64,000 nt of DNA from Desulfobacterales bacterium (GCA_018399235.1 JAGYOX010000001.1:646-64645); one strand, 5' to 3'; shown: positions 1-64,000, counted from the first letter of the stretch. Program-made: numbers and translations. Notes: generated by a model not told the origin, from the letters alone.

Positions 1-27
1 CCGGTTCGAATCCGGATGCCGCCTCCA
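1..27 (+). tRNA. 3' end of a tRNA cut by the window edge (T-arm, acceptor 3' strand, discriminator U, CCA); tRNA-Cys-like or tRNA-Gly-like
   Basis: GGTTCGAATCC T-loop motif, then CCGGA stem half, 7-nt acceptor strand TGCCGCC, discriminator T and CCA ending at nt 27. U73 is typical of bacterial tRNA-Cys/Gly. The anticodon is outside the window. Confidence 0.6.
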
Positions 28-49
28 ATTCAAATAGTCTGCAAGGGTC

Positions 50-1972
50 CTATCGTTTTTTAAATACGAAGTTTAAAGGAAGTCTCCCATTCTCTTTTTT
101 CAAAAGCTGTTTTGCCGCACGGACCCCTTCATCGTCTCCCTGTCTTTTAAATGCCCCTATCAGGTTAGAAAAAATTTGTTTGCGGGTTGGAAGCGGTAAC
201 GATTCAATATCCTCTTTCACTCTGTAAATCGAAATTTTAGGCCCTTTGCCCGTAAATGTTTTTATATGCTCCTGAGATTGAATCAGCTGATAGTAGTTTT
301 GAAGGTAGGTACATAGGCCGGGATGTTGCGTAACTACAACATCTTTAAAATATCTATCATAAATCATACTTGAAATTACAACATAAGTGTCTTTATAAAA
401 ACCATACCTGCCATTTTCCATAAGCGAAATGTTGCCCGGCCCTGTTGATCTTATATAAACTTTAAACCGTTTATTATCTTTATAATATTTATCAACAAAG
501 TAAAAATTAAAGCCTTTTAATAGAATATCATTTGTAAAATGGTTTGTTATTGTGCTGGAAAAATTGGCAAGCGTTACAGTTTTGTTCGATGAAAAGACCC
601 TGGGCAAATAATGCTGGATGTGCCCATCCAGAAGTATAGAAGCGTTTTTCGGAATATTTTCCTGTATCCATTTACTTGCGATTATTCTTGTGTCTTGTTC
701 TGCCGTTGTTCGTGTTTCAAATGACGTCAGAATATTATCTTTATGAAGGCCGATGTAATAGAATGTAAAAACAATAAGCATGGCTATCTGCAAGTAGGCA
801 TATTTATTGGCATTTATTTTTGGCCATTTTAGTTTCCGCTTGGAAAGAACAGGAAAAAACTCAGGTTGGAAAATATTCAGGATAAAAATTACAGTAAAAA
901 ACAGGATAAATGGATATACAGGTCTTAACCACCAACCGCTTATATGCATGCTGGTGATAAACACGGCACAATATGCACCGATATAAATAAAGGGAAAGAT
1001 AAGATTTTTGAGTTTAAAAATCGATAAAAATGCCAGAAAAAAACAAGCAAGAATGGCAACCACGCCTGACTGGCGTGTAATTAGGGACCATAAGGCTACA
1101 ATCCTGTCATTTATATTAAACAGATAAGCCTTGCCAACATGAAAGTATTCTCCGGAACCTATCTCGGAAAAATGAGAGGTTGCTGTTTGATAACCTTTTG
1201 GATCTAAAAACGTATAAGGCATAAGTATGAATACAAGCAGTGGACAAAGAACCAAAAAATAACCGGCATATCTTTTTGGATATTTTTTTGTAAATATATC
1301 ATGCAGGAGTTGGGCAAAGAAAACCGGGAGAAAAGCAATCGCTGTTACCTTAGATGCGAAAGCCGCGGAACAAAAAAGAACACCAAGAAAAAAATTAAAA
1401 AACGTTTTTTCCTTAAAGCAGCTGTAAAAAATAGTCAGGCATAGAAATAGGTATATGAAATTTTCGACTTTGATATAGTTATCCATGGCATCCGGAAGAA
1501 GCATGGCCATTACAAAAAAAAGCACTGCTCCGATTTTGGAATGAAACCGGCGGCTAATAATGTAGGCCAAAAATAGAGTTCCAGAGATATATGCCAGATT
1601 AAAGAGCAGGTAAGCCGGAATATAAAAGATTGCATCATTGGAAAACAAAAATGATACAAATTCAGCCTTTGAGGCAACTAAGCCGAATAAAGAATAGGCG
1701 AAGTACATACCAAAATACAGAAAGGATAGGATGTACATGGGAAGGGCATGGTAAACAAACCAACGGGGGTTGAAATCGTAATCCAGAAAACCAACAGCAG
1801 GGACGACTATTTTCTCTTCGTCAATATTCCAAGTTGAATAGTTGAAGGCCGGCCATGAAGCATATAAATATAGCCCCAATACCCCGAGAACAATGACTGA
1901 ATATAGAAGAAATTTTTTAGTCATTAAGTTTTTCAAATAGAGCTTTTTTTCATTTTTTATTGTATTGTTCAT
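50..1972 (-). CDS. Polytopic membrane glycosyltransferase, GT39/ArnT-PMT-like, with C-terminal soluble domain
   Basis: 640-aa ORF with more than 10 hydrophobic helices in the first ~400 aa, an acidic motif (IDEE) in the first loop and a soluble C-terminal ~200 aa. Markedly AT-rich compared with neighbouring genes. Confidence 0.55.
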   Translation of the reverse strand: MNNTIKNEKKLYLKNLMTKKFLLYSVIVLGVLGLYLYASWPAFNYSTWNIDEEKIVVPAVGFLDYDFNPRWFVYHALPMYILSFLYFGMYFAYSLFGLVASKAEFVSFLFSNDAIFYIPAYLLFNLAYISGTLFLAYIISRRFHSKIGAVLFFVMAMLLPDAMDNYIKVENFIYLFLCLTIFYSCFKEKTFFNFFLGVLFCSAAFASKVTAIAFLPVFFAQLLHDIFTKKYPKRYAGYFLVLCPLLVFILMPYTFLDPKGYQTATSHFSEIGSGEYFHVGKAYLFNINDRIVALWSLITRQSGVVAILACFFLAFLSIFKLKNLIFPFIYIGAYCAVFITSMHISGWWLRPVYPFILFFTVIFILNIFQPEFFPVLSKRKLKWPKINANKYAYLQIAMLIVFTFYYIGLHKDNILTSFETRTTAEQDTRIIASKWIQENIPKNASILLDGHIQHYLPRVFSSNKTVTLANFSSTITNHFTNDILLKGFNFYFVDKYYKDNKRFKVYIRSTGPGNISLMENGRYGFYKDTYVVISSMIYDRYFKDVVVTQHPGLCTYLQNYYQLIQSQEHIKTFTGKGPKISIYRVKEDIESLPLPTRKQIFSNLIGAFKRQGDDEGVRAAKQLLKKENGRLPLNFVFKKR

Positions 1973-2198
1973 TTCTATCAGTTCAAGCTTTCAGGCAATA
2001 CCAATAACTTCTTTTACCATTTGCTGCCAAATATTCTTAACAAATGCCGAGGCTTCTTGTCAGCAGTTTTTTCCCTAATTCTTTTCAATAGAGTAATTTT
2101 AATCATAATTGAATAATACCAATGGCCATAAAATTTGTTGATGGAAAGTTCACATTAAGATAAAGTTTTTTCCAAACCTTTTTGTCAAATCAGGAGGC

Positions 2199-3011
2199 AT
2201 GGCAATGAAAAGACGAATTGCCGAAGTTCTCACGTTGGCTTTGTCCATCATCTTTTTTTTCTCAAGCACCATTCTGGCCGAAGGTGATATCCATACCGCC
2301 TTAACAGAATCTCCTAAAATCCCTACAAACCCACCGGACCGAATGGCTGTTGCCGATGCGTTAATGGAGGAAAAAGGTCTGGAGGGCTATAAAAAAGCCT
2401 TTGAAATCTATCGGTCGTTGGCTGCAAGGCATCCGCAGTGTTTTGAAGTTCATTGGAAATGCGCCAAGGCGTGCCGGAAGTACGGGTATAAAGCCCAAAG
2501 ACTGGGAATTGATAACTGGAAAGATATTTGTGCGGAATATGGGAAAAAGGGCATGGGATATGCGGAAACCGCGATCCGCTTGAATCCTGAAAAGCCCCAT
2601 GGCTATTTATTCTATGCGGTCAATGTGGGCACTTACGCGGATGGCGTAAGTATAATTACCGCTTTAAGGGAGGGCCTCAAGGACAAAACCCTCAATAACC
2701 TGCAAAAAGCCTATGAAATTGATAAAACCCTGGAAAAAGGGGGACCTATACTTTGTCTCGGCCGATTCTGGCACAAGGTGCCCTGGCCATACAGGGACAG
2801 GGACAAGGCGCTTGCCTATTACAGGGAATATCAGCGAAGCCCGTTTTTCGGGAAACGGATCGAAGGCCATGTATTTCTGGCCGAACTGTTAATCGAAAAA
2901 AAGGATCGGAGGCATAAAAACGAAGCCAAGGAGCTTTTGGAAACCGCCCTTAACCAAGCTGAAGAGTCCTACTGGCGGAAGCAGGTGAGGGAGTTGTTGG
3001 ATGAAATCTAG
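2199..3011 (+). CDS. Secreted helical-repeat (TPR-like) protein, function unknown
   Basis: 270-aa ORF with an N-terminal signal-like hydrophobic segment (LTLALSIIFFFSSTILAEG) and a repeated helical A/Y/K-rich pattern. GGAGG-type RBS (caggaggc) just upstream. Confidence 0.6.
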   Translation: MAMKRRIAEVLTLALSIIFFFSSTILAEGDIHTALTESPKIPTNPPDRMAVADALMEEKGLEGYKKAFEIYRSLAARHPQCFEVHWKCAKACRKYGYKAQRLGIDNWKDICAEYGKKGMGYAETAIRLNPEKPHGYLFYAVNVGTYADGVSIITALREGLKDKTLNNLQKAYEIDKTLEKGGPILCLGRFWHKVPWPYRDRDKALAYYREYQRSPFFGKRIEGHVFLAELLIEKKDRRHKNEAKELLETALNQAEESYWRKQVRELLDEI

Positions 3012-4360
3012 CCCACTCTCCCAACCAGAATGACCCGCAGGTCCATCACATTGGTGCCGGTAGGCCCGGTCATCAGCAACTCACCGGTTTGTTTGAAAAA
3101 GTTGTAGCTGTCGTTGTTTTTGAGATGGGTGTAAGGAGAAATCCCGGCCTGTTCCGCTTTTTGCACCGTTTCTGAGTCCACCACAGCGCCGGCCGCATCC
3201 GTCGGTCCATCGGTGCCGTCGGTCCCCCCGCTTAATACAACCATGGCCTGTTCATCCTTGATATCTATGGCGGCTGCCAGGGCAAACTCCTGGTTCCTTC
3301 CGCCGAGCCCGTATCCTGAAATTTTTACTGTCGTCTCTCCGCCTGAAAGCAGGCATGCCGGCGGGGAGGTTGGATTTCCGGAATTCCGGATTTCTCTGGC
3401 AATGGCCGTGTGGACGTTTGCCGCGTCTTTTGTTTCCCCCTGTATCATGGAAGACAGGATCAGCGTATGATAACCCATAGCCTCAGCTGTCTTTCGGGCC
3501 TGTTCCAGTGCGGCAAGGTTGCTTCCAATGATAAAATTGAAAGTTTGGACAAAAACAGCCGTATCCGGCTTCGGGGTTTCCTCAATACCGCCGGATGCGC
3601 CTGCCGCCATGTGGTTTAAAACGGATTCGGGGATAAGGTTTTGAAGGCTGTAGGCTTCAATAATCCCCATGCCGTCCGAAAACGTGCCGGCGTCCGGAAC
3701 CGTCGGGCCGGAGGCGATAACATCAAGCCTGTCGCCAACAACATCGGATAGAATCAGGGTGATCACCGTGGCCGGAGAGGCGCGCCGGGCCAACCGTCCG
3801 CCTTTAATGGCGGACATGTGTTTGCGGATGGCGTTTATTTCATCAATCCCCGCGCCGCAGGCCAGCAATGTCTGGATGGTTTTTTGTTTGTCGGATAGCG
3901 TCAGCCCATCTGCCGGCAGCGGAAGCAGGGCGGACCCGCCGCCGGAGAGCAGGCAGATAACAAGGTCTTTTTCAGAGGCATGATCCGCAATTTTAAGGAT
4001 CTGTTCGGCGCCTCTCAACCCATTATGATCCGGTACAGGGTGGCCCGCCTCGATCAGGCGGATGTATTCAAGCGGACGGGTATGTCCGTATTTAACGGTA
4101 ACCGCCCCCTCCGTGATTCGGCCTTTAAGCAAGCATTCCAGGCCGGCGGCCATGTCTGCGGACGCTTTTCCCGCCCCGATGACGTACACATGATTGACGG
4201 CAGCCAGGTCGAAAGATTGGTCATGGATTTGAAGATGATTGCCGATGCGGCGGCAGGCATTTAAAACAGCGGCTTCTGCATTTACCGCATCGACGCCCGC
4301 TTTGAAGATGGATAGGGCATCCTGCCGAAGCCTTGAAAGGGATGCGTTGTCCTTCGACAT
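3008..4360 (-). CDS. Glycerate 2-kinase / hydroxypyruvate reductase family (DUF4147 + MOFRL domains)
   Basis: 450 aa. Motifs GAGKAS, LLSGGGSALL, LSGGETTV and LSGGTDGTDGPTDAAGA are characteristic of the TtuD/GckA-type glycerate kinase family. Confidence 0.8.
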   Translation of the reverse strand: MSKDNASLSRLRQDALSIFKAGVDAVNAEAAVLNACRRIGNHLQIHDQSFDLAAVNHVYVIGAGKASADMAAGLECLLKGRITEGAVTVKYGHTRPLEYIRLIEAGHPVPDHNGLRGAEQILKIADHASEKDLVICLLSGGGSALLPLPADGLTLSDKQKTIQTLLACGAGIDEINAIRKHMSAIKGGRLARRASPATVITLILSDVVGDRLDVIASGPTVPDAGTFSDGMGIIEAYSLQNLIPESVLNHMAAGASGGIEETPKPDTAVFVQTFNFIIGSNLAALEQARKTAEAMGYHTLILSSMIQGETKDAANVHTAIAREIRNSGNPTSPPACLLSGGETTVKISGYGLGGRNQEFALAAAIDIKDEQAMVVLSGGTDGTDGPTDAAGAVVDSETVQKAEQAGISPYTHLKNNDSYNFFKQTGELLMTGPTGTNVMDLRVILVGRVG

Positions 4361-4375
4361 GAAAGACCAAATGCA

Positions 4376-4606
4376 CTATTTGGATTCAGCAGCGGCTGTT
4401 TTATTCTCTTCAGCAGGCGCGGAATTCGATTCAGCAGCTGTTGTGGGCTGATTTTCGGGGGTTTCTGTTGATTTTTTCTTGTTTTTGGGCTTTTTTTTCT
4501 TCAAGCACTTCTTGTCTTTACGGACGAATGCGCAAAGCTTTGGATTGTAATACTCCTTGCAGTTTAAAGGATTATACAACGGGCATTCCGGATGTTTTTG
4601 TGACAT
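4376..4606 (-). CDS. Small Cys4 / Lys-rich protein, function unknown
   Basis: 76 aa. AAGGGGA RBS about 7 nt upstream of the ATG. Four Cys in the first 34 aa (C-x7-C-x8-C-x8-C), then a KKKKPKNKKK tract and a low-complexity acidic tail. Only 15 nt upstream of the glycerate kinase gene on the same strand. Confidence 0.55.
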   Translation of the reverse strand: MSQKHPECPLYNPLNCKEYYNPKLCAFVRKDKKCLKKKKPKNKKKSTETPENQPTTAAESNSAPAEENKTAAAESK

Positions 4607-4630
4607 ATGCCAACTTCCCCTTTATTCCTC

Positions 4631-4788
4631 ATTCCTAGTGCCCATCCATAAATGGCTAATTTGCCCAATTTCTGTGTCAGGCTCAAATTTTAATCCTCAA
4701 AATACTTCGAGTATTCCTGCGGTTAAAATTTTCGCCTTCCTTGAACTTGGACAAATTATCTTATTTATGGACGGACACTTCCTAATGG
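4631..4788 (-). repeat. About 158-nt imperfect inverted repeat (long hairpin) just upstream of the small Cys/Lys-rich gene
   Basis: Arms 4637-4653/4763-4779, 4657-4668/4747-4758, 4685-4693/4723-4731 and 4701-4705/4711-4715 pair. All three mismatches inside the stems are C-A or A-C on the plus strand, so they become G-U wobbles on the minus strand. Confidence 0.6.
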
Positions 4789-4969
4789 ATTTTTTATAAA
4801 ATTTTTTAATATATAACATAAACGGTAAAATTTCACAAGTAGCATCAGAAAATAGGCCATCATAAAATGAACAGGCCCTGGAAATCTTTTTGACAATTGA
4901 GCGTCTGAATGTAATAACATCCTAAATTTAGAAGAGTGGTTTCCAAAGAACGCCGGGAGTTGTGTCTGT

Positions 4970-7222
4970 ATGCAGGAATATGAGGAACTAAAATCTAATC
5001 TTCAGGGGGTTAACCAGACCCTTTGTGAATTAATGGGGCAGGCCAAAACGGTTCCGGCGGCGTCGGATCAAATTTTTGATGAATGGGAGACCGCCTGCCA
5101 TAAGATCGCCGGGCAGCTTGAAGACGACCTGGTGCGGGTGGCCGTGGTGGGTGCCATAAAATCCGGCAAGTCCACCATGATAAACGCGATGTTGAGCGGT
5201 GATTTTTTAAAGCGCGGGGCCGGTGTGGTCACCTCCATGGTCACCCGGTTAAGGCGTGGGCCGCAAAATAGGGCGCAGCTGTATTTCAAATCCTGGGACG
5301 AGGTCAATAGCGATATTCAAAGGGCGCTTGTGTTGTTTCCGTCTTCGGACTGGCGTAGCCTGAAGGATTCGTTTGATATCCGCCGGGAGACCGATCGGCA
5401 GGAACTGGAAGCCGCGCTTAAGAATCTTTCCACCCGGGACTTGATCACCAATGATACACGGAATTTAAACAGCCTTTTGCTTTTATCCTATCTGGAAGGC
5501 TATGAACGGGTTAAAGATATTATCGGTGAGGACAATGTTATAAAAGAGTTTACCGGCGGGCAATTTGCCGCCCACCAGGAGTTTTCAGGCAACGACACGC
5601 TGGCCTTTTATCTGAAGGATATCGCCCTTGAGGTGGATTCAGAAAACATTATACCCAATATTGAGATCGCCGACTGCCAGGGCAGCGACTCTCCCAATCC
5701 CTTACATCTCGCCATGATTCAGGACTATCTGCTCTCCGCCAACCTGCTAATATATGTAATCAGCAGCCGCACCGGCATTCGCCAGGCGGATATCAATTTT
5801 CTTTCCATGCTCCGCCGGATGGGATTTATTGAACAGATCGTTTTTGTTATTAATTTTGACTTTAATGAGCATGACTCCCCCGATGATTTGAACCGGCTAA
5901 TCGCCAGAATCAAAGAAGACCTCCGGATGGTCCGGAAAACTCCGCAGATCTATACGTTTTCCTCCTTGTTCAGCCTGTTTAAGTCTATCGCCGGGGAGCT
6001 TTCCGACAAGGACAGTCAGCGGTTTGACCTATGGAAAAAGGAACAGGAGCTGGTATCGTTTTCCGAATCCGAGGAAGAAAGATTCATGCGCGCCTTCCAT
6101 GAGATCGTCACGAGCCAGCGCTATTCGATCCTGTTTAAAGCCCCGGTGGAGCGGCTTCAAATGATTACCAACGGCATATTGAAATGGTGCCGGATGAATC
6201 GGGATGTGCTGGGTAAAGGTTCGGAAGAATCCGCCCAGCTGATAAAGAAAATAAAGGCCGAGCAGAAACGGCTCAACCGGGTGCAGTCCATGATCAAGAG
6301 TACGGTTGAGGGAACCCTCCAGCAGATCAAGCGGGATCTTAAAAAAGATGTGGATGGCTACCTGGACCCGAAGTATGGCGAATTGGTCGCCCCGATCATT
6401 GAGTTTGTTAAAAACTATTCCATCTCAGCGGAGCGATACTCAGAGCAGCTGGCCGGCGGCCGGTTCTCTGATGCATTATATGCGGTATTTCAGGAATTTA
6501 CTCATGAGCTGGACGCATACATGGCCGAAACGATCAACCCGAAAATATTTCATTTCATCAAAACCGAAGAGGACCGGATCAAAGAGTATTTTGAATCAAT
6601 TACCGGCCCCTATGAGGCAATGGTCAATGACGCCATGGCCCAATACAACGCCGTGTTAAACAATCTGGGGCTGGAAACGGTTGATGAAAACTCTCATGAA
6701 ATATCCTTGCCGGATTTTCAGGCCCTTAAAAGGCAGCATGGCCTTGAACTCCCGCCGGCCGCCACCACCATGAATTACAGCAAGGCGATAAAGACCGAGG
6801 CGGTCATGCGTTTTGGCATGTATAATCTGGCCAACCGGCTCAGGCGCCTTTTCCGCCGGCCTGCGGGCAATTCGGTAAAAGAGGGGCATGCGGCGCTCAA
6901 GACAGCGGTAAAGCGGCTGAAGCGGGAGACCGAGGAGGGCATCTCGTTTCAGTTTAAAAATTACAAGGAAAACATTAAATTTCAGTATCTATTCACATTG
7001 GTGGATGCGGTTTCAGCACAGCTGTATGAGGAGATCATGAACCGGTTTCATGATTTTACCAATGGGCTGGTGGAGTTAAGCGAGTTTGCGGGAAAGCATC
7101 AGCTGGATGGCACGCATCTGGTCAACCAGTTGAATGATATGGCTTCAGTGGCCGTAGAGCTTGAAGGCCGGCTCAAGGAGATTGCGTTGGAGGTTAAAGG
7201 CACTGAGGGAAAAAGGCACTAA
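4970..7222 (+). CDS. Bacterial dynamin-like GTPase (large, soluble-type)
   Basis: 750 aa. Dynamin-type G1 VAVVGAIKSGKSTMINAML near residue 60, a DxxG-type motif (IADCQG), and a long helical C-terminal stalk-like region. The last about 8 codons and the stop lie inside the GGCACTRA repeat. Confidence 0.75.
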   Translation: MQEYEELKSNLQGVNQTLCELMGQAKTVPAASDQIFDEWETACHKIAGQLEDDLVRVAVVGAIKSGKSTMINAMLSGDFLKRGAGVVTSMVTRLRRGPQNRAQLYFKSWDEVNSDIQRALVLFPSSDWRSLKDSFDIRRETDRQELEAALKNLSTRDLITNDTRNLNSLLLLSYLEGYERVKDIIGEDNVIKEFTGGQFAAHQEFSGNDTLAFYLKDIALEVDSENIIPNIEIADCQGSDSPNPLHLAMIQDYLLSANLLIYVISSRTGIRQADINFLSMLRRMGFIEQIVFVINFDFNEHDSPDDLNRLIARIKEDLRMVRKTPQIYTFSSLFSLFKSIAGELSDKDSQRFDLWKKEQELVSFSESEEERFMRAFHEIVTSQRYSILFKAPVERLQMITNGILKWCRMNRDVLGKGSEESAQLIKKIKAEQKRLNRVQSMIKSTVEGTLQQIKRDLKKDVDGYLDPKYGELVAPIIEFVKNYSISAERYSEQLAGGRFSDALYAVFQEFTHELDAYMAETINPKIFHFIKTEEDRIKEYFESITGPYEAMVNDAMAQYNAVLNNLGLETVDENSHEISLPDFQALKRQHGLELPPAATTMNYSKAIKTEAVMRFGMYNLANRLRRLFRRPAGNSVKEGHAALKTAVKRLKRETEEGISFQFKNYKENIKFQYLFTLVDAVSAQLYEEIMNRFHDFTNGLVELSEFAGKHQLDGTHLVNQLNDMASVAVELEGRLKEIALEVKGTEGKRH

Positions 7223-7252
7223 GGCACTGAGGCACTAAGGCACTGAGGCACT
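7199..7252. repeat. Tandem octamer array GGCACTRA (about 5 copies)
   Basis: ggcactgagg..ggcactaaggcactgaggcactaaggcactgaggcact. The same octamer array recurs at 8321-8345 and inverted at 25038-25056. Confidence 0.85.
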
Positions 7253-7257
7253 ATGCG

Positions 7258-7346
7258 ATGTAGCGGCGGGCTTTAGCCCGCCATTCGCAGAGGCGTTCGG
7301 GTGGTAAAAATCGCATCCGCTGGAAGGCTAAAGCCTTCCGCTACAT
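7258..7346. repeat. Hairpin-pair repeat element (module A), copy 1
   Basis: atgtagcgg-GCGGGCtttaGCCCGC...GGAAGGCtaaaGCCTTCC-gctacat, with terminal inverted ends atgtagcgg/ccgctacat. Near-identical copies at 22413-22500 and (inverted) 58460-58547; partial copies at 16215-16240 and 21229-21256. Confidence 0.85.
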
Positions 7347-7416
7347 AGGTTTCACAAATTTCGATAAACAGATTGGGAACTGGCGGATGCACTTTTCTTA
7401 TCCGCCCTACAGGGCT

Positions 7417-7451
7417 TAACCATAAACCTTATACCTTATACCTTGCACCTT
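7417..7451. repeat. Degenerate heptamer array (YYTWAAC/CCTTATA type)
   Basis: taaccataaaccttataccttataccttgcacctt. Same family as the arrays at 13627-13822, 16091-16186, 20849-20981, 21277-21378, 24791-24872 and 58332-58373. Confidence 0.8.
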
Positions 7452-7473
7452 GGGTTACCCGGAAGGAGGCAAA

Positions 7474-8259
7474 ATGGCGAAAAAATCAACCCGGATAGTT
7501 GCCGTGGCTAATGAGAAGGGCGGGGTCGGTAAAACAGCCATGGTGATCAATCTCGGGGCGGCTTTGGTAAAAGACGGCAAAACCGTTCTGATCGTGGACA
7601 TGGACCCCCAGCATAATGCAACGAGCGGGCTGGGTATAGATGTTACGGATGAAATGGCCAGTGTCTATGATTTAATCAGCGATGAGGGCGGGGGGGCGGT
7701 TGATGATGTTCTCTGGTCGACCAAATGGCCTGGACTGGATGTTATCGCCTCGCATCCGGATCTGGCCGGGGCTGAAGTCGAACTGGTTGATGCAGAAGAG
7801 CGGGAGGACAGATTAAAAAATGCGATTCAACCCCTAATCGATAAATACGATGTTGTCATCCTGGATACACCGCCAAGCCTCTCTCTTTTGACAATCAATG
7901 TATTTTCCTGCGCAAACGAAGTGCTGGTGCCGTGCCAAACCCATCCCTATTCGTTCAACGCCCTTGAAGACCTTTTCGATACCATTGGAGCAGTTCAGGA
8001 AGGAATCAACCCGGAGCTAAAGATCACCGGGCTGGTCCCCACGTTTTTTGATCAGCGTCTCCGGGTGTGCCGGGACATCATGGAGCGGCTAAAGACCGAT
8101 GAACGTTACCAGGGTTTGCTTTTTAATACGATTATCCGTTCCAACATCACCATCGCGGCCAGCGCGGAGACTGGAAAACCTGTCGTGTTCTATCGCACGG
8201 GGAGTTTCGGCGCCAAGGATTATACCAGCCTTGCCCGGGAATTCATGATGGCAAAGTAA
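7474..8259 (+). CDS. ParA/Soj-family ATPase (orphan, no parB adjacent)
   Basis: Deviant Walker A NEKGGVGKT. ATG at 7474 preceded by GGAAGGAGG. The ORF-track TTG start at 7450 lies inside the repeat array and is less likely. Confidence 0.85.
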   Translation: MAKKSTRIVAVANEKGGVGKTAMVINLGAALVKDGKTVLIVDMDPQHNATSGLGIDVTDEMASVYDLISDEGGGAVDDVLWSTKWPGLDVIASHPDLAGAEVELVDAEEREDRLKNAIQPLIDKYDVVILDTPPSLSLLTINVFSCANEVLVPCQTHPYSFNALEDLFDTIGAVQEGINPELKITGLVPTFFDQRLRVCRDIMERLKTDERYQGLLFNTIIRSNITIAASAETGKPVVFYRTGSFGAKDYTSLAREFMMAK

Positions 8260-8345
8260 AGAGCGATTTATTCCGCTGGCGCGGCATTTTTGCAGAAAGG
8301 AACTTTTGCGACAGGTTAAAGGCACTAAGGCACTGAGGCACTGAG
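8258..8345. repeat. Repeat module D plus octamer tail
   Basis: aaagagcgatttattccgctggcgcggcatttttgcagaaaggaacttttgcgacaggttaaaggcactaaggcactgag. Near-identical inverted copy at 25038-25122 and a diverged copy at about 38205-38262. Confidence 0.85.
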
Positions 8346-8358
8346 CTTTTGATTTTTT

Positions 8359-8385
8359 AACCCAATACCCAATACCTAATACCCG
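8359..8385. repeat. Heptamer-like array CCCAATA/CCTAATA
   Basis: aacccaatacccaatacctaatacccg. Similar array at 22588-22620. Confidence 0.7.
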
Positions 8386-8481
8386 AAGTTCCTTGGAAGT
8401 GTTCCCCCCGGGCCGCGGGGACCGAGCCTAAAAGTAACTTTTACTGTATGCTTGAAGGCACTGAGACGATTCATCCAATTT

Positions 8482-8553
8482 TGTCATTTCGAGCGGCAGC
8501 GAGAAATCTTTAACAAACAAGATTCCTCGTCGCTTTCGCTCCTCGGAATGACA
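8482..8553. repeat. Inverted-repeat element (module B), TGTCATTTCGAGCG...CTCGGAATGACA
   Basis: 72-nt element with complementary ends. Further copies at 13533-13603 (opposite orientation) and 21145-21215; half copies at 38264-38305 and 22724-22772. Confidence 0.85.
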
Positions 8554-8645
8554 GAGAGTTAAGCTTTTGGAATAATAATATATATTTCCAAGTTATTTAG
8601 AAGTCATTTTTTATATTGCATTGGGATTTTTCATGCAGTAATCTA

Positions 8646-8663
8646 TGACTGATATGTCAGTCA
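8646..8663. promoter_or_regulatory. Candidate TetR operator palindrome
   Basis: TGACTGA-tatg-TCAGTCA, perfect 7-nt inverted arms, 25 nt upstream of the tetR-family start codon at 8689. Confidence 0.4.
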
Positions 8664-8688
8664 GTTAACTTTCAAAGGGTGGTGGCCT

Positions 8689-9291
8689 ATGGAGGGTGAG
8701 CCAAGGACGCGCGAGGCTCTGGTTCAGGCGGCGGTTAACATATTTCAGCAAAAAGGGTTTCAGATGACCCGGGTTTCGGATATTGTTGCGGCCGCCGGAG
8801 TGTCTCAGGGCACGTTTTATAATTATTTCCGGTCCAAGGAAATCATTTTCCGCGAGATATGCAACGATTTCATGGAGCAGGTCCGGGAACGCTTTGTTGA
8901 ACGGACCGAGCACATGTTTGACGGCGAAACCTCTGATGAGGTCAGAACAAACCTGCATACCGTTATTCGGGATGTCTTTGCCATCTATCAGGAAAATCTG
9001 GCGGTGGCTGAACTGCTTTTCCGTGAGGGAATCGGAAACGGAGGGCTCTTTAAAGAGATCTATGAGGGTATTCTGAATCTGTTTTTGGAGCTGATTCGGG
9101 AGCAGGTTGAAAAAGGGATTGAAAAAGGATTTCTTGACATTGATGATCCGGAGATGGCTTCTGTATTTCTGTTCGGCCTGTTTGAACGGGCGTTATTCTA
9201 TTATTTGTTGGTCCGGAAGGAGATGGACTCGGATAAATTGGAAAACGGACTGGCGGATTTTATATTAAAGGGCCTTTCCTTTAAAGAATGA
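8689..9291 (+). CDS. TetR/AcrR-family transcriptional regulator
   Basis: 200 aa. N-terminal HTH FQMTRVSDIVAAAGVSQGTFYNYFRSKE typical of TetR_N, with an all-helical C-terminal ligand domain. Confidence 0.85.
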   Translation: MEGEPRTREALVQAAVNIFQQKGFQMTRVSDIVAAAGVSQGTFYNYFRSKEIIFREICNDFMEQVRERFVERTEHMFDGETSDEVRTNLHTVIRDVFAIYQENLAVAELLFREGIGNGGLFKEIYEGILNLFLELIREQVEKGIEKGFLDIDDPEMASVFLFGLFERALFYYLLVRKEMDSDKLENGLADFILKGLSFKE

Positions 9292-9296
9292 CGGCC

Positions 9297-9911
9297 TTAT
9301 CCCTTCATCGCCGCTTCGCATATATCCCGAACCGTTGGAATCGAAAACCCTCGTCGTTTCAGAAAGCTATAGATTTTCCGGCGGCATTCCATTTCCTGCA
9401 AATCTTGCCAGTTTTCCAGTTTTGGGGCAATTGCGGCCCATGCGGCGGCATGCTCATCATAGTTGGTTAATGCGTCTTCAATAATATCTTCGCTGATTCC
9501 TTTTTGTTTTAATTCATAGGTTAGGCCGAATATGCCGCGGGGACGATGCCTGAGGCGGTTTTCAACCCAGAGACGGGCGAATTCGGTGTCGTTTATATAT
9601 TCATAGGATTCAAGCCGTTGAATGGCATTTTCAACCGCTTCCGGTGAAAATCCTTTATTATTCAAGTATTGATCGATTTCCTGGCGGCTGCGCGGCCTGA
9701 TGGCAAGATAGGAAACCGCCCGTTGAAAGGCTTTGTCTTTCTCGTTCAGGTATTTTAGCTCATCTATTCGGGACTGGGAGATGGAATCGCCTTTTTTAAG
9801 GCTGCCAGCCTCCCAGAGGGGAAGGGAAAAGCTATATCCCCCATTGATATAAACATTGACCCGGTCTTTTCGGTTTTTCTGAAGCTCAATCGCGGTAATG
9901 ATATTATTCAT
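9297..9911 (-). CDS. recX: RecX-family regulatory protein
   Basis: 204 aa. Threefold helical repeat pattern with RPRSRQEIDQYL...GFSPEAVENAIQRLESYEYINDTEFARLWVE...GIFGLTYELKQKGISEDIIEDAL, typical of RecX. Starts 5 nt after the stop of the upstream dynamin-like gene. Confidence 0.75.
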   Translation of the reverse strand: MNNIITAIELQKNRKDRVNVYINGGYSFSLPLWEAGSLKKGDSISQSRIDELKYLNEKDKAFQRAVSYLAIRPRSRQEIDQYLNNKGFSPEAVENAIQRLESYEYINDTEFARLWVENRLRHRPRGIFGLTYELKQKGISEDIIEDALTNYDEHAAAWAAIAPKLENWQDLQEMECRRKIYSFLKRRGFSIPTVRDICEAAMKG

Positions 9912-9916
9912 AGTTA

Positions 9917-11428
9917 CTAGAACTTTGTCGATTCTGTGATTGCGTAAGGATCTTCAAACGTGTCCGGTTCAGGCGGCTCTTCTTCAGTATGGTAGTAATA
10001 GAGGGGTTTGGATGAATCCTCGATAACCGATTCCCGATCATACTCGATATTGGCCAGTTCGTTCAATGCTTTCCTTATTTCCCGGGTGCCTTCTTCATAG
10101 ACCCGGTTGACTTTTATGTATTCCTCTTTAACCTTATATAAGGGAAACCGGCCGTTGGACTTTTGAAGATACGCATAGACAAGGTCCCGCACAGCCTGCC
10201 AGCTGTCTCGCCGGGTCTGCGTATCAAGAGAAATCAACTGATCGATATTTTTCAAGTAGTTTCGGTGAAACGCCGAATGAATATAGCGCATGGGCATTAT
10301 CATCCAGAAAATCAGGAACAGGATCACAACACCGACACCGCCGGTTAATGCCACCGGATCGATTAACCCTCCGAATATTCCGGCACTCAATCCGCCAAAA
10401 ACCGCCGCCCCTCCTGCCAGGATACCGATGAGAAATCCTAACAGACCGAATTTGAGACGGAATCTGCGGAGCCGGGTTCGGTAGCTTAAAAGGGCTTCGA
10501 GAAAATGGTTCAGGCGTTCCGCATGGGTTTCAACAAATGTCGCCATATTGTCCAGCCGATGCCTGGGCGCCTGCAGGACAGCGGTTTTTAGCTGTTTGCG
10601 CTGGTTTTCCAATAGATATAAAAAGTTATAACTTTCATCGGTCTGATAACCACGATTCTGAGCGGCCCTTGAGGAATAGGTGAGATGGATCGGCGGAATA
10701 TCTTTTCGGCCGGTAATCTGTGAGAGGTTCCAGCAAAGGGTGCCATAGACCTGAAGCAGATCGTTCAAGGAGGCGCATTCGTCAATCCGGTTCAATATAT
10801 ACAGAACCCGGTCTTCATAGGTTCGTCTGGCAATGGTTTCCCTGAGGCTGGTATGCGCCTCCCTGACCGTTCCAGCTTTATGGGGGTCGAAAAGGACCAG
10901 AACCAGGTCAGCCAGATGGGCCAGGTCACCGATAATTTCCTGGTAGTTATACCCCCGGTCCCGTTCCGTGACACTGTCAAGCATGCCGGGCGTATCGATT
11001 AGGGCCAGGTTTTTTAAAAACGGGGAGTTGACTTTTTTCAGTCGGAAATGGGCCGCAAATCGCTGCCCATGTTTTTTAAGGATCTCAAAAGGATATTCCG
11101 GGTCATTGAGTAGAAATTTTCCGTCGCGCTGCTCCGTGGTCCGTATGTCTTCCGTATCAGGAACCGTCCCGTCGTATGTGATAATCGTAAACGAGTCATC
11201 CGTGGGGGCCTGGCCGATTGCCTGAATATCAGCCCCCAGAAATTCATTGATCAACGTGGATTTGCCGGATGAATAGTTGCCAAGTACCAGCACCATGGGC
11301 CGCCATTTGATCGTTGTTTCCAGAGGGACGTCACTGTATCCGTATTCCTGGGCGATCCTTGACAACTGGGTCTCCACCATGGAAACCATTTCAGCGCGCA
11401 GCGAATTGATATAGTTTTCCTGATACAT
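9917..11428 (-). CDS. Membrane-anchored dynamin/EHD-like GTPase
   Basis: 503 aa. G1 VLVLGNYSSGKSTLINEFLG, G3 LIDTPGM, G4-like LNRID. A Gly-rich hydrophobic hairpin (FGLLGFLIGILAGGAAVFGG...VVILFLIFWMIMPM) lies at about residue 325-380. GAGGAG RBS; starts 20 nt after the cheB stop. Confidence 0.75.
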   Translation of the reverse strand: MYQENYINSLRAEMVSMVETQLSRIAQEYGYSDVPLETTIKWRPMVLVLGNYSSGKSTLINEFLGADIQAIGQAPTDDSFTIITYDGTVPDTEDIRTTEQRDGKFLLNDPEYPFEILKKHGQRFAAHFRLKKVNSPFLKNLALIDTPGMLDSVTERDRGYNYQEIIGDLAHLADLVLVLFDPHKAGTVREAHTSLRETIARRTYEDRVLYILNRIDECASLNDLLQVYGTLCWNLSQITGRKDIPPIHLTYSSRAAQNRGYQTDESYNFLYLLENQRKQLKTAVLQAPRHRLDNMATFVETHAERLNHFLEALLSYRTRLRRFRLKFGLLGFLIGILAGGAAVFGGLSAGIFGGLIDPVALTGGVGVVILFLIFWMIMPMRYIHSAFHRNYLKNIDQLISLDTQTRRDSWQAVRDLVYAYLQKSNGRFPLYKVKEEYIKVNRVYEEGTREIRKALNELANIEYDRESVIEDSSKPLYYYHTEEEPPEPDTFEDPYAITESTKF

Positions 11429-11448
11429 CCGTTATCTCCTCTTTGTGT

Positions 11449-12519
11449 TCAAGCTTTTGGCCTCGCCTTTTTACGCATGCGGGATACCATGCCCATCAAC
11501 AGATCGGCGATTTCTGCCGGTGAAAGTATGTAATTGGCGGCATCAAGCTTGATCGCGGATTCCGGCATGCCAAAGACTATTGAGGTTTCCCGGTTCTGCA
11601 CCATGGTCTGCGCCCCGCATCGCTTCATCTCCTTTAAACCCGAGGCCCCGTCATTTCCCATGCCGGTGAGCAGTATGCCTGCGGCTCGGGTGCCATAACA
11701 CTTAGCCACAGACATAAACAAATGGGAGGCCGGCCGTTTCAGTTGCCCTTGGCTGCCGAATTTTGTGATAAGAACTTTTCCATCCTTAGAAATAGCCATA
11801 TTGCTTTCCTCAGGGGCAAAATATACATGGCCGGGAAGCAGTGCGTCTCCAGTTTTAGCAATCTTGAGATTAAGTCGGGTTTCACCGCTGAGCCATTTCA
11901 ACATGCCCGGCAGAAAGCCGGTGGTAATATGCTGAACCACAACAATTGGCACCGGGAAATCTGACGGCAGCTCCCTGAAAATCTCTTGAAGCACCGGCGG
12001 GCCTCCGGTTGAGGCCCCTATGGCGATGACATCAATGTTAGTCAGATTTTTTGTTTTAAGGATTTGAGACGAAGGTCCTGCGGGTTGTTTTCTCGGCTTT
12101 GGGGGAACCCGCCGCACCACCTTGACCTCTGCCATCAGTTTAATCATGCGAAGGAGTTTCTCCATAAACGGTTTGGTTTCAGGATTACCAAGTCCCGGCG
12201 GCTTTTGGGCCACGGCGACTGCTCCGGCCTGCATGGCTTTAAAAATATTTTGGGTCTGTTCAGGGGCAACCAGGGAGCTGTAAATGATGATAGGTAACGG
12301 TCGGGTTTCCATGATCATTCGAGTTGCTTTGTACCCATCCATACCGGGCATGTGGATATCCATAATTACTACATCCGGTATGGCGGATTCAACCAGCTTA
12401 ATCGCCTCGTTACCGTTTTGGGCGGCTCCGACCAGCCGCAGATCCGGATCCTGGTCGATGATATACTTAATGTATTCTCTTGCCGTTAAAGAGTCATCAA
12501 CAATAAGGACATTGATCAT
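11449..12519 (-). CDS. cheB: Chemotaxis response regulator protein-glutamate methylesterase CheB
   Basis: N-terminal receiver (VLIVDDS...DIHMPGMDG) plus a C-terminal methylesterase domain with AIGASTGGP and VVQHI motifs. Confidence 0.9.
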   Translation of the reverse strand: MINVLIVDDSLTAREYIKYIIDQDPDLRLVGAAQNGNEAIKLVESAIPDVVIMDIHMPGMDGYKATRMIMETRPLPIIIYSSLVAPEQTQNIFKAMQAGAVAVAQKPPGLGNPETKPFMEKLLRMIKLMAEVKVVRRVPPKPRKQPAGPSSQILKTKNLTNIDVIAIGASTGGPPVLQEIFRELPSDFPVPIVVVQHITTGFLPGMLKWLSGETRLNLKIAKTGDALLPGHVYFAPEESNMAISKDGKVLITKFGSQGQLKRPASHLFMSVAKCYGTRAAGILLTGMGNDGASGLKEMKRCGAQTMVQNRETSIVFGMPESAIKLDAANYILSPAEIADLLMGMVSRMRKKARPKA

Positions 12520-13451
12520 AAGGACGTTCCGATGGTCAGGTTGCGACCATTTTGCTTGGCCTGGTAGAGGCTTTGGTCGGCCGCATTGATCAAATCCTCG
12601 GCGGTTAAACCCTTTGAAGGAGTTTTATCACAAACGGCTGCAATGCCAAAGCTGGAGGTGATTTGGATCGTACCCTTGTCTGTTTTGGTCTCCAGTTTTT
12701 CGATCAGTCCTCGAAAACGCTCAGCCGCTGCCTTGGCGCCATCCAAACCCGTCTCCGGCAGGACAAGGATAAACTCCTCACCCCCGTAACGGGCAATCCA
12801 GTCCAAGTCCTTGCGTAACGCGCGGCTTAGGCAGTTCGCAAACGATTTTAAAACCATATCGCCGGTTTGATGCCCATACTGATCGTTGACGGTTTTGAAG
12901 TGATCGATATCGCTGATCACAATCGAGAGGGGGGAGGCGTAACGCTGGGCCCGTTTGAACGCCTTGGGCAGGTTTTCATTTAAATATCCCCGGTTAAAGA
13001 CCCGCGTCAAGGGGTCTGTGATGGATAAAAGGGCGATTTCCTTGTTTCGCTGCTTCAGGGAGGATTCCAGCGAAATGATGCGCTCCGCGGTTGTCAACCG
13101 GGCGATCAGTTCGGCATTATCCACCGGCTTGGTCAGGTAATCATCCGCGCCTGCCTCCAACCCCTCGATAATATCATTTTTGGAGTTTTTGGCTGTCAAC
13201 AGGATAATATATACATACCCGCCGAACTCATGCTTTCTGATGGCGTGGCATAATTCCGAGCCGTCCATTTCTGGCATCATCCAGTCGGTAATGACAATGG
13301 AAATCGGTCGATTCAATAACATCGTCATGGCTTCCAGCCCGTTTTTGGCCATGGCCACCTGATAACCGTGATTTTCCAGCATCAGCTTGAACTTCAGGGC
13401 CTGTGTCTGGCTGTCTTCAACCAGCAGGATTTCAAGCGGTTTTTTTAGCAT
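12516..13451 (-). CDS. Response regulator with GGDEF output (diguanylate cyclase, WspR-like architecture)
   Basis: 311 aa. REC (ILLVEDS...TDWMMPEMDG), a coiled linker and a GGDEF domain with RYGGEEF. 4-nt overlap with the cheB start. Confidence 0.85.
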   Translation of the reverse strand: MLKKPLEILLVEDSQTQALKFKLMLENHGYQVAMAKNGLEAMTMLLNRPISIVITDWMMPEMDGSELCHAIRKHEFGGYVYIILLTAKNSKNDIIEGLEAGADDYLTKPVDNAELIARLTTAERIISLESSLKQRNKEIALLSITDPLTRVFNRGYLNENLPKAFKRAQRYASPLSIVISDIDHFKTVNDQYGHQTGDMVLKSFANCLSRALRKDLDWIARYGGEEFILVLPETGLDGAKAAAERFRGLIEKLETKTDKGTIQITSSFGIAAVCDKTPSKGLTAEDLINAADQSLYQAKQNGRNLTIGTSL

Positions 13452-13532
13452 GAAGGAATACTTTCTAAAAAACTTAATAATATATATTTATTCCATAAGG
13501 TTAAAAAGCTAACTTTCCGAGGACCTTTTTTT

Positions 13533-13603
13533 TGTCATTCCGAGGAACGAAAGTGACGAGGAATCTTGTTTATAAAGATTTCTCGCTAACGCTCGAAATG
13601 ACA
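13533..13603. repeat. Module B inverted-repeat element (opposite orientation)
   Basis: tgtcattccgaggaacgaaagtgacgaggaatcttgtttataaagatttctcgctaacgctcgaaatgaca is the reverse complement of the 8482-8553 type with a few substitutions. Confidence 0.85.
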
Positions 13604-13626
13604 AGTGCCTGACACTAATGATTCAG

Positions 13627-13822
13627 TACCCTAAATAAACCTTAAACCTTACACCCAACACCCTAAACCCTAAACCCTAAACCCTAAACCCTAAACCCTA
13701 AACCCTACACCTTACACCCTAAACCTTACACCTTACACCCTAAACCTAAACCCTAAACCCTAAACCTTACACCTTACACCTTACACCCTAAACCTTACAC
13801 CCTAAACCCAATACCTAAAACC
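13627..13822. repeat. Heptamer tandem array, about 28 units, including six consecutive perfect CCCTAAA units
   Basis: ccctaaaccctaaaccctaaaccctaaaccctaaaccctaaa at about 13661-13703, flanked by CCTTACA/CCCTAAA variants. Lies between the cheA stop (13826) and the REC-GGDEF start (13451). Confidence 0.9.
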
Positions 13823-13825
13823 CAT

Positions 13826-16081
13826 TCATATAAGCCGGTCAAGGACTTCAAGAAGATTGCTTTGGTCGAAACTGCTTTTGACGATGTAGGCGTCAGCTCC
13901 GGCTTCTAATCCCCGTTCGCGATTTTTTGCCGAATCTAGGGTAGTTACCAGAATTATTGGCAGCGCGGCAAGAGATTTATCCGCCCGAATGCCGGCAGTG
14001 AGCTCGAACCCATCCATTCGAGGCATTTCAACATCAGATATCACCGCATCAAAACCCTCGGATTTAAGCCGGGATAAACCGTCTGTCCCGTCAATCGCTG
14101 TTTTTACTTGATATCCCGAGGCTTCGAGAATGTTTTTCAAAAGCGTTCGGGAGGTGAATGAATCTTCAACAATCAAAACGGATTTTGGCCTTTCGGCATG
14201 CTCGGAATCGTCCGTAGCCGGCTGGTCGATCGATAAGGATTGACCGGAGGCAGTTTCTATAACTTCCTTGACATTCAGTATCGGCACCACCTGCCCCGTA
14301 ACAAGGATCGTGGCGCCTGCAATATGCCGTACCTTTTTTAGCTGTTTACCCAAAGGCTTGACCAGAACTTCCTGCTCGTTGATGACCGCATCAACGCAGA
14401 AGGCGATCTGCGTTGCCCCGTTCTCCATAATGACTGCCGGTATTGCTTTTTTTTCAAAACGCTTGTTTCTGAGTTTTGATTTTGGCAGGCCCAGAACATC
14501 TGTCAGATAAACCAGGGGCAGGGGGCGGCCGTTAAATGAGATAATCGTCTGGTTTTCTGCGGTTTTGATGGTTTCCGGCCGGATTTTCAGGCTGTGGCGC
14601 ACTTGCGCGGTCGGCAGAATGAACAAAAGCCCGGAAATTTTAATCAATACACCCCGAAATGTGGCCAGGGTCACCGGCAGTTTGATGGTAAAAACCGTGC
14701 CCCGACCGGGTTCGGAGTATATGCGCATCCGGCCGCCAAGATGATCCAGCGAGTCCTTTATGATTGACATGCCCAAGCCCCGCCCGGAAATTTCAGTGAT
14801 CATGGCGCTGCTCGATATGCCTGAATTAAAAATCAGGTTTAATGCGTCTTCCCCTGATAGAGCCGCCGCATCGTCAGCAGAAATCATTCCTTTTTTGACT
14901 GCATCGGCTTTAATGGCTTCAATATTTATTCCTTCTCCATCGTCGGCAACCTCAAGGTTTACTTGGTTGCTTTCCGGCTGGGAAACCGTGACCCGGATGG
15001 TACCCATGGCCGGTTTTCCCTGAGACCTTCGAATTTCAGGGGATTCAATGCCGTGGTCGACGGCATTTCTCAACAGGTGCGTGAGGGGATCTTTCATGCC
15101 CTCAAGAATGCGTTTGTCGATTTCAACGGTTTCGCCGGCAGTTTTCAGATCAACGGATTTTCCCCGGTCTTTGGCGATTTCCCGTACCATACGGGGAAAA
15201 ACGGTGAAAAGGGTTGAAAACGGCATTAGCGAGGTTTTTTTGGTTTCATCCAGCAGATCATCAATCAACCCGCTGAAGTTTCGATTGCTTTTTTCAAGGG
15301 TCGCTGCGGTTTGCTTCATCTGCTGGTCGGCGTCATGGATAAAATCCTGGGTGTCCTCAATGAACTCGATCGTTCGATCAATTGCCAATTCAGGATCTTG
15401 TAGGTTTTGATGCCTGCGGAAGTCCTTCTGAAAGTGTTCCCATTTTTGTTTCCAGTCCTGAAAAGAATTATTCAGGTGCTGTATTCGGTTTAAGTGCTGA
15501 GAGGCCGATTGTTTAACCGGAATCAGCTCCTCTGTTTTTAAGAGCAGGGCGTCCAGCTTATCGGTCGGAATCCGGACGGATGAGGCAAATAGCGGCTTGG
15601 TGGTCTGTTTTTGCGTATCCAGATGTTTTTCCGGGACTTTATCGGATGCATCCTCAGTGGGCTTTTCTTCGGGGCGGGTGCGTGACGTAACATCCGTTAA
15701 AGATTGAACCATGTCTTTGATATCCCGCGAGATCTCTTCAGCGTCCGCCTCCGGTGCGACGGATTTTTCAATGAGCTGGGTGGCGGCATAGAGCGCATCA
15801 AAAAGATCGACGGAAAAGGCGAGGGTCTGATCTTTAATTGAGGCAAAGATGCTCTCCATTTCCTGGCAGAGCGATTCGATTACCGGAAGGTTGACCGAGC
15901 GGGCGGCGCCCTTTAAGCTATGGGCTTCCCTGAAGACGGACTCTAAAATCTCTTCCGGCAGTTCGCCTTCGTCCATATCTTTTTCAAGACTGGACAATCC
16001 GGAATAGAGTGCCTCGATGCGTTCCCGGGTCTCATCTTGAAATGCTGCGAGCAGCTGTTTCTGTATTTCGTTTTCGTCCAT
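13826..16081 (-). CDS. cheA: Hybrid chemotaxis histidine kinase CheA with C-terminal receiver (WspE/FrzE-like)
   Basis: 751 aa. Hpt with FREAHSLKGAAR, a dimerisation and HATPase_c core (GRGLGMS, G-x-G boxes), a CheW-like domain and a C-terminal REC (VLIVEDS...SDVEMPRMDG). Confidence 0.9.
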   Translation of the reverse strand: MDENEIQKQLLAAFQDETRERIEALYSGLSSLEKDMDEGELPEEILESVFREAHSLKGAARSVNLPVIESLCQEMESIFASIKDQTLAFSVDLFDALYAATQLIEKSVAPEADAEEISRDIKDMVQSLTDVTSRTRPEEKPTEDASDKVPEKHLDTQKQTTKPLFASSVRIPTDKLDALLLKTEELIPVKQSASQHLNRIQHLNNSFQDWKQKWEHFQKDFRRHQNLQDPELAIDRTIEFIEDTQDFIHDADQQMKQTAATLEKSNRNFSGLIDDLLDETKKTSLMPFSTLFTVFPRMVREIAKDRGKSVDLKTAGETVEIDKRILEGMKDPLTHLLRNAVDHGIESPEIRRSQGKPAMGTIRVTVSQPESNQVNLEVADDGEGINIEAIKADAVKKGMISADDAAALSGEDALNLIFNSGISSSAMITEISGRGLGMSIIKDSLDHLGGRMRIYSEPGRGTVFTIKLPVTLATFRGVLIKISGLLFILPTAQVRHSLKIRPETIKTAENQTIISFNGRPLPLVYLTDVLGLPKSKLRNKRFEKKAIPAVIMENGATQIAFCVDAVINEQEVLVKPLGKQLKKVRHIAGATILVTGQVVPILNVKEVIETASGQSLSIDQPATDDSEHAERPKSVLIVEDSFTSRTLLKNILEASGYQVKTAIDGTDGLSRLKSEGFDAVISDVEMPRMDGFELTAGIRADKSLAALPIILVTTLDSAKNRERGLEAGADAYIVKSSFDQSNLLEVLDRLI

Positions 16082-16090
16082 GTGGAAAAA

Positions 16091-16186
16091 GGTTTAGGGT
16101 ATAAGGTTTAAGGTAAAAGGTCCAAGGTAAAAGGTTTAAGGTATAAGGTTCAAGGTAAAAGGTTTAAGGTTTAGGGTATAAGGTTT
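16091..16186. repeat. Heptamer array, G-rich on plus strand (GGTTTAR/GGTAAAA/GGTATAA units)
   Basis: ggtttagggtataaggtttaaggtaaaaggtccaaggtaaaaggtttaaggtataaggttcaaggtaaaaggtttaaggtttagggtataagg. Lies between the MCP stop and the cheA start. Confidence 0.9.
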
Positions 16187-16263
16187 TTAGCTATTCAACG
16201 AAATTTGTATGGCCAATGTAGCGGAAGGCTTTAGCCTTCCAGAAGATCCCGGCTGCGGTCGCA

Positions 16264-18231
16264 TCATACTTTGTAAATTGACGTAATATCCCGCATGGTT
16301 TGGGCCAGATCCTCGAGCCCCTTGATCGCGTCTTCCAGTTGCTTAACCCCTTCCAAATTCTGCTGGGTCGCATCATTGATGCTCTCCATAGCCTCTGATA
16401 ACTGATCAATCCCTGACTGCTGCTGTTGGTTTGAAGCGGTTATCTGAGAGGCGGCATCCGAGGATTCATTAACCTGGAGTTCCAGACGATCGATGGCATT
16501 TCCAGCCTGTTCGGCCAGCTCAATGGCCTCCTCTACCGTTTTAGTCCCGCGTTCCGTGGCCATAACTGCGGCGCTGGTGGCCTTCTGAATATCATTCAAA
16601 ATCGCCCGAACCTGGTTTGTCGCCTCCTTGGACTGGTCGGCCAGGGATTTTACCTCCTGGGCGACCACGGCGAATCCTTTGCCTTGCTCCCCGGCCTTGG
16701 CCGCTTCGATTGAGGCATTAACCGATAGAATATTGGATTGATCGGCAATATCAGTAACCGTATTGATAATCTCTTCAATGCTTTTGCTCTGCTCACTGAG
16801 TTTGACCGTACTTTCAGCGATATAGGTCATTTCCTCCTTGATGCGGTTGATGCCGGCCATTGTATTTTCAGTGGCCTGCTTGCCGGCAATGGAAATTTTA
16901 GTCGTATTTTCAGCACTTTTAGATACATGTTCGGCTTTTTCGGTAGCCAACTGGGATGTCTGCTTGACCTCTTCAACGGTTGTGGTGACCTCGCTGATGG
17001 AGCTTGAGGTCTCTGAGGCGCTTGAGGAGAGTTGAGAAGCGGTTGTTGAGATCTGACTGATGGAAGAGAGCAGGTGGCGCGAGGACTGCCCCAGCTGCTT
17101 GATCTGCTGCCGGAATCTCTGGGTGCCGCTGGCAAAGGCCTTCATCAACATGCCGATCTCGTCTGAGCGCTTTTTTTGGTGTTCGGGTACGGCCAGGGTG
17201 AAATCGCCCTCATCCATCATCATGACCCGGTAGGAGAGGGAATTGATCGGACGGGCAATCATTTTGGACTGGAGATAGCCCATGCCGGCAATCAGGATCA
17301 GAAGAACCAGGCCGGTCCAGAGAATATTCCCCCCCAGCTTATGCAGCAGGCTGAAAGCCTCCGAGGAGTTGATTTCACTTATTATCGCCCAGTCAAAATC
17401 CGTTCCGAGCCGTTTTTTCAAGCCCAGGTTGTCATAAGCGGAAAGAACTTCGACATCTCGATAGTTCTTCAACTCCATGATACCGGCTTTACTGTTCAGC
17501 GCCTGTTCAACAGCCGGAGTCCGGATTTTTTTCTTTAAAAGAACCCCGTTTTCTAAGAAAAGGGCTTCCGAGCGCATAAGGTGGTCCTCGCCCACCAGAT
17601 AGGTCTCACCAGTTTTGCGCATACCGGTTCTGTTCTGGGTAATGGTATTGATCCGGCCGGCGTCGATCAGAAAAACCAGGATGGCCTTCAAACCTCCGCT
17701 ATCACCGTATACCGGCGCGGCCATGAACAGGCCGGGCTCCCGGCCGGGCAGGTAATTGATCATATCCGTTATTATTGGCTCTTCTGTTCTTCTGATTTGT
17801 TCGCTGATAACGGCTAGTTGGGAGATTTCGTTTTTTTTGAGAGGCTTATCCCCTTTTTGAATGGACATGTCAGCCTGATGGAGCAGTTCGCCTTTATCCG
17901 AGAGCATGAAGATGTTGCTGTAGCCGAAGACCTTCATATAGTATTCAAACAGCGGATTCATCCCCTGGTAGGTCTCATTGCTCAGCATGTTTCTGATATG
18001 TTGGGATCTGGAGAGCAGAATCAGGTTTTTCATTCGCGATTTTAAAAATTCAACCACCTGTTCCTTTTTGGTTTCGTTTACTGCGGAGAGTTGGTTGGAT
18101 GCTTCGGCTTCTATAGCGGATTGGGAGTAAAAATAGGTCATGCCGCCTAAAAGGATGAGCGGAATCAATCCGACAATAAGAAACTGGGTAATCAGTTTTG
18201 CCATGATCCGTTTGGAAAACCATCGCCACAT
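16264..18231 (-). CDS. Methyl-accepting chemotaxis protein with periplasmic Cache-type sensor and HAMP
   Basis: 655 aa. N-terminal TM, about 280-aa periplasmic domain, second TM, HAMP, and the MCP signalling hairpin SNILSVNASIEAAKAGEQGKGFAVVAQEVKSLA. Confidence 0.9.
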   Translation of the reverse strand: MWRWFSKRIMAKLITQFLIVGLIPLILLGGMTYFYSQSAIEAEASNQLSAVNETKKEQVVEFLKSRMKNLILLSRSQHIRNMLSNETYQGMNPLFEYYMKVFGYSNIFMLSDKGELLHQADMSIQKGDKPLKKNEISQLAVISEQIRRTEEPIITDMINYLPGREPGLFMAAPVYGDSGGLKAILVFLIDAGRINTITQNRTGMRKTGETYLVGEDHLMRSEALFLENGVLLKKKIRTPAVEQALNSKAGIMELKNYRDVEVLSAYDNLGLKKRLGTDFDWAIISEINSSEAFSLLHKLGGNILWTGLVLLILIAGMGYLQSKMIARPINSLSYRVMMMDEGDFTLAVPEHQKKRSDEIGMLMKAFASGTQRFRQQIKQLGQSSRHLLSSISQISTTASQLSSSASETSSSISEVTTTVEEVKQTSQLATEKAEHVSKSAENTTKISIAGKQATENTMAGINRIKEEMTYIAESTVKLSEQSKSIEEIINTVTDIADQSNILSVNASIEAAKAGEQGKGFAVVAQEVKSLADQSKEATNQVRAILNDIQKATSAAVMATERGTKTVEEAIELAEQAGNAIDRLELQVNESSDAASQITASNQQQQSGIDQLSEAMESINDATQQNLEGVKQLEDAIKGLEDLAQTMRDITSIYKV

Positions 18232-18243
18232 GTTCGACTCCTC

Positions 18244-18759
18244 TCAGTAATTATTTTGGTTGATCACCAGGTTTTCATCTTTCAGCAGCCTGTTACCGTC
18301 AAGGACGATGTTTCCGGCTTCGTCAATACCCTTGAGATAATCGGCGCGGCTACCGGTGAACGTAGGAAGCGACGGATGCAGGTCATCCGTCGAAATCTCC
18401 CGAACCCCAAGAATCTGATCGGCCAGGATGCCGAACGCCATTTTCGGGTCTGAAAGAATCAGCACATACGGGTTGTCCGGCTGCTCGTCCGCGCTAAGTT
18501 CAAACAGACGTTTCAAATCAATCACCGATATGATTTCCCCCCGCACGTTGATAACCCCGGGTATGTATTCCGGGATTCCCGGTATGAAAGTCAGCGGTCC
18601 GAGCGGGAGAACCTCACGAACAAACCGGAGTTCAATCGCGTATATTTCATCCGCCAGTAGAAAGCCGACCGTTTTAATGGCGTGTTTTTCGAAAGCCGCC
18701 TGATTTGGTTTTGCCAGCATATCCGCGCGGGCTTTAAGTATATCTTTTTCCGGCATCAA
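18244..18759 (-). CDS. cheW: CheW-like coupling protein
   Basis: 171 aa, single CheW-like domain (FLLADEIYAIELRFVREV...VINVRGEIISVIDLKRLF). Confidence 0.85.
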   Translation of the reverse strand: MMPEKDILKARADMLAKPNQAAFEKHAIKTVGFLLADEIYAIELRFVREVLPLGPLTFIPGIPEYIPGVINVRGEIISVIDLKRLFELSADEQPDNPYVLILSDPKMAFGILADQILGVREISTDDLHPSLPTFTGSRADYLKGIDEAGNIVLDGNRLLKDENLVINQNNY

Positions 18760-18764
18760 CAGTA

Positions 18765-20279
18765 TTATCCAGTCAATGATTGAACAGTTTCGAGCATCCG
18801 TGCCGCGGTCATTCCCTCAGACTGAGGGAGGACCTCTTCCGGATCTTTTGCCTTTAAAAGGGCGATGGTGTTTAAAAAGTATTTTCGGCTTTCTTCAAGC
18901 CGGTATCTTTGTCGTAATAGAACTCCCATTTGAAAGTGGGCCATGATAAAATCCGCATCCAAATAAAGGGCCCGCTTTAGGGCCCGGATCGCCGCGTCTA
19001 AATCATTTCCGGCCTGATAAATGGTTGAGAGGAGGAAATAGAGTTCAGGATTCAGCTTTTCAGATTCAATGGCCGCATGACACCAGTATTCCGCGTTTTT
19101 CAGCTCCCCGAGGTTGGCGTAGCAACGGGTTAAGAGGATCATGGATTGGGTCTGCATCAGAAACGAATTCTTCCGGAAATGACCATTTTCCAGTATTCGG
19201 CTGAGTTTTTTTGCAGCTTCGCTGTAACCGCCTCTTTCATAAGCTAAAACGGCGTTGTCATAAAGGCGATCAACTGCCGGCGGACGATTATCCCTGATAT
19301 CGGTTATCCGGCGGTTATTTAGACGGGGGGCCGGGTTCAGCGAAGCTCTTATTAATGATTCGGACTTGGCTGGTCGATCGCCGCGCCCGTGTTTTTTTCC
19401 ATGGGTTAACGGATATTTTTCCTCTTTCCTGGGAGGGCCTTTCCTAAAGAAGGTAGCATTGGCAAATCTGACCGGAGTAAGGGTTTTGGAATCAACAAAG
19501 CCGGCTTCCGCCGGTCCGGTAACCAGCCAGCCGTTATCCTCAAGCAGATCGACCAAGCAGTTGAGCACGTGCTGCCGGTTCATGGCATCGTGATACATGA
19601 GCACATTGCGGCAGAAAATGACATCCATGGGCTTTGGATATCCCAGGATTCTTTTATAATCCGGATCGGCAAAGTTTAACCGGGTAAATGCCGCCTGTCG
19701 GCGAATGCGGGGAAGCAGTTCAAACCGGTTATTCGAGTGCGGAATGAAATAATCCCTGATAATGGCATCAGGCGTTTCCCTTAGGGACCACCGGGTATAA
19801 ATGCCCTGTTCGGCAATTTTTAAAAACCGTCGATTGATGTCTGTACCGATAATGTGGATATCCCATTGTTTCAACACATCCCCCATGCGATCAATTAAAA
19901 TGGCTATGGAATAAGCCTCTTCACCGGTCGCACAGCCGGCGCTCCAGAAACGGATGGATTTTTCCCGCCGCCGGGGATATTCGATCAAGCCGCGTATAAT
20001 GTGATCCTGAAGGGTTTGAAAGATATTTTTGTCCCTCAGAAAATATGTCTCACCGATGGTCAGGCGGCCAACCAGCGGTTCCAATAGTTCGTCCGGTGAG
20101 GCGGATTCCAGAACCCTTCTGGCATATGCCTGGGGGGATTCAAACCCGGTTTCACGGGCGGCAGCCGCCACGCCTTTTACTAACAGGTTCCATTTTTTTG
20201 GGGGAAAGGAAAGACCGGTATGGGCAGCAATGAATCGGCTCAGGTCATGAAGCAATCTTTCCGGGATGGATGGGTCCAT
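18765..20279 (-). CDS. cheR: CheR-type MCP methyltransferase with C-terminal TPR repeats (WspC/FrzF-like)
   Basis: 504 aa. SAM-binding IRFWSAGCATGEEAYSIAIL, then a C-terminal ~170 aa with TPR-like A/Y/L periodicity. Confidence 0.9.
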   Translation of the reverse strand: MDPSIPERLLHDLSRFIAAHTGLSFPPKKWNLLVKGVAAAARETGFESPQAYARRVLESASPDELLEPLVGRLTIGETYFLRDKNIFQTLQDHIIRGLIEYPRRREKSIRFWSAGCATGEEAYSIAILIDRMGDVLKQWDIHIIGTDINRRFLKIAEQGIYTRWSLRETPDAIIRDYFIPHSNNRFELLPRIRRQAAFTRLNFADPDYKRILGYPKPMDVIFCRNVLMYHDAMNRQHVLNCLVDLLEDNGWLVTGPAEAGFVDSKTLTPVRFANATFFRKGPPRKEEKYPLTHGKKHGRGDRPAKSESLIRASLNPAPRLNNRRITDIRDNRPPAVDRLYDNAVLAYERGGYSEAAKKLSRILENGHFRKNSFLMQTQSMILLTRCYANLGELKNAEYWCHAAIESEKLNPELYFLLSTIYQAGNDLDAAIRALKRALYLDADFIMAHFQMGVLLRQRYRLEESRKYFLNTIALLKAKDPEEVLPQSEGMTAARMLETVQSLTG

Positions 20280-20737
20280 TATGCTGTTTCTGTCACCTGG
20301 CTGATTTGTTTAACGGTTTCCTGGGGGATCAGGTTGGCAAGCTCGTAGATAAGAACCGTTTGGCTTCCAAATGTGGCGATGCCGGATATATATTGCCGCA
20401 TCTCAGGGTAGACGGTTTCCGGATCAATCGCCGGTTCCGGCTGAAGCCGGTATACCCCCATCACTGCATCCACTGCAAACGCGGCACGATAACCGGCAGC
20501 CTCCGCTATGATAAACCGGTCTGAAATACGGATTTGTCTTCCGGTCAGACCGAACTGTTTCCGGAGGTCAACAAGCGGTACCATATCCCCGCCAATATTG
20601 ATAAGGCCTATTATCAAGTCCGGGACTTCAAGCGGATAAGTCGGTTGAACAGCCCGTACAACGCGTTCTATATCTGAACTCGCAACGGCAAAATACTGAT
20701 CATCAATTGTGAAAATAACGTAATGGGCTTCGGGCAT
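20279..20737 (-). CDS. cheW: CheW-like coupling protein (first gene of the operon)
   Basis: 152 aa CheW-like domain (FTIDDQYFAVASSDIERVV...LINIGGDMVPLVDLRKQF). 1-nt overlap with the cheR start. Confidence 0.85.
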   Translation of the reverse strand: MPEAHYVIFTIDDQYFAVASSDIERVVRAVQPTYPLEVPDLIIGLINIGGDMVPLVDLRKQFGLTGRQIRISDRFIIAEAAGYRAAFAVDAVMGVYRLQPEPAIDPETVYPEMRQYISGIATFGSQTVLIYELANLIPQETVKQISQVTETA

Positions 20738-20848
20738 TTCTAACCACTGCTGAGTGTTATCTAAGAAATTGAATTATTGTAATTATGTAACATACGCAAA
20801 ATTATGCTGTTTTTCAAGAAAAAGCTTGTACTTATGGTAAGTAACGGA

Positions 20849-20981
20849 AGGGTTTAGGGTTTAGGGTTTAAGGTTCAGGGTTCAGGGTTCAGGGTTCACG
20901 GTTCAGGGTTTAAGGTTTAAGGTTTAAGGTACAAGGTACAAGGTATATGGTATATGGTACAAGGTTTAGGGTTTAGGGTGT
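20849..20981. repeat. Heptamer array, G-rich on plus strand (GGGTTTA, GGGTTCA, GGTACAA, GGTATAT units)
   Basis: gggtttagggtttagggtttaaggttcagggttcagggttcagggttcacggttcagggtttaaggtttaaggtttaaggtacaaggtacaaggtatatggtatatggtacaaggtttagggtttaggg. Confidence 0.9.
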
Positions 20982-21144
20982 AACAAGCAAGGTTTCAGGC
21001 TTCAGCCTTCCATTGGACGCTTATTTATTTACAATTATTTCTGATTAGACTATTAAAGAAGGGCAAAAAAGGATGGCTTTGAATGAAGCGATATATAATA
21101 CAGCGATGTTTTTGCAGGAAGCAACTCAAAAAAGCCGCCCATAC

Positions 21145-21215
21145 TGTCATTTCGAGCGGTAGCGAGAAATCTTTTGCTTGAAGATTCCTCGTCGCTTGCG
21201 CTCCTCGGAATGACA
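21145..21215. repeat. Module B inverted-repeat element
   Basis: tgtcatttcgagcggtagcgagaaatcttttgcttgaagattcctcgtcgcttgcgctcctcggaatgaca. Confidence 0.85.
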
Positions 21216-21276
21216 AGGGAGAAAAGGAAAGGCCCAAAGCCTTCCGCTACATTGTCATACAAATTCCGTTAAATAG

Positions 21277-21378
21277 CCCTGAACTCTGAACCGTGAACCG
21301 TGAACCGTGAACCTTAAACCTTGTACCCTAAACCTTAAACCTTGCACCCTAAACCTTGCACCCTAAACCTTAAACCTT
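21277..21378. repeat. Heptamer array, C-rich on plus strand (inverted relative to 20849-20981)
   Basis: ccctgaactctgaaccgtgaaccgtgaaccgtgaaccttaaaccttgtaccctaaaccttaaaccttgcaccctaaaccttgcaccctaaaccttaaaccttgc. Confidence 0.9.
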
Positions 21379-21382
21379 GCAT

Positions 21383-22279
21383 ATGATAAAGCATTCAATC
21401 TGGACCAGTATCGGAATCATTTCTGCGCTTTTTTTCATAATCGCGCCTGTATCGTGGGGCGGCGAGAAATTCATTGTGGATCAGACGGGGCGGAAAATCC
21501 GTGTGCCGCTATGTCCACAGCGGGTTGTGGCGCTTGCGCCGAGTATCGCGGAGGTTATTTACGCTCTTGACTGCGAGGACCGGCTGAAAGGAGCGACAAG
21601 GTTCAGCGATTATCCCGAAGCGGCAAAGACCATTCCCAAGGTGGGCTCCTATGTATATCTGGATCTGGAGAAAATTGTGGCATTGGATCCGGATGTGTGT
21701 ATTGCGATAAAAGACGGTAATCCCAAAACAGTGGTAGATCGTTTGGAATCGCTTGGGATTCCTGTTTTTGCAGTCAACCCGAGGGACCTTTCCTCAGTTA
21801 TGAGAACTATCACGGATATCGGCCGCCTGATGGGGGTCGAAGAAAAGGCGGAAAGGATCGTTGCAAGTATGGAAACCCGGATTGAAAAAGTCGAATCAAA
21901 GGTGGCCCAAACTGATAAACGGCCCCGGGTATTTTTTCAAATCGGGATCTCACCAATTGTTTCTGCGGGCTCGGATACATTCATCCATGAATTGATTGTT
22001 AAGGCCGGCGGCCGTAATATCGCCGGCAAGTATAAATCCTATCCCAAATTTTCACGGGAAGAGGTGCTGGAGCTTGCACCGGATGTCCTGATCATCACAT
22101 CAATGGCCAGGGACGAGGTCTTTGAGCGGGTAAAAGCCGAATGGGAACAGTGGCCTCAGATTCCGGCCGTGGCGGGCGATCGGGTTCACCTGGTGGATTC
22201 CAACCTGTATGACCGGCCGACGCCCCGGCTGGTGGATGCCCTGGAGGAACTGCTCGGTTTGATACATCCGAAATTGTAG
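21383..22279 (+). CDS. Periplasmic substrate-binding protein, cobalamin/iron-siderophore (BtuF/FhuD, TroA-like) class
   Basis: About 298 aa with a signal-like N-terminus. RVVALAPSIAEVIYAL and DPDVCIA/PDVLII motifs are typical of BtuF-like binding proteins. ATG at 21383 is preferred over the TTG at 21377, which lies in the repeat. Confidence 0.75.
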   Translation: MIKHSIWTSIGIISALFFIIAPVSWGGEKFIVDQTGRKIRVPLCPQRVVALAPSIAEVIYALDCEDRLKGATRFSDYPEAAKTIPKVGSYVYLDLEKIVALDPDVCIAIKDGNPKTVVDRLESLGIPVFAVNPRDLSSVMRTITDIGRLMGVEEKAERIVASMETRIEKVESKVAQTDKRPRVFFQIGISPIVSAGSDTFIHELIVKAGGRNIAGKYKSYPKFSREEVLELAPDVLIITSMARDEVFERVKAEWEQWPQIPAVAGDRVHLVDSNLYDRPTPRLVDALEELLGLIHPKL

Positions 22280-22412
22280 TAAAGCATCCTGGCCCATTGA
22301 TGCTTGGAATTTATGATTTCAGACAAATATGAGGGGATTTGTTTTCTTGAAAGTAACCCCCCCGGGCCGAGGCCCGGGTCCGAGCCTAAAAGTAACTTTT
22401 ATGGTAAATTCG

Positions 22413-22500
22413 ATGTAGAGACGGGCTTTAGCCCGTCATTCGCAGAAGCGGCCGATGTGACAAAACGCGTCCAATGGAAGGCTAAAGCCTTCCACTACAT
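22413..22500. repeat. Module A hairpin-pair element, copy 2
   Basis: gatgtagagacGGGCtttaGCCCgtcattcgcagaagcgg...GGAAGGCtaaaGCCTTCCactacat, followed (22501-22575) by the same ..caaatctcgataaac...ttatccgccctat.. tail seen after copies 1 and 3. Confidence 0.85.
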
Positions 22501-22650
22501 TGATTGTACAAATCTCGATAAACTGATCAGGAATTGACGAATGCGCTTTGTTTATCCGCCCTATATGGCTAAGATTTAGATTTTTTTAACCTAATACCTA
22601 ATACCCAAAACCTAAGACCTGAAGTTACTTAGAAGTTTATCGACTTAATG

Positions 22651-22930
22651 AAATTCCAAACAACAAATTACAAATTACAAACAAGCACCAAATAACAATC
22701 ACCAAAATTCCAAACAAAATCCTCAGAGGAATCTTGTTTGTTAAAAATTTTTCGCTACCGCCCAGAATGGCAAAGGACTCTGGGAGAGGCGGACTTTAAA
22801 CTACTTTAGAACAACATGCGGAAGACATTTAGATTTGAAAAAGTTTATAATAAAAAGATTTGTTTCGAAAATTGGAAATTGGAATTTGTTTGAGATTTGG
22901 TGCTTGGAATTTGTGATTTTAGACAAACAT
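22651..22930. repeat. A/T-rich inverted repeat (module E), arms about 70 nt around a ~140-nt core
   Basis: Left arm aaattccaaacaacaaattacaaattacaaacaagcaccaaat... pairs with right arm ...atttggtgcttggaatttgtgatttt. A second compact copy is at 24872-25031. Confidence 0.75.
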
Positions 22931-23000
22931 GCAGAGGCAGAGCCATCTATCTCTGACCTGACCTGACCCAAAGGACCAGGCTTTTCAAGACCGAGTAAAT

Positions 23001-23996
23001 ATGTCTACTGTATCCAGAAAAATACTTGTCATCAGTTTTGCCATGCTGATGGTATTAATCGGCGTGATGATTCTCGGGCTGAGCATGGGGTCTGCTGAAA
23101 AAGGGGTTATCCCGTTTCTGCGGGCGATATTCCGTATCGGTGAGCTCGATCCCCTTCTTGTCACTATCATCTGGGAAATCCGGTTCCCCCGGGTTATCGT
23201 GGCCGCACTCGTGGGCGCTACACTGTCATTAGGCGGACTCGTATTTCAGGCCCTGCTGAGGAATCCTTTGGCGGAGCCTTATATCCTGGGGATATCCGGC
23301 GGCTCTGCGATTGGCGCCATCATCGGGATCCTGATGGGTTTGGCCCGTTTCCCCGGCGTTAGCATACTGGCGTTTATCGGCGGCATGGGCACGCTCATTC
23401 TGGTGCTTTTTATCGCCACCGGCAAGACCCTGCTTAAAAAAGAGGCCCTGTTGCTTTCCGGCGTCATGGTCAATGCGTTCTGTTCTGCAGTGATCATGTT
23501 TCTGATTTCTCTTACCCAGGATGCCCGTATCCACAATATTATGTTCTGGTTAATGGGGGATCTGTCAGCCGCCGGCAAAACCGAGGCTTTAATGATTGCC
23601 GCCATGGTACTGCCATGTTTTGTCGTCATATTCTGGCTGTCCAATTCCATGAACCTGTTGCTGATGGGAAAAGAAATGGCCCACTCCATGGGGGTTAATG
23701 TCAGGCTGGTGAGTGTGACGCTTTTGGTTCTGACCTCGTTTATGGTAAGCGCTACCGTTTCCAGCTGCGGGCTTGTGGCATTTGTGGGGCTGGTGATTCC
23801 GCACCTGTTTCGTCTGCTTATCGGTGCGGATCATCGGGTACTGGTGCCGGCCTGCCTGTTCGGTGGCGGCGGTTACTTGGTTTTATGCGATCTTCTGGCC
23901 CGGACGCTTCCCCAGCACGGGGAAATGCCGGCCGGGGTCATCACCGCCATGGTGGGCGCACCGGTTTTTATCATTCTCTTGAAACGGACGGGATAA
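23001..23996 (+). CDS. FecCD/BtuC-family ABC permease
   Basis: 331 aa, about 9-10 TM helices, with conserved RNPLAEPYILGISGG and GxxGLVIPH motifs. Confidence 0.85.
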   Translation: MSTVSRKILVISFAMLMVLIGVMILGLSMGSAEKGVIPFLRAIFRIGELDPLLVTIIWEIRFPRVIVAALVGATLSLGGLVFQALLRNPLAEPYILGISGGSAIGAIIGILMGLARFPGVSILAFIGGMGTLILVLFIATGKTLLKKEALLLSGVMVNAFCSAVIMFLISLTQDARIHNIMFWLMGDLSAAGKTEALMIAAMVLPCFVVIFWLSNSMNLLLMGKEMAHSMGVNVRLVSVTLLVLTSFMVSATVSSCGLVAFVGLVIPHLFRLLIGADHRVLVPACLFGGGGYLVLCDLLARTLPQHGEMPAGVITAMVGAPVFIILLKRTG

Positions 23997-24805
23997 TGGC
24001 GTTTTCAGTTGAGATAAAAAATTTGTCCTATGCCTATGAGGATCTCCAGGTGCTGGAGGATCTGTCGTTTTCCGTGAATAAGGGCGAATTTTTCGTGGTT
24101 ATCGGCCCGAATGGCTCTGGGAAAACCACTCTGGTGAAACTGATTGCCGGCCTCTTGCGGCCAAAACGGTCAGAAGTCCGTATCATGGGCGAAGATATCC
24201 GTTCCTATGGCCGGAAATCCCTTGCGAGGCAGATCGCTTTTGTGCCCCAGAACGTTCCCCTGGATTTTCCGTTTACCGTGTCAGACGTCGTTCTTTTTGG
24301 CAGAGCCCCGCATCTCGGCACATTCGGCCTTGAATCCGAAAACGATATCAAGCTGGCCGATCAGGCCATGGCATTTACCGAAGTCGACCATCTGGCCCGC
24401 CGGCGGATGGATCAGTTAAGCGGGGGGGAGCGGCAGCGGGTGTTTATTGCCCGGGCGATCTGCCAGGAGCCGGAAATCATTATTCTTGACGAGCCGACGG
24501 CGGCGCTTGATATCGCCCATCAGATGCGAATAATGGATTTGATGGAGAAGATGAAACAGGAAAAATCGATTACGGCCATCATGGTCTCCCATGATATCAA
24601 CCTGGCCGCCATGTATGCCGACACCCTGCTTTTGCTGAAAAACGGGAGGCTTTTTAAATGGGGTCCGCCGGATGAGATATTGAGCTATGAAACCCTTGAG
24701 CCCGTGTACGGATGCCCGCTTTTGGTTGACGAGAGCCCGCTGGGCCGGCTGCCGCGGGTCACGCCCGTCCCGGGGCGGTATATAAAAGAAGGGTATAGGG
24801 TGTAA
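23996..24805 (+). CDS. ABC transporter ATP-binding protein (BtuD/FecE class)
   Basis: Start at the ATG overlapping the permease stop (TAATG). Walker A GPNGSGKTT, signature LSGGERQR, Walker B IIILDEPT. The last codons (GYRV-stop) lie in the heptamer array. The ORF-track start at 23885 would overlap the permease by 112 nt and is rejected. Confidence 0.85.
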   Translation: MAFSVEIKNLSYAYEDLQVLEDLSFSVNKGEFFVVIGPNGSGKTTLVKLIAGLLRPKRSEVRIMGEDIRSYGRKSLARQIAFVPQNVPLDFPFTVSDVVLFGRAPHLGTFGLESENDIKLADQAMAFTEVDHLARRRMDQLSGGERQRVFIARAICQEPEIIILDEPTAALDIAHQMRIMDLMEKMKQEKSITAIMVSHDINLAAMYADTLLLLKNGRLFKWGPPDEILSYETLEPVYGCPLLVDESPLGRLPRVTPVPGRYIKEGYRV

Positions 24806-24872
24806 GGTTCAAGGTTTAAGGTTCAAGGTTTAAGGTTCAAGGTTTAGGGTTCACGGTTCATGGTTCATGGTT
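24791..24872. repeat. Heptamer array, G-rich on plus strand
   Basis: gggtatagggtgtaaggttcaaggtttaaggttcaaggtttaaggttcaaggtttagggttcacggttcatggttcatgg. Confidence 0.9.
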
Positions 24873-25031
24873 AAATTCCAAATTACAATACTCAAATGAC
24901 AAACAAATTCCAAAAATCAAATCCCAATTTTTAAAACAACCCCTCTTTTTTCGAATGCCCCGTTGTTTTGAATTTTGGTCATTGGAATTTGGGTATTGTT
25001 TGTTTTTTGAGATTTGAGATTTGAAATTTCG
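24872..25031. repeat. Module E A/T-rich inverted repeat, compact copy
   Basis: ttaaattccaaattacaatactcaaatgacaaacaaattccaaaaatcaaatccc... pairs with ...ggtcattggaatttgggtattgtttgttttttgagatttgagatttgaaatttcg. Confidence 0.75.
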
Positions 25032-25037
25032 ATTCTC

Positions 25038-25122
25038 CCTCAGTGCCTCAGTGCCTTTAATCTGTCGCAAAAGTTCCTTTCTGCAAAAATACCGCCGCGG
25101 CGGAATAAATCGCTTTTTACGA
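25038..25122. repeat. Octamer plus module D, inverted copy
   Basis: The reverse complement reads gtaaaaagcgatttattccgccgcggcggtatttttgcagaaaggaacttttgcgacagattaaaggcactgaggcactgagg, nearly identical to 8258-8345. Confidence 0.85.
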
Positions 25123-25131
25123 AGCCATCGG

Positions 25132-26523
25132 TCAGGGGAGCTGCATTTTGCCGGGGTTAAGTATCCCCGCCGGGTCAAATGCTTTCTTGATACGTTTCAT
25201 CAGATCCAACAAGTTGGGGGGAATTTCTTTGTCCATGTATTTAGCCTTTGAGATCCCGATGCCGTGCTCCCCCGAGAGGGTTCCCCCTAAGGCCAGCGTA
25301 TAATCAAAAATCTCTTCGACCGCCGAATTTGCTTTTTCCAGCGCTGCCGCGTCCTTTTTATCCAGCATAATATTGAAGTGGATATTGCCGTCCCCGGCAT
25401 GGCCGAAACTGACCATTGTCAGCCCGGTGCTTTGACTGAGCGCATTGATCTTTCTCACCATATCCGGGATTCGGCTACGGGGCACGACGATATCCTCGTT
25501 GATTTTATCCGGGGCCAATGAGTAGAGGGCCGGTGATATGGATTTTCTTGCCTGCCATAACTGCGCGGCGGCTTCCGGACTCTCGGCGCTGTCCACCCGT
25601 CGGGCTCCCAATTCCATGCAAAGCGACTGAATCGCCTCGGCCGCTTCCCGAACGGTTTCCGCCGATCCATCAACTTCGATGATCAACATTGCCGCCACAT
25701 CCTTTGGGAGGCCCGCATTTAAATAATTTTCCACGCAGCGAATCGAAGCGTTATCCATAAATTCAATAGTGCGGGGGATAATGCCACGTCGGATAATTTC
25801 AGACACCGTTTCAGCCGCCGTCCCCATCCGGTCATAGAGTGCGGTCAGGGTCTTTACCGCCTCCGGCAGCGGCAGCAGGCGGAGCGTCAATTTCGTAATA
25901 ATCCCCAGCGTCCCTTCTGAACCCGTCAGCAGACGCGTAAGATCATATCCCACCACGCCTTTTGCCGTCCTGACACCGGTTTGAATAATTTCGCCGGTGG
26001 GCAGCACCACCTCCATCCCCAACACATAGTCGCGGGTCACGCCATATTTAACCGCTTTGGGGCCGCCGGCACATTCGGCCACGTTGCCCCCTAACGTTGA
26101 ATACTCCGAGCTCGAGGGGTCCGGCGGATAAAACAGCCCCTTTTCGCTTACCGCCTTTTGAAGGACGCCGGTGACTACGCCGGGCTCAACATGGACAATA
26201 AGGTTGTCCGTATCGATCTCGACAATCCGGTTAAACCGGGTCATGACAACCACCAGCCCCCCGGCTACCGGTACGGCCCCTCCGGACATGCCGGAACCGG
26301 CTCCCCGGGGAATCACCGCAAAGTTATGCGCATTGGCCAGCATCAGAATTCGGGAAATCTGGTCGCTGTTTTCCGGAAAAGCCACCGCATCCGGCAAAGA
26401 CTCCTGCTTAGTCGCATCAAAAGCGTAGCACAGGCGATCCTCCTTTTCCCGGCTGCAGTTGTCTTTTCCGATAATTCGCTGAATCTGCTTAAACACTTGG
26501 GGCGTAATCGGTTTTAGCGTCAT
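25132..26523 (-). CDS. FAD-linked oxidase, GlcD / D-lactate dehydrogenase family
   Basis: 463 aa. FAD-binding PCMH-type motif VIPRGAGSGMSGGAVP, plus a C-terminal FAD-oxidase_C region with GTLSGEHGIG. Confidence 0.85.
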   Translation of the reverse strand: MTLKPITPQVFKQIQRIIGKDNCSREKEDRLCYAFDATKQESLPDAVAFPENSDQISRILMLANAHNFAVIPRGAGSGMSGGAVPVAGGLVVVMTRFNRIVEIDTDNLIVHVEPGVVTGVLQKAVSEKGLFYPPDPSSSEYSTLGGNVAECAGGPKAVKYGVTRDYVLGMEVVLPTGEIIQTGVRTAKGVVGYDLTRLLTGSEGTLGIITKLTLRLLPLPEAVKTLTALYDRMGTAAETVSEIIRRGIIPRTIEFMDNASIRCVENYLNAGLPKDVAAMLIIEVDGSAETVREAAEAIQSLCMELGARRVDSAESPEAAAQLWQARKSISPALYSLAPDKINEDIVVPRSRIPDMVRKINALSQSTGLTMVSFGHAGDGNIHFNIMLDKKDAAALEKANSAVEEIFDYTLALGGTLSGEHGIGISKAKYMDKEIPPNLLDLMKRIKKAFDPAGILNPGKMQLP

Positions 26524-26570
26524 ATGGATAAAAGGCCGGAGATCATGGAGATACGAAAAGGCGCAAAGGC

Positions 26571-27935
26571 TTAAAACTTCCCGTCCATGAGATGCTTGTC
26601 GATCCGATCTACTTGTTTCCAGACCTCGCCTTTGACCTTTATCTCCTTTTCGATGTTGTTGATTGAATGGATAACAGTGGCATGATAACGGTTAAAACTT
26701 CTCCCGATCGATTGAATGGATTGTCTGGTATGGCGACGGGCCAGAAACATGGCAATCTGCCGGGGCCGAACGACCTCTCTTTTCCTGGAATTGGATTCGA
26801 TTTCTTTTTCTGAAATGCCAAACTCCCTGCAGACCACTTTCTTTATCGACCCAACGGTTATTGTTTTTCTCGTTATTGCGATATTTTTGACAACGCTCTT
26901 AGCCAGCGGCAGATCCACCTCCATGTTCATGAGACGGGATTTAGTAGCCACCCCCATCAAACCGCTTTCAAGAAGCCGCACGCTTTCGGTGAGCTCACTG
27001 GCTATATATTCAATCACCTCGGTGGGAAACGCGCATTCATAATTATGAACCTTATTCTTTAGAATCTTTACTCGGGTGGAAAAGTCAGGAATCTGGATTT
27101 CTGAAATGACGCTCTGGGACAATCGGGACCGCAAATGCTCACCCAGCTTCGGAATATCCTTTAACGGCATGGTACTGGAAAAAATGATTTTCTTCCCTGA
27201 ATCGTATAAATAATCAAGAGACAAGGCCAGCTCATCCTGGGTCCGGGTGCGGCCGGCTAAAAAATGGATATCATCTAATAACAAGACATCACAATTATTC
27301 CGGTATTTCTGTTTAAATTCGGTAATCGAGTTGCTTCTCAAGGAATTGACCATGTCGGTGGTAAAATCCTCGGCCGTTATATACATCACCCGTTCATTCG
27401 GAAAGGCTGAAAGGATTTTATGACCAACCGCCTGGGACAAATGGCTTTTACCCATTCCCGGCTGCGACAACAGGAAAAGCGGCGGAAACTTGTTTTCCTG
27501 GCAGGCCAGGGCAAACGCCGCATTATAGGCAAACGTTGAATTCTCGCCCACAACAAAACGATCAAACGTAAAATCCTTTCGCAAGAGTCTGCCGTATCTT
27601 GGCTGACATTCGAACTTGGGCAGGCTTATTTGGGAATAACCCTTTTTAGGCTGTATAGGCTTAGGCTTCCCGCCATTACCATTGTTATTGGCATTGTCAT
27701 GAGAGACCTCAAGCAAAAGCCTTGTCTGCCGGCCAACCAGCCGGGTTAATTCGCTTTTAATCGTCCCCCCGAAATTGTCCCTCACCCGCTGCTTAAATAA
27801 AAAATTCGGGCACTCCAGCACAACCGCATCATCGATTGTTTTTAAAAATTCTACCGGCTCAATCCACATTTGATAGACATGCGTGGGGGTAGACTCCTTG
27901 ATCGACGCCTTCACCTTTTCCCAGATACTTTTCAT
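26571..27935 (-). CDS. dnaA: Chromosomal replication initiator protein DnaA
   Basis: 454 aa. AAA+ Walker A SQPGMGKSHL, Walker B LLLDDIHFL, and C-terminal DNA-binding domain RPRQIAMFLARRHT...IGRSFN.YHATVIHSINNIE. Confidence 0.95.
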   Translation of the reverse strand: MKSIWEKVKASIKESTPTHVYQMWIEPVEFLKTIDDAVVLECPNFLFKQRVRDNFGGTIKSELTRLVGRQTRLLLEVSHDNANNNGNGGKPKPIQPKKGYSQISLPKFECQPRYGRLLRKDFTFDRFVVGENSTFAYNAAFALACQENKFPPLFLLSQPGMGKSHLSQAVGHKILSAFPNERVMYITAEDFTTDMVNSLRSNSITEFKQKYRNNCDVLLLDDIHFLAGRTRTQDELALSLDYLYDSGKKIIFSSTMPLKDIPKLGEHLRSRLSQSVISEIQIPDFSTRVKILKNKVHNYECAFPTEVIEYIASELTESVRLLESGLMGVATKSRLMNMEVDLPLAKSVVKNIAITRKTITVGSIKKVVCREFGISEKEIESNSRKREVVRPRQIAMFLARRHTRQSIQSIGRSFNRYHATVIHSINNIEKEIKVKGEVWKQVDRIDKHLMDGKF

Positions 27936-28601
27936 AAGAACACGTCCTCGCCGAGCGATAAGAGATCAAAAAAAGCTTGTCGTTAAAAGGGCCTTAAGCT
28001 AAAAAAAAAAGACAATATAAGATGATCAACGCGCAAATTGTTTCCTGTGCGGCAGGTTCAATTTTAGATTAAAAAGGAATTTGGATTTTCTCTGTTTGAA
28101 TTGATCTGCAAAAACCCAAAAGATCAAAAACGATCAATTAGCCCCTTATATAATTCATCCCGGCAAGCGGGTCAAATGAGATCAGGTGCTAAATTGACGC
28201 TTTTGTGAAGTAACTTTCAACAATATATATCTATCTGATTATTTAACTTAAATTTTAACCCCCATAGTACAACTAGTTTAATGTGCAACGAAATTTCAAC
28301 TATGAGGGTATCCCAGCAAATGTGGGGGAAACTGCCTTTCAGTATAAAACCGGTGTAGATGCAGATTGACAAAAAACTTCCATTTTTTTAAAATTCCTTT
28401 GATTTTTACGATTATTTGATTTTCCGGTTACAATTGAGTGACGACATTGCCCCCGCAAAAGAAAAATTAGTGCAATTTTAAATAATTAACAGAAATGTCA
28501 AAAAAGATAGTAAAAACGGTGGACTCAGTCGAACTAACTGTTGTTAATAAAAATACATCAAATCAAAAAAATTAATTTTTTTTATTTGGGGAATCCGTAT
28601 C
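27936..28601. other. Candidate oriC / dnaA promoter region (AT-rich 666-bp intergenic)
   Basis: Longest non-repeat intergenic region in the window, immediately upstream of dnaA. Very AT-rich, with A/T tracts at 28540-28595 and five GATC-containing motifs (agatcaaaaa twice, tgatcaac, cgatcaatt, gagatcagg). No perfect TTATCCACA box found by eye. Confidence 0.4.
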
Positions 28602-29780
28602 ATGTCGCAGGTTAAACCAGGACTGGAACAAATGATCGCTAATCCGCCGTCCTGGCTTTTTGGACAACGACTCGGCCTTTTATGCAATCCGGCGTCAGTG
28701 GACGGGTTTTACCGGCATGCAAAAGAGTTAATCTGCCAGCGGTTTCCCGGCCGGCTCACCGCCCTTTTTTCCCCCCAGCATGGGTTTTATTCGGAAAAAC
28801 AGGATAACATGATTGAATCCGGGGATGGCGTTGATCCGGAGACGGGTATTCCGGTGTACAGCCTGTATGGCAGAACCCGCGTCCCTGAGCCCGACATGTT
28901 CGAGGGGATCGATGTCCTGCTCATCGATTTGCAGGACGTCGGCACCCGCGTATACACGTTTGCCACCACCGTTTCATATTGCCTTGAGGCCGCCCAAAAA
29001 ATGGACAAACGGGTTCTGGTGCTTGACCGTCCCAACCCGGTAAACGGAATCCAGGTGGAAGGTAACCGTCTGACAACAGATTTCGCCTCATTCGTTGGCC
29101 GATATCCGATCCCCATGCGTCACGGGTTAACCCTGGGGGAGTATGCCCGCTACATCAATGATTGCCATGACATCGGGTGTCAGCTTGAAGTCATCGCAAT
29201 GAACGGCTGGCGGCGACACATGTATTTTTCAGATACAGGGCTGCCATGGGTTCCGCCATCGCCAAATCTGCCGACGCCCCAGTCTGCCATGGTTTACCCG
29301 GGGCAGGTAATATTTGAAGGCACCAATATCTCGGAAGGCCGGGGCACCACAACCCCGTTTGAAGTTTTCGGCGCGCCGTTTATCGATCCCCAAAAAATTT
29401 TATCCTTTATGGGAGGAAGGGAGTTCAAGGGGGGGATACTCAGAACCGTGGCCTTTGAACCCATGTTTCACAAATGGCAAAATGAAACCTGCCATGGGCT
29501 TCACATCCATGTCACCCGCCCTAGCGCCTACAATGCCTATCAAACGGCATTAAAACTGATACAGGCGGTCATGTATTATTATCCGGAGAGTTTCAAGTGG
29601 CGCGAGCCGCCCTATGAGTATGAATGGGAAAAACTGCCGATCGACCTGATCACCGGGGATGACAAAATCAGGCGCCGGCTCGAAGGCTTTGAGCCGGTCG
29701 AGGCCATTGCCGCCGAATGGGTGGATGATTTAAACATTTTTCAGAAAGAAACAAACCCCTATCATCTCTATGAACAATAG
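28602..29780 (+). CDS. DUF1343 family protein (YbbC/NamZ-like exo-beta-N-acetylmuramidase)
   Basis: 392 aa. VLLIDLQDVGTRVYT, LDRPNP and GLTLGE motifs match my recollection of the DUF1343/YbbC family. Confidence 0.65.
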   Translation: MSQVKPGLEQMIANPPSWLFGQRLGLLCNPASVDGFYRHAKELICQRFPGRLTALFSPQHGFYSEKQDNMIESGDGVDPETGIPVYSLYGRTRVPEPDMFEGIDVLLIDLQDVGTRVYTFATTVSYCLEAAQKMDKRVLVLDRPNPVNGIQVEGNRLTTDFASFVGRYPIPMRHGLTLGEYARYINDCHDIGCQLEVIAMNGWRRHMYFSDTGLPWVPPSPNLPTPQSAMVYPGQVIFEGTNISEGRGTTTPFEVFGAPFIDPQKILSFMGGREFKGGILRTVAFEPMFHKWQNETCHGLHIHVTRPSAYNAYQTALKLIQAVMYYYPESFKWREPPYEYEWEKLPIDLITGDDKIRRRLEGFEPVEAIAAEWVDDLNIFQKETNPYHLYEQ

Positions 29781-30489
29781 CAAAAATAATCCGCAATCCC
29801 ATGTTGAGAATCAAATATCAGAATGGGTGCGCAAGCTATTCAAGGGCAACAAGGTGTGGATGGCCATAGACCGGCAGGGACGGCCGGTGACGGATAAAAA
29901 TAAGGTATTGATTAAATATCAGCTTGATCAAGCCTATAAATACTGGGTGCGCACAGATAAAATCAAAGACCTGGATGCTGAAAACCAAGGGAAAAAGCCC
30001 GCCAAACCGAATAAGGCTCAAAAAATAAAGCCAAAAAAAGCTAACCCGCCAACGCCACCGGCATCCCCCGATTCAAAACCGGATGAACAAGTAATCCACG
30101 TCTATACGGATGGGGCTTCTTCAGGCAATCCCGGGCCGGCCGGTATCGGGGTGTTGCTGAAATACGGTCCGCATGAACGCGAAATTTCAAGGTATATCGG
30201 ATCCGCAACAAATAATATTGCCGAGCTATTGGCCGTAAAGACGGCCCTTGAAGCGATTAAAAAAAAGAACATCCCAATCCGGCTTTATACAGATAGCAGC
30301 TATGTCTATGGGTTGCTTTCAGGCGGGTGGAAAGCCCATAAAAATAAAGCGCTGGTCGATAAAACCCGCAGGCTCTGCCGGCAGTTTTCAGATTTGGAGT
30401 TGATAAAAGTAAAGGGTCACGCCGGCATTGAAGGAAATGTAAAGGCCGATCACCTGGCAACAAGCGCTATTAAAAACAAAGCTCCCTGA
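29770..30489 (+). CDS. rnhA: Ribonuclease HI with about 100-aa N-terminal extension
   Basis: C-terminal ~135 aa carries the RNase H DEDD pattern (YTDGASSGNPGPAGIG, NNIAELLAVKTALE, LYTDSSYV, KGHAGIEGNVKADHLA). The N-terminus has a small domain plus a Lys/Pro-rich linker. 11-nt overlap with the upstream gene. Confidence 0.85.
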   Translation: MNNSKNNPQSHVENQISEWVRKLFKGNKVWMAIDRQGRPVTDKNKVLIKYQLDQAYKYWVRTDKIKDLDAENQGKKPAKPNKAQKIKPKKANPPTPPASPDSKPDEQVIHVYTDGASSGNPGPAGIGVLLKYGPHEREISRYIGSATNNIAELLAVKTALEAIKKKNIPIRLYTDSSYVYGLLSGGWKAHKNKALVDKTRRLCRQFSDLELIKVKGHAGIEGNVKADHLATSAIKNKAP

Positions 30490-30596
30490 TTCTTGTTTTA
30501 ATGAGACCCCGCTTTTCGACAGGGAACAAAAAAAACCCCGCTGATATGCATACCCCACGGAGTTTTTTTATTCTCTAACGAAATGCGTTTTGTTTA

Positions 30597-30878
30597 TTAC
30601 TTGGCTTTCAGGGATTCAATCTCTTTTTTTAGCTCTTCGTTTTCTTTTCTGTATTTTTCCAGTTCAGTTTCCGGTTCCGTATCCATAGGGGAAACCTCGC
30701 CCTCTTTTTGCCATGTGTCTTTTAGTTCATCAAAGCCAAGATACAGCGCCAGACAGCCACCCAGCAACAACATAACCGGAACAGCGCCGGCCAGAAGTTG
30801 CAAAAACGCATTAAACCAAATCGCCAATCCGATCACACCGATCACGGCTGCTATTGCGCCACCAATTAACGTTTTCAT
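30597..30878 (-). CDS. Small two-TM membrane protein with C-terminal coiled-coil, function unknown
   Basis: 93 aa. AGGAGG RBS 11 nt upstream. Two hydrophobic helices, then EKYRKENEELKKEIESLKAK. The overlapping plus-strand ORF 30583-30942 is low-complexity and rejected. Confidence 0.6.
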   Translation of the reverse strand: MKTLIGGAIAAVIGVIGLAIWFNAFLQLLAGAVPVMLLLGGCLALYLGFDELKDTWQKEGEVSPMDTEPETELEKYRKENEELKKEIESLKAK

Positions 30879-31044
30879 AAAGCCGCATCCTCCTTTAATA
30901 ATTTATGTTCCCGATCCTATAAAATCCAATCACGTATCTTAATAGTTAAAGTTAGTATCTACCATAAGCACTTGGGTAAAGCAAGGCAAAATTTAAGGAT
31001 CAGCATATACACGGCCCCCGTTCATTTTAGGATGGACGGGGATA

Positions 31045-33759
31045 ATGCGCTTGAAAACAACCCGACAAATTGTTAAAAACGATTATCTTTTTACTTCAGG
31101 TTATACAGAAATGGGCCTTAAAAAAATTCAAAAAAATATTCGGGCATGGTGGGACAGGCAGATTTCCGGCGCCTATCATCCTTTTACCTCTTATTTACCG
31201 CCGCAGACGGGTATTATTTCCCGATTGATATTGAAACTGCTGTTCACCGGTATTCAAGTGGACGCCCAACACACCGATCTGCCGCGCCAGGACGAAAATA
31301 AAGACCGCATCATTATCTACGTCAACAAGTACAAAAGCTATTTTGAATACTTTTTTTTTCATACCCGGTTTCGGCATGACGGCCTGATCCACCCCGGCAT
31401 CGGATTCGATTATCATATTATTCTCTGGCAGCCCTTGACGCGGTTTTTCAAAATTATTCTTTCCCATTTCAACTATTTTATCAAGCATCTGGCATTGCCC
31501 GATCCTTATAAAAGCGGCTATATCCGCGACAAACTGATGGCCGGAAATGCGGCTCTGCTTTCCCTGGTGGAAGAGAAGGGCTTTTACCGCCGATTTGTTA
31601 AATCCAAGCCCGACCCCTTCCACTATCTAATTGAAATTCAAAAGCGTATCGACCGGCCCATATACTTTTACCCCCAATTGATGTTATTTGGCAAAGTGCC
31701 GGAAAAAACCCGTCTGACATTTATCGATATGCTTTTCGGCACCAATGAGAATCCAGGCCGAATCAGACGGCTGCTCACCTTGATAAGAAATCCGAAAACC
31801 ATATTTATTGAAACCTCAGAGCCCCTGTGCCTGCAAAAATTCCTTTCACGTCCGGAAATCGCCAAACTGTCTTCAAAAAACCAAGCGGTTGCCCTGCGCA
31901 GACATTTACTGGACCAGATCAACCGCCATCGCCAGAGCATTACAGGTCCGACGTTGAAATCCCGCCTGGAAATCATTGAAGAACTGCTTACCCGGCAGGA
32001 TGTGCAAAAATTTATTGCGGAGTATGCCAAGGAATCCAATGTTTCCATTCACCAAGCGCATAAACAGGCAGCGGCGTATCTTGATGAAATCGCATCCAAC
32101 TATAACCTTAAAATGATCCGCATATTTGATGTGGCCCTGCGCTGGATGTTTCGCACCATTTTCGAGGGGATGGTTATCGATTACAGCGGCCTCGACCGGG
32201 TAAAACGAATTTCCAGAAATGCCCCGCTGATTTTGGTGCCATGTCATAAAAGCCATCTGGATTACCTGATTCTATCCTATGTTTTTTTCAACAACAATAT
32301 GCCCTGCCCCTTGATTGCCGCCGGCAAAAACCTTTCCTTCTGGCCGCTGGGACCAATATTCCGCGGCGGCGGCGCGTTTTTTCTCCGGCGCACGTTCAAA
32401 GGGGAAAGGCTCTATCCCAAAATATTTGCCGCCTATATCCAAAAAATTATTGATGAAGGCTTTTATGTGGAATTCTTTCCGGAAGGCGGACGAAGCCGCA
32501 CCGGTAAACTTTTGGCTCCTAAAATCGGGCTGCTGTCGCTGATCCTGGAGGCATACCAGGATATTCGCTGGAGCGACATGATGTTTGTGCCGATCTACAT
32601 CGGCTATGACCGGGTTCTGGAAGAAAAAGCCTATATCCATGAACTGGAAGGCGGGAAAAAAGCCCCGGAAAATTTAAAAAACATGCTTAAAGCCAGAAAA
32701 TTTTTAAAAAGAAAATACGGCAAAATCTATCTGAATTTTAATGAGCCCGTCTCTTTAAGACATTATCTGAAACACCATGATCCGGAACTGAATGAAGCGC
32801 TCTTTGATTCAAAAAAGACCTCCCTGCACTTGGGCCGGCGCCTGATCGGCGCCATCAACCAGGTAACCGTGGTCACGCCGCACGCCGTGCTGGCAGGCGC
32901 TGTTTTAAATTGCGGGCAGAAACGGTTTTACTTTAACCAGCTCTTCCATATTGTTGAAACCTATATGGCCTATTTATTAAATCAGAGGGCCAATCTTTCA
33001 GACACCCTGATTATCGACCGAAACAGCGCATTCATGCATACCCTTGAAACTTTTGTCCAGAATAAGATTCTGGAAAAGAGTACCACCGAACTTTCCACTG
33101 CCAGTGAGTCCAACCCTCTTTTCAAAATAAGCGACAACCGGCGGCCCGCGTTGGAATATTACAAAAACAACTGTGTCATATGTTTCATCCCCGGTGCATT
33201 TACGGCCATGGCCATACTCTATGCGGATGCCTTTCAGTTTTCATCGTCAGAGCTTTATGAGAGCTATGATTTTCTGAAAACGCTTTTTGCCAATGAATTC
33301 ATCTTTGAAAATGAGCTGCCGGTTGAGCATACCGTAAGAAAGACATTGAAATCATTTATTGACGACGCCATTTTGATGCCGCATCCGACGTTGCCGGAAA
33401 CCTATAACATAACATCTGCCGGTTACAGAAAACTCTATATGTTTGCCGCGTTCCTGGGCCCGTTTTTCGATTCCTACTGGGTTGTCCTCAACTATATGCG
33501 GCGTTATACCAAACAACCCATTTTTGAAGTCAAAGATTATATCAAAAAGATTCACGCCTTGGGCAACCGAATGTATAAGCGAAATGAGATCACCCGGAAG
33601 GAAGCATTGACCAAAATAAACTACCAGAATGCGATCGCCTGTTTTAACGACAAAGGTTTGACCAATCCCGAGACAGACCCGGAGCTATTCGAGTTCTATC
33701 TTGAAAAACTCCAAAACTACCGCAGATACCTGCAGGAAAAAACGCCCTTGCTGTCTTAG
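31045..33759 (+). CDS. plsB: Glycerol-3-phosphate acyltransferase PlsB
   Basis: 904 aa. H(X)4D acyltransferase motif VPCHKSHLDYLIL, FFLRR and EGGRSRTGK blocks as in E. coli PlsB. The start may be the internal Met at 31111. Confidence 0.85.
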   Translation: MRLKTTRQIVKNDYLFTSGYTEMGLKKIQKNIRAWWDRQISGAYHPFTSYLPPQTGIISRLILKLLFTGIQVDAQHTDLPRQDENKDRIIIYVNKYKSYFEYFFFHTRFRHDGLIHPGIGFDYHIILWQPLTRFFKIILSHFNYFIKHLALPDPYKSGYIRDKLMAGNAALLSLVEEKGFYRRFVKSKPDPFHYLIEIQKRIDRPIYFYPQLMLFGKVPEKTRLTFIDMLFGTNENPGRIRRLLTLIRNPKTIFIETSEPLCLQKFLSRPEIAKLSSKNQAVALRRHLLDQINRHRQSITGPTLKSRLEIIEELLTRQDVQKFIAEYAKESNVSIHQAHKQAAAYLDEIASNYNLKMIRIFDVALRWMFRTIFEGMVIDYSGLDRVKRISRNAPLILVPCHKSHLDYLILSYVFFNNNMPCPLIAAGKNLSFWPLGPIFRGGGAFFLRRTFKGERLYPKIFAAYIQKIIDEGFYVEFFPEGGRSRTGKLLAPKIGLLSLILEAYQDIRWSDMMFVPIYIGYDRVLEEKAYIHELEGGKKAPENLKNMLKARKFLKRKYGKIYLNFNEPVSLRHYLKHHDPELNEALFDSKKTSLHLGRRLIGAINQVTVVTPHAVLAGAVLNCGQKRFYFNQLFHIVETYMAYLLNQRANLSDTLIIDRNSAFMHTLETFVQNKILEKSTTELSTASESNPLFKISDNRRPALEYYKNNCVICFIPGAFTAMAILYADAFQFSSSELYESYDFLKTLFANEFIFENELPVEHTVRKTLKSFIDDAILMPHPTLPETYNITSAGYRKLYMFAAFLGPFFDSYWVVLNYMRRYTKQPIFEVKDYIKKIHALGNRMYKRNEITRKEALTKINYQNAIACFNDKGLTNPETDPELFEFYLEKLQNYRRYLQEKTPLLS

Positions 33760-33767
33760 CTTGTATA

Positions 33768-35480
33768 ATGAAAGCTTTGATCCTTGCTGCCGGTTACGGC
33801 ACCCGACTCCGTCCCTTTACTGAAAAGCTCCCCAAACCCCTGTTTCCAATAAACGGGGAGGCAATCCTCAACCGAATGATTACCCGGCTGATATCCGCCG
33901 GATGCACCGGGATTATTATCAATACCCACCACCTGCATGAACAGATGGCATCGTTTATTAAAGCACAGTCCTACCCGATCCCGGTACTGACCCGATATGA
34001 ACCCGCGATACTGGGAACCGGCGGGGCCATCCGGAATGTGGCCGACTTTTTGGATAACGCGCCTTTTTTTGTTATAAACAGCGATATCGTCACCGACCTT
34101 GATCTGAACGCGGTTTATGCCCATCACTGCGGACATGATCATCCGGCTACAATGGTCATGCATGATTATACGGATTTCAATTCCGTTGCCGTAGACGGGT
34201 CAGATTTTATCCGCTCATTTACGCCCGAACGAATTGAACAGGGACATACGCTTCTGGCGTTTACAGGCATTCAGGTACTGGACAAGCGGTTTCTGGCATT
34301 TATTCCAGAAAATCAGGCGGTGGGCAGCATTCAAGTCTATCAATCCATGCTGGAAAGCGGTGTCCATATTAAAGCCTACGTGCCAGATAAGATCTATTGG
34401 CAGGATATCGGTACGCCGGAGCGATATCGTTTGGCCGTGTTCGAGCATACGGCGCCGGAAGCTTTTTTGAATGCATTTGGTTCCCGGCTCGCTATATCCG
34501 ATATCCGACGGAAGCAGCTAAAGGGCGACGGCTCAGACCGAAAATGGTATCGAGTATCCGCAGGTAATCACACCCTGATAATGGCCGATCACGGCATACA
34601 AACCCAACCCCTTGCCGAGGTCGACTCATTTGTCGCCATCGGCCGGCATCTTTTCAAAAAAGGCCTGCCGGTACCGCAAATTTTTCTCCATGAACGATTT
34701 GCCGGGCAGGTCTATTTGGAAGATCTGGGCGACACCCTTTTATATGACTGGATGACGCCCGAACGGACGGAAGACGAAATCCTTATGATTTACCAAACCG
34801 TTATTAAAGAGTTGGTTCGAATGACGGTTTTGGGCGCGGATGGATTTGACCCGGCGGTTGCCTACCAGGGACCAGTCTATGACAAGGATTTGATTCTTGA
34901 AAAGGAATGCCGGTATTTTGTGGATGCGTTTTTAAACGGATATCTCAATCTCAACAAAACCTATCAAGATTTTTCTGATGAGTTTTCCCGGTTGGCCGAT
35001 CTTGCCCTTGAAAACGGCGTATTCGGCTTTATGCACCGGGATATGCAGTCAAGAAATATCATGATCAAAAACAGCATGGCCTATTTTATTGATTTCCAGG
35101 CAGGACGAATCGGACCGATCCAATATGACCTGGCCGCCCTGTTATCCGATCCGTATTCGGTCCTTCCCGATGCTGTCCAGGACCGGCTTCTCGATTTTGC
35201 CGTTAATGAATTAATGAATTGCCGAACCATGGATCGGAAAATTTTCTTAACCGGCTACGCCGCCTGCCGGCTGTGTCGGATCCTCCAGACCCTTGGCGCA
35301 TTCGGCTTTCTTACCCGGATTAAACAAAAGCCCTTTTTCAACCGGTTCATTCCGGTGGCCGTAAGGAACCTGAAAAAAGATCTGACCGGTACGCGTGACC
35401 AATTTCCTGCGCTAAACCGCACGGTGGAAGAAGCTGCTGAACGCGTCGGTCAGATTTTTTCGACCCGGCTTGACGTTTAG
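33768..35480 (+). CDS. Fusion protein: N-terminal sugar-1-phosphate nucleotidyltransferase (MurU-like) plus C-terminal APH-fold sugar kinase (AmgK-like)
   Basis: 570 aa. N-terminus KALILAAGYGTRLRPFT..PKPL (NTP_transferase). C-terminus has kinase catalytic loop HRDMQSRNIMI and IDFQAGRIGPIQYDLAALL, matching the AmgK-type phosphotransferase pattern. Confidence 0.65.
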   Translation: MKALILAAGYGTRLRPFTEKLPKPLFPINGEAILNRMITRLISAGCTGIIINTHHLHEQMASFIKAQSYPIPVLTRYEPAILGTGGAIRNVADFLDNAPFFVINSDIVTDLDLNAVYAHHCGHDHPATMVMHDYTDFNSVAVDGSDFIRSFTPERIEQGHTLLAFTGIQVLDKRFLAFIPENQAVGSIQVYQSMLESGVHIKAYVPDKIYWQDIGTPERYRLAVFEHTAPEAFLNAFGSRLAISDIRRKQLKGDGSDRKWYRVSAGNHTLIMADHGIQTQPLAEVDSFVAIGRHLFKKGLPVPQIFLHERFAGQVYLEDLGDTLLYDWMTPERTEDEILMIYQTVIKELVRMTVLGADGFDPAVAYQGPVYDKDLILEKECRYFVDAFLNGYLNLNKTYQDFSDEFSRLADLALENGVFGFMHRDMQSRNIMIKNSMAYFIDFQAGRIGPIQYDLAALLSDPYSVLPDAVQDRLLDFAVNELMNCRTMDRKIFLTGYAACRLCRILQTLGAFGFLTRIKQKPFFNRFIPVAVRNLKKDLTGTRDQFPALNRTVEEAAERVGQIFSTRLDV

Positions 35481-35527
35481 CCTTTTTTGTTTCAGTATGA
35501 CACAAACAACTGCCAAAAGGAGCCCCT

Positions 35528-36358
35528 ATGAACCGATTAAAATTAATGGTAAACGGCCTTCCCGGAAAAGTGGCCACCGTGATTGCCAAAAATGCCATTG
35601 CCGATGCAGCGGTTGATTTTATCCCGCAGTCCTTTACCGGGCCGGAAATCGAGGCCGAATCAATGACGCTCGATGGTGTCGCCATCCAACTGGTTAAACC
35701 GAAGGATCGGGATAAAGAAATTCAGGTCATCAAATCAAGAGAGGGGATGTTTATCAGCATTGACTTCACCCTGCCGGATGCGGTCAATGTAAATGCGGAA
35801 TTCTATTGCCGCCAGGCGCTTCCCTTTGTCATGGGAACCACCGGCGGGGACCGGGACCGGCTTCAAAAAACCATAGCGGAATCTACCGTTTCTGCTGTCA
35901 TCGCCCCAAACATGGCCAAACAGATTGTCGGCTTCCAGGCCATGATGGCCTATGCGGCAGAGAACTTTCCCGGCCTGTTTGACGGCTATCGTCTGGAGAT
36001 CAAGGAGTCCCATCAGCAAACCAAGGTTGATACCAGCGGAACGGCAAAAGCGATGGTGCGCTATTTTAACCAGTTGGGCACAAGCTTTTCCGAGTCCGAT
36101 ATCATTAAAATCCGTGACCCGGAAATCCAGCAAAAAGAATGGGGCGTGCCCGAACAATACCTGGACGGCCACGGCTGGCATACATACACCCTGACATCGC
36201 AGGATCAAACCGTTCAGTTCTCATTTTCCCATTTTGTCAATGGCCGGGAGATCTATGCCTGGGGCACCCTTGATGCGGCAAGGTTTTTACAAGCAAAAAT
36301 CGAGTCGGATATTAAGGGCCGGGTATTTTCAATGATCGATGTATTAAAAGGAGCCTGA
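35528..36358 (+). CDS. dapB: 4-hydroxy-tetrahydrodipicolinate reductase, DapB (plant/chlamydia-like subtype)
   Basis: 276 aa. N-terminal Rossmann LMVNGLPGKVA, MGTTGG, and the catalytic block ESHQQTKVDTSGTAKA corresponding to E-x-H-H-x-x-K-x-D-x-x-SGTA of DapB. Confidence 0.7.
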   Translation: MNRLKLMVNGLPGKVATVIAKNAIADAAVDFIPQSFTGPEIEAESMTLDGVAIQLVKPKDRDKEIQVIKSREGMFISIDFTLPDAVNVNAEFYCRQALPFVMGTTGGDRDRLQKTIAESTVSAVIAPNMAKQIVGFQAMMAYAAENFPGLFDGYRLEIKESHQQTKVDTSGTAKAMVRYFNQLGTSFSESDIIKIRDPEIQQKEWGVPEQYLDGHGWHTYTLTSQDQTVQFSFSHFVNGREIYAWGTLDAARFLQAKIESDIKGRVFSMIDVLKGA

Positions 36359-36360
36359 GT

Positions 36361-38151
36361 TTGATGCGAAACATAGCCGTTGCCGTCTCTATTATTTTTC
36401 TGGCAGCCGCCCTGACCGCTTCCGCCGGATTATGCGAAACCAGATACCCGGGCGAAGACTGGGCCGACCGGCCCGATCCGCTGGCCTCCCCGCATGCCAA
36501 AAAAGGCGATGAAGTTAAAACCTTCGGCGGCCAGTATCCCAAGAGCCTGAATTACTACCTGGACAACAACACGCTTTCCGCAGAAGTTTTCGGCTCAATG
36601 TTTGAAACCCTGCTCGATATGAACCCGATCACCTTGGATTACGAGCCCGGCCTTGCTGACTGGTGGACCATTTCAGACGATAAAAAAACCTTTACATTCC
36701 ACCTGGATCCGGATGCCAAATGGAGCGACGGGCAACCGGTAACTGCCGCAGATGTCCGCTGGACCTACGATGCGATAATGGATCCCAAAAATCTTACCGG
36801 CCCCCATAAAATAAGTATGGAACGCTTTAATCCGCCGAAAATTATTGATGAGCGAACCATCCAATTTACCGCCAAAAAAGTACATTGGAAGAACCTCCAG
36901 GCGGCCGGCGGGTTTAACATCATTTGCAAACATGCCTACAAGGAACAAGATTTCAACAAGATCAATTTCGAATTCCCCGTGGTGTCCGGCCCGTATAGGC
37001 TGGGGGAAATCGAGGAGGGTATGCTTATTAAGCTCAACCGACGGAAGCAATGGTGGGCAGCCGATGACAAGCGCAACCTGGGGAAATTCAATTTTGACAC
37101 GATTACCTATCGCTTCTACGCGGAGCGCACCAACGCCTTTGAGGCATTTAAAAAGGGTAAAATCGATATCTTTCCGGTCTATACCTCGCGTATATGGATT
37201 AATGAAACCAATGGAGAGGCGTTTTTCAAAAACCACATTATCAAGCAAAAGGTTTACAACCATAGACCCGTCGGCTTTCAGGGCTTTGCCATGAACATTC
37301 GAAAGCCGCCGTTTGATGATATCCGGGTACGAAAAGCCATGGCCCATCTATTGGACCGCCGGAAAATGAACCGCACCCTGATGTATAACCAGTATTTTCT
37401 GCACCGGTCCTATTTTGAAGACCTCTATTCCCCGAAGCATCCATGCCCCAACCCGTTGATCGAGCTGGACAAACAGAAGGCCAGAGACCTTTTAGAGGCG
37501 GCCGGGTGGCGGGTCAATCCCGATACCGGCTACCTGGAAAAAAACGGACGGAGATTCACCTTCAAGTTTCTGTCGAGGAATGCGTCTACAGATAAGTTTC
37601 TATCCATATATGCCGAAGGTTTAAAGGATGTGGGCATCGAGCTGGTAATCGACAAAAAAGACTGGGCCGCCTGGGCCCGGGACATGGATGAGTATAACTT
37701 TCAGATGACATGGGCGGCCTGGAGTTCCGGTGTATTTAAGGACCCGGAAAGCATGTGGCTGTCAAAGGAGGCTGAGCGCAAAGGCGGAAATAATATTACC
37801 GGTTTTAAAAACGAAACCGTGGATGCCCTCATTGAAAAGCAGAAAACCATTTTTGATATTCAAAAGCGAAACGACATCTGCCGGCAAATCGACCAGATCA
37901 TCTATCAGGCTTTTCCATATGTACTTCTATGGAATATCGACTATACCCGGCTTCTGTACTGGAATAAATTCGGGACCCCGACAACCGTGCTTTCCAAATA
38001 TGGGGACGAGTCAAGCGCCCTGGTCTACTGGTGGATGGACCCGGATGCCAAGGCGCTTTTAAGCGATGCGCTCGAGCATGATACGCCCATGCCGCCCAAT
38101 CCGGCACCGGTTAAATTTGACGAGGTGTTTGAGGGGAAAGGGGAAAGGTGA
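36361..38151 (+). CDS. ABC transporter substrate-binding protein, family 5 (peptide/opine/nickel class), orphan
   Basis: 596 aa, signal peptide (IAVAVSIIFLAAALTASAG), SBP_bac_5-like length and composition. Alternative ATG at 36364. The last codons (EGKGER-stop) lie in a GGGGAAA-type repeat. Confidence 0.75.
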   Translation: MMRNIAVAVSIIFLAAALTASAGLCETRYPGEDWADRPDPLASPHAKKGDEVKTFGGQYPKSLNYYLDNNTLSAEVFGSMFETLLDMNPITLDYEPGLADWWTISDDKKTFTFHLDPDAKWSDGQPVTAADVRWTYDAIMDPKNLTGPHKISMERFNPPKIIDERTIQFTAKKVHWKNLQAAGGFNIICKHAYKEQDFNKINFEFPVVSGPYRLGEIEEGMLIKLNRRKQWWAADDKRNLGKFNFDTITYRFYAERTNAFEAFKKGKIDIFPVYTSRIWINETNGEAFFKNHIIKQKVYNHRPVGFQGFAMNIRKPPFDDIRVRKAMAHLLDRRKMNRTLMYNQYFLHRSYFEDLYSPKHPCPNPLIELDKQKARDLLEAAGWRVNPDTGYLEKNGRRFTFKFLSRNASTDKFLSIYAEGLKDVGIELVIDKKDWAAWARDMDEYNFQMTWAAWSSGVFKDPESMWLSKEAERKGGNNITGFKNETVDALIEKQKTIFDIQKRNDICRQIDQIIYQAFPYVLLWNIDYTRLLYWNKFGTPTTVLSKYGDESSALVYWWMDPDAKALLSDALEHDTPMPPNPAPVKFDEVFEGKGER

Positions 38152-38185
38152 AAGGATAAAGGTGAAAGGGGAAAGGGGAAAGGTT
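38131..38185. repeat. Heptamer-like array GGGGAAA/GGTGAAA
   Basis: gaggggaaaggggaaaggtgaaaggataaaggtgaaaggggaaaggggaaagg. Confidence 0.8.
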
Positions 38186-38263
38186 CAAGAGAAAAGCGTT
38201 AAAGCTTTTCGTAAAGAGCGATTTATGCCAGTGTGGCCATCTTTGCAGAAAATAACTCAAAAC

Positions 38264-38305
38264 TGTCATTTCGAGCGACAGCGAGAAATCTTTAACAAAC
38301 AAGAG
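38264..38305. repeat. Half copy of module B
   Basis: tgtcatttcgagcgacagcgagaaatctttaacaaacaag matches the left half of 8482-8553. Confidence 0.8.
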
Positions 38306-38353
38306 GTCTCAAATTCCAGGAAACCGAAGCGCAACACAGATATATGGGGCGTT

Positions 38354-40993
38354 TTACGAAGCCATCGCCGACTGAACGATTTCATAAACCTTGGAGATGG
38401 CCGTATCCAAATTTTCCGGATTGGGCCCACCGGCTTGGGCCATATCCGGTCGTCCGCCGCCGCCGCCGCCGACTTCGGCGGCTACGGATTTGATAATATT
38501 CCCGGCATGAAACCGGCCCAACAGGTCTTTGGTTACGATGACGATCAACAGCGCCTTACCGTTATTGACCGCACCCAGCGCAACGATCCCGGATTGTATC
38601 CGGTCCCTGAATTTATCCGCCATATCGCGGAGTGATGCCGGAGTTTCCGCGTCCACCCGCTTTGCCAGGACCTTGACATCATTGACCGTTTGAATCTCAC
38701 TGTCCGCCTGATCAACCGAAAATGAGGCGATCTTGTTCTTTAAGCGCTCAACTTCCTTCTCTGTTGCGCGTTGCTGGGATAAAATGGCTTCAACGCGCTG
38801 ATACAGGGCTTCCGGCCGCTCCTTTAAAAGCCCCGCGGTTTCCTGGAGTATCCGCATTCGCGACTGGATATGCTCAAACGCGGTTTTACCCGTAAACGCC
38901 TCGATCCGTCGAACGCCGGCGGCCACGCTGGTTTCGCCGATGATTTTAAACAGTCCGATGTTGCCGGTTTTGGAGGTATGAGTTCCTCCGCATAGTTCTT
39001 TGCTGAATTGGCCCAATTCAATGACCCGGACCCGGTCCCCATATTTTTCCTCAAAAAGGGCCATGGCGCCGCTTTGAAAAGCCTCTTCCGCGTCCATTTC
39101 TTCAATATCGACATCGATATTATCCCGGATGCGGGCGTTGACCAGGGCCTCTACAGCCTCAAGCGATTCGGCCGATACCTGGGAAAAATGTGTAAAATCA
39201 AACCGCAGACGGTCAGGCCCGACATATGAACCGGATTGGCGAACATGCTCGCCCAGTACAGACCTCAAGGCGGCATGCAGCAAATGCGTGGCGGTATGAT
39301 TCAAGGCAGTGGCCGTGCGATGTTCCCGGTCAACCGCCAGGTTCGCCTCAACCCCTTTTTCAATCCGGCCGGAAGCCACCTTCCCTTTATGAATAATCAG
39401 GCCGGTCGGATCCTTTGCCGTGTCCGTGACCGATACCTCAAAGCCGTTGCCATAGATCCGTCCTGAATCACCGACCTGCCCGCCGGATTCCGCATAAAAC
39501 GGCGTCATCTCTGTAACAATTTCGACTTCTTCCCCGGCTTGGGCGGATTCAACCGGCTGGTCGGCCTTTACCAGAAACAACACCCTTGATTCATATGTCA
39601 GGCAGTTGTACCCCACAAATGAAGGGAGCCTGTCAAGTGAAGCGGTAAAGCTCTTATAGGCGTCGCTTACGCTTGAGAAAGAGGAAACCGAGCGGGATTT
39701 TTCCCGGCGCTCCGCCATGGCGGCATTGAATCCGTCCATATCGAGTCCGAAATTCTTGTCCCTTACCACATCCTCCACAATATCCACTGGAAACCCGAAT
39801 GTATCGTATAGCTTGAATATCACATCGCCCGGGACCACCGTTTCACCCTTTGCCTGCATTTGGGAAAGCGTTTCATTCAAAAGCTTAAGACCGTTATCCA
39901 GGGTTTCCAGAAAACGAACCTCTTCGTTCTTGATCACATTCGTGATAAACGCCCGCTTTTCCATGAGTTCGGGATAGCCCGCCTTCATTACTGCAAAAAC
40001 GGTTTCAACGGTCTCATGCAGGAAAGGATCGGTGAGCGAAATAAACCGGCCGTACCGTATGGCACGCCTCAGAATCCGGCGCAGTACATAACCCCGCCCT
40101 TCGTTTGACGGCAGCACCCCATCGCCCACTAAAAAAGCTGCAGCCCGGCTGTGGTCGGCAATGACTTTCATGGCCACATCCGTGGCTTGCCCTTCGCCAA
40201 GGGCCTTTCCGGAGAGGGTCTCAATTTTTCGCATGATCGGCATGAACAAATCCGTCTCATAGTTGGTGGGCACATCCTGCACAACAGAGGCGATCCGCTC
40301 AAGCCCCATTCCGGTATCAATGCTGGGGCTCGGAAGAGGCGTCATCTCCCCGGCCTCATCCCGGTTATACTGCATAAACACGAGATTCCATATTTCCAGG
40401 TACCGATCGCATTCACAGCCCGGCATGCAATCCGGCCTGCCGCAGGAAAATTCAGGGCCACGATCAATCAAGACCTCCGAACATGGCCCGCACGGCCCCG
40501 TATCGCCCATGGACCAGAAGTTGTCCTTTTCCCCCAAGCGCACAATCCGCTCAGGAGGCACGCCGATCTTATCCCGCCAGATATCGTAGGCTTCATTATC
40601 ATCCTTATAGACCGATATCCAGAGCTTTTCGGCCGGCAGCCCGTATTCCCCGACCAGCAGATCCCAGCAATACCCGATGGCTTTTTCCTTGAAATAGTCG
40701 CCAAACGAAAAATTGCCCAGCATCTCGAAAAAGGTATGGTGGCGGGCTGTATACCCGACATTCTCCAGATCGTTATGCTTCCCCCCGGCCCTCAAGCATT
40801 TCTGTGAAGTGGCCGCCCGGGTGTAGGCGCGCTTTTCTTCGCCTAAAAAAATCCGCTTAAACTGAACCATTCCGGCATTGGTAAACAACAGGGTGGGGTC
40901 ATCCTGCGGCACAAGCGACGAACTGCGGACAATCTGATGGTCCTGCCGGCGAAAATAATCAAAAAACCGTTTGCGTATTTCGTCTCCAGTCAT
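38354..40993 (-). CDS. alaS: Alanine--tRNA ligase
   Basis: 879 aa. N-terminal class II core FTNAGMVQFK, HHTFFEMLGNFSFGDYFK; editing-domain HxxxH/CGGTH motifs (HTATHLLH, CGGTHTS); C-terminal DHHA1-like GGGGGRPDMAQAGG. Confidence 0.95.
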   Translation of the reverse strand: MTGDEIRKRFFDYFRRQDHQIVRSSSLVPQDDPTLLFTNAGMVQFKRIFLGEEKRAYTRAATSQKCLRAGGKHNDLENVGYTARHHTFFEMLGNFSFGDYFKEKAIGYCWDLLVGEYGLPAEKLWISVYKDDNEAYDIWRDKIGVPPERIVRLGEKDNFWSMGDTGPCGPCSEVLIDRGPEFSCGRPDCMPGCECDRYLEIWNLVFMQYNRDEAGEMTPLPSPSIDTGMGLERIASVVQDVPTNYETDLFMPIMRKIETLSGKALGEGQATDVAMKVIADHSRAAAFLVGDGVLPSNEGRGYVLRRILRRAIRYGRFISLTDPFLHETVETVFAVMKAGYPELMEKRAFITNVIKNEEVRFLETLDNGLKLLNETLSQMQAKGETVVPGDVIFKLYDTFGFPVDIVEDVVRDKNFGLDMDGFNAAMAERREKSRSVSSFSSVSDAYKSFTASLDRLPSFVGYNCLTYESRVLFLVKADQPVESAQAGEEVEIVTEMTPFYAESGGQVGDSGRIYGNGFEVSVTDTAKDPTGLIIHKGKVASGRIEKGVEANLAVDREHRTATALNHTATHLLHAALRSVLGEHVRQSGSYVGPDRLRFDFTHFSQVSAESLEAVEALVNARIRDNIDVDIEEMDAEEAFQSGAMALFEEKYGDRVRVIELGQFSKELCGGTHTSKTGNIGLFKIIGETSVAAGVRRIEAFTGKTAFEHIQSRMRILQETAGLLKERPEALYQRVEAILSQQRATEKEVERLKNKIASFSVDQADSEIQTVNDVKVLAKRVDAETPASLRDMADKFRDRIQSGIVALGAVNNGKALLIVIVTKDLLGRFHAGNIIKSVAAEVGGGGGGRPDMAQAGGPNPENLDTAISKVYEIVQSAMAS

Positions 40994-41005
40994 GCAATCT
41001 CCAGG

Positions 41006-42055
41006 TTATCCCGATGATTCTTCGGCGTCTGGCTCAACGTCATTCGCCGGTTCTGAGACTCCGGCCAAACCGGACGCCTCCTTGACCTCTTGAAGGATTT
41101 TGTTGAAATAATCGGGGTTATCTTTAAAAAACTTTTTCACATTCTCCCGGCCCTGTCCGATCCGCTCCTCTTTATAGGAATACCATGAACCGCTTTTTTC
41201 TACTACCCCTGCCTTTACCCCCATATCCAGGAGATCCCCGGCAACGGATATGCCCTCGCCATAAGTTATATCAAACTCCGCCTCCTTAAAGGGCGGGGCC
41301 ATTTTGTTTTTTACCACCTTCGCCTTGGTCCGGTTGCCCACAACCTCCTGGCCCTCCTTGATCGATCCGGTCCGGCGCACCTCAATCCGCACTGATGAAT
41401 AAAATTTTAAGGCATTGCCGCCGGTGGTGGTCTCCGGGTTGCCAAAGACCACGCCGATTTTCATGCGAAGCTGGTTGATAAAAATCAGCGACGTTTTGGT
41501 TTTGCTGATTGTAGCGGTTAATTTACGCAGGGCCTGGGACATCAGCCGGGCTTGGAGACCCATATGGGCATCCCCCATCTCACCTTCAATCTCGGCCCGC
41601 GGAACAAGGGCGGCCACCGAATCGATGACCAGAATATCAATCGCCCCGCTGCGCACCAGCATATCGACAATTTCCAGGGCCTGCTCACCCGTATCCGGCT
41701 GGGAAACCAGAAGTTCATCGCAGTTGACGCCAAGTTTTCTGGCATATGCGGTGTCCAGGGCGTGTTCCGCATCCACAAAAGCGGCAATTCCCCCTTTTTT
41801 CTGGGCTTCCGCCACGGCATGAAGCGCTAACGTGGTCTTACCGGAGGCTTCCGGCCCATATATTTCGGTTACCCGGCCCCTCGGGATCCCCCCGATTCCC
41901 AGCGCCTTGTCCAGCGCCAGGGAACCTGTGGAAATGACCGGCACTTCAATAATAACGTTTCCGCCGAGCTTCATGATGGAGCCTTTTCCAAACTGCCTTT
42001 CAATCTGGCTGATGGCGGTCTCCACTGCCCGTTCTTTTTCAGTGTTCTGGGTCAT
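41006..42055 (-). CDS. recA: Recombinase RecA
   Basis: 349 aa. [15 protein letters not shown] Walker A, IDSVAAL, conserved L1/L2 loop regions. AGGAGG RBS upstream. Confidence 0.95.
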
Positions 42056-42067
42056 AGCGCCTCCTGT

Positions 42068-42108
42068 AAAAAAAACATTATATGGGTTTGGAAAAAGTCC
42101 AAACCCAT
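42068..42108 (-). terminator. Rho-independent terminator candidate after thpR, upstream of recA
   Basis: Perfect 11-bp stem ATGGGTTTGGA/TCCAAACCCAT with a 5-nt loop (42082-42108). On the minus strand it is followed after 6 nt by a run of eight T (42068-42075). Confidence 0.55.
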
Positions 42109-42152
42109 TATAACTCTGGTTTTAACAAATAGTCAAAGCCGGCCGGCCGGGT

Positions 42153-42767
42153 TCATTCGACCCCCATGGGAACGCAAAGCAAATCAGAATACACAGGCCC
42201 GCCCGGTTTTAATTCACTTTTAATCAGATAAAGCCTGTCAGCCACAAACCCCCGGGATGCCGTGTTGCCGCACCGGCTGAACGCATCAATAATACTATCC
42301 GGATTGACTTTGCCTTTTATGCGGCCGAGTGTCAAATGGCCTTTAAATTTTTTATTCTCTTTTTCAATGCCTAGTTCTGAAAGCTGCTCATCCAATCGGG
42401 AATGCTGACGGGCAAGGATTTCCACGTCCCCGCCAACGCCCGACCATAGAACGCGGGGCCGTTTTACGCTGGGAAATGCCCCCAGCCCCGTTGCCGAAAG
42501 CGTAAAAGGGGTAAACGGCGCCGCAGCCGATTGCATCGCCGAACCGATTGCGTCGATATCCGTATTTTTAATATTACCCAAAAATTTCAGGGTTAAATGA
42601 ATGTTCTCCGGGGCCACCCATTTGAGGCCTTTAATATCCAGACCTTCTTTTTTCAGAGCCAATTGGACCTGGCGCAGAAATCCGACGACGTCATCAGGCA
42701 GCTTGATGGCAATGAACGCTCGAATGCTTTGAGGTCCTGGTTTGCCCTGATCAGATGATAATGCCAT
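42153..42767 (-). CDS. thpR: RNA 2',3'-cyclic phosphodiesterase (2H family, ThpR/LigT)
   Basis: 204 aa with the two H-x-T-x motifs, HLTLKFLG and HLTLGR. Confidence 0.8.
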   Translation of the reverse strand: MALSSDQGKPGPQSIRAFIAIKLPDDVVGFLRQVQLALKKEGLDIKGLKWVAPENIHLTLKFLGNIKNTDIDAIGSAMQSAAAPFTPFTLSATGLGAFPSVKRPRVLWSGVGGDVEILARQHSRLDEQLSELGIEKENKKFKGHLTLGRIKGKVNPDSIIDAFSRCGNTASRGFVADRLYLIKSELKPGGPVYSDLLCVPMGVE

Positions 42768-42791
42768 AGATCTTCTCGATTCAAAACAGCT

Positions 42792-43265
42792 TCAACATAC
42801 TGACGGCACGAATACCAGCAGAATCCCATGTAACAATAGATTGGCCGCAATGCCGGCGATAACGTCATCAATAACGATCCCCAACCCCCCCGGGCACCGC
42901 TTTTCAAGATAACCGATCGGAAACGGTTTTAATATATCAAAAAACCGGAAAAGAAAAAATCCGGCAACCCAGACGAGGGGTAATACGGGCAGGGCCACAA
43001 GGGCCGTCATCATTCCGATAATCTCGTCAATCACGACCTGCCCGGGATCCTCAACCCCCAGGATGGTTTCCGCCTGATGCGCTACCCATATGGCGAATAC
43101 CGTAAAAATTGCCATTATAAGCAGGATGATCGGCAATTCAAGGAATGCAATCAGCCAAAAAACAATAATTCCGACAACCGAGCCGAATGTTCCCGGAGCA
43201 ACGGGGATATAGCCGACATAGCCGCCAGTGGCCAATCCCAATACCAGCTTGCGCGATAAATTCAT
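42792..43265 (-). CDS. pgpA: Phosphatidylglycerophosphatase A
   Basis: 157 aa, membrane-embedded. GYIPVAPGTFGS, VIDEIIGM and FDILKPFP motifs are typical of PgpA. Confidence 0.8.
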   Translation of the reverse strand: MNLSRKLVLGLATGGYVGYIPVAPGTFGSVVGIIVFWLIAFLELPIILLIMAIFTVFAIWVAHQAETILGVEDPGQVVIDEIIGMMTALVALPVLPLVWVAGFFLFRFFDILKPFPIGYLEKRCPGGLGIVIDDVIAGIAANLLLHGILLVFVPSVC

Positions 43266-43325
43266 GATCGTATTTATATACTGCCTTTGTTCCTGTCAAG
43301 GCATGATGGCCTCGTCGCCTGCTTT

Positions 43326-44486
43326 TTACTCCGTTTTACGGCAAACCAGATCATAGACATCGCCAATGGGAAGGTCGTTGGCCGCCGCTACCGTCTTGCA
43401 GGCTTCGTATTCCGGAACGATCCGGACGGAACCGTCTGGGCGTTTCACGCGTTTGGCGGCTATTGGACCGTAAACCGTTTCAACGACAACGGTTTCCCTT
43501 TCCAGCACCCGGCGATTGACATCGTAGTAACGAACTCCCAGGGTCGTGGTCTCTGTCAGTATCCGCCGAATAACGGTCTCCCGGCAGCCGGACGGACACA
43601 ATGCCTGAAGCAGGGTCCCCGGCCGATGCTTTTTCATAAATGCCGGAATCATATAAACATCCAGCGCCCCATCCGCCATGAGGCGATCAAAAAGAAACCC
43701 GTATACTTCCGGATTCATGTCATCAATGCAGGTCTCAACCATCACAATGCGCTCCACTTCCTCACCAGAGCGACCCAAAACAACCCGAAGGAGATTCGCC
43801 ATGCCCTCAATGTCCCGGCTGCCGCTGCCATAGCCCGTACCTGCAATGGTCATCTCCGGAACAACCCCGAATTCCTCCGCCAAAGTTTTAATAATCGTCG
43901 CCCCCGTTGGCGTCACCAATTCATAAGGGATCTCTGTGCCATATACCGGCACATCCTTCAGAATTTCGACCGTTGCAGGCACCGGAACAGGCAGCGTGCC
44001 ATGGGCACAGGCAACCGTTCCCCGGCCCAGGGGAATTTTCGAGGCGAAAACCCGGTCAATTTTTAGATAGTCAACACACAACGCCGTGCCCACGATATCT
44101 ACGATGGAATCCACGGCTCCGACCTCATGGAAGTGAACGGCTTCTTTCGGACAACTATGGATATGGGCCTCCGCTGCGGCAAGCCGGTCAAACATGTCAA
44201 GGCTTAACAGTTTAACCGCGTCAGACAATTTGCTGTTTTCGATCAATACCTTGATATCCGAATAATGGCGGACCTTTTGATCCATTGAGGAAACAGTCAC
44301 CCCACGGCCGGCAATACCCATCCGGGTAAGGGAATCGACTGACATATCAAATTCAAGACAAAGGCTGGATTTAAGGGTCTCGGCCAGCCACTCTGCCGGT
44401 ACGCCAAGGTCAAGGAAGGCCCCCAGGGTCATATCACCGCTGATCCCTGAAAAACAATCAAAGTAGGCAATCATATCGGAACTCAC
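43326..44486 (-). CDS. larC: LarC-family nickel insertion protein (DUF111)
   Basis: 386 aa. N-terminal YFDCFSGISGDMTLGAFLDLG and HFHEVGAVDSIVDIVG are characteristic of DUF111/LarC. Confidence 0.8.
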   Translation of the reverse strand: MSSDMIAYFDCFSGISGDMTLGAFLDLGVPAEWLAETLKSSLCLEFDMSVDSLTRMGIAGRGVTVSSMDQKVRHYSDIKVLIENSKLSDAVKLLSLDMFDRLAAAEAHIHSCPKEAVHFHEVGAVDSIVDIVGTALCVDYLKIDRVFASKIPLGRGTVACAHGTLPVPVPATVEILKDVPVYGTEIPYELVTPTGATIIKTLAEEFGVVPEMTIAGTGYGSGSRDIEGMANLLRVVLGRSGEEVERIVMVETCIDDMNPEVYGFLFDRLMADGALDVYMIPAFMKKHRPGTLLQALCPSGCRETVIRRILTETTTLGVRYYDVNRRVLERETVVVETVYGPIAAKRVKRPDGSVRIVPEYEACKTVAAANDLPIGDVYDLVCRKTE

Positions 44487-45628
44487 TCGGCATTCTTGCC
44501 ATGTTTTTGAATGATTTCCACCAAAAGTTCGGCGCTTTTCACCATATCATCGAGCCGAATCGACTCGCGCGTACTGTGAATATCTGTCATGCCGGTACCG
44601 ATAACACCGGTGACGATTCCGTTTTCAAAAAAAATATTGGCGTCCGAGCCGCCGCCGGTGCGCTTGGGGGCCATTTTTCGACCCAACTCGCCCGCTGCTT
44701 TTTGGGCGAGAGAAACAAGAGGGTGGTCATCAGGAATATGGGTGCAGGAAAACTCTTTATGAATGGAAGCATTAAATTTGGGCAAGTCATCCAATCGGTG
44801 CTGATTTTGATAATCCGTTACAACGGACTCAAAAGCCGACATAATGGTATCGGTGACCCGTTGAAGTTTGGCTTCATCATGGCTCCGGGCCTCGCCTTTT
44901 ACCCGCACATGCTTAGGTACGATATTGGTTGCCCCCTGGGCTTCAAGGACCCCTATATTGCACGTTGTCTCCTCATCGATCCGTCCTAATGAAAGCTTGG
45001 CAATCGCCCGGCTGGCCAAAAGGATCGCGTTTATCCCCTGTTCCGGTTCCGCCCCGGCGTGGGCGTCCTTGCCATAAAGGTTGATCTCGAATTGATTGGC
45101 TGCCGGGGCTTGGGTAATAATGGCATCGATGTCCGATGTATCCAAGGCATACCCATAAGGGGCGGCAATTAAATTAAAATCCAGATTTTTGGCGCCAAGC
45201 AGACCGATTTCCTCGCAAATAGTAAAGACCAGCTCGATGGGGCCATGGCTAAGCCTATTTTCATTGATTGCCGTCAGGGATTCAATAATAATCGCAATGG
45301 CACTTTTGTCATCCGCGCCTAGAATGGTATCCCCTTTGCTTGTAAACACGCCGTCGGCAAATTCCGGTTCCACCCCTTTACCCGGCGAAACCGTGTCCAT
45401 ATGGGCGTTTAACATTAGCGGGGAAATATTCTTGTCCCCGGGGATTTTCATGATGAGGTTTCCCGTATTACTCCCGGTTTTGCTGCCCGCCTTATCAATA
45501 AATATTTCCGGTTTCAAAAACGCAAGCATTCGGCAAATGGTATCCGAAACATTGGCTTCTTCCCTTGAAATACTGTCGATCATGACTAAAGTTTTAAATG
45601 TTTCGGCAAGACGTTCTCTATTTATCAT
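44483..45628 (-). CDS. M20-family metallopeptidase (peptidase T-like)
   Basis: 381 aa. NAHMDTV, GADDKSAIA and ICEEIGLLG metal-ligand blocks of the M20/PepT clan. 4-nt overlap with the larC start. Confidence 0.75.
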   Translation of the reverse strand: MINRERLAETFKTLVMIDSISREEANVSDTICRMLAFLKPEIFIDKAGSKTGSNTGNLIMKIPGDKNISPLMLNAHMDTVSPGKGVEPEFADGVFTSKGDTILGADDKSAIAIIIESLTAINENRLSHGPIELVFTICEEIGLLGAKNLDFNLIAAPYGYALDTSDIDAIITQAPAANQFEINLYGKDAHAGAEPEQGINAILLASRAIAKLSLGRIDEETTCNIGVLEAQGATNIVPKHVRVKGEARSHDEAKLQRVTDTIMSAFESVVTDYQNQHRLDDLPKFNASIHKEFSCTHIPDDHPLVSLAQKAAGELGRKMAPKRTGGGSDANIFFENGIVTGVIGTGMTDIHSTRESIRLDDMVKSAELLVEIIQKHGKNAE

Positions 45629-45660
45629 ATTTTACCTGCAGATCTCGTACTTAAAAAGTA

Positions 45661-45690
45661 TTGACAACAATCAACGGTTACTTTTACTTT
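45661..45690 (+). promoter_or_regulatory. Candidate sigma70-type promoter for tRNA-Sec
   Basis: Perfect TTGACA at 45661-45666, 18-nt spacer, TACTTT at 45685-45690, about 16 nt before the mature tRNA 5' end. Confidence 0.4.
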
Positions 45691-45706
45691 AAGGGCCAGC
45701 ATCTAA

Positions 45707-45804
45707 GGAAGTGCGAAGCTCACTGGTGGGGCTCCCGGACTTCAAATCCGGTGTAGGGCGTTAACACCGTCCTAGGTGGGTTCGATTCCCATGCACTTCC
45801 GCCA
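45707..45804 (+). tRNA. selC: Selenocysteine tRNA (tRNA-Sec, anticodon UCA)
   Basis: 98 nt. 8-bp acceptor stem GGAAGTGC/GCACTTCC, anticodon loop CTTCAAA within GGACTTCAAATCC (as in E. coli selC), long variable arm, GGTTCGATTCC T-arm, discriminator G plus encoded CCA. Confidence 0.9.
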
Positions 45805-45814
45805 AATTTATCGT

Positions 45815-46900
45815 TCAATTGCACAGAATATTATAACAGACAACCGGCTCTGTCTTGTTTTTGACATAAACCTCCCCCCGGCATTCAAAATTAAAATCAC
45901 AGGCACTTTTTCGGAAAGTATTTTCACCGATAATAATCTCTCCGCCTTTGGCCATTTCCTCCAGCCTGGCGGCGACATTGACGCAATCCCCGATAACGGT
46001 ATAGTCCATACGGTTTGACGATCCAATGTTACCGATAATGGCCACTCCAGTGTTGATTCCAATACCTATCTCAAAGTATTCCTGGTTTTCCTGGAGCCTG
46101 CGGGTCATAAGGGCCCGGGTCGCCTGCTGCATTTCAAGAGCCGTCCGGATGGCGTCTTCAGGGGGATTGGTATCTGATTCCACAAGACCAAAAACAGCTA
46201 TCAGCTGATCCCCTACAAACTTGTCCAGTAAACCGTTATTCTTAAAAATAGTATCAACCATGATACTGAAATATTCGTTTAGCATCAAGACGACGTCGTC
46301 CGCCTTCATCCGTTCGGCGATGGCTGTAAATGAACGGATATCGGCGAATAGAATCGTTACTTCACGCCGCTCGGTTTCCAACAGGACGCCATCTTTTAAA
46401 TTGATCAGCTTGTCAACCAGGTTGTTACCGACATACCGACTCAAGCGATTCCTCAGAGCTTCTTCCTGCTTGGTTTTTTTATATGACAGGGCAAGGTCCC
46501 GGGAATAAATCATCAGCTGTGTGGCCTGTTCCTGGTTTTTCCGCTTCATTTTTTCCAGGTTTTGCAACATCCCGTTGACATGGTCAGCAATTTCATTTAA
46601 TTCCCGGTCCGCCTGAATCTGTATCGGCCCTTTGTTTTCACCGCCTTCCAGTCGGGCGATTTCCTGACTGAGAAAAAACAACTGGTCAGCCGACCGACGA
46701 AGCAATGAAAAACCCGACAGGATGGATATCAAAATCAACGGAAGGAAAAAAATAAAGGTCTCAGTGAAGTTTATCTGATTGTTAATGAATAGATAGATCA
46801 GCAACAGATAGGGTATGACGGCCATCATGGCCAGTGCGACGACAATTTTACCTCCAAGGCTCTTATAGTCGCTATAATAGGCTGGTTTTCCCCTTTTCAT
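45815..46900 (-). CDS. Membrane-anchored class III adenylate/guanylate cyclase with HAMP-like linker
   Basis: 361 aa with two N-terminal TM helices. Cyclase homology domain motifs VTILFADIRSFTAIAE, GDQLIAVFG, IGINTGVAIIGNIGS, DYTVIGDCVNVAARLE. Confidence 0.85.
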   Translation of the reverse strand: MKRGKPAYYSDYKSLGGKIVVALAMMAVIPYLLLIYLFINNQINFTETFIFFLPLILISILSGFSLLRRSADQLFFLSQEIARLEGGENKGPIQIQADRELNEIADHVNGMLQNLEKMKRKNQEQATQLMIYSRDLALSYKKTKQEEALRNRLSRYVGNNLVDKLINLKDGVLLETERREVTILFADIRSFTAIAERMKADDVVLMLNEYFSIMVDTIFKNNGLLDKFVGDQLIAVFGLVESDTNPPEDAIRTALEMQQATRALMTRRLQENQEYFEIGIGINTGVAIIGNIGSSNRMDYTVIGDCVNVAARLEEMAKGGEIIIGENTFRKSACDFNFECRGEVYVKNKTEPVVCYNILCN

Positions 46901-47358
46901 TCCTTCATCTCGGGATCGCTGCTGTCAATTCGTTCAAAATCAAACGTCCGATCAAATCGAACAGCCACACGAACCGATCTATCCGCAGAATCTTCCTCCT
47001 TACCTTCAACACGGACAACCGTTGCCTCGGCTCGGATACAGGCTCTGACATCATGGGTTCCAGCCAAATAAATGATCGTTTCGATCTGCTGCCCCGCATA
47101 GTATTTTTCAGGCTGACACGGTAAAAACAAGGCGCCGCCTCCGGATACATCCTGTAATTCACCTTGATCCCAGCTTAAAGCTTTATCATCTCCAGGGAAT
47201 TTTACCGAAACGTCAAATTCAACAGAGTACCGTTTAAAGACCCGTTTGTTCTGTTTTTTGATCATGGTAGGGCCCGAAGATGTCCGAAAAGCATACGTCC
47301 GGCGAGAAAAAGGGCGTTTTAAAGGCAGTCTTAATAAATTTACCAGTCTGTTTCCCAT
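46897..47358 (-). CDS. PilZ-domain protein (canonical c-di-GMP binding motifs)
   Basis: RxxxR (RVFKR) and DxSxxG (DVSGGG) motifs are present. An alternative start at 47265 would give 122 aa. 4-nt overlap with the cyclase start. Confidence 0.8.
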   Translation of the reverse strand: MGNRLVNLLRLPLKRPFSRRTYAFRTSSGPTMIKKQNKRVFKRYSVEFDVSVKFPGDDKALSWDQGELQDVSGGGALFLPCQPEKYYAGQQIETIIYLAGTHDVRACIRAEATVVRVEGKEEDSADRSVRVAVRFDRTFDFERIDSSDPEMKE

Positions 47359-47374
47359 TGAAAAGGTATATATT

Positions 47375-49798
47375 CTATGTAATTACACAAACGCGACGGA
47401 CTTCATTAATATCGGTCAACCCTTTGAATACCTTTAAAATCCCATCCTGCATCAGAGTGGTCATGTCTTCCTGCTTGGCCTGGCGGAATAGTTCCTCGGC
47501 ACTGGCCTGTTTTTTGATCATCCGTTTGACCTCTTTACTCCCATCCATGAGCTCGTGTATGCCCATCCGCCCCTTATACCCGGTTCCGTTGCACTGCTCA
47601 CAACCGACCGGTGCATAAAGCTTTAAATCCGACGTGTACTTGATGCCGGTCTTTTGGAACTCCTCTGGCCCGTAATCGTTTACCATTTCATCAAATTCTT
47701 CTTTTGACGGCGTATACTCCTTGCGGCAGTTTTTACAAAGACGCCTAAGCAGCCGTTGGGCCAAAACCACCAGGAACGCATCGGAAAAGTTCAACGGATT
47801 TAATCCCATATCCAATAGCCGGGTTACGGTTTCAGGCGCGCTGTTGGTATGAAGCGTAGAGAAGACCAGATGGCCGGTAAGTGAGGCTTCAACACCGATG
47901 GAGGCCGTTTCGTAGTCCCGCATCTCACCAACCATAATAACATCCGGGTCGGCCCGCAGAAAAGAGCGCATGATTCTCGCGAAATCCAGGCCGATTTTGT
48001 TTTTAACCTCTACCTGACGCAAGCCGAGCTGGGAAATTTCCACCGGGTCTTCCGCCGTCCAGATTTTGCGATCCGGCGTATTGATATGATGCAGGGCGGA
48101 ATGAAGCGTGGTGGTTTTACCAGACCCGGTTGGGCCGACACACAGAATAATCCCATAGGGCTTATTGATGGCCTTTTTAAGCATCTCATAGTTCCGTTCC
48201 GTCAAACCGAGATCCTCAAGCTGCATAGCGCCGCTGGTAGCCAAAATCCGGAGAACGGCATCCTCATAACCGCCGGCAGTAGGAAGGGTTGCCACCCGGA
48301 GTTCAAACTCCGGAATTCCTCTGCGCTTAAATTTGATCTTGCCATCCTGGGGCATCCGCCGCTCGGCAATATCCAGATTAGACATGATCTTGACCCTTGA
48401 AAGCAGCGCGTGTGCGAATGAATTGGGTATTTCTAAAAAGTCCTGGCAGACCCCGTCAATGCGAAACCGGATCTTGGTTCGTTTGGTCACCGGCGAGGGC
48501 TCTATATGAATATCCGAGGCATCCTTGCGATAAGCGGAAATAAGCATCTGGTCAACCAGCCGAACGACTTTTCCGGAGCCTTCGTCAAGCTCTTCAACAT
48601 CATCTTCTTCCTCTTCATCTTCCTCAAAAGCGATATCCGGCATATCATCCATCGCATTCGAATTCGAATTACTTCCTTCTATCGTCCCTGACTGGTGCGA
48701 CTTTTTCTCTTTGAAAAAAAGATTGATAATTTGCTCAATGTCTTCTTTGATTCCAACGGAAAACATGAATTTATTGGTATTGAACAACGCCTTGGCATGA
48801 TCCAGTTTTCTTAGGTCCTTGGGATCATCCATTAAGATTTCGATATGCCCGACATCCCAATGCACCGGCACCCAGAGATCCTGCAGCAGAAAAGGTTTTT
48901 TCAGGTTGCTGAGCAGTTCATAGGGCACTTCCACCTTTGGATCAAACGTCCGGAACTGACAATTATAGTAAGCGGAGAGCGACTTGCCAATATTATCCTT
49001 GGAGACCTTGAACTGCTCCATAAGAATGAATTCAACGCTTTTTTTCATTTTTTTGGAAAGCGTCAGCGCCTTCTGAAGCTGGACGGTGGATACGATTTCA
49101 TTTTTCAACAGGTAATCGTAGCGGGATTCGTATCGCCGATCCGGCTGCACAGCCTCGAGGCGCTCCTTGATTTTGGGATACACAGGATCAATTTTCTGCA
49201 CCGACTCATAGCATTTTATGGACAGCTCCTTATAATCCCTTTTATCCAATTCCTGACCGAGGTAGAACTTAATTGACGCTTCAGTTTTTTTCGGCAGTTT
49301 ATCTTCTTTTACAATCCGATCAATTTCCTCAGATGCTTCTCCCGGCGGATAAACCGACAGCAGACAGTCCAAAAAATCCTGCAGAAAATCCTCGACCGGG
49401 AACTCGGTCTGAAAAAGCTTCTGGTATTCGGAAACCGCCTCCTTAAATAGCCCCAATTCCTTAAAGGCAGTCGCACTGTCATAGATTTCGGGACCGCTCT
49501 CCCCGATGGAGAGACCGGTTTTGATATGGGTTACATCTTCGGTGGAAAGATCGTACTCCGGTTCCTGGGCATCGTCTTCGATCTCCTGCCTGAGCTCGTC
49601 AATTTTACTCTGGAGTTCATTTCTTCTGGCTTCCTCATCATTGGGCAGTTCTGATAAAACCTGTTGATATATGGCCAACGCCTCATCATATAGCCCGTGG
49701 CCCTCATAGGTATCTGCAGTTTTAAGCCTTGATTCCACATCATTGGTTGTCGTTTGAGCATCTCCCATTTTGATGCCTCCTTTATCACCGGTAATCAT
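47375..49798 (-). CDS. PilB/GspE-family secretion ATPase with about 370-aa N-terminal extension
   Basis: 807 aa. Walker A GPTGSGKTT, Asp box, Walker B DPDVIMVGEMRD, His box GHLVFSTLHTN, tetracysteine CKNC...CEQC. T2SSE_N-like segment at about residue 220-330. TPR-like helices and the acidic run EEDEEEEDDVEE lie upstream. The start may be Met11 (49768). Confidence 0.85.
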   Translation of the reverse strand: MITGDKGGIKMGDAQTTTNDVESRLKTADTYEGHGLYDEALAIYQQVLSELPNDEEARRNELQSKIDELRQEIEDDAQEPEYDLSTEDVTHIKTGLSIGESGPEIYDSATAFKELGLFKEAVSEYQKLFQTEFPVEDFLQDFLDCLLSVYPPGEASEEIDRIVKEDKLPKKTEASIKFYLGQELDKRDYKELSIKCYESVQKIDPVYPKIKERLEAVQPDRRYESRYDYLLKNEIVSTVQLQKALTLSKKMKKSVEFILMEQFKVSKDNIGKSLSAYYNCQFRTFDPKVEVPYELLSNLKKPFLLQDLWVPVHWDVGHIEILMDDPKDLRKLDHAKALFNTNKFMFSVGIKEDIEQIINLFFKEKKSHQSGTIEGSNSNSNAMDDMPDIAFEEDEEEEDDVEELDEGSGKVVRLVDQMLISAYRKDASDIHIEPSPVTKRTKIRFRIDGVCQDFLEIPNSFAHALLSRVKIMSNLDIAERRMPQDGKIKFKRRGIPEFELRVATLPTAGGYEDAVLRILATSGAMQLEDLGLTERNYEMLKKAINKPYGIILCVGPTGSGKTTTLHSALHHINTPDRKIWTAEDPVEISQLGLRQVEVKNKIGLDFARIMRSFLRADPDVIMVGEMRDYETASIGVEASLTGHLVFSTLHTNSAPETVTRLLDMGLNPLNFSDAFLVVLAQRLLRRLCKNCRKEYTPSKEEFDEMVNDYGPEEFQKTGIKYTSDLKLYAPVGCEQCNGTGYKGRMGIHELMDGSKEVKRMIKKQASAEELFRQAKQEDMTTLMQDGILKVFKGLTDINEVRRVCVIT

Positions 49799-50028
49799 AA
49801 AATACGGTTTTCAGGCATTTCACCATCTTACTATATTTTAATAATATTTATAATTATAACAAATTCGGGTTGCTTTGCAAAGAGCAAAAGGACTTTTCAA
49901 CAAATCGGGAAGGCAAATTAGGCAAGGCTTGCGCGCTGTCAGTAAATCCCCGAATACACATACTCCATAATTCAACAACGCGCTCCATTTAATAAGAACT
50001 ACAAAGAACTACATTCATACTTCTTGTC

Positions 50029-50400
50029 TTAAAAAATCTTTTTCCGCAGCAGTTGGCTGATACCTTTGCCGGTTTTTTGTTTATCAAGTACCGGCAACAA
50101 AACCTCACAATTTAATCGGACCATCGACATCGGCGCATGATCATCAAGAATAACCATTAAATAACCGTTATTCGTTTTCCGGATATAAAAACGGCCCTCA
50201 TCAAACATTATTTCAGCTTCTGTGACACCGGTTAATTCTTTAACCATAGAGGACCAGTTTACATTCTTTGTTTTCTCCTCATCGGATTGATAATCTTTTG
50301 TAAATTGAGAAACTGACAGCTCGCCCTCCTCTGTCAGGAATAAAATACCATGAACCCCCTCAATGCCAAGTACGTCTTTAAACATATCCGCCATGATCAA
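50029..50400 (-). CDS. Roadblock/LC7-like protein (second copy in cluster, MglB/MglC-like fold)
   Basis: 123 aa. Pattern GIEGVHGILFLTEEGEL...EAEIMFDEGRFYIRKTNNGYLMVILDDHAPMSMV fits the roadblock alpha-beta-alpha sandwich profile. Confidence 0.6.
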   Translation of the reverse strand: MIMADMFKDVLGIEGVHGILFLTEEGELSVSQFTKDYQSDEEKTKNVNWSSMVKELTGVTEAEIMFDEGRFYIRKTNNGYLMVILDDHAPMSMVRLNCEVLLPVLDKQKTGKGISQLLRKKIF

Positions 50401-50430
50401 TCCCGTTTACCCGATTGCTAAAAGTATAGA

Positions 50431-51558
50431 TCAACTTAGAACCCCTATAATTCGGTCTCTCGGTGCATCCGGATCGATTGAAATAACAGTTGTTTCATCA
50501 TCTTCCGGCAGGACAAGATACTGCCCTTCGCTGCCCTTGCTTGCATAGAGAACATTTAACTGACCGAGATCAAAAATTTCACCGAGATTTGACGCTTGAA
50601 TTATTATCTGATCCCAGTCATCATCCGTATAGATATCGTTAATCCCGCTATGATTACCCAAAGCAGCTGCCAATTGCCTCCGAATCGATTCTACTGCCGA
50701 CAACTCTTCTTCGGGCTCGGTCTCTTCAACTACCGGTGGCGGGTTCTGTGCCCCCTCAACATCAGCCTGGGCTTCAATAGCCTCTGCCTTTACATCCCCC
50801 GGATTTACAGGTTCTTCACCGCTTACAGGTTCATCCAGAACGATTTCATTGCCATCAGCAAGGGCTTGACTGGCTTCCTCGTTTTCATCCTTTGAACGCA
50901 TGGCGTCCAGTAAAATAGCCTGCAAATCCCCTTCGATAAGTTTCTCTTCAAAGACACAATCGTTTTCAATCGAAACAGATACGCTGGACCAGGAAAGAAT
51001 CTCGTATGCGGCCGCCTTGCCTTGTCGACCGGCGATACGGGCATTAACAATGTCACCGTTTCGGAAAAATAGAACCCCACCCAGTTTATTGGTTTTATTG
51101 AGTACATGCAACGTGCAGGTTTGCTGCTCCATTTCCACAAGCTGGAGAAAGGTTTCCAGAGAAACGTTATGCAGATTTCCCCCGGCGACTTTTTTGCGCA
51201 GTATTTTATTGATTTCCCCGGCCAATATATCCGGAGAGAACGGTTTTGTCAGATACCCGGCGGCCCCGCTTCGAAACACCACGTCTTTTGTTTTGGGCCG
51301 GTCATAAGCGGTGACAATAATCACGGGTATATCCGGGTAATTTGCCAAAATCCGCGACAGAAGATCAAACCCGTCTATACCCGGCATGCGCAGGTCCGAT
51401 ACCACCACCACGATATGCTCCTGTTTAAGGATTGCCAGCGCACTGTCTCCGCTATCCGCAGTCCTTATCGCAAAATCCCTTGAATAGCTTCCCAGTTCCT
51501 TGTGCATCAAGCTCAGCCATGACTGGTCATCATCAACAATCAATACTTTGGGCACCAT
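50431..51558 (-). CDS. Response regulator: REC plus DUF4388-like domain, acidic/Pro-rich linker and C-terminal small domain
   Basis: 375 aa. REC (VLIVDDD...SDLRMPGIDG...K). GNLHNVSLETFLQLVEMEQQTCTLHV...GGVLFFRNGDIVNA matches the DUF4388 pattern. The linker is rich in E/P/V. Confidence 0.75.
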   Translation of the reverse strand: MVPKVLIVDDDQSWLSLMHKELGSYSRDFAIRTADSGDSALAILKQEHIVVVVSDLRMPGIDGFDLLSRILANYPDIPVIIVTAYDRPKTKDVVFRSGAAGYLTKPFSPDILAGEINKILRKKVAGGNLHNVSLETFLQLVEMEQQTCTLHVLNKTNKLGGVLFFRNGDIVNARIAGRQGKAAAYEILSWSSVSVSIENDCVFEEKLIEGDLQAILLDAMRSKDENEEASQALADGNEIVLDEPVSGEEPVNPGDVKAEAIEAQADVEGAQNPPPVVEETEPEEELSAVESIRRQLAAALGNHSGINDIYTDDDWDQIIIQASNLGEIFDLGQLNVLYASKGSEGQYLVLPEDDETTVISIDPDAPRDRIIGVLS

Positions 51559-51614
51559 CTATAATATTTTCCCTCCCGGCGGCCTTTTAACAATATACAG
51601 AATTGCTTCTTTGT

Positions 51615-52670
51615 TTAAATCTCTACATCAAACGTATAAATCTCATCAATATATTCTTTATGCCACGATGCCAAGTACTTGCGAAAACTGCCGGCAATAC
51701 CCAGTTCTGATACGATCTCCCTGACGCATTCGACCACCCCCCTAACCAGCTGGGGTTGGGATGCGTTTCCTTTAAACACCAACTGACCGTTTAAATACCT
51801 AAAATCTCCAGCGAATGGATCTAGAAACTCGTATTCATCCACTTTATCCATGAATTTACGATTGAGAAGGGTTTCGAAATCAGCCCGGATTTTTTTATTC
51901 GCCCGAACTACTTTTTCCAGTAAAGAAAGAAGGCTTTGAAGCATTAAAATCACACGTTGCTGATCAGCCTCTTCCGGGGTTTTCCGTTCAGCCGAGGCCT
52001 TTTCAGGTTTTTTAGGGGCTGCTTTTTCAGGTTTGCCTCTGGAGGCTGAAGCTGCTGTTTGTTTGGTTGATGTAATATTGCCCAGATCGGTTTTCCAAAC
52101 ATTGAACAGCCCGCTACGCTCCCCGCATCTTTTAATGAGATCGTCCCTGTATCCCCGGCTTCGATCCACATCGCTCTTTCCTTTTGCCGAAGATCCGCCG
52201 ATGATTTCCCCGTTGAAAAAAAATAACAGGCCCCCACCTGAACTGTCGTTTAACTGAACATCGATATACCCGGTGAGCTTTTCATCCTCCATCTTCTTTA
52301 CAAGCCCTTCCAGATCTGTAAACTCTGAACTCAAATCACTGTATAGGGCACTTGAGTTTGCCAAATTCGACCAGTAATAAAGCCGATCCGGCTGAATCCG
52401 ATACACGGAAACAGAAAAATTATTTCCCGAAGCCGCTTTGATGATACGGTCAACCGCCACTTGACCTGTCACTTCAGATTTTTTGTCCTTGTAGGAGCCG
52501 TTCAGTATATTTTCGTCGTCAAAAAATACAACCGCTTCTGCTGTTGGGGCCTTAAAGTAAATACCGCCGCTCTCCAGCGCCCCCTGATAATGTTCCAGCA
52601 GTTTGTCGATTTTCAGGTAATAGCTGTTTAGATCCTCTATAACCGGCTTCTCTTTGGGTATAATGATCAT
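51615..52670 (-). CDS. Hypothetical protein with two DUF4388-like beta-rich repeats, Lys/Pro linker and unknown C-terminal domain
   Basis: 351 aa. Segments GGIYFKAPTAEAVVFFDDENILNGSY and GYIDVQLNDSSGGGLLFFFNGEIIGGSS resemble the G-x-L-x-F-x-x-G-x-I core of DUF4388. Linker KPEKAAPKKPEKASAERK. Confidence 0.5.
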   Translation of the reverse strand: MIIIPKEKPVIEDLNSYYLKIDKLLEHYQGALESGGIYFKAPTAEAVVFFDDENILNGSYKDKKSEVTGQVAVDRIIKAASGNNFSVSVYRIQPDRLYYWSNLANSSALYSDLSSEFTDLEGLVKKMEDEKLTGYIDVQLNDSSGGGLLFFFNGEIIGGSSAKGKSDVDRSRGYRDDLIKRCGERSGLFNVWKTDLGNITSTKQTAASASRGKPEKAAPKKPEKASAERKTPEEADQQRVILMLQSLLSLLEKVVRANKKIRADFETLLNRKFMDKVDEYEFLDPFAGDFRYLNGQLVFKGNASQPQLVRGVVECVREIVSELGIAGSFRKYLASWHKEYIDEIYTFDVEI

Positions 52671-52783
52671 CTCATTTCAGCTCCTTAATAATATATTATT
52701 GAATGGGCGTAGACAAAACAAGCAATGCGGAACAAACCTCTCCGCATTGCTTGCAAAAATTGATCTTTCTGGTTCCAAGTTGC

Positions 52784-53977
52784 CTATCGACGGCGCCTCA
52801 GCCGTTCAATGGAAAACCTGAGGCTATCCTGCATTCGGGAAATCGCATCCGCCAAGCTACCAATCTCGTCTTTGGCTTTGACCTCAATTTCGGCCTCAAG
52901 ATCGCCAACGCTGATCCGGTCCGCGGCTTCCGTCAGATACTGGATGTTTCGGGTAATCCGATATCCATAGATGGTAATGCAAAGACCGATGATAATGATG
53001 GCGCCGATAAGAATCCCAAAGTTGATGTTTCGGGTATTGGTGGACATCTGAGCGGCCGACTGCTTCAGACTGTCGGTCTTTTTGGTAAACTCATCAATAT
53101 AGGCTGTGGTCATCAAAAGATAGGGCTTGCCCTCCAGCGCAATCGGTGCAACCGCCATGTATTTATCACGGATTTTACCGTCCGGGTCCTTCCAGGAATA
53201 AAATCCCTGTGTTTCTTTGCCGCCCTTGGCCCGGGTTAGGACGTTCCAAAACTGTTCAAAATGCGGGCCCAGCGCCTTTCGGATCATATCAATATCATCG
53301 ATGCCGATAATATTTGGATTGGGATGCGCCCAGATGGTCCAGTCCTGGCCTCTCTCCGGCTCAGGATACTGAATAAGGCAGGAATATCCGGTTTCCCCAA
53401 CGCTTTGTACGGCTATCCCTGAAAAGTCAGGGGCGTAATTGAAGTCCTCTCGTTCCAGATCCGGATGGTTCCGTAAAAAAATCTCGCACTGAATCGCTAC
53501 ATCCCGGGCTTTCTGCATCAGTTTTTCTTTCCCTTCCTCAAGCACGAGATCGGTACTTTTCTCGGTAATGCTGGTCGCCAATTTGTTGAGTTGTTGCTGG
53601 GAGAAAAAACCGGTAAGAGCAATCAAAATAATCGGGATCACCAGAAACAATAGCATCATTTTGCCCCGCAGCCCCAAAAAACCGGAGGGACGAGCTGCAG
53701 AAACCGCTTCAGCACGGGGCCTTTCCTCCCGCGGCGGCGCGCTTGGCACCTCTTCCACGGGCTCTCTTGAAGGCTCTTCGGCCGCTTCCATACCATAACC
53801 GGCCCCACCGCCAAAAGGTTTTGAGGCTTCCGCTTCCTGCTCTTCAATGAGTTTTGACAGATTGGTCACATGACCGCATTCACTGCATCTGACCCGGATA
53901 TTTTTGCCCTTGTACTTCTCAATTTTCTCAGGATCAAGATGGTAAACTTTACCGCACTCCTCACAAATAACCGTCAT
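52784..53977 (-). CDS. Membrane protein: N-terminal cytoplasmic zinc ribbon, periplasmic Cache-like domain, C-terminal HAMP, no output domain
   Basis: 397 aa. CEECG...CSECG (MJ0042-type CxxC-x20-CxxC), an acidic/Pro linker, TM, about 190-aa extracytoplasmic domain, TM, then a HAMP ending the protein (DEIGSLADAISRMQDSL). Confidence 0.7.
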   Translation of the reverse strand: MTVICEECGKVYHLDPEKIEKYKGKNIRVRCSECGHVTNLSKLIEEQEAEASKPFGGGAGYGMEAAEEPSREPVEEVPSAPPREERPRAEAVSAARPSGFLGLRGKMMLLFLVIPIILIALTGFFSQQQLNKLATSITEKSTDLVLEEGKEKLMQKARDVAIQCEIFLRNHPDLEREDFNYAPDFSGIAVQSVGETGYSCLIQYPEPERGQDWTIWAHPNPNIIGIDDIDMIRKALGPHFEQFWNVLTRAKGGKETQGFYSWKDPDGKIRDKYMAVAPIALEGKPYLLMTTAYIDEFTKKTDSLKQSAAQMSTNTRNINFGILIGAIIIIGLCITIYGYRITRNIQYLTEAADRISVGDLEAEIEVKAKDEIGSLADAISRMQDSLRFSIERLRRRR

Positions 53978-54081
53978 GACTCGTCCTCCTTATCAAAATT
54001 GGCAACCTTTTTATTATACTTAAGGACTTTATGCTTAAAACCCACGAAGCCATCTGAATATTAACTTCGCCCGTATGATTT

Positions 54082-54552
54082 TCAGGTTTCAATTTCCCTG
54101 AGCTTTTTAACCATGGATTGCTGAAAAGCCACTTTCCTCTCTTCACGAATTATCTGACGAGCCAGCTGGTCAACCAGTTCCGCCGCCCGATGGGCAGGAA
54201 ATCTTGACGGATCTTCACCCATATCGTTTATCTCATCTTCAATCACCACATCGGCAATCGGTCCCATTGCCCGGGAAAGTTCATTGGAAAGTGCATTAAA
54301 AAAATCCCGCCCCAGCGTTGGCATCGCATCTTTTGCCACCTCAATAAGGCGAAGTTTATGGAGCTTATTTAGGACACCCCGAAGGTGCTTCATATTTACA
54401 TTCAAGGAACGAGCCACTTGAGCAAGATTCTTGGTTCCATCCAGCTCCATTAAAACCTGCAGCATTTCACTATCCAATGAGACTTCACCCAAATCCGCAC
54501 GGACGGTCCGCTTAAGCACCAGCCTGGATATATCCCCTGAAAATTCTACCAT
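54082..54552 (-). CDS. Hypothetical protein with winged-helix-like N-terminal half
   Basis: 156 aa. LQVLMELDGTKNLAQVARSLNVNMKHLRGVLNKLHKLRLIE resembles a MarR/wHTH segment. No other recognisable motif. Confidence 0.5.
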   Translation of the reverse strand: MVEFSGDISRLVLKRTVRADLGEVSLDSEMLQVLMELDGTKNLAQVARSLNVNMKHLRGVLNKLHKLRLIEVAKDAMPTLGRDFFNALSNELSRAMGPIADVVIEDEINDMGEDPSRFPAHRAAELVDQLARQIIREERKVAFQQSMVKKLREIET

Positions 54553-54633
54553 ATATCAGCCTCCGAATGCTAATGACAGCAATCTTCTAGAATAATATTT
54601 TAAATATATCATATTTTAACACCAACAATCAAA

Positions 54634-55359
54634 TCAGGCACCGATATTTTTAATCAGCTGACGCAGAATACGGAACTCCTCCTGAAGCGTTTTTTTAACC
54701 TCAGATAGGATATAATCCGCCATCTCCCGGGACTCCGGAGACAAACTGGGCGGGGCCTGAGCGGGTCGTCTGGCTGACACCGGTTCGGCAGCCTCGGAAG
54801 CAACCTCGAGAGTCTCTGGTGCCTCTTGTTTGGCTAGTACCCGTTGTTTGAACCTTTTATATTTCTTAACCTCGCCGGCGATCATTTTTTTCTTTTCAGC
54901 TTCGCTCAATCCTTTAGAAAGAAGCGCTCTTTCAAATTTTTTAAATACTGATGTGACCAACTTGATGGCATCCGGATCGGCCTTGGCCTTTCTGGCCTTA
55001 ATGTATTTCCCCAGAGACTCATGCAACTTTAGAAACAGCAGGTAAACCCGGTCATCCTTGTACTGGGACTTTAAACGTTTTACCTCCTGAAGGAACTCCT
55101 TCATGGTTTTATCGCTAATCTCCCAATCAATGGAGAAAACCAGCGCTTTTAGATTGTCAATCGGCGTTGTTTCACCTGACTTGGCTTGCATTGACGGGGC
55201 TCCTTGCGTGCGGGGGGATTTTACATCAGAGGCTTTGCTGGTGGGTTTATCAGAAGCATCATTTATCGAACCGTCTTCAGGGGCTTCCCCTCCGAATAAT
55301 TCATCTAACCGGCTGGACACTTCCTCGTTGAGGTTTGTATCTTCATCTTTGGGACCCAA
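54634..55359 (-). CDS. Hypothetical Lys/Glu-rich helical protein with disordered N-terminus
   Basis: 241 aa, no motif I recognise. Starts 22 nt after the mglA stop on the same strand. Confidence 0.5.
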   Translation of the reverse strand: MGPKDEDTNLNEEVSSRLDELFGGEAPEDGSINDASDKPTSKASDVKSPRTQGAPSMQAKSGETTPIDNLKALVFSIDWEISDKTMKEFLQEVKRLKSQYKDDRVYLLFLKLHESLGKYIKARKAKADPDAIKLVTSVFKKFERALLSKGLSEAEKKKMIAGEVKKYKRFKQRVLAKQEAPETLEVASEAAEPVSARRPAQAPPSLSPESREMADYILSEVKKTLQEEFRILRQLIKNIGA

Positions 55360-55381
55360 TGGTTTACCCTCCTGTCGGTAA

Positions 55382-55987
55382 TTATTCGAGTTTTTTTCTT
55401 AAGGACGTAACGGTCAGGGCAATAATTTTTTTCATAGTGGCCGCCACGTTGTCGCCTTTCACCGCACTCGCCTCGAAATACGGGGCCTTCAATCGGCTAT
55501 TTAAATCCTTCTGAAGGGTGTCAACGGATAAAATTGGAATACCTTCTTCTTCCAGGTCCCGCTTATTGTACTGAACAACCAGCGGAATGTTGAAAATGTT
55601 CTTATTGAAGGTTTCCAGGTTCTCTTTTAGGTTTTGCAAAGAGCGAATGTTCATCTCTCGTCGTAAATCCATCGAATCCGCCACAAAGACAAGTCCGTCC
55701 ACGCCTCTTAACACCAGACGCCGCGTGGCGTTATATTTAACCTGACCCGGCACAGTGTATAATTGTACTTTAATGCTGTGGCCTTTTATCTCTCCGATAT
55801 CAAAGGGTAAAAAGTCGAAAAAAAGAGTCCGGTCACCGTAGGTTTTTACTGTGACCATTTCGTTTTGAATACGTTTCTTAAACTTTTGGTTAATATACTC
55901 AAGATTCGTTGTTTTCCCGCCTCGGCCTGGACCGTAATAGACGATTTTGACCTGAACCTCCTTCTTCTTCGGATTTATTAACGCCAA
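55382..55987 (-). CDS. mglA: MglA-type Ras-like small GTPase
   Basis: 201 aa. KIVYYGPGRGGKTTNLEYI, TLFFDFLP, LYTVPGQV (Thr replaces the Ras G3 Asp, as in Myxococcus MglA), GVDGLVFVADS, QYNKRDL. Collinear with M. xanthus MglA as I recall it. Confidence 0.9.
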   Translation of the reverse strand: MALINPKKKEVQVKIVYYGPGRGGKTTNLEYINQKFKKRIQNEMVTVKTYGDRTLFFDFLPFDIGEIKGHSIKVQLYTVPGQVKYNATRRLVLRGVDGLVFVADSMDLRREMNIRSLQNLKENLETFNKNIFNIPLVVQYNKRDLEEEGIPILSVDTLQKDLNSRLKAPYFEASAVKGDNVAATMKKIIALTVTSLRKKLE

Positions 55988-56116
55988 ATCGCTTTCCTCC
56001 AGAAATAATAAGTTAACAATTGCAACAAGCTTTCCCTGTATTTCGGCGGTATGCCAACAACAGCCATTTTATCTTCAAAGCGCTCGACTTGAGAGATCTC
56101 TGTTAAAAATTTCAAA

Positions 56117-56509
56117 CTAAAGCAGTTTTTGAATCCGCTTGATGGCTTCAGCCACTTTAAGCCGTAAAAATCCAAGAGAGACATTTTTATTAAAGATGGT
56201 CAATAACAATAAATCTTCAACCACCTTGCTAAAATGGATACTCTCTTCTTCCCCCTTATGAAAGAGCAATGAAAATTCCTGTTCTCCAATAATATTGGCC
56301 ATCGCACTGACTGCCCCATAGTTGCCGGCTGCCAGGGCAGCCAGCGAAAACACATCATGACCTTTATCGCCGCTGTCCAAGTTAGCGATGACATTACCGG
56401 CTAAATCCATCAAAATAACACTCTGAACGCCCATATCGATCAGTTCCTCCTGGAGGATGTTCTCAATCGATTCAATCTGTTGCTTATCAAATTCAATCGT
56501 AAAATCCAT
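56117..56509 (-). CDS. mglB: MglB-type roadblock/LC7 protein (GAP partner of MglA)
   Basis: 130 aa. MGVQSVILMDLAGNVIA...AALAAGNYGA...LLLTIFNKNVSLGFLRLK is a roadblock pattern. Lies immediately upstream of mglA, as in the Myxococcus mglBA operon. Confidence 0.8.
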   Translation of the reverse strand: MDFTIEFDKQQIESIENILQEELIDMGVQSVILMDLAGNVIANLDSGDKGHDVFSLAALAAGNYGAVSAMANIIGEQEFSLLFHKGEEESIHFSKVVEDLLLLTIFNKNVSLGFLRLKVAEAIKRIQKLL

Positions 56510-56910
56510 TAATATTCACCTCTTAAAATATCAGTTAACCCCAAATTAAAGGGCAGCCCCCCTTACTTGAGTTATAATTAACGTTCCGCAGTGTTAAACA
56601 CAATTTATAGTTAATTAGCTTAAAGCTACCACAGAATCAAATAAAAAAATATCAATTAAATCAGTTTTATCTGAAAAATCTATGCCTTCGCAGAGAAAAT
56701 CACGGCTGATATTTATCATCCTGAAATTTCTTATTCCAATTCGTTTGTTTATTACCATAAACGCCGCTCTGTATGCAAGCATGAATCTTGCTCTTCGAAA
56801 CAACTACATCGCTGTACCATAAACCTTAAAAAATAAACCTGCCCTTCTTTATTAACAGGCCGCCCCACAAACTGCAGTCAATACGTATTTTTACCTAAAC
56901 TTAGCGATTT

Positions 56911-58275
56911 CTAAGTATTAGAAAAATACCACTCTACCAGTTTTTCTGCAAGGCCAATATACTGATCGACCCTTAATTGATACAGCTGTTGCTTGGCCGC
57001 TGCGGGTACATTTTCCAGGGAATCGATAAACTGCTCTATATCCGCTTGAGTCACGGACCGTCCCCGCGTCAGTTTTTTCAATTTCTCATAAGGGTTGTCC
57101 TCTTTGTATACCCGCATAACGGTTTGCAGGGCTTCGGCAAGAATCTCCGGGTTAGCCTGAATATCCTTTCTCAACACTGCCGTATCGACGCTTATCCTGT
57201 CCAGACCTTTCAACACACTTCTAAACCCAATCAGCAGGTAACCAAAAACTGATCCCAGATTACGCAGTACGGTACTGTCGGTAAGGTCCCGCTGATACCG
57301 GGAGTTTAAAAACTTGACCGCCATGTGCTCCATTAGTGAAATGGCAACCCCCATATTGCCTTCACTGTTTTCAAAATCTATGGGGTTAACCTTGTGAGGC
57401 ATGGTCGAAGAGCCAATTTCGTCCTCCACGGATTTCTGCTTGAAGTAGCCGAGAGAAATGTAACCCCACATATCCCGATCAAGATCAATCACAATGGCAG
57501 CGATACGCGTAAGGATATGCAAAATCTCGGAAATATAACTGTTCGGATTGATCTGGGTAGTCAAAAGGATCGGCGTAGCCCCTATATATCGGGCAATAAA
57601 ATCCTGTGAGGCGGAAATCCAGTCGATTTCCGGAAAGGCAAATTGATGGGCACAAAAATTTCCGCTTGCCCCGTTCATTTTGGCCTGAATATATGCAATG
57701 CGAAGATTGCTATACTCAAGGCGCAGCCGCCAAGCGAAGTTGACCATCTCTTTTCCCACAGTCGTCGGTGTCGCCGGCTGGCCATGGGTTCTGGAAATCA
57801 TCGGCGTCGCCTTATATTTTTCCCCCAGCGCTTCAAGTTTCTGAAGGATCTTCACCAGCTCATCCAGCAAGAATTGGCGGCCGGCTTTAATCATCAGAGC
57901 ATAGGCGCAATTGTTGATATCATCGGAAGTGCAAGCGAAATGAACCCATTCCTTCAAATCGGCAAGCCCAATTTCGCAGAGGCGATCCTTTATATAGTAT
58001 TCAACCGCCTTGACATCATGATTGGTTATTTTTTCCGTTTCCTTGATGGTTTTTGCTGCCGCTACATCAAAATCTTCAGCAATGGCGCTAATCTTTTTTA
58101 GCGCGGCCTTATCTGCCGTATCCAGATTCAAATCTGTAAGCAGAAACTTCAGCCATTGGATTTCAACATATATGCGGTGCCGGATCAGGCCGTATTCGGA
58201 AAAAATATCTGATAATTCTTTTGTATATTTTAAATATCGGCCGTCAAGGACCGAGATTGCCTGAATGCTTTCCAT
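56911..58275 (-). CDS. purB: Adenylosuccinate lyase
   Basis: 454 aa. N-terminal SVLDGRYLKYTKELSDIFSEYGLIRHRIYVEIQWLKFL parallels E. coli PurB; fumarate-lyase signature SSTMPHKVNP. Confidence 0.9.
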   Translation of the reverse strand: MESIQAISVLDGRYLKYTKELSDIFSEYGLIRHRIYVEIQWLKFLLTDLNLDTADKAALKKISAIAEDFDVAAAKTIKETEKITNHDVKAVEYYIKDRLCEIGLADLKEWVHFACTSDDINNCAYALMIKAGRQFLLDELVKILQKLEALGEKYKATPMISRTHGQPATPTTVGKEMVNFAWRLRLEYSNLRIAYIQAKMNGASGNFCAHQFAFPEIDWISASQDFIARYIGATPILLTTQINPNSYISEILHILTRIAAIVIDLDRDMWGYISLGYFKQKSVEDEIGSSTMPHKVNPIDFENSEGNMGVAISLMEHMAVKFLNSRYQRDLTDSTVLRNLGSVFGYLLIGFRSVLKGLDRISVDTAVLRKDIQANPEILAEALQTVMRVYKEDNPYEKLKKLTRGRSVTQADIEQFIDSLENVPAAAKQQLYQLRVDQYIGLAEKLVEWYFSNT

Positions 58276-58331
58276 ATGATTCCCTTTCCAAAAATAAAGA
58301 CCCTGATGAGATCGGGTTCTAAGTGACTTTA

Positions 58332-58373
58332 CGGTTTAAGGTATAAGGTTTAGGGTATAAGGTTAAAGGTTTA
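58332..58373. repeat. Heptamer array, G-rich on plus strand
   Basis: cggtttaaggtataaggtttagggtataaggttaaaggttta. Confidence 0.8.
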
Positions 58374-58459
58374 AAAAAATCAAAATTTTAGCCATATAGG
58401 TCGGATAAACAAGGCGCTTTCGTCAATTCCTGATCGGTTTATCGAGATTTGTACAATCA

Positions 58460-58547
58460 ATGTAGTGGAAGGCTTCAGCCTTCCAGCGGACGCGGCTTGC
58501 TGCATCGGTCGCTTCTGCGAATGGCGGGCTAAAGCCCGCCTCTACAT
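58460..58547. repeat. Module A hairpin-pair element, copy 3 (inverted)
   Basis: atgtagtGGAAGGCttcaGCCTTCC...GGCGGGCtaaaGCCCGCCtctacat. Preceded (58385-58459) by the inverted ..gataaacaaggcg...ttatcgagatttgtac.. tail and followed (58560-58620) by the aaaagtcacttttaggctcgg module also seen at 8425-8450 and 22381-22405. Confidence 0.85.
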
Positions 58548-58664
58548 CGCATCTACCATAAAAGTCACTTTTAGGCTCGGTCCCGGACTGCGGCCCGCGG
58601 GGAAAGCTTCCAAATTACCACGGTTCAGGGGGCAGAGATCTCCGGGTCGTGACTTGGTGAACCT

Positions 58665-60374
58665 TCAGCTTCCAGCGCTGTCGCCTTGTTGAGCCCCGTA
58701 ATTCGCTTTTGGCTGCATTGCATCAATATAGCTTGAAATCCCCTTGATAATGCCTTCACACACATTCGACTGATAATCGGAATCCGTCAGCCGCTGGCAT
58801 TCCCGCTGATTGCTGATAAATGAGGTTTCAATCAAAATAGACGGCATTTGCGCCCCTAAAAGCACATAAAACGGCGCCTGCTTAACGCCCTTGTCATTGA
58901 TTCTTGAATATTTACCGGATAAATGGCTGCACAACGACTCCTGCACGTAGGTCGCCAGCCGGCTGGATTCATTAATTTTGGCATTATTTAAAAGATCCTG
59001 GAGAATCGAATCCAGTTCACTGATATTTTTTCTGGATGTGGCATTTTCTCTGGCGGCTACGGCAATGGCCTCTTCATCACTGGTGAGGTTCAAAAAATAG
59101 GTTTCAATGCCAAATGCGCGATGGCTTCTGGCTGCATTGGCATGAACCGAAATAAACAGATCCGCCTTCTTGGTATTGGCAAACGCCGTCCGCTCCTCCA
59201 ATGTCAAATATTTATCCGTCCTTCGCGTCATCAGGACGTCACAGTCAAATTTTTGCCTTATTCTTTCTGCCAGCTTTTTTGATATTGAAAGCACAACATC
59301 TTTTTCATACACGCCCCGAAGATAGCCCGGAGCGCCGCAGTCTTTGCCGCCATGGCCCGGATCAATGACGATCCGCTCAACCTTCAAACAGAAAGGGGTT
59401 ATCACCGGATCGGACGCCGGTGCAGGCAGCTTTTGTTTCTGCTCCCCCCTTACATCAATGACAATTCGGAAGGGATTTTTCAGCGAGAATATATTGTAAT
59501 CCTCAAAGGATTTTATATCCACCACGACCCGCACCACATCTTTGGTATGTTGCCCGGCCCGCGCCGTTCTGAGCAGACTGTCATTGATGGGTATCTTTTT
59601 CTCGACATCCCCCAGACGGGTATTGTTAAGATCTACGTAAAGCCGCTGGTATGGCTTGCTGATGGACGGATCTTTGTTCAGCAGATTGTTCTGAAAACTG
59701 GTTTCCTTGGTTGCGTCAATGACCACCCGGGTATATTCAGGACTCGACCAGTACCGGATACCGGTTACCGTGGCCATTTGTGAATTTCTGGATTGCTCCC
59801 TTTCATCCGCTGCATGGTTGCTTTCAGCTGAAGCTGATGCCGCAATGGATTGGCTGATAGCATTTTCAATGGCGTCAGGCATCCGGTCAAGGCGCTCCAA
59901 GGCTTTATTCCTGTAGTCGCTGTCCGGATAGGTATCTATCAGTCGATTGTAGATGGCGGCGGCCTTCTCCCGGTCATTATTATTATATGAATGCTCGTAG
60001 AGGTTTTCATACAAACGCCCGCTCATAAACATTGCCGCCGGCGCCCAGGGATTTTCCGGGTATTGGCGATAAACATCGGCAAAGCGTTCAATGCATGATT
60101 CCCAATAGCTCCTGTATTTCTGCCGTGAGCGATGCTCGCAAAGCTCTTTGTAGCAGGCTTCCCCATCAAAATAGAGCTGTTTTGCCGATTTGCCGCCGGC
60201 CGGATATGGTTGGCTCAAGTGCAGTAATAAAATGAGGATAGTGATATTTATAATGACCGGCAGCCGACTGTATCTGAAGCGGCCCTTTATGCGCCTATCA
60301 GCCCCTGTTTCTGAGTCATCTGTATTAATGCGCCAATTATGGCCGGGTACCGCTTTTTTTGTATTTTTTTTCAT
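58665..60374 (-). CDS. N-acetylmuramoyl-L-alanine amidase (AmiC-like) with N-terminal TPR/YbgF-like region and AMIN domain
   Basis: Amidase_3 motifs IVIDPGHGGKDCGA, ISVHANA, ILIETSFISN. AMIN-like VTGIRYWSSPEYTRVVID...LYVDLNNTRL. Start taken at MKKNTKK (60374); the ORF-track start at 60428 is also possible. Overlaps the mutS 3' end. Confidence 0.85.
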   Translation of the reverse strand: MKKNTKKAVPGHNWRINTDDSETGADRRIKGRFRYSRLPVIINITILILLLHLSQPYPAGGKSAKQLYFDGEACYKELCEHRSRQKYRSYWESCIERFADVYRQYPENPWAPAAMFMSGRLYENLYEHSYNNNDREKAAAIYNRLIDTYPDSDYRNKALERLDRMPDAIENAISQSIAASASAESNHAADEREQSRNSQMATVTGIRYWSSPEYTRVVIDATKETSFQNNLLNKDPSISKPYQRLYVDLNNTRLGDVEKKIPINDSLLRTARAGQHTKDVVRVVVDIKSFEDYNIFSLKNPFRIVIDVRGEQKQKLPAPASDPVITPFCLKVERIVIDPGHGGKDCGAPGYLRGVYEKDVVLSISKKLAERIRQKFDCDVLMTRRTDKYLTLEERTAFANTKKADLFISVHANAARSHRAFGIETYFLNLTSDEEAIAVAARENATSRKNISELDSILQDLLNNAKINESSRLATYVQESLCSHLSGKYSRINDKGVKQAPFYVLLGAQMPSILIETSFISNQRECQRLTDSDYQSNVCEGIIKGISSYIDAMQPKANYGAQQGDSAGS

Positions 60375-63012
60375 CAGCTGAATGGTTTGCCGTTTCTTTA
60401 AGCATATGGAGATAATTAATGGCGTCAAGCGGTGTCATTGAGGATATATCAACTTCTCTTAATTTATCAAGTATAACCTGTTCCGGTGTCCTGAAAAGAC
60501 TAAGCTGGACATAGCCTTCACCTGAAGAGGGCTCATCTATTCCTGCCTGTGAGGATTTTCCAAGCGGATAACCCGTATTTTCAACATTCGAAAGAATTTT
60601 CTTTGAACGCCGGACAACCTGCTCGGAAATACCGGCAAGCCTGGCTACCTGAATCCCATAGCTGCGATTAGTGGCCCCCTCAACAATTTTATGCAAAAAA
60701 ATGATTTCGTCATTCCATTCCTTGACGGAAATGTTGAAATTTTTAATTCGCGGCTTGATATGCGCAAGCTCAGTCAGCTCATGGTAATGGGTGGCAAATA
60801 ACGTTTTAACGCCTTCGCCGTATAAATCGTGCAAATGCTCGGCCACCGCCCAGGCAATGCTCAGTCCGTCATAGGTGCTGGTGCCCCGGCCGATCTCATC
60901 CATCACCACCAGACTTTTGGGCGTTGCATTATTGATAATATTGGCCGTCTCCTCCATCTCAACGAGAAACGTGCTCTGCCCCTGGGCCAGATTATCCAGT
61001 GCGCCCACCCGCGTAAAAATCCGGTCCGTAACCGATATGCTGGCTGAGGCAGCCGGTACAAAGGAGCCCATGTGCGCCATTAAGACAATGAGTGCCACCT
61101 GCCTCAAGACGGTCGATTTCCCCGCCATATTCGGGCCGGTGATAATCATTATCTGATTCTGTTCATTGTCCATGGTAATGGTATTGGGCACGAATCTTTC
61201 CGCGGCGACCAGTTTTTCAACTACCGGGTGGCGCCCCTCTGCGATGTTGATCACCCCGTCCTGATTTATCGACGGCCGGGCGTAATGATTCATATCCGCT
61301 ATTTCAGCGAGATTTATCAGGCAGTCCAGTCTGGCAATAAACCGGGCGGCTGATGCGAGTTCAGCATAATGTTCGGCCACCTTATGCCTGATATCCTTAA
61401 ACAATTCGTATTCAAGCGCCGCGCGCTTCTCCTGAGCGCCCAATACTTTGGATTCAAAGGTTTTCAGCTCTTCAGTGATATAGCGCTCGGCATTGACCAG
61501 CGTCTGCTTTCGGATATAATGGGATGGCACGGCTTCCGCCCGGCCTTTGGAAACCTCTATATAATAACCGAACACCTTATTATAGCTGACTTTCAAAGAT
61601 TGTATCCCTGTACGTTCCCGTTCTTTGGCCGCCAGTTCGGCCAGATAGGACTTCCCCTCGGTAGAAATGCGGATTAACTCATCCAGATCACTATTATAGC
61701 CGCGCTTGATGATCCCCCCTTCGTTAAGGGTCGGCGGCGGATCAGTTTCGATGGCGCCTTCAATCAGCTCCGCAATTTTTGAAAGCGGGCTCAATACGGC
61801 ATCATCCCATTGGTATAACTCCGCAGTCAAAGGTTTCAAATCCTCAATAATTGCCGGCAGCGTCATGATGGACCGTTTTAACGCCAACAGATCCCTGGCA
61901 TTGGCCTGTTCCATGGCGATTTTACTGCCCAGCCGTTCCAGGTCGGCGACGGATTTTAAACTCTCGCGAATCGATTTACGCACGGAAAGCTGATTCTTAA
62001 CCTCCTCCACCGCATCCAGGCGGATTTGAATGCTTGATGCGTCCTGTAGCGGATAGCGAAGCCATTGCCTGAGCAGACGCCCGCCCATGGCCGTCACCGT
62101 TGCATCAATCACGCCAAGCAGGGTTCCCTGCTTGGCGCCGGTACGCAGATTTTGTAAAAGTTCCAGGTTTCGACAGCTAATATCGTCGATAAACAGATAT
62201 CCATCCAGATTATAGGTCTTAATGCCTGATAAATGAGTAATATCCTGTTTCTGAGTATCTCGAAGATAGTAGATCAGGGCGCCGGCTGCCGCTACCCCCG
62301 CCGATGCCGACTCGCAACCGAAACCTTCCAGACTCTTCGTATGAAACTGACCGACCAGTCGATGGCGGGCGTTCTTGGGATCAAACACCGAATCTTCCAA
62401 AAACGTATTGGCCGTATTTTCAAAAAATTTGAAAACCATTGAATATGAGGGACTCGTCCGGGCCGCCTCCGGAAGAACGATTTCACTCGGTGCAATTCGG
62501 AGCGCCTCTTCTAAAACTATGCGTTGGTTGGCGGATTCCGCCAGATAAAAAGTTCCCGTGGAGATATCCAGACTGGCGATACCGTTTACTTTTTCACCAA
62601 AGCAAAGGGCAACAACAAAGTTATTGGTTTTTTCATCCAGAAGGGCGTCATTGATTATCATGCCGGGTGTCACCACCCTGACCACATCCCGCTTGACCAG
62701 CCCCTTTGCCGCCGCAGGGTCCTCTGTCTGATCACAAATGGCCACCTTGTAACCTTTTTCGATCAACCGACCCAGATAGCCTTCAACCGACTTGACCGGA
62801 ACGCCGCACATGGGAACGGCAACTTCCTCATGCTTGTTCCTGGTTGTCAGCGTGATCTCAAGCTCCCGGGATGCGATTTTGGCATCATCAAAAAACATCT
62901 CATAAAAATCACCCATCCGGTAAAACAAAATATATTCAGCATACCGGTCCTTTATCTCTAAATACTGTTTAATCATGGGGGTGATTTTGGTTTGCGCCAT
63001 GTGTGTATCCAA
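60337..63012 (-). CDS. mutS: DNA mismatch repair protein MutS
   Basis: 891 aa. TPMIKQYLEIK N-terminus, Walker A ITGPNMAGKST, DEIGRGTSTYDG, FATHYHEL. The start may be Met5 (63000). Confidence 0.95.
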   Translation of the reverse strand: MDTHMAQTKITPMIKQYLEIKDRYAEYILFYRMGDFYEMFFDDAKIASRELEITLTTRNKHEEVAVPMCGVPVKSVEGYLGRLIEKGYKVAICDQTEDPAAAKGLVKRDVVRVVTPGMIINDALLDEKTNNFVVALCFGEKVNGIASLDISTGTFYLAESANQRIVLEEALRIAPSEIVLPEAARTSPSYSMVFKFFENTANTFLEDSVFDPKNARHRLVGQFHTKSLEGFGCESASAGVAAAGALIYYLRDTQKQDITHLSGIKTYNLDGYLFIDDISCRNLELLQNLRTGAKQGTLLGVIDATVTAMGGRLLRQWLRYPLQDASSIQIRLDAVEEVKNQLSVRKSIRESLKSVADLERLGSKIAMEQANARDLLALKRSIMTLPAIIEDLKPLTAELYQWDDAVLSPLSKIAELIEGAIETDPPPTLNEGGIIKRGYNSDLDELIRISTEGKSYLAELAAKERERTGIQSLKVSYNKVFGYYIEVSKGRAEAVPSHYIRKQTLVNAERYITEELKTFESKVLGAQEKRAALEYELFKDIRHKVAEHYAELASAARFIARLDCLINLAEIADMNHYARPSINQDGVINIAEGRHPVVEKLVAAERFVPNTITMDNEQNQIMIITGPNMAGKSTVLRQVALIVLMAHMGSFVPAASASISVTDRIFTRVGALDNLAQGQSTFLVEMEETANIINNATPKSLVVMDEIGRGTSTYDGLSIAWAVAEHLHDLYGEGVKTLFATHYHELTELAHIKPRIKNFNISVKEWNDEIIFLHKIVEGATNRSYGIQVARLAGISEQVVRRSKKILSNVENTGYPLGKSSQAGIDEPSSGEGYVQLSLFRTPEQVILDKLREVDISSMTPLDAINYLHMLKETANHSADEKKYKKSGTRP

Positions 63013-63015
63013 AAA

Positions 63016-63405
63016 TCAAGTTTGTTGACTTTGCCCGGACGAGGCGGCTTCTTCGGTTTCTGCCTGGGATGCGGCCGATGCAGGGGTTGACGGTTGGGGC
63101 TCTTTTCCCAGCTGGGATTCAAGCTCAGCCGCCCTCTTTCGTTCAGCGTTTAGCTCCTCATTCAATTTTCGGATCGTCTTGCGGGTCTTAAACCGCTGGG
63201 CAAGGCTCAAAAAATAGGAAATCAAAAGCCCGGCAACAAACAGCCCCAGCAGAATAACCCCCATATTTAACTCGGCGCTGTATTTTTGAATCCAAAGATC
63301 CACCTCTACTTTTTGCGAGCCCATTAAGAATACCCTGTTCTGATAAACCACCAAAGCGATAAAGCCCAAAACGATCAGCCATAAGACCAGCTTTATTTTT
63401 TTCAT
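63016..63405 (-). CDS. LapA-domain (DUF1049) inner-membrane protein with C-terminal coiled coil
   Basis: 129 aa, two TM helices (LVLWLIVLGFIALVVY, GVILLGLFVAGLLISYFL), then a basic and coiled segment. Ends 3 nt upstream of mutS. Confidence 0.55.
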   Translation of the reverse strand: MKKIKLVLWLIVLGFIALVVYQNRVFLMGSQKVEVDLWIQKYSAELNMGVILLGLFVAGLLISYFLSLAQRFKTRKTIRKLNEELNAERKRAAELESQLGKEPQPSTPASAASQAETEEAASSGQSQQT

Positions 63406-63603
63406 TTGCCTCCCCCTTAATTGGTAAAATACTCACAATATCTGATAACGGGCTTATAATAAATTGAATCCAACTTGTTGATCGATGTACCGCCGACGGA
63501 GCTTGCAACCCCATAAAATTTTAAACTGTCTTTTTTTAAGAAAAAACTCAACCGTTTTTCCAGTTGGGCGAAACCGCTGGAGAAACAAAGGGATTATCTA
63601 TTT

Positions 63604-64000
63604 TCATATATTCAACGGGACCACCGATGTGTCCCCCCATACGCCAATCCGTTCACCAACGATCACCGTAATAGATGAAACACCCTTGATCCGCTTGCCA
63701 TAATCAATGGCGTTGTCGATATTCTCAGCCGATGCGACCTGATTGGCAATGGCTGTAGCTGCTGCATCCGCAAGCGGACATGAATCAGAAACCACGCAAA
63801 CGGCGTCTGCATGTCCGTAGCTGATTGAATGGCCGATGGTCGCCGATGAAGTGCATACGCCCAATGGATGCGCTACGGCATCCAGCCGCAGCCCGATTTT
63901 ATAGCTAAAAGGTGACTGGCCTGCATCAATTGCCAATGTAAATGGTTGGTTCAACTTGACAAAAATATCCCCTCCATTTTCGATCATTACCTCTGCTGAA
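63604..64000 (-). CDS. UPF0280/ApbE-superfamily-like protein, C-terminal part (N-terminus probably beyond the window)
   Basis: The open frame runs to the window edge. GDIF, GVCTSSATIGHSISYGHADAVCVVS and ADAAATAIAN are reminiscent of the UPF0280 family. Confidence 0.45.
   Translation of the reverse strand, partial: SAEVMIENGGDIFVKLNQPFTLAIDAGQSPFSYKIGLRLDAVAHPLGVCTSSATIGHSISYGHADAVCVVSDSCPLADAAATAIANQVASAENIDNAIDYGKRIKGVSSITVIVGERIGVWGDTSVVPLNI

Follow-up and report, generated by a model that had tools for sequence, protein, structure and literature searches.

A locus in the 64,000-nt stretch of Desulfobacterales DNA analysed here (the window) was found to be a conserved nine-gene module of sulfate-reducing Desulfobacterales, to which PilZ-domain protein and cyclase genes have been added in this lineage. 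We favour, with moderate confidence and largely by analogy with characterised systems, the reading that it is a signal-responsive MglA/MglB module that would gate a dedicated PilB-family ATPase of a type IV filament machine. The module combines an MglA/MglB switch with its own PilB-type motor and includes a previously unannotated protein family, represented by the third gene, u241. An earlier note on this DNA had described an eight-gene cluster headed by mglB and mglA, and its eight co-directional minus-strand ORFs (50029-56509) were reproduced along with their gaps (22, 81, 104, 113, 56 and 30 nt from mglA onward, with 129 nt between mglB and mglA). The extent proposed for the cluster did not hold, as it continues past 50029 with same-strand genes for an ATPase (the ninth core gene, TPR-PilB, 47375-49798), a PilZ-domain protein and a cyclase. 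No histidine kinase gene was found in the cluster.

The order mglB, mglA, u241, wHTH/DUF8082, ZnR-Cache-HAMP, double-PATAN, REC-PATAN, Roadblock and TPR-PilB was whole in 54 of the 57 loci spanning it. Genes mglBA lay upstream of the double-PATAN gene (u351) in 65/66 loci, and the ATPase gene lay directly 3' of the second Roadblock gene (u123) in 57/60, being missing in L055, L068 and L077. Among the close group of loci the whole mutS-to-larC region is syntenic, as it would be if the adjacency were inherited synteny of close relatives without functional coupling. However, the distant group (u351 37-47% identical) lacks the housekeeping flanks mutS/amiC/purB and M20/larC yet keeps the nine genes in order, which refutes that reading; the short gaps, the duplication or splitting of sub-units as modules and the recurrence of the mglB-mglA-u241 triad in another taxonomic order also speak against it, and we give it next to no credence. 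Across approximately 55 species-level genomes with differing flanks the module order is kept. With its order kept in such distant loci, the locus is a conserved module centred on MglA/MglB and not a chance adjacency, in agreement with the self-contained polarity module envisaged earlier; the ordered set recurs in related Desulfobacterales genomes, and no uncharacterised protein was found to belong to an unrelated family that is already well characterised.

The first gene, mglB (56117-56509, minus strand as are all genes described here; 130 aa), encodes a Roadblock/LC7 protein (Pfam Robl_LC7, 8.4e-9, 35.5 bits, with the cut-off at 23), presumed to be the GTPase-activating partner of MglA. It matched the NCBIfam MglB model at 3e-17, under the equivalog cut-off, and its median identity is 91% among the close loci, falling to 62% among the distant ones. 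The product of mglA (55382-55987; 201 aa, TTG start) is a small Ras-like GTPase of the Group-1 type, with phmmer matches in the PDB to Thermus MglA (4.5e-52) and Myxococcus xanthus MglA (3e-51). Its P-loop (GPGRGGKT) and TVPGQ motif were read directly from the protein as previously noted, together with RT, the intrinsic Arg finger beside the G2 Thr; the criteria for grouping (Arg finger, TVPGQ) were those of PMC4316618.

The 241-aa product of u241 (54634-55359), earlier described as lacking a recognisable domain, indeed gave no match in Pfam, NCBIfam or PDB sequences. It consists of an N-terminal acidic motif (RLDELFGGE; present in 64/67 orthologues), a disordered linker, a helical core of approximately 115 aa with the signature SIDWEI[ST]D...GKYIK...[AH]P[DN], and a C-terminal helix. 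Searches placed it in a family of 880 representative clusters at E<=1e-3 (770 at E<=1e-10), whose members are mostly 600-1350 aa long with 2-4 core copies, the window copy being a short single-core form. The gene lies 3' of mglA at a median gap of 12 nt (65 loci), and a family member was directly 3' of mglBA in all five further contexts that were checked beyond the loci collected with the cluster and that show upstream genes. The triad of mglB, mglA and u241 also occurs in Desulfobulbales (including Desulfosediminicola ganghwensis) and other Thermodesulfobacteriota, and the family proteins beside mglBA outside the cluster, for example in Desulfobulbales, are acidic multi-repeat proteins of 600-1350 aa. 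Judged by its sequence and gene context, u241 is a member of a large, previously unannotated family coupled to the mglA gene. Long members are very acidic (23-32% D+E) and repeat-rich, a likeness to the acidic polar hubs of the FimV/HubP type, although neither LysM nor a transmembrane segment nor the C-terminal domain of FimV was seen in them. One of them is labelled 'pilus assembly protein FimV' by JGI/IMG, which is a source annotation only.

Downstream, u156 (54082-54552; 156 aa) encodes a protein with a wHTH N-terminal half, as the earlier note had suggested, and a conserved C-terminal half (DUF8082). Weak wHTH (HTH_47) matches were obtained for 32/32 orthologues (best 2.9e-5), precomputed PF26309 DUF8082 matches exist on orthologues, and median identity is 76% in the close group and 49% in the distant group. 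The fifth gene (52784-53977) encodes a putative membrane sensor without enzymatic output, composed of a cytoplasmic MJ0042-type zinc ribbon (ZnR), an acidic/Pro-rich linker, TM1, a periplasmic Cache-like domain, TM2 and a C-terminal HAMP domain. Of the zinc-ribbon/Cache/HAMP architecture claimed previously, the ribbon (Zn_ribbon_4, 7.9e-9) and HAMP (5.9e-13) were identified by Pfam in the window copy, but the Cache domain was not, its assignment being backed only via orthologues (Cache_3-Cache_2 in 20/30, best 5.6e-11). In loci L051, L063 and L067 the ZnR and HAMP ends are kept and the periplasmic middle has diverged. The best PDB sequence match of the ribbon was 7zok_A, the ZnR of AgmX/GltJ (E 0.015). 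GltJ (AgmX) of M. xanthus, ZitP of Caulobacter and the window protein share an N-terminal cytoplasmic CxxC...CxxC MJ0042-type zinc ribbon, a flexible linker and a TM segment; the window protein differs in having a periplasmic Cache-like domain and C-terminal HAMP instead of a GYF domain (none reported in Pfam scans of it or its orthologues) and a TonB-like or DUF3426 region.

These first five genes parallel the make-up of the actinobacterial conservon (PMC4316618), where a CvnA sensor kinase, CvnB Roadblock protein, CvnC and CvnD MglA-like GTPase are likewise all co-encoded; a membrane HAMP sensor, a Roadblock protein, a small helical/wHTH-type protein and an MglA-family GTPase are common to both. 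The locus could thus be a conservon-like unit whose output is gene regulation through the wHTH/DUF8082 protein, with the ATPase as one regulated client, and the wHTH signal in all 32 of the u156 orthologues searched together with the terminator-like hairpin parting these five genes from the rest (see below) would fit. We consider this improbable, as the sensor here is without a kinase module, no DUF742 (CvnC) match was reported in a search of the u156 orthologues, MglA is of Group 1 (Arg finger, TVPGQ) where the conservon GTPase is of Group 2, and the four downstream genes, ATPase included, co-occur with the upstream five in the same 54 loci. Gene order also differs from that of the conservon, and PATAN and ATPase genes are added.

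The hairpin (52718-52754, minus strand) lies approximately 50 nt upstream of u351 and comprises a 15-bp stem and a 7-nt loop followed by UUUUGU (MFE -23.6 kcal/mol, z -5.0). It was found in 44/45 close-group loci, the remaining intergenic gaps showing nothing similar, and in the alignment 94.8% of cells were paired with compensatory changes at 10 of 15 pairs, a result equalled by 0/500 shuffles. It occurs singly in the window and corresponds to no Rfam family. By its form it may be an internal terminator/attenuator or a processing/stability element, and would probably fix the proportion between the 'switch' genes upstream and the 'motor-adaptor' genes downstream. The conserved hairpin with its U-tract, along with a 230-nt gap bearing promoter-like sites ahead of the ATPase gene, suggests that the genes may not share one transcript.

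Two PATAN proteins follow. That encoded by u351 (51615-52670; 351 aa) has PATAN-like alpha/beta repeats at approximately 9-101 and 107-193; a disordered K/P-rich linker (200-234) joins them to a conserved C-terminal domain, which is helical and includes a beta-hairpin. The window copy gave no Pfam match; the two DUF4388-like repeats noticed earlier were recovered by hhalign of the first against the second (92%, E 7e-7) and of the second against the PATAN domain of REC-PATAN (88.5%, E 2.7e-6), and by DUF4388 matches in 15/26 family members. Its AlphaFold2 model (pLDDT 79.6) gave no meaningful PDB fold match, and all of its 665 homologues are labelled 'hypothetical'. REC-PATAN (50431-51558) is the REC-DUF4388 response regulator described previously (Pfam Response_reg 4.5e-26, DUF4388 6.3e-17), with an acidic/Pro-rich linker and a conserved C-terminal domain of approximately 75 aa. 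Across 74 orthologues its DDD motif, D54 and K-P motif (K105) are at least 90% conserved, and the Thr before AY (approximately residue 82) is likewise conserved. The C-terminal domain bears a weak likeness to u123 (hhalign 21-30%), and the REC-PATAN and u123 pair is tandem-duplicated as a unit in L053, L066, L074 and L075.

Gene u123 (50029-50400) likely starts at the ATG at 50394, giving 121 aa, and the database copy is 121 aa long. No sequence-level Roadblock match was obtained for the window copy, and Robl_LC7 was matched by 13/36 orthologues. Its AlphaFold2 model (pLDDT 85.3, pTM 0.77) gave 88 Foldseek matches in the PDB at E<1e-3, and each of the 50 matches listed was a Roadblock/LC7 protein; among them were LAMTOR, Thermus MglB (3e-5) and M. 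xanthus MglC (6e-5), with prob 1.00 and TM 0.55-0.71. The protein is thus predicted from its model to have the Roadblock/LC7 fold, consistent with the second roadblock protein proposed earlier, and ends in a conserved basic tail (KG.G..L[RK]KK).

The ninth product, TPR-PilB, is an 807-aa TPR-MshEN-T2SSE ATPase of the PilB family (Pfam T2SSE 5.9e-122, MshEN 4e-8, TPR_14 3.3e-5), in which an N-terminal extension of approximately 225 aa is TPR-like, the TPR assignments being weak with a best value of 3.3e-5. From residue 229 to 800 it matches M. xanthus PilB along its entire length (3jc8, E 7e-107), and the Walker A/B, His box and CxxC...CxxC elements are kept in 55 orthologues. In L060 the TPR part is a separate stand-alone gene. 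The score against NCBIfam PilB (514 bits) is under the cut-off of 675.65, and that against GspE (484.7 bits) is likewise under its equivalog cut-off, and the sequence may represent a specialised paralogue with another role. These near scores, the MshEN-type N-domain and the sighting of no PilT retraction ATPase in any related locus would agree with control of a secretion or adhesion filament (T2SS-, MSHA- or competence-like) and not of a motility pilus or polarity. So would the three prepilins of L074, which are short and minor-pilin- or pseudopilin-like. This alternative is nevertheless judged unlikely, given that the best full-length matches of the ATPase are T4aP PilB proteins, that the MshE c-di-GMP motif has both its glycines substituted (RYDYLLKNEI), and that in characterised systems motility pili are acted on by MglA and by PATAN regulators alike.

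The presence of this ATPase as the terminal core gene links the module to a type IV filament motor and not to Agl/Glt gliding. The filament link is also favoured by the L066/L074/L075 sub-lineage, which has a prepilin peptidase gene on the upstream side of the cluster and, on the downstream side, three genes encoding G|FTLIE prepilin leaders, and by the PilZ genes that flank the cluster in several lineages. The absence of glt/agl and pilus structural genes from the window, stated earlier, stands for glt/agl, pilins, PilC, PilMNOPQ and PilT, but a PilB-family ATPase is present. An eight-gene polarity switch serving Agl/Glt-like gliding of a filamentous sulfate reducer, raised as a possibility in the earlier note, would be in keeping with the GltJ type of the zinc ribbon and with one carrier (L032) being labelled Desulfonema limicola, of a gliding genus. 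It is highly improbable in view of the ATPase, the missing GYF domain, the failure to see glt/agl genes in the window or approximately 85 related loci, and the source labels of the carriers, which span many families and genera with that gliding genus alone.

By analogy, in the favoured type IV filament reading MglA-GTP would be the ON state and the MglB dimer its GAP, and the u241-family protein would contact MglA directly, whether as effector, exchange factor or scaffold. The ZnR-Cache-HAMP protein would sense a periplasmic ligand, its cytoplasmic ribbon and linker possibly holding MglB and/or MglA at the membrane as in GltJ. In GltJ, MglA-GTP is bound by the linker; the ZnR also attaches to this linker and recruits MglB (PMC11135422). 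The contact between the GltJ ribbon and MglA given earlier was inexact. REC-PATAN and the double-PATAN protein may bind the ATPase through its N-terminal region, as cyanobacterial PATAN regulators do with PilB1, adding a phosphorylation input; the partners of PATAN there are the N-terminal domain of PilB1 and PilC (bioRxiv 10.1101/2021.06.11.447907). The u123 protein could pair, MglC-like, with MglB or the REC-PATAN C-terminal domain. The ATPase-fused TPR extension would take MglA-GTP in the role of SgmX, a TPR protein that is bound by MglA-GTP and brings PilB to the pole (PMC11580455), and active GTPase would thereby determine the place and time at which filament extension is switched on. Weighing against this reading are the lack of pilin, PilC, PilM-Q and PilT genes in the window, the ATPase scores under the PilB and GspE cut-offs, the weak TPR assignments, the domain order of REC-PATAN, which is opposite to that of PatA-type regulators, the missing histidine kinase gene, the signs of more than one transcript and the three loci without the ATPase.

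The M. xanthus MglA/MglB-SgmX-PilB module (plus RomR/RomX, MglC and RomY) likewise has a Group-1 MglA with intrinsic Arg finger and TVPGQ, a second Roadblock-fold protein (MglC, here u123), a TPR element tied to PilB and a receiver-domain protein with an acidic/Pro-rich linker; mglA being encoded beside mglB is a further likeness. Neighbourhoods uniting mglA/mglB with PATAN genes were noted previously (PMC4316618). The partners are in one cluster here, whereas in M. xanthus they are encoded away from mglA (PMC4316618), and the TPR is fused to the ATPase, unlike the separate 14-TPR protein of M. xanthus. With its PATAN and distinct C-terminal domain the receiver protein is not RomR, RomX was not returned by cluster profiles searched against PDB sequences and no sequence similarity to it was seen, and u241, u156 and u351 are without a described Myxococcus counterpart; the functional analogues of RomR, RomX and MglC claimed earlier are thus a matter of analogy and not of one-to-one mapping. 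The cyanobacterial PatA-type (PATAN-REC) proteins PixG, PilG, PixE and LsiR, whose binding partners are PilB1 and PilC, similarly combine PATAN (DUF4388/PatA_N) with a receiver and are encoded alongside a PilB-type extension ATPase. Here REC precedes PATAN, opposite to the PatA type, chemotaxis-like kinase and photoreceptor are lacking, and MglA/MglB and a REC-less double-PATAN protein are present.

The lineage-specific accessory genes lie 3' of the ATPase gene. The PilZ-domain protein (46897-47358; Pfam PilZ 2.1e-6, 28.4 bits against a cut-off of 22.5) is a probable c-di-GMP receptor whose gene occupies this position in 34 close-group loci; unrelated PilZ genes flank the cluster in the distant loci L045, L049 and L052. 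The class III adenylate/guanylate cyclase gene (45815-46900; Guanylate_cyc 1.2e-29) begins 4 nt inside the end of the PilZ gene, overlapping its stop, and the median spacing of the two is -4 nt over 33 loci.

Eight ORFs on the minus strand, described in an earlier note as a co-directional cluster headed by mglB and mglA, were found exactly at window positions 50029-56509, and the gaps of 22, 81, 104, 113, 56 and 30 nt between mglA and the six genes behind it were recovered from the coordinates. The mglB gene lies upstream of mglA on the same strand, separated from it by 129 nt, and the two are neighbours in 66 loci. The mglB product was identified as a Roadblock protein, as had been proposed (Robl_LC7, 35.5 bits, above the Pfam gathering score of 23), with 63 bits against the NCBIfam Thermus-type MglB equivalog, below its cut-off of 200. 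The assignment of mglA also held, with the motifs GPGRGGKT and TVPGQ both present and with residues 1-198 similar to MglA of Thermus (4.5e-52) and M. xanthus (3e-51) in a phmmer search of the PDB. Group 1 MglA proteins are recognized by TVPGQ as their G3 motif and by an intrinsic Arg finger that adjoins the G2 Thr (PMC4316618). Alignment of the translation to Thermus MglA placed the Arg finger beside the G2 Thr in GDRTLFFDF and G3 in YTVPGQ and, given its G domain similarity and the coupled mglB, the window protein is assigned to Group 1. Genes for purB, an AmiC-type amidase and mutS were identified upstream of mglB.

The cluster was found to extend beyond the eight genes first supposed, as the same-strand run goes on downstream with genes for an ATPase, a PilZ protein and a cyclase. 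The ATPase gene, 230 nt downstream, encodes a protein of 807 aa in which a TPR-like extension at the N-terminus is followed by an MshEN domain and a T2SSE core (E 5.9e-122); its residues 229-800 align with M. xanthus PilB over the full length of the latter (E 7e-107). Walker A and B, the Asp and His boxes and the tetracysteine site are kept (55 orthologues). Because it falls below the cut-offs of both the PilB equivalog (NCBIfam TIGR02538, 514 bits against 675.65) and the GspE equivalog, the protein is best called a PilB-family ATPase. Only six fragments were found as homologues of the TPR N-terminal region. The c-di-GMP-binding motif of MshEN domains is RLGxxLLxxG(L/I), with both glycines; at this position the ATPase has RYDYLLKNEI, without the two glycines and conserved in the family, and its c-di-GMP motif appears from the sequence to be degenerate.

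The ATPase gene is followed by the PilZ gene and a gene for a class III nucleotide cyclase, past which lie housekeeping genes (M20 peptidase, LarC, PgpA, LigT, RecA and AlaS). The PilZ stop and cyclase start overlap by 4 nt (46897-46900), with a median of -4 nt over 33 loci, suggesting a translationally coupled pair. A tRNA-Sec gene (45707-45800, plus strand; Rfam RF01852, 78 bits, E 4e-15) sits between the M20 peptidase and cyclase genes, on the strand opposite to its neighbours.

Conservation of the cluster was examined with a profile of its 351-aa protein (u351), scanned against one genome per species, which gave 104 loci; 80 of these were compared with 10-kb flanks, gene content being scored by tblastn with the window proteins. 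The gene order was found to be conserved, with the order of nine genes (mglB, mglA, u241, u156, the zinc ribbon (ZnR)-Cache-HAMP gene, u351, REC-PATAN, u123 and the TPR-PilB ATPase, the u-numbers being protein lengths in aa and PATAN being DUF4388) complete in 54 of 57 loci spanning it. Furthermore, u351 is preceded by mglBA in 65 of 66 loci and u123 is directly followed by the ATPase gene in 57 of 60. Such an arrangement could reflect synteny inherited among relatives, as a close group of loci retains the flanks from mutS to larC. This explanation was rejected on the evidence of a distant group (u351 37-47% identical), which retains the nine genes amid wholly different flanks that include acetyl-CoA hydrolase, GidB, Lon and GreA; inherited synteny alone is thereby ruled out, and the ATPase gene is shown to belong to the unit. 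The PilZ and cyclase genes were detected in the close group alone. Unrelated PilZ genes occur at the cluster flanks of three loci (L045, L049 and L052).

Modular variation among the loci supports the existence of functional sub-units. The pair of REC-PATAN and Roadblock genes is duplicated in tandem in L053, L066, L074 and L075, a gene for a PAS-PAS protein is inserted ahead of REC-PATAN in seven loci, the sensors of L051, L063 and L067 have a different periplasmic part between retained ZnR and HAMP ends, and in L060 the TPR part exists alone as a stand-alone protein of 347 aa. Cyclic-nucleotide modules were also found repeatedly around the cluster: at L045 (1562-3337) a second mglA copy, then a PATAN protein with a cyclic-nucleotide-binding domain, lies upstream of the main cluster, and at L055 a cNMP-binding/CBS/DUF294 protein follows u123. 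At L085, a gene at 11816-12150 (minus strand, running off the locus end) and convergent with the cluster ATPase gene encodes a protein of at least 692 aa combining MshEN, REC and PatA_N, which from its domain content would be a direct fusion of a PilB-type N-domain and a PATAN regulator.

With regard to type IV filaments, the earlier statement that the window holds no pilus structural genes stood for pilins, PilC and PilM-Q, but did not take in the PilB-family ATPase gene. At L066, L074 and L075 the gene immediately upstream of mglB encodes a prepilin peptidase (one is found upstream at L053 as well), and three genes with canonical G|FTLIE or G|VSLVE prepilin leaders are situated downstream of the ATPase gene and a single-domain REC gene. 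A link to Agl/Glt gliding, which the earlier note had entertained, was rejected, as glt/agl-type genes were seen neither in the window nor in any related locus.

The protein of 241 aa following MglA (u241) is, as had been noted, without a recognizable domain, with nothing matched in Pfam, NCBIfam or the PDB sequences. When 1.84 billion representative proteins were scanned in full with HMMER, 880 relatives emerged, of which 770 reach E<=1e-10, and the best matches are mostly of 600-1350 aa. These long forms have 2-4 copies of a core of ~115 aa, S[IL]DWEITD...GKYI...AHP[DN], huge acidic repeat spacers (23-32% D+E) and a C-terminal helix as in the short form. A motif of hydrophobic-D-x-hydrophobic-F-x-x-acidic starts 64 of 67 short-form orthologues; of four long forms examined, three carry it 2-4 times in their spacers and the fourth has it a single time, at its N-terminus. 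The acidic spacers of three long family members (P0201, P0202 and P0208) also repeat blocks such as ALQGVDVETEADDD..EEPLP..G..APAL, which suggests that short linear motifs are present in multivalent form. The isolate Desulfosediminicola ganghwensis encodes one of the long forms, annotated as a hypothetical protein, and another bears the IMG label "FimV".

In five of five further contexts showing upstream genes, the u241-family gene begins 11-12 nt after an mglB-mglA pair, that of D. ganghwensis being 52% (MglB) and 70% (MglA) identical to the window pair. Three loci of Desulfobulbales type have the mglB-mglA-u241 triad alone, with a PilC-like gene 4-5 kb off, while a Thermodesulfobacteriota MAG encodes a long form of 787 aa within a complete nine-gene cluster. 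As the triad recurs in these five contexts, it is the deepest conserved unit, and the gene coupling makes u241 the strongest candidate for a direct partner of MglA. The u241 profile matched nothing usable among PDB sequences. RomX, a three-helix bundle that binds MglA-GTP and the REC domain of RomR, was considered for comparison; no RomX-like chain was matched by the u241 and u156 profiles in a PDB set that may not include RomX. For u156, a winged helix (wHTH) was weakly detected in all 32 orthologues and the C-terminal half corresponds to DUF8082 in precomputed Pfam matches; its profile gave generic wHTH matches among PDB sequences and nothing further usable.

The zinc ribbon and HAMP domain claimed for the membrane protein were both found (Zn_ribbon_4, 7.9e-9), the ribbon being of the MJ0042 type and situated at the cytoplasmic N-terminus. 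The proposed Cache domain was not matched in the window copy at E<=1, but is recovered in the family, where 20 of 30 orthologues match Cache_3-Cache_2 (best 5.6e-11), 10 match dCache_2 and 4 match sCache_2. The top match of the ZnR among 177,635 PDB sequences was the GltJ/AgmX ZnR (7zok), at a weak E of 0.015. The earlier statement that the zinc ribbon of GltJ contacts MglA was corrected by the literature: it is the linker of GltJ that binds MglA-GTP, and the ZnR interacts with that linker and brings in MglB (PMC11135422). GltJ and the window sensor have in common a ZnR, a flexible linker and then the membrane, and in the sensor the linker leads straight into TM1. In GltJ, however, a GYF domain follows the linker, and none was reported in the window sensor or among the listed families of 30 orthologues.

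Two DUF4388-like repeats had been proposed for u351. The window copy has no Pfam match, but the proposal held in so far as its two N-terminal halves match each other (hhalign 92%). The second half also matches the neighbouring PATAN domain (hhalign 88.5%), and DUF4388 was matched by 15 of 26 family members (best 8.2e-6). In an AlphaFold2 model (pLDDT 79.6), two alpha/beta repeats are joined by a disordered linker to a C-terminal domain that is helical. Foldseek comparison of the full-length model to the PDB returned sliding-clamp matches alone, meaningless at a TM of about 0.1, and u351 would thus, on its model, be without a solved structural counterpart. All 665 homologues are annotated as "hypothetical" and come from Desulfobacterales-type genomes or metagenomes; an exact look-up in the contig index gave no match, although u351 is present in the homology database.

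The REC-DUF4388 regulator was identified as described (PF14332, 62.2 bits against a gathering score of 25), D54 and the K-P motif (K105) being conserved at 90% or more among 74 orthologues. Its order of domains, REC (5-113) and then PATAN (127-226), differs from that of PatA-type regulators, where PATAN is N-terminal and REC C-terminal. It also departs from RomR, which consists of REC, a Pro-rich region and a Glu-rich C-terminus with no further globular domain, whereas the window protein carries PATAN and a conserved C-terminal globular domain. A profile of this last domain found nothing usable among PDB sequences; as a lead from sequence comparison (hhalign 21-30%), it may be a half-Roadblock pairing with u123. 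Given that the regulator has neither the RomR nor the PatA architecture and that the ZnR protein is without GYF, the cluster is not a member of the RomR/RomX/MglC set of Myxococcus.

The last of the eight genes, u123, had been called a second Roadblock protein. At the sequence level Robl_LC7 was not matched by the window copy and was matched weakly by 13 of 36 orthologues (best 3.4e-4), and no significant similarity to the MglB of the cluster was detected (BLASTP; hhalign 3%). Its AlphaFold2 model (pLDDT 85.3, pTM 0.77) has the alpha-beta-beta-alpha-beta-beta-beta-alpha Roadblock fold and gave 88 Foldseek matches at E<1e-3, with all among the 50 matches listed being Roadblock/LC7. LAMTOR, MglB, MglC and Asgard Roadblock proteins were matched with probability 1.00 and TM 0.55-0.71, including Thermus MglB and M. 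xanthus MglC (7ct3, E 6e-5). On these matches the predicted structure bears the earlier note out. Translation of u123 probably begins at the ATG at 50394, for a product of 121 aa. Its C-terminus (window 50029-50100) is a conserved basic tail, KG.G..F[KR]K[KR], modelled as disordered or as a low-confidence helix, which could be a membrane- or partner-binding peptide.

A hairpin with a 15-bp stem followed by UUUUGU was identified at 52718-52754 (minus strand), in the 113-nt gap between the sensor and u351 genes. Among close-group loci it occurs in 44 of 45, where its loops vary and the flanks show no conservation, and no comparable structure was found at the seven other junctions examined in that group. 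Across an alignment of 45 sequences 94.8% of cells pair, with compensatory changes in 10 of 15 pairs; none of 500 shuffles reached the observed level, and slid controls paired at 32-46%. It matched no Rfam family, and its stem sequence is not repeated elsewhere in the window. The hairpin is most likely an internal terminator/attenuator or a stability element, and would divide the cluster into five genes for switch and sensor and four genes for PATAN, Roadblock and ATPase proteins. The distant group is without it, with gaps often of <60 nt. Promoter-like sites were found upstream of the ATPase gene, one of them at 49881-49853, and due to these and the hairpin a single transcript from 56.9 to 50.0 kb is not assured. 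In a scan for sigma-54 promoters, matches were scarcer than expected by chance, and the intergenic regions of the cluster had none.

Taken together, we lean towards reading the cluster as a module in which MglA/MglB is coupled to an ATPase of type IV filaments. MglA-GTP would be the active state, with MglB as its GAP and u241 binding MglA, and the ZnR-Cache-HAMP protein would respond to a periplasmic cue by recruiting MglB and/or MglA to the membrane through its ZnR and linker. The PATAN domains of REC-PATAN and u351 may dock on the N-terminal region of the ATPase in the manner of PixE and PixG, for which binding of PilB1 was shown in cyanobacteria (bioRxiv 10.1101/2021.06.11.447907). An MglC-like role is proposed for u123; MglC of M. 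xanthus binds MglB and RomR, and the likeness of u123 to it is one of predicted fold alone (7ct3). The fused TPR region might receive MglA-GTP as SgmX does, and the PilZ protein and cyclase could provide cyclic-nucleotide inputs in the lineage of the window.

A joint claim, which we offer tentatively and hold to be rather doubtful as a whole, is that the u241 family may be a new class of direct MglA partner and that MglA-type switches may act directly on the extension motor. The first half would make u241 a widespread partner (exchange factor, effector or polar hub) whose gene is the obligatory third member of the mglBA operons of Desulfobacterota, the product being a 240-aa protein with one core in Desulfobacterales and a giant, acidic, multi-core one in Desulfobulbales. 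The second half is based on the TPR-PilB fusion together with the PATAN proteins. The cluster bears on how MglA/SgmX brings PilB to the machine in Myxococcus, a question that is open there, direct SgmX-PilB contact having gone undetected (PMC11580455), and if true the second half would fill this gap in the route from SgmX to PilB.

Gene neighbourhoods of mglA/mglB and PATAN were noted in 2006 and 2014 (PMC4316618), and a conserved role of PATAN with pilus machines was left open by the cyanobacterial study (bioRxiv 10.1101/2021.06.11.447907). In the literature searched, neither the nine-gene unit nor the u241 family was found described, nor was a TPR-PilB fusion within an mglBA cluster, and nothing was found on DUF4388 with roadblock, Desulfonema with MglA, MglA/MglB with Desulfobacter, or DUF8082. 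To our knowledge, surface behaviour, polarity and pili of Desulfobacterales have been little explored. The cluster unites in one conserved operon-like unit three themes studied in separate organisms, namely MglA/MglB of Myxococcus, PATAN-PilB of cyanobacteria and recruitment of MglB by a ZnR and linker, with the motor ATPase itself bearing the TPR, and so offers concrete binary interactions for testing. The cluster also brings to light a domain family without annotation (770 representative clusters, E<=1e-10) that is genomically tied to mglA and counts very large acidic proteins of Desulfobulbales among its members.

Elsewhere in the window, a Wsp-like chemosensory cluster (11449-20737, minus strand) encodes CheR, a dCache MCP, a CheA-CheW-REC hybrid, REC-GGDEF and CheB, together with a 171-aa ORF that is possibly CheW; this c-di-GMP-producing type of pathway lies about 30 kb from the PilZ-bearing mgl cluster. 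Genes for dynamin-family GTPases at 4970-7222 (plus strand) and 9917-11428 (minus strand) flank those for a ParA/MinD-like ATPase, a TetR regulator and RecX, and the stretch 7450-8259 (plus strand) lies between the two dynamin genes. The first 2000 nt have a G+C content of 36%, compared to about 48% elsewhere, and may be foreign DNA; ORFs of 640 aa (50-1972) and 270 aa (2199-3011) had no Pfam match at E<=1e-6. The window also carries metabolic genes, and nearly all genes between 38 and 63 kb are on the minus strand. The dnaA gene (26571-27935, minus strand) is close to a turn of the cumulative GC skew, from rising to falling, at about 24-26 kb.
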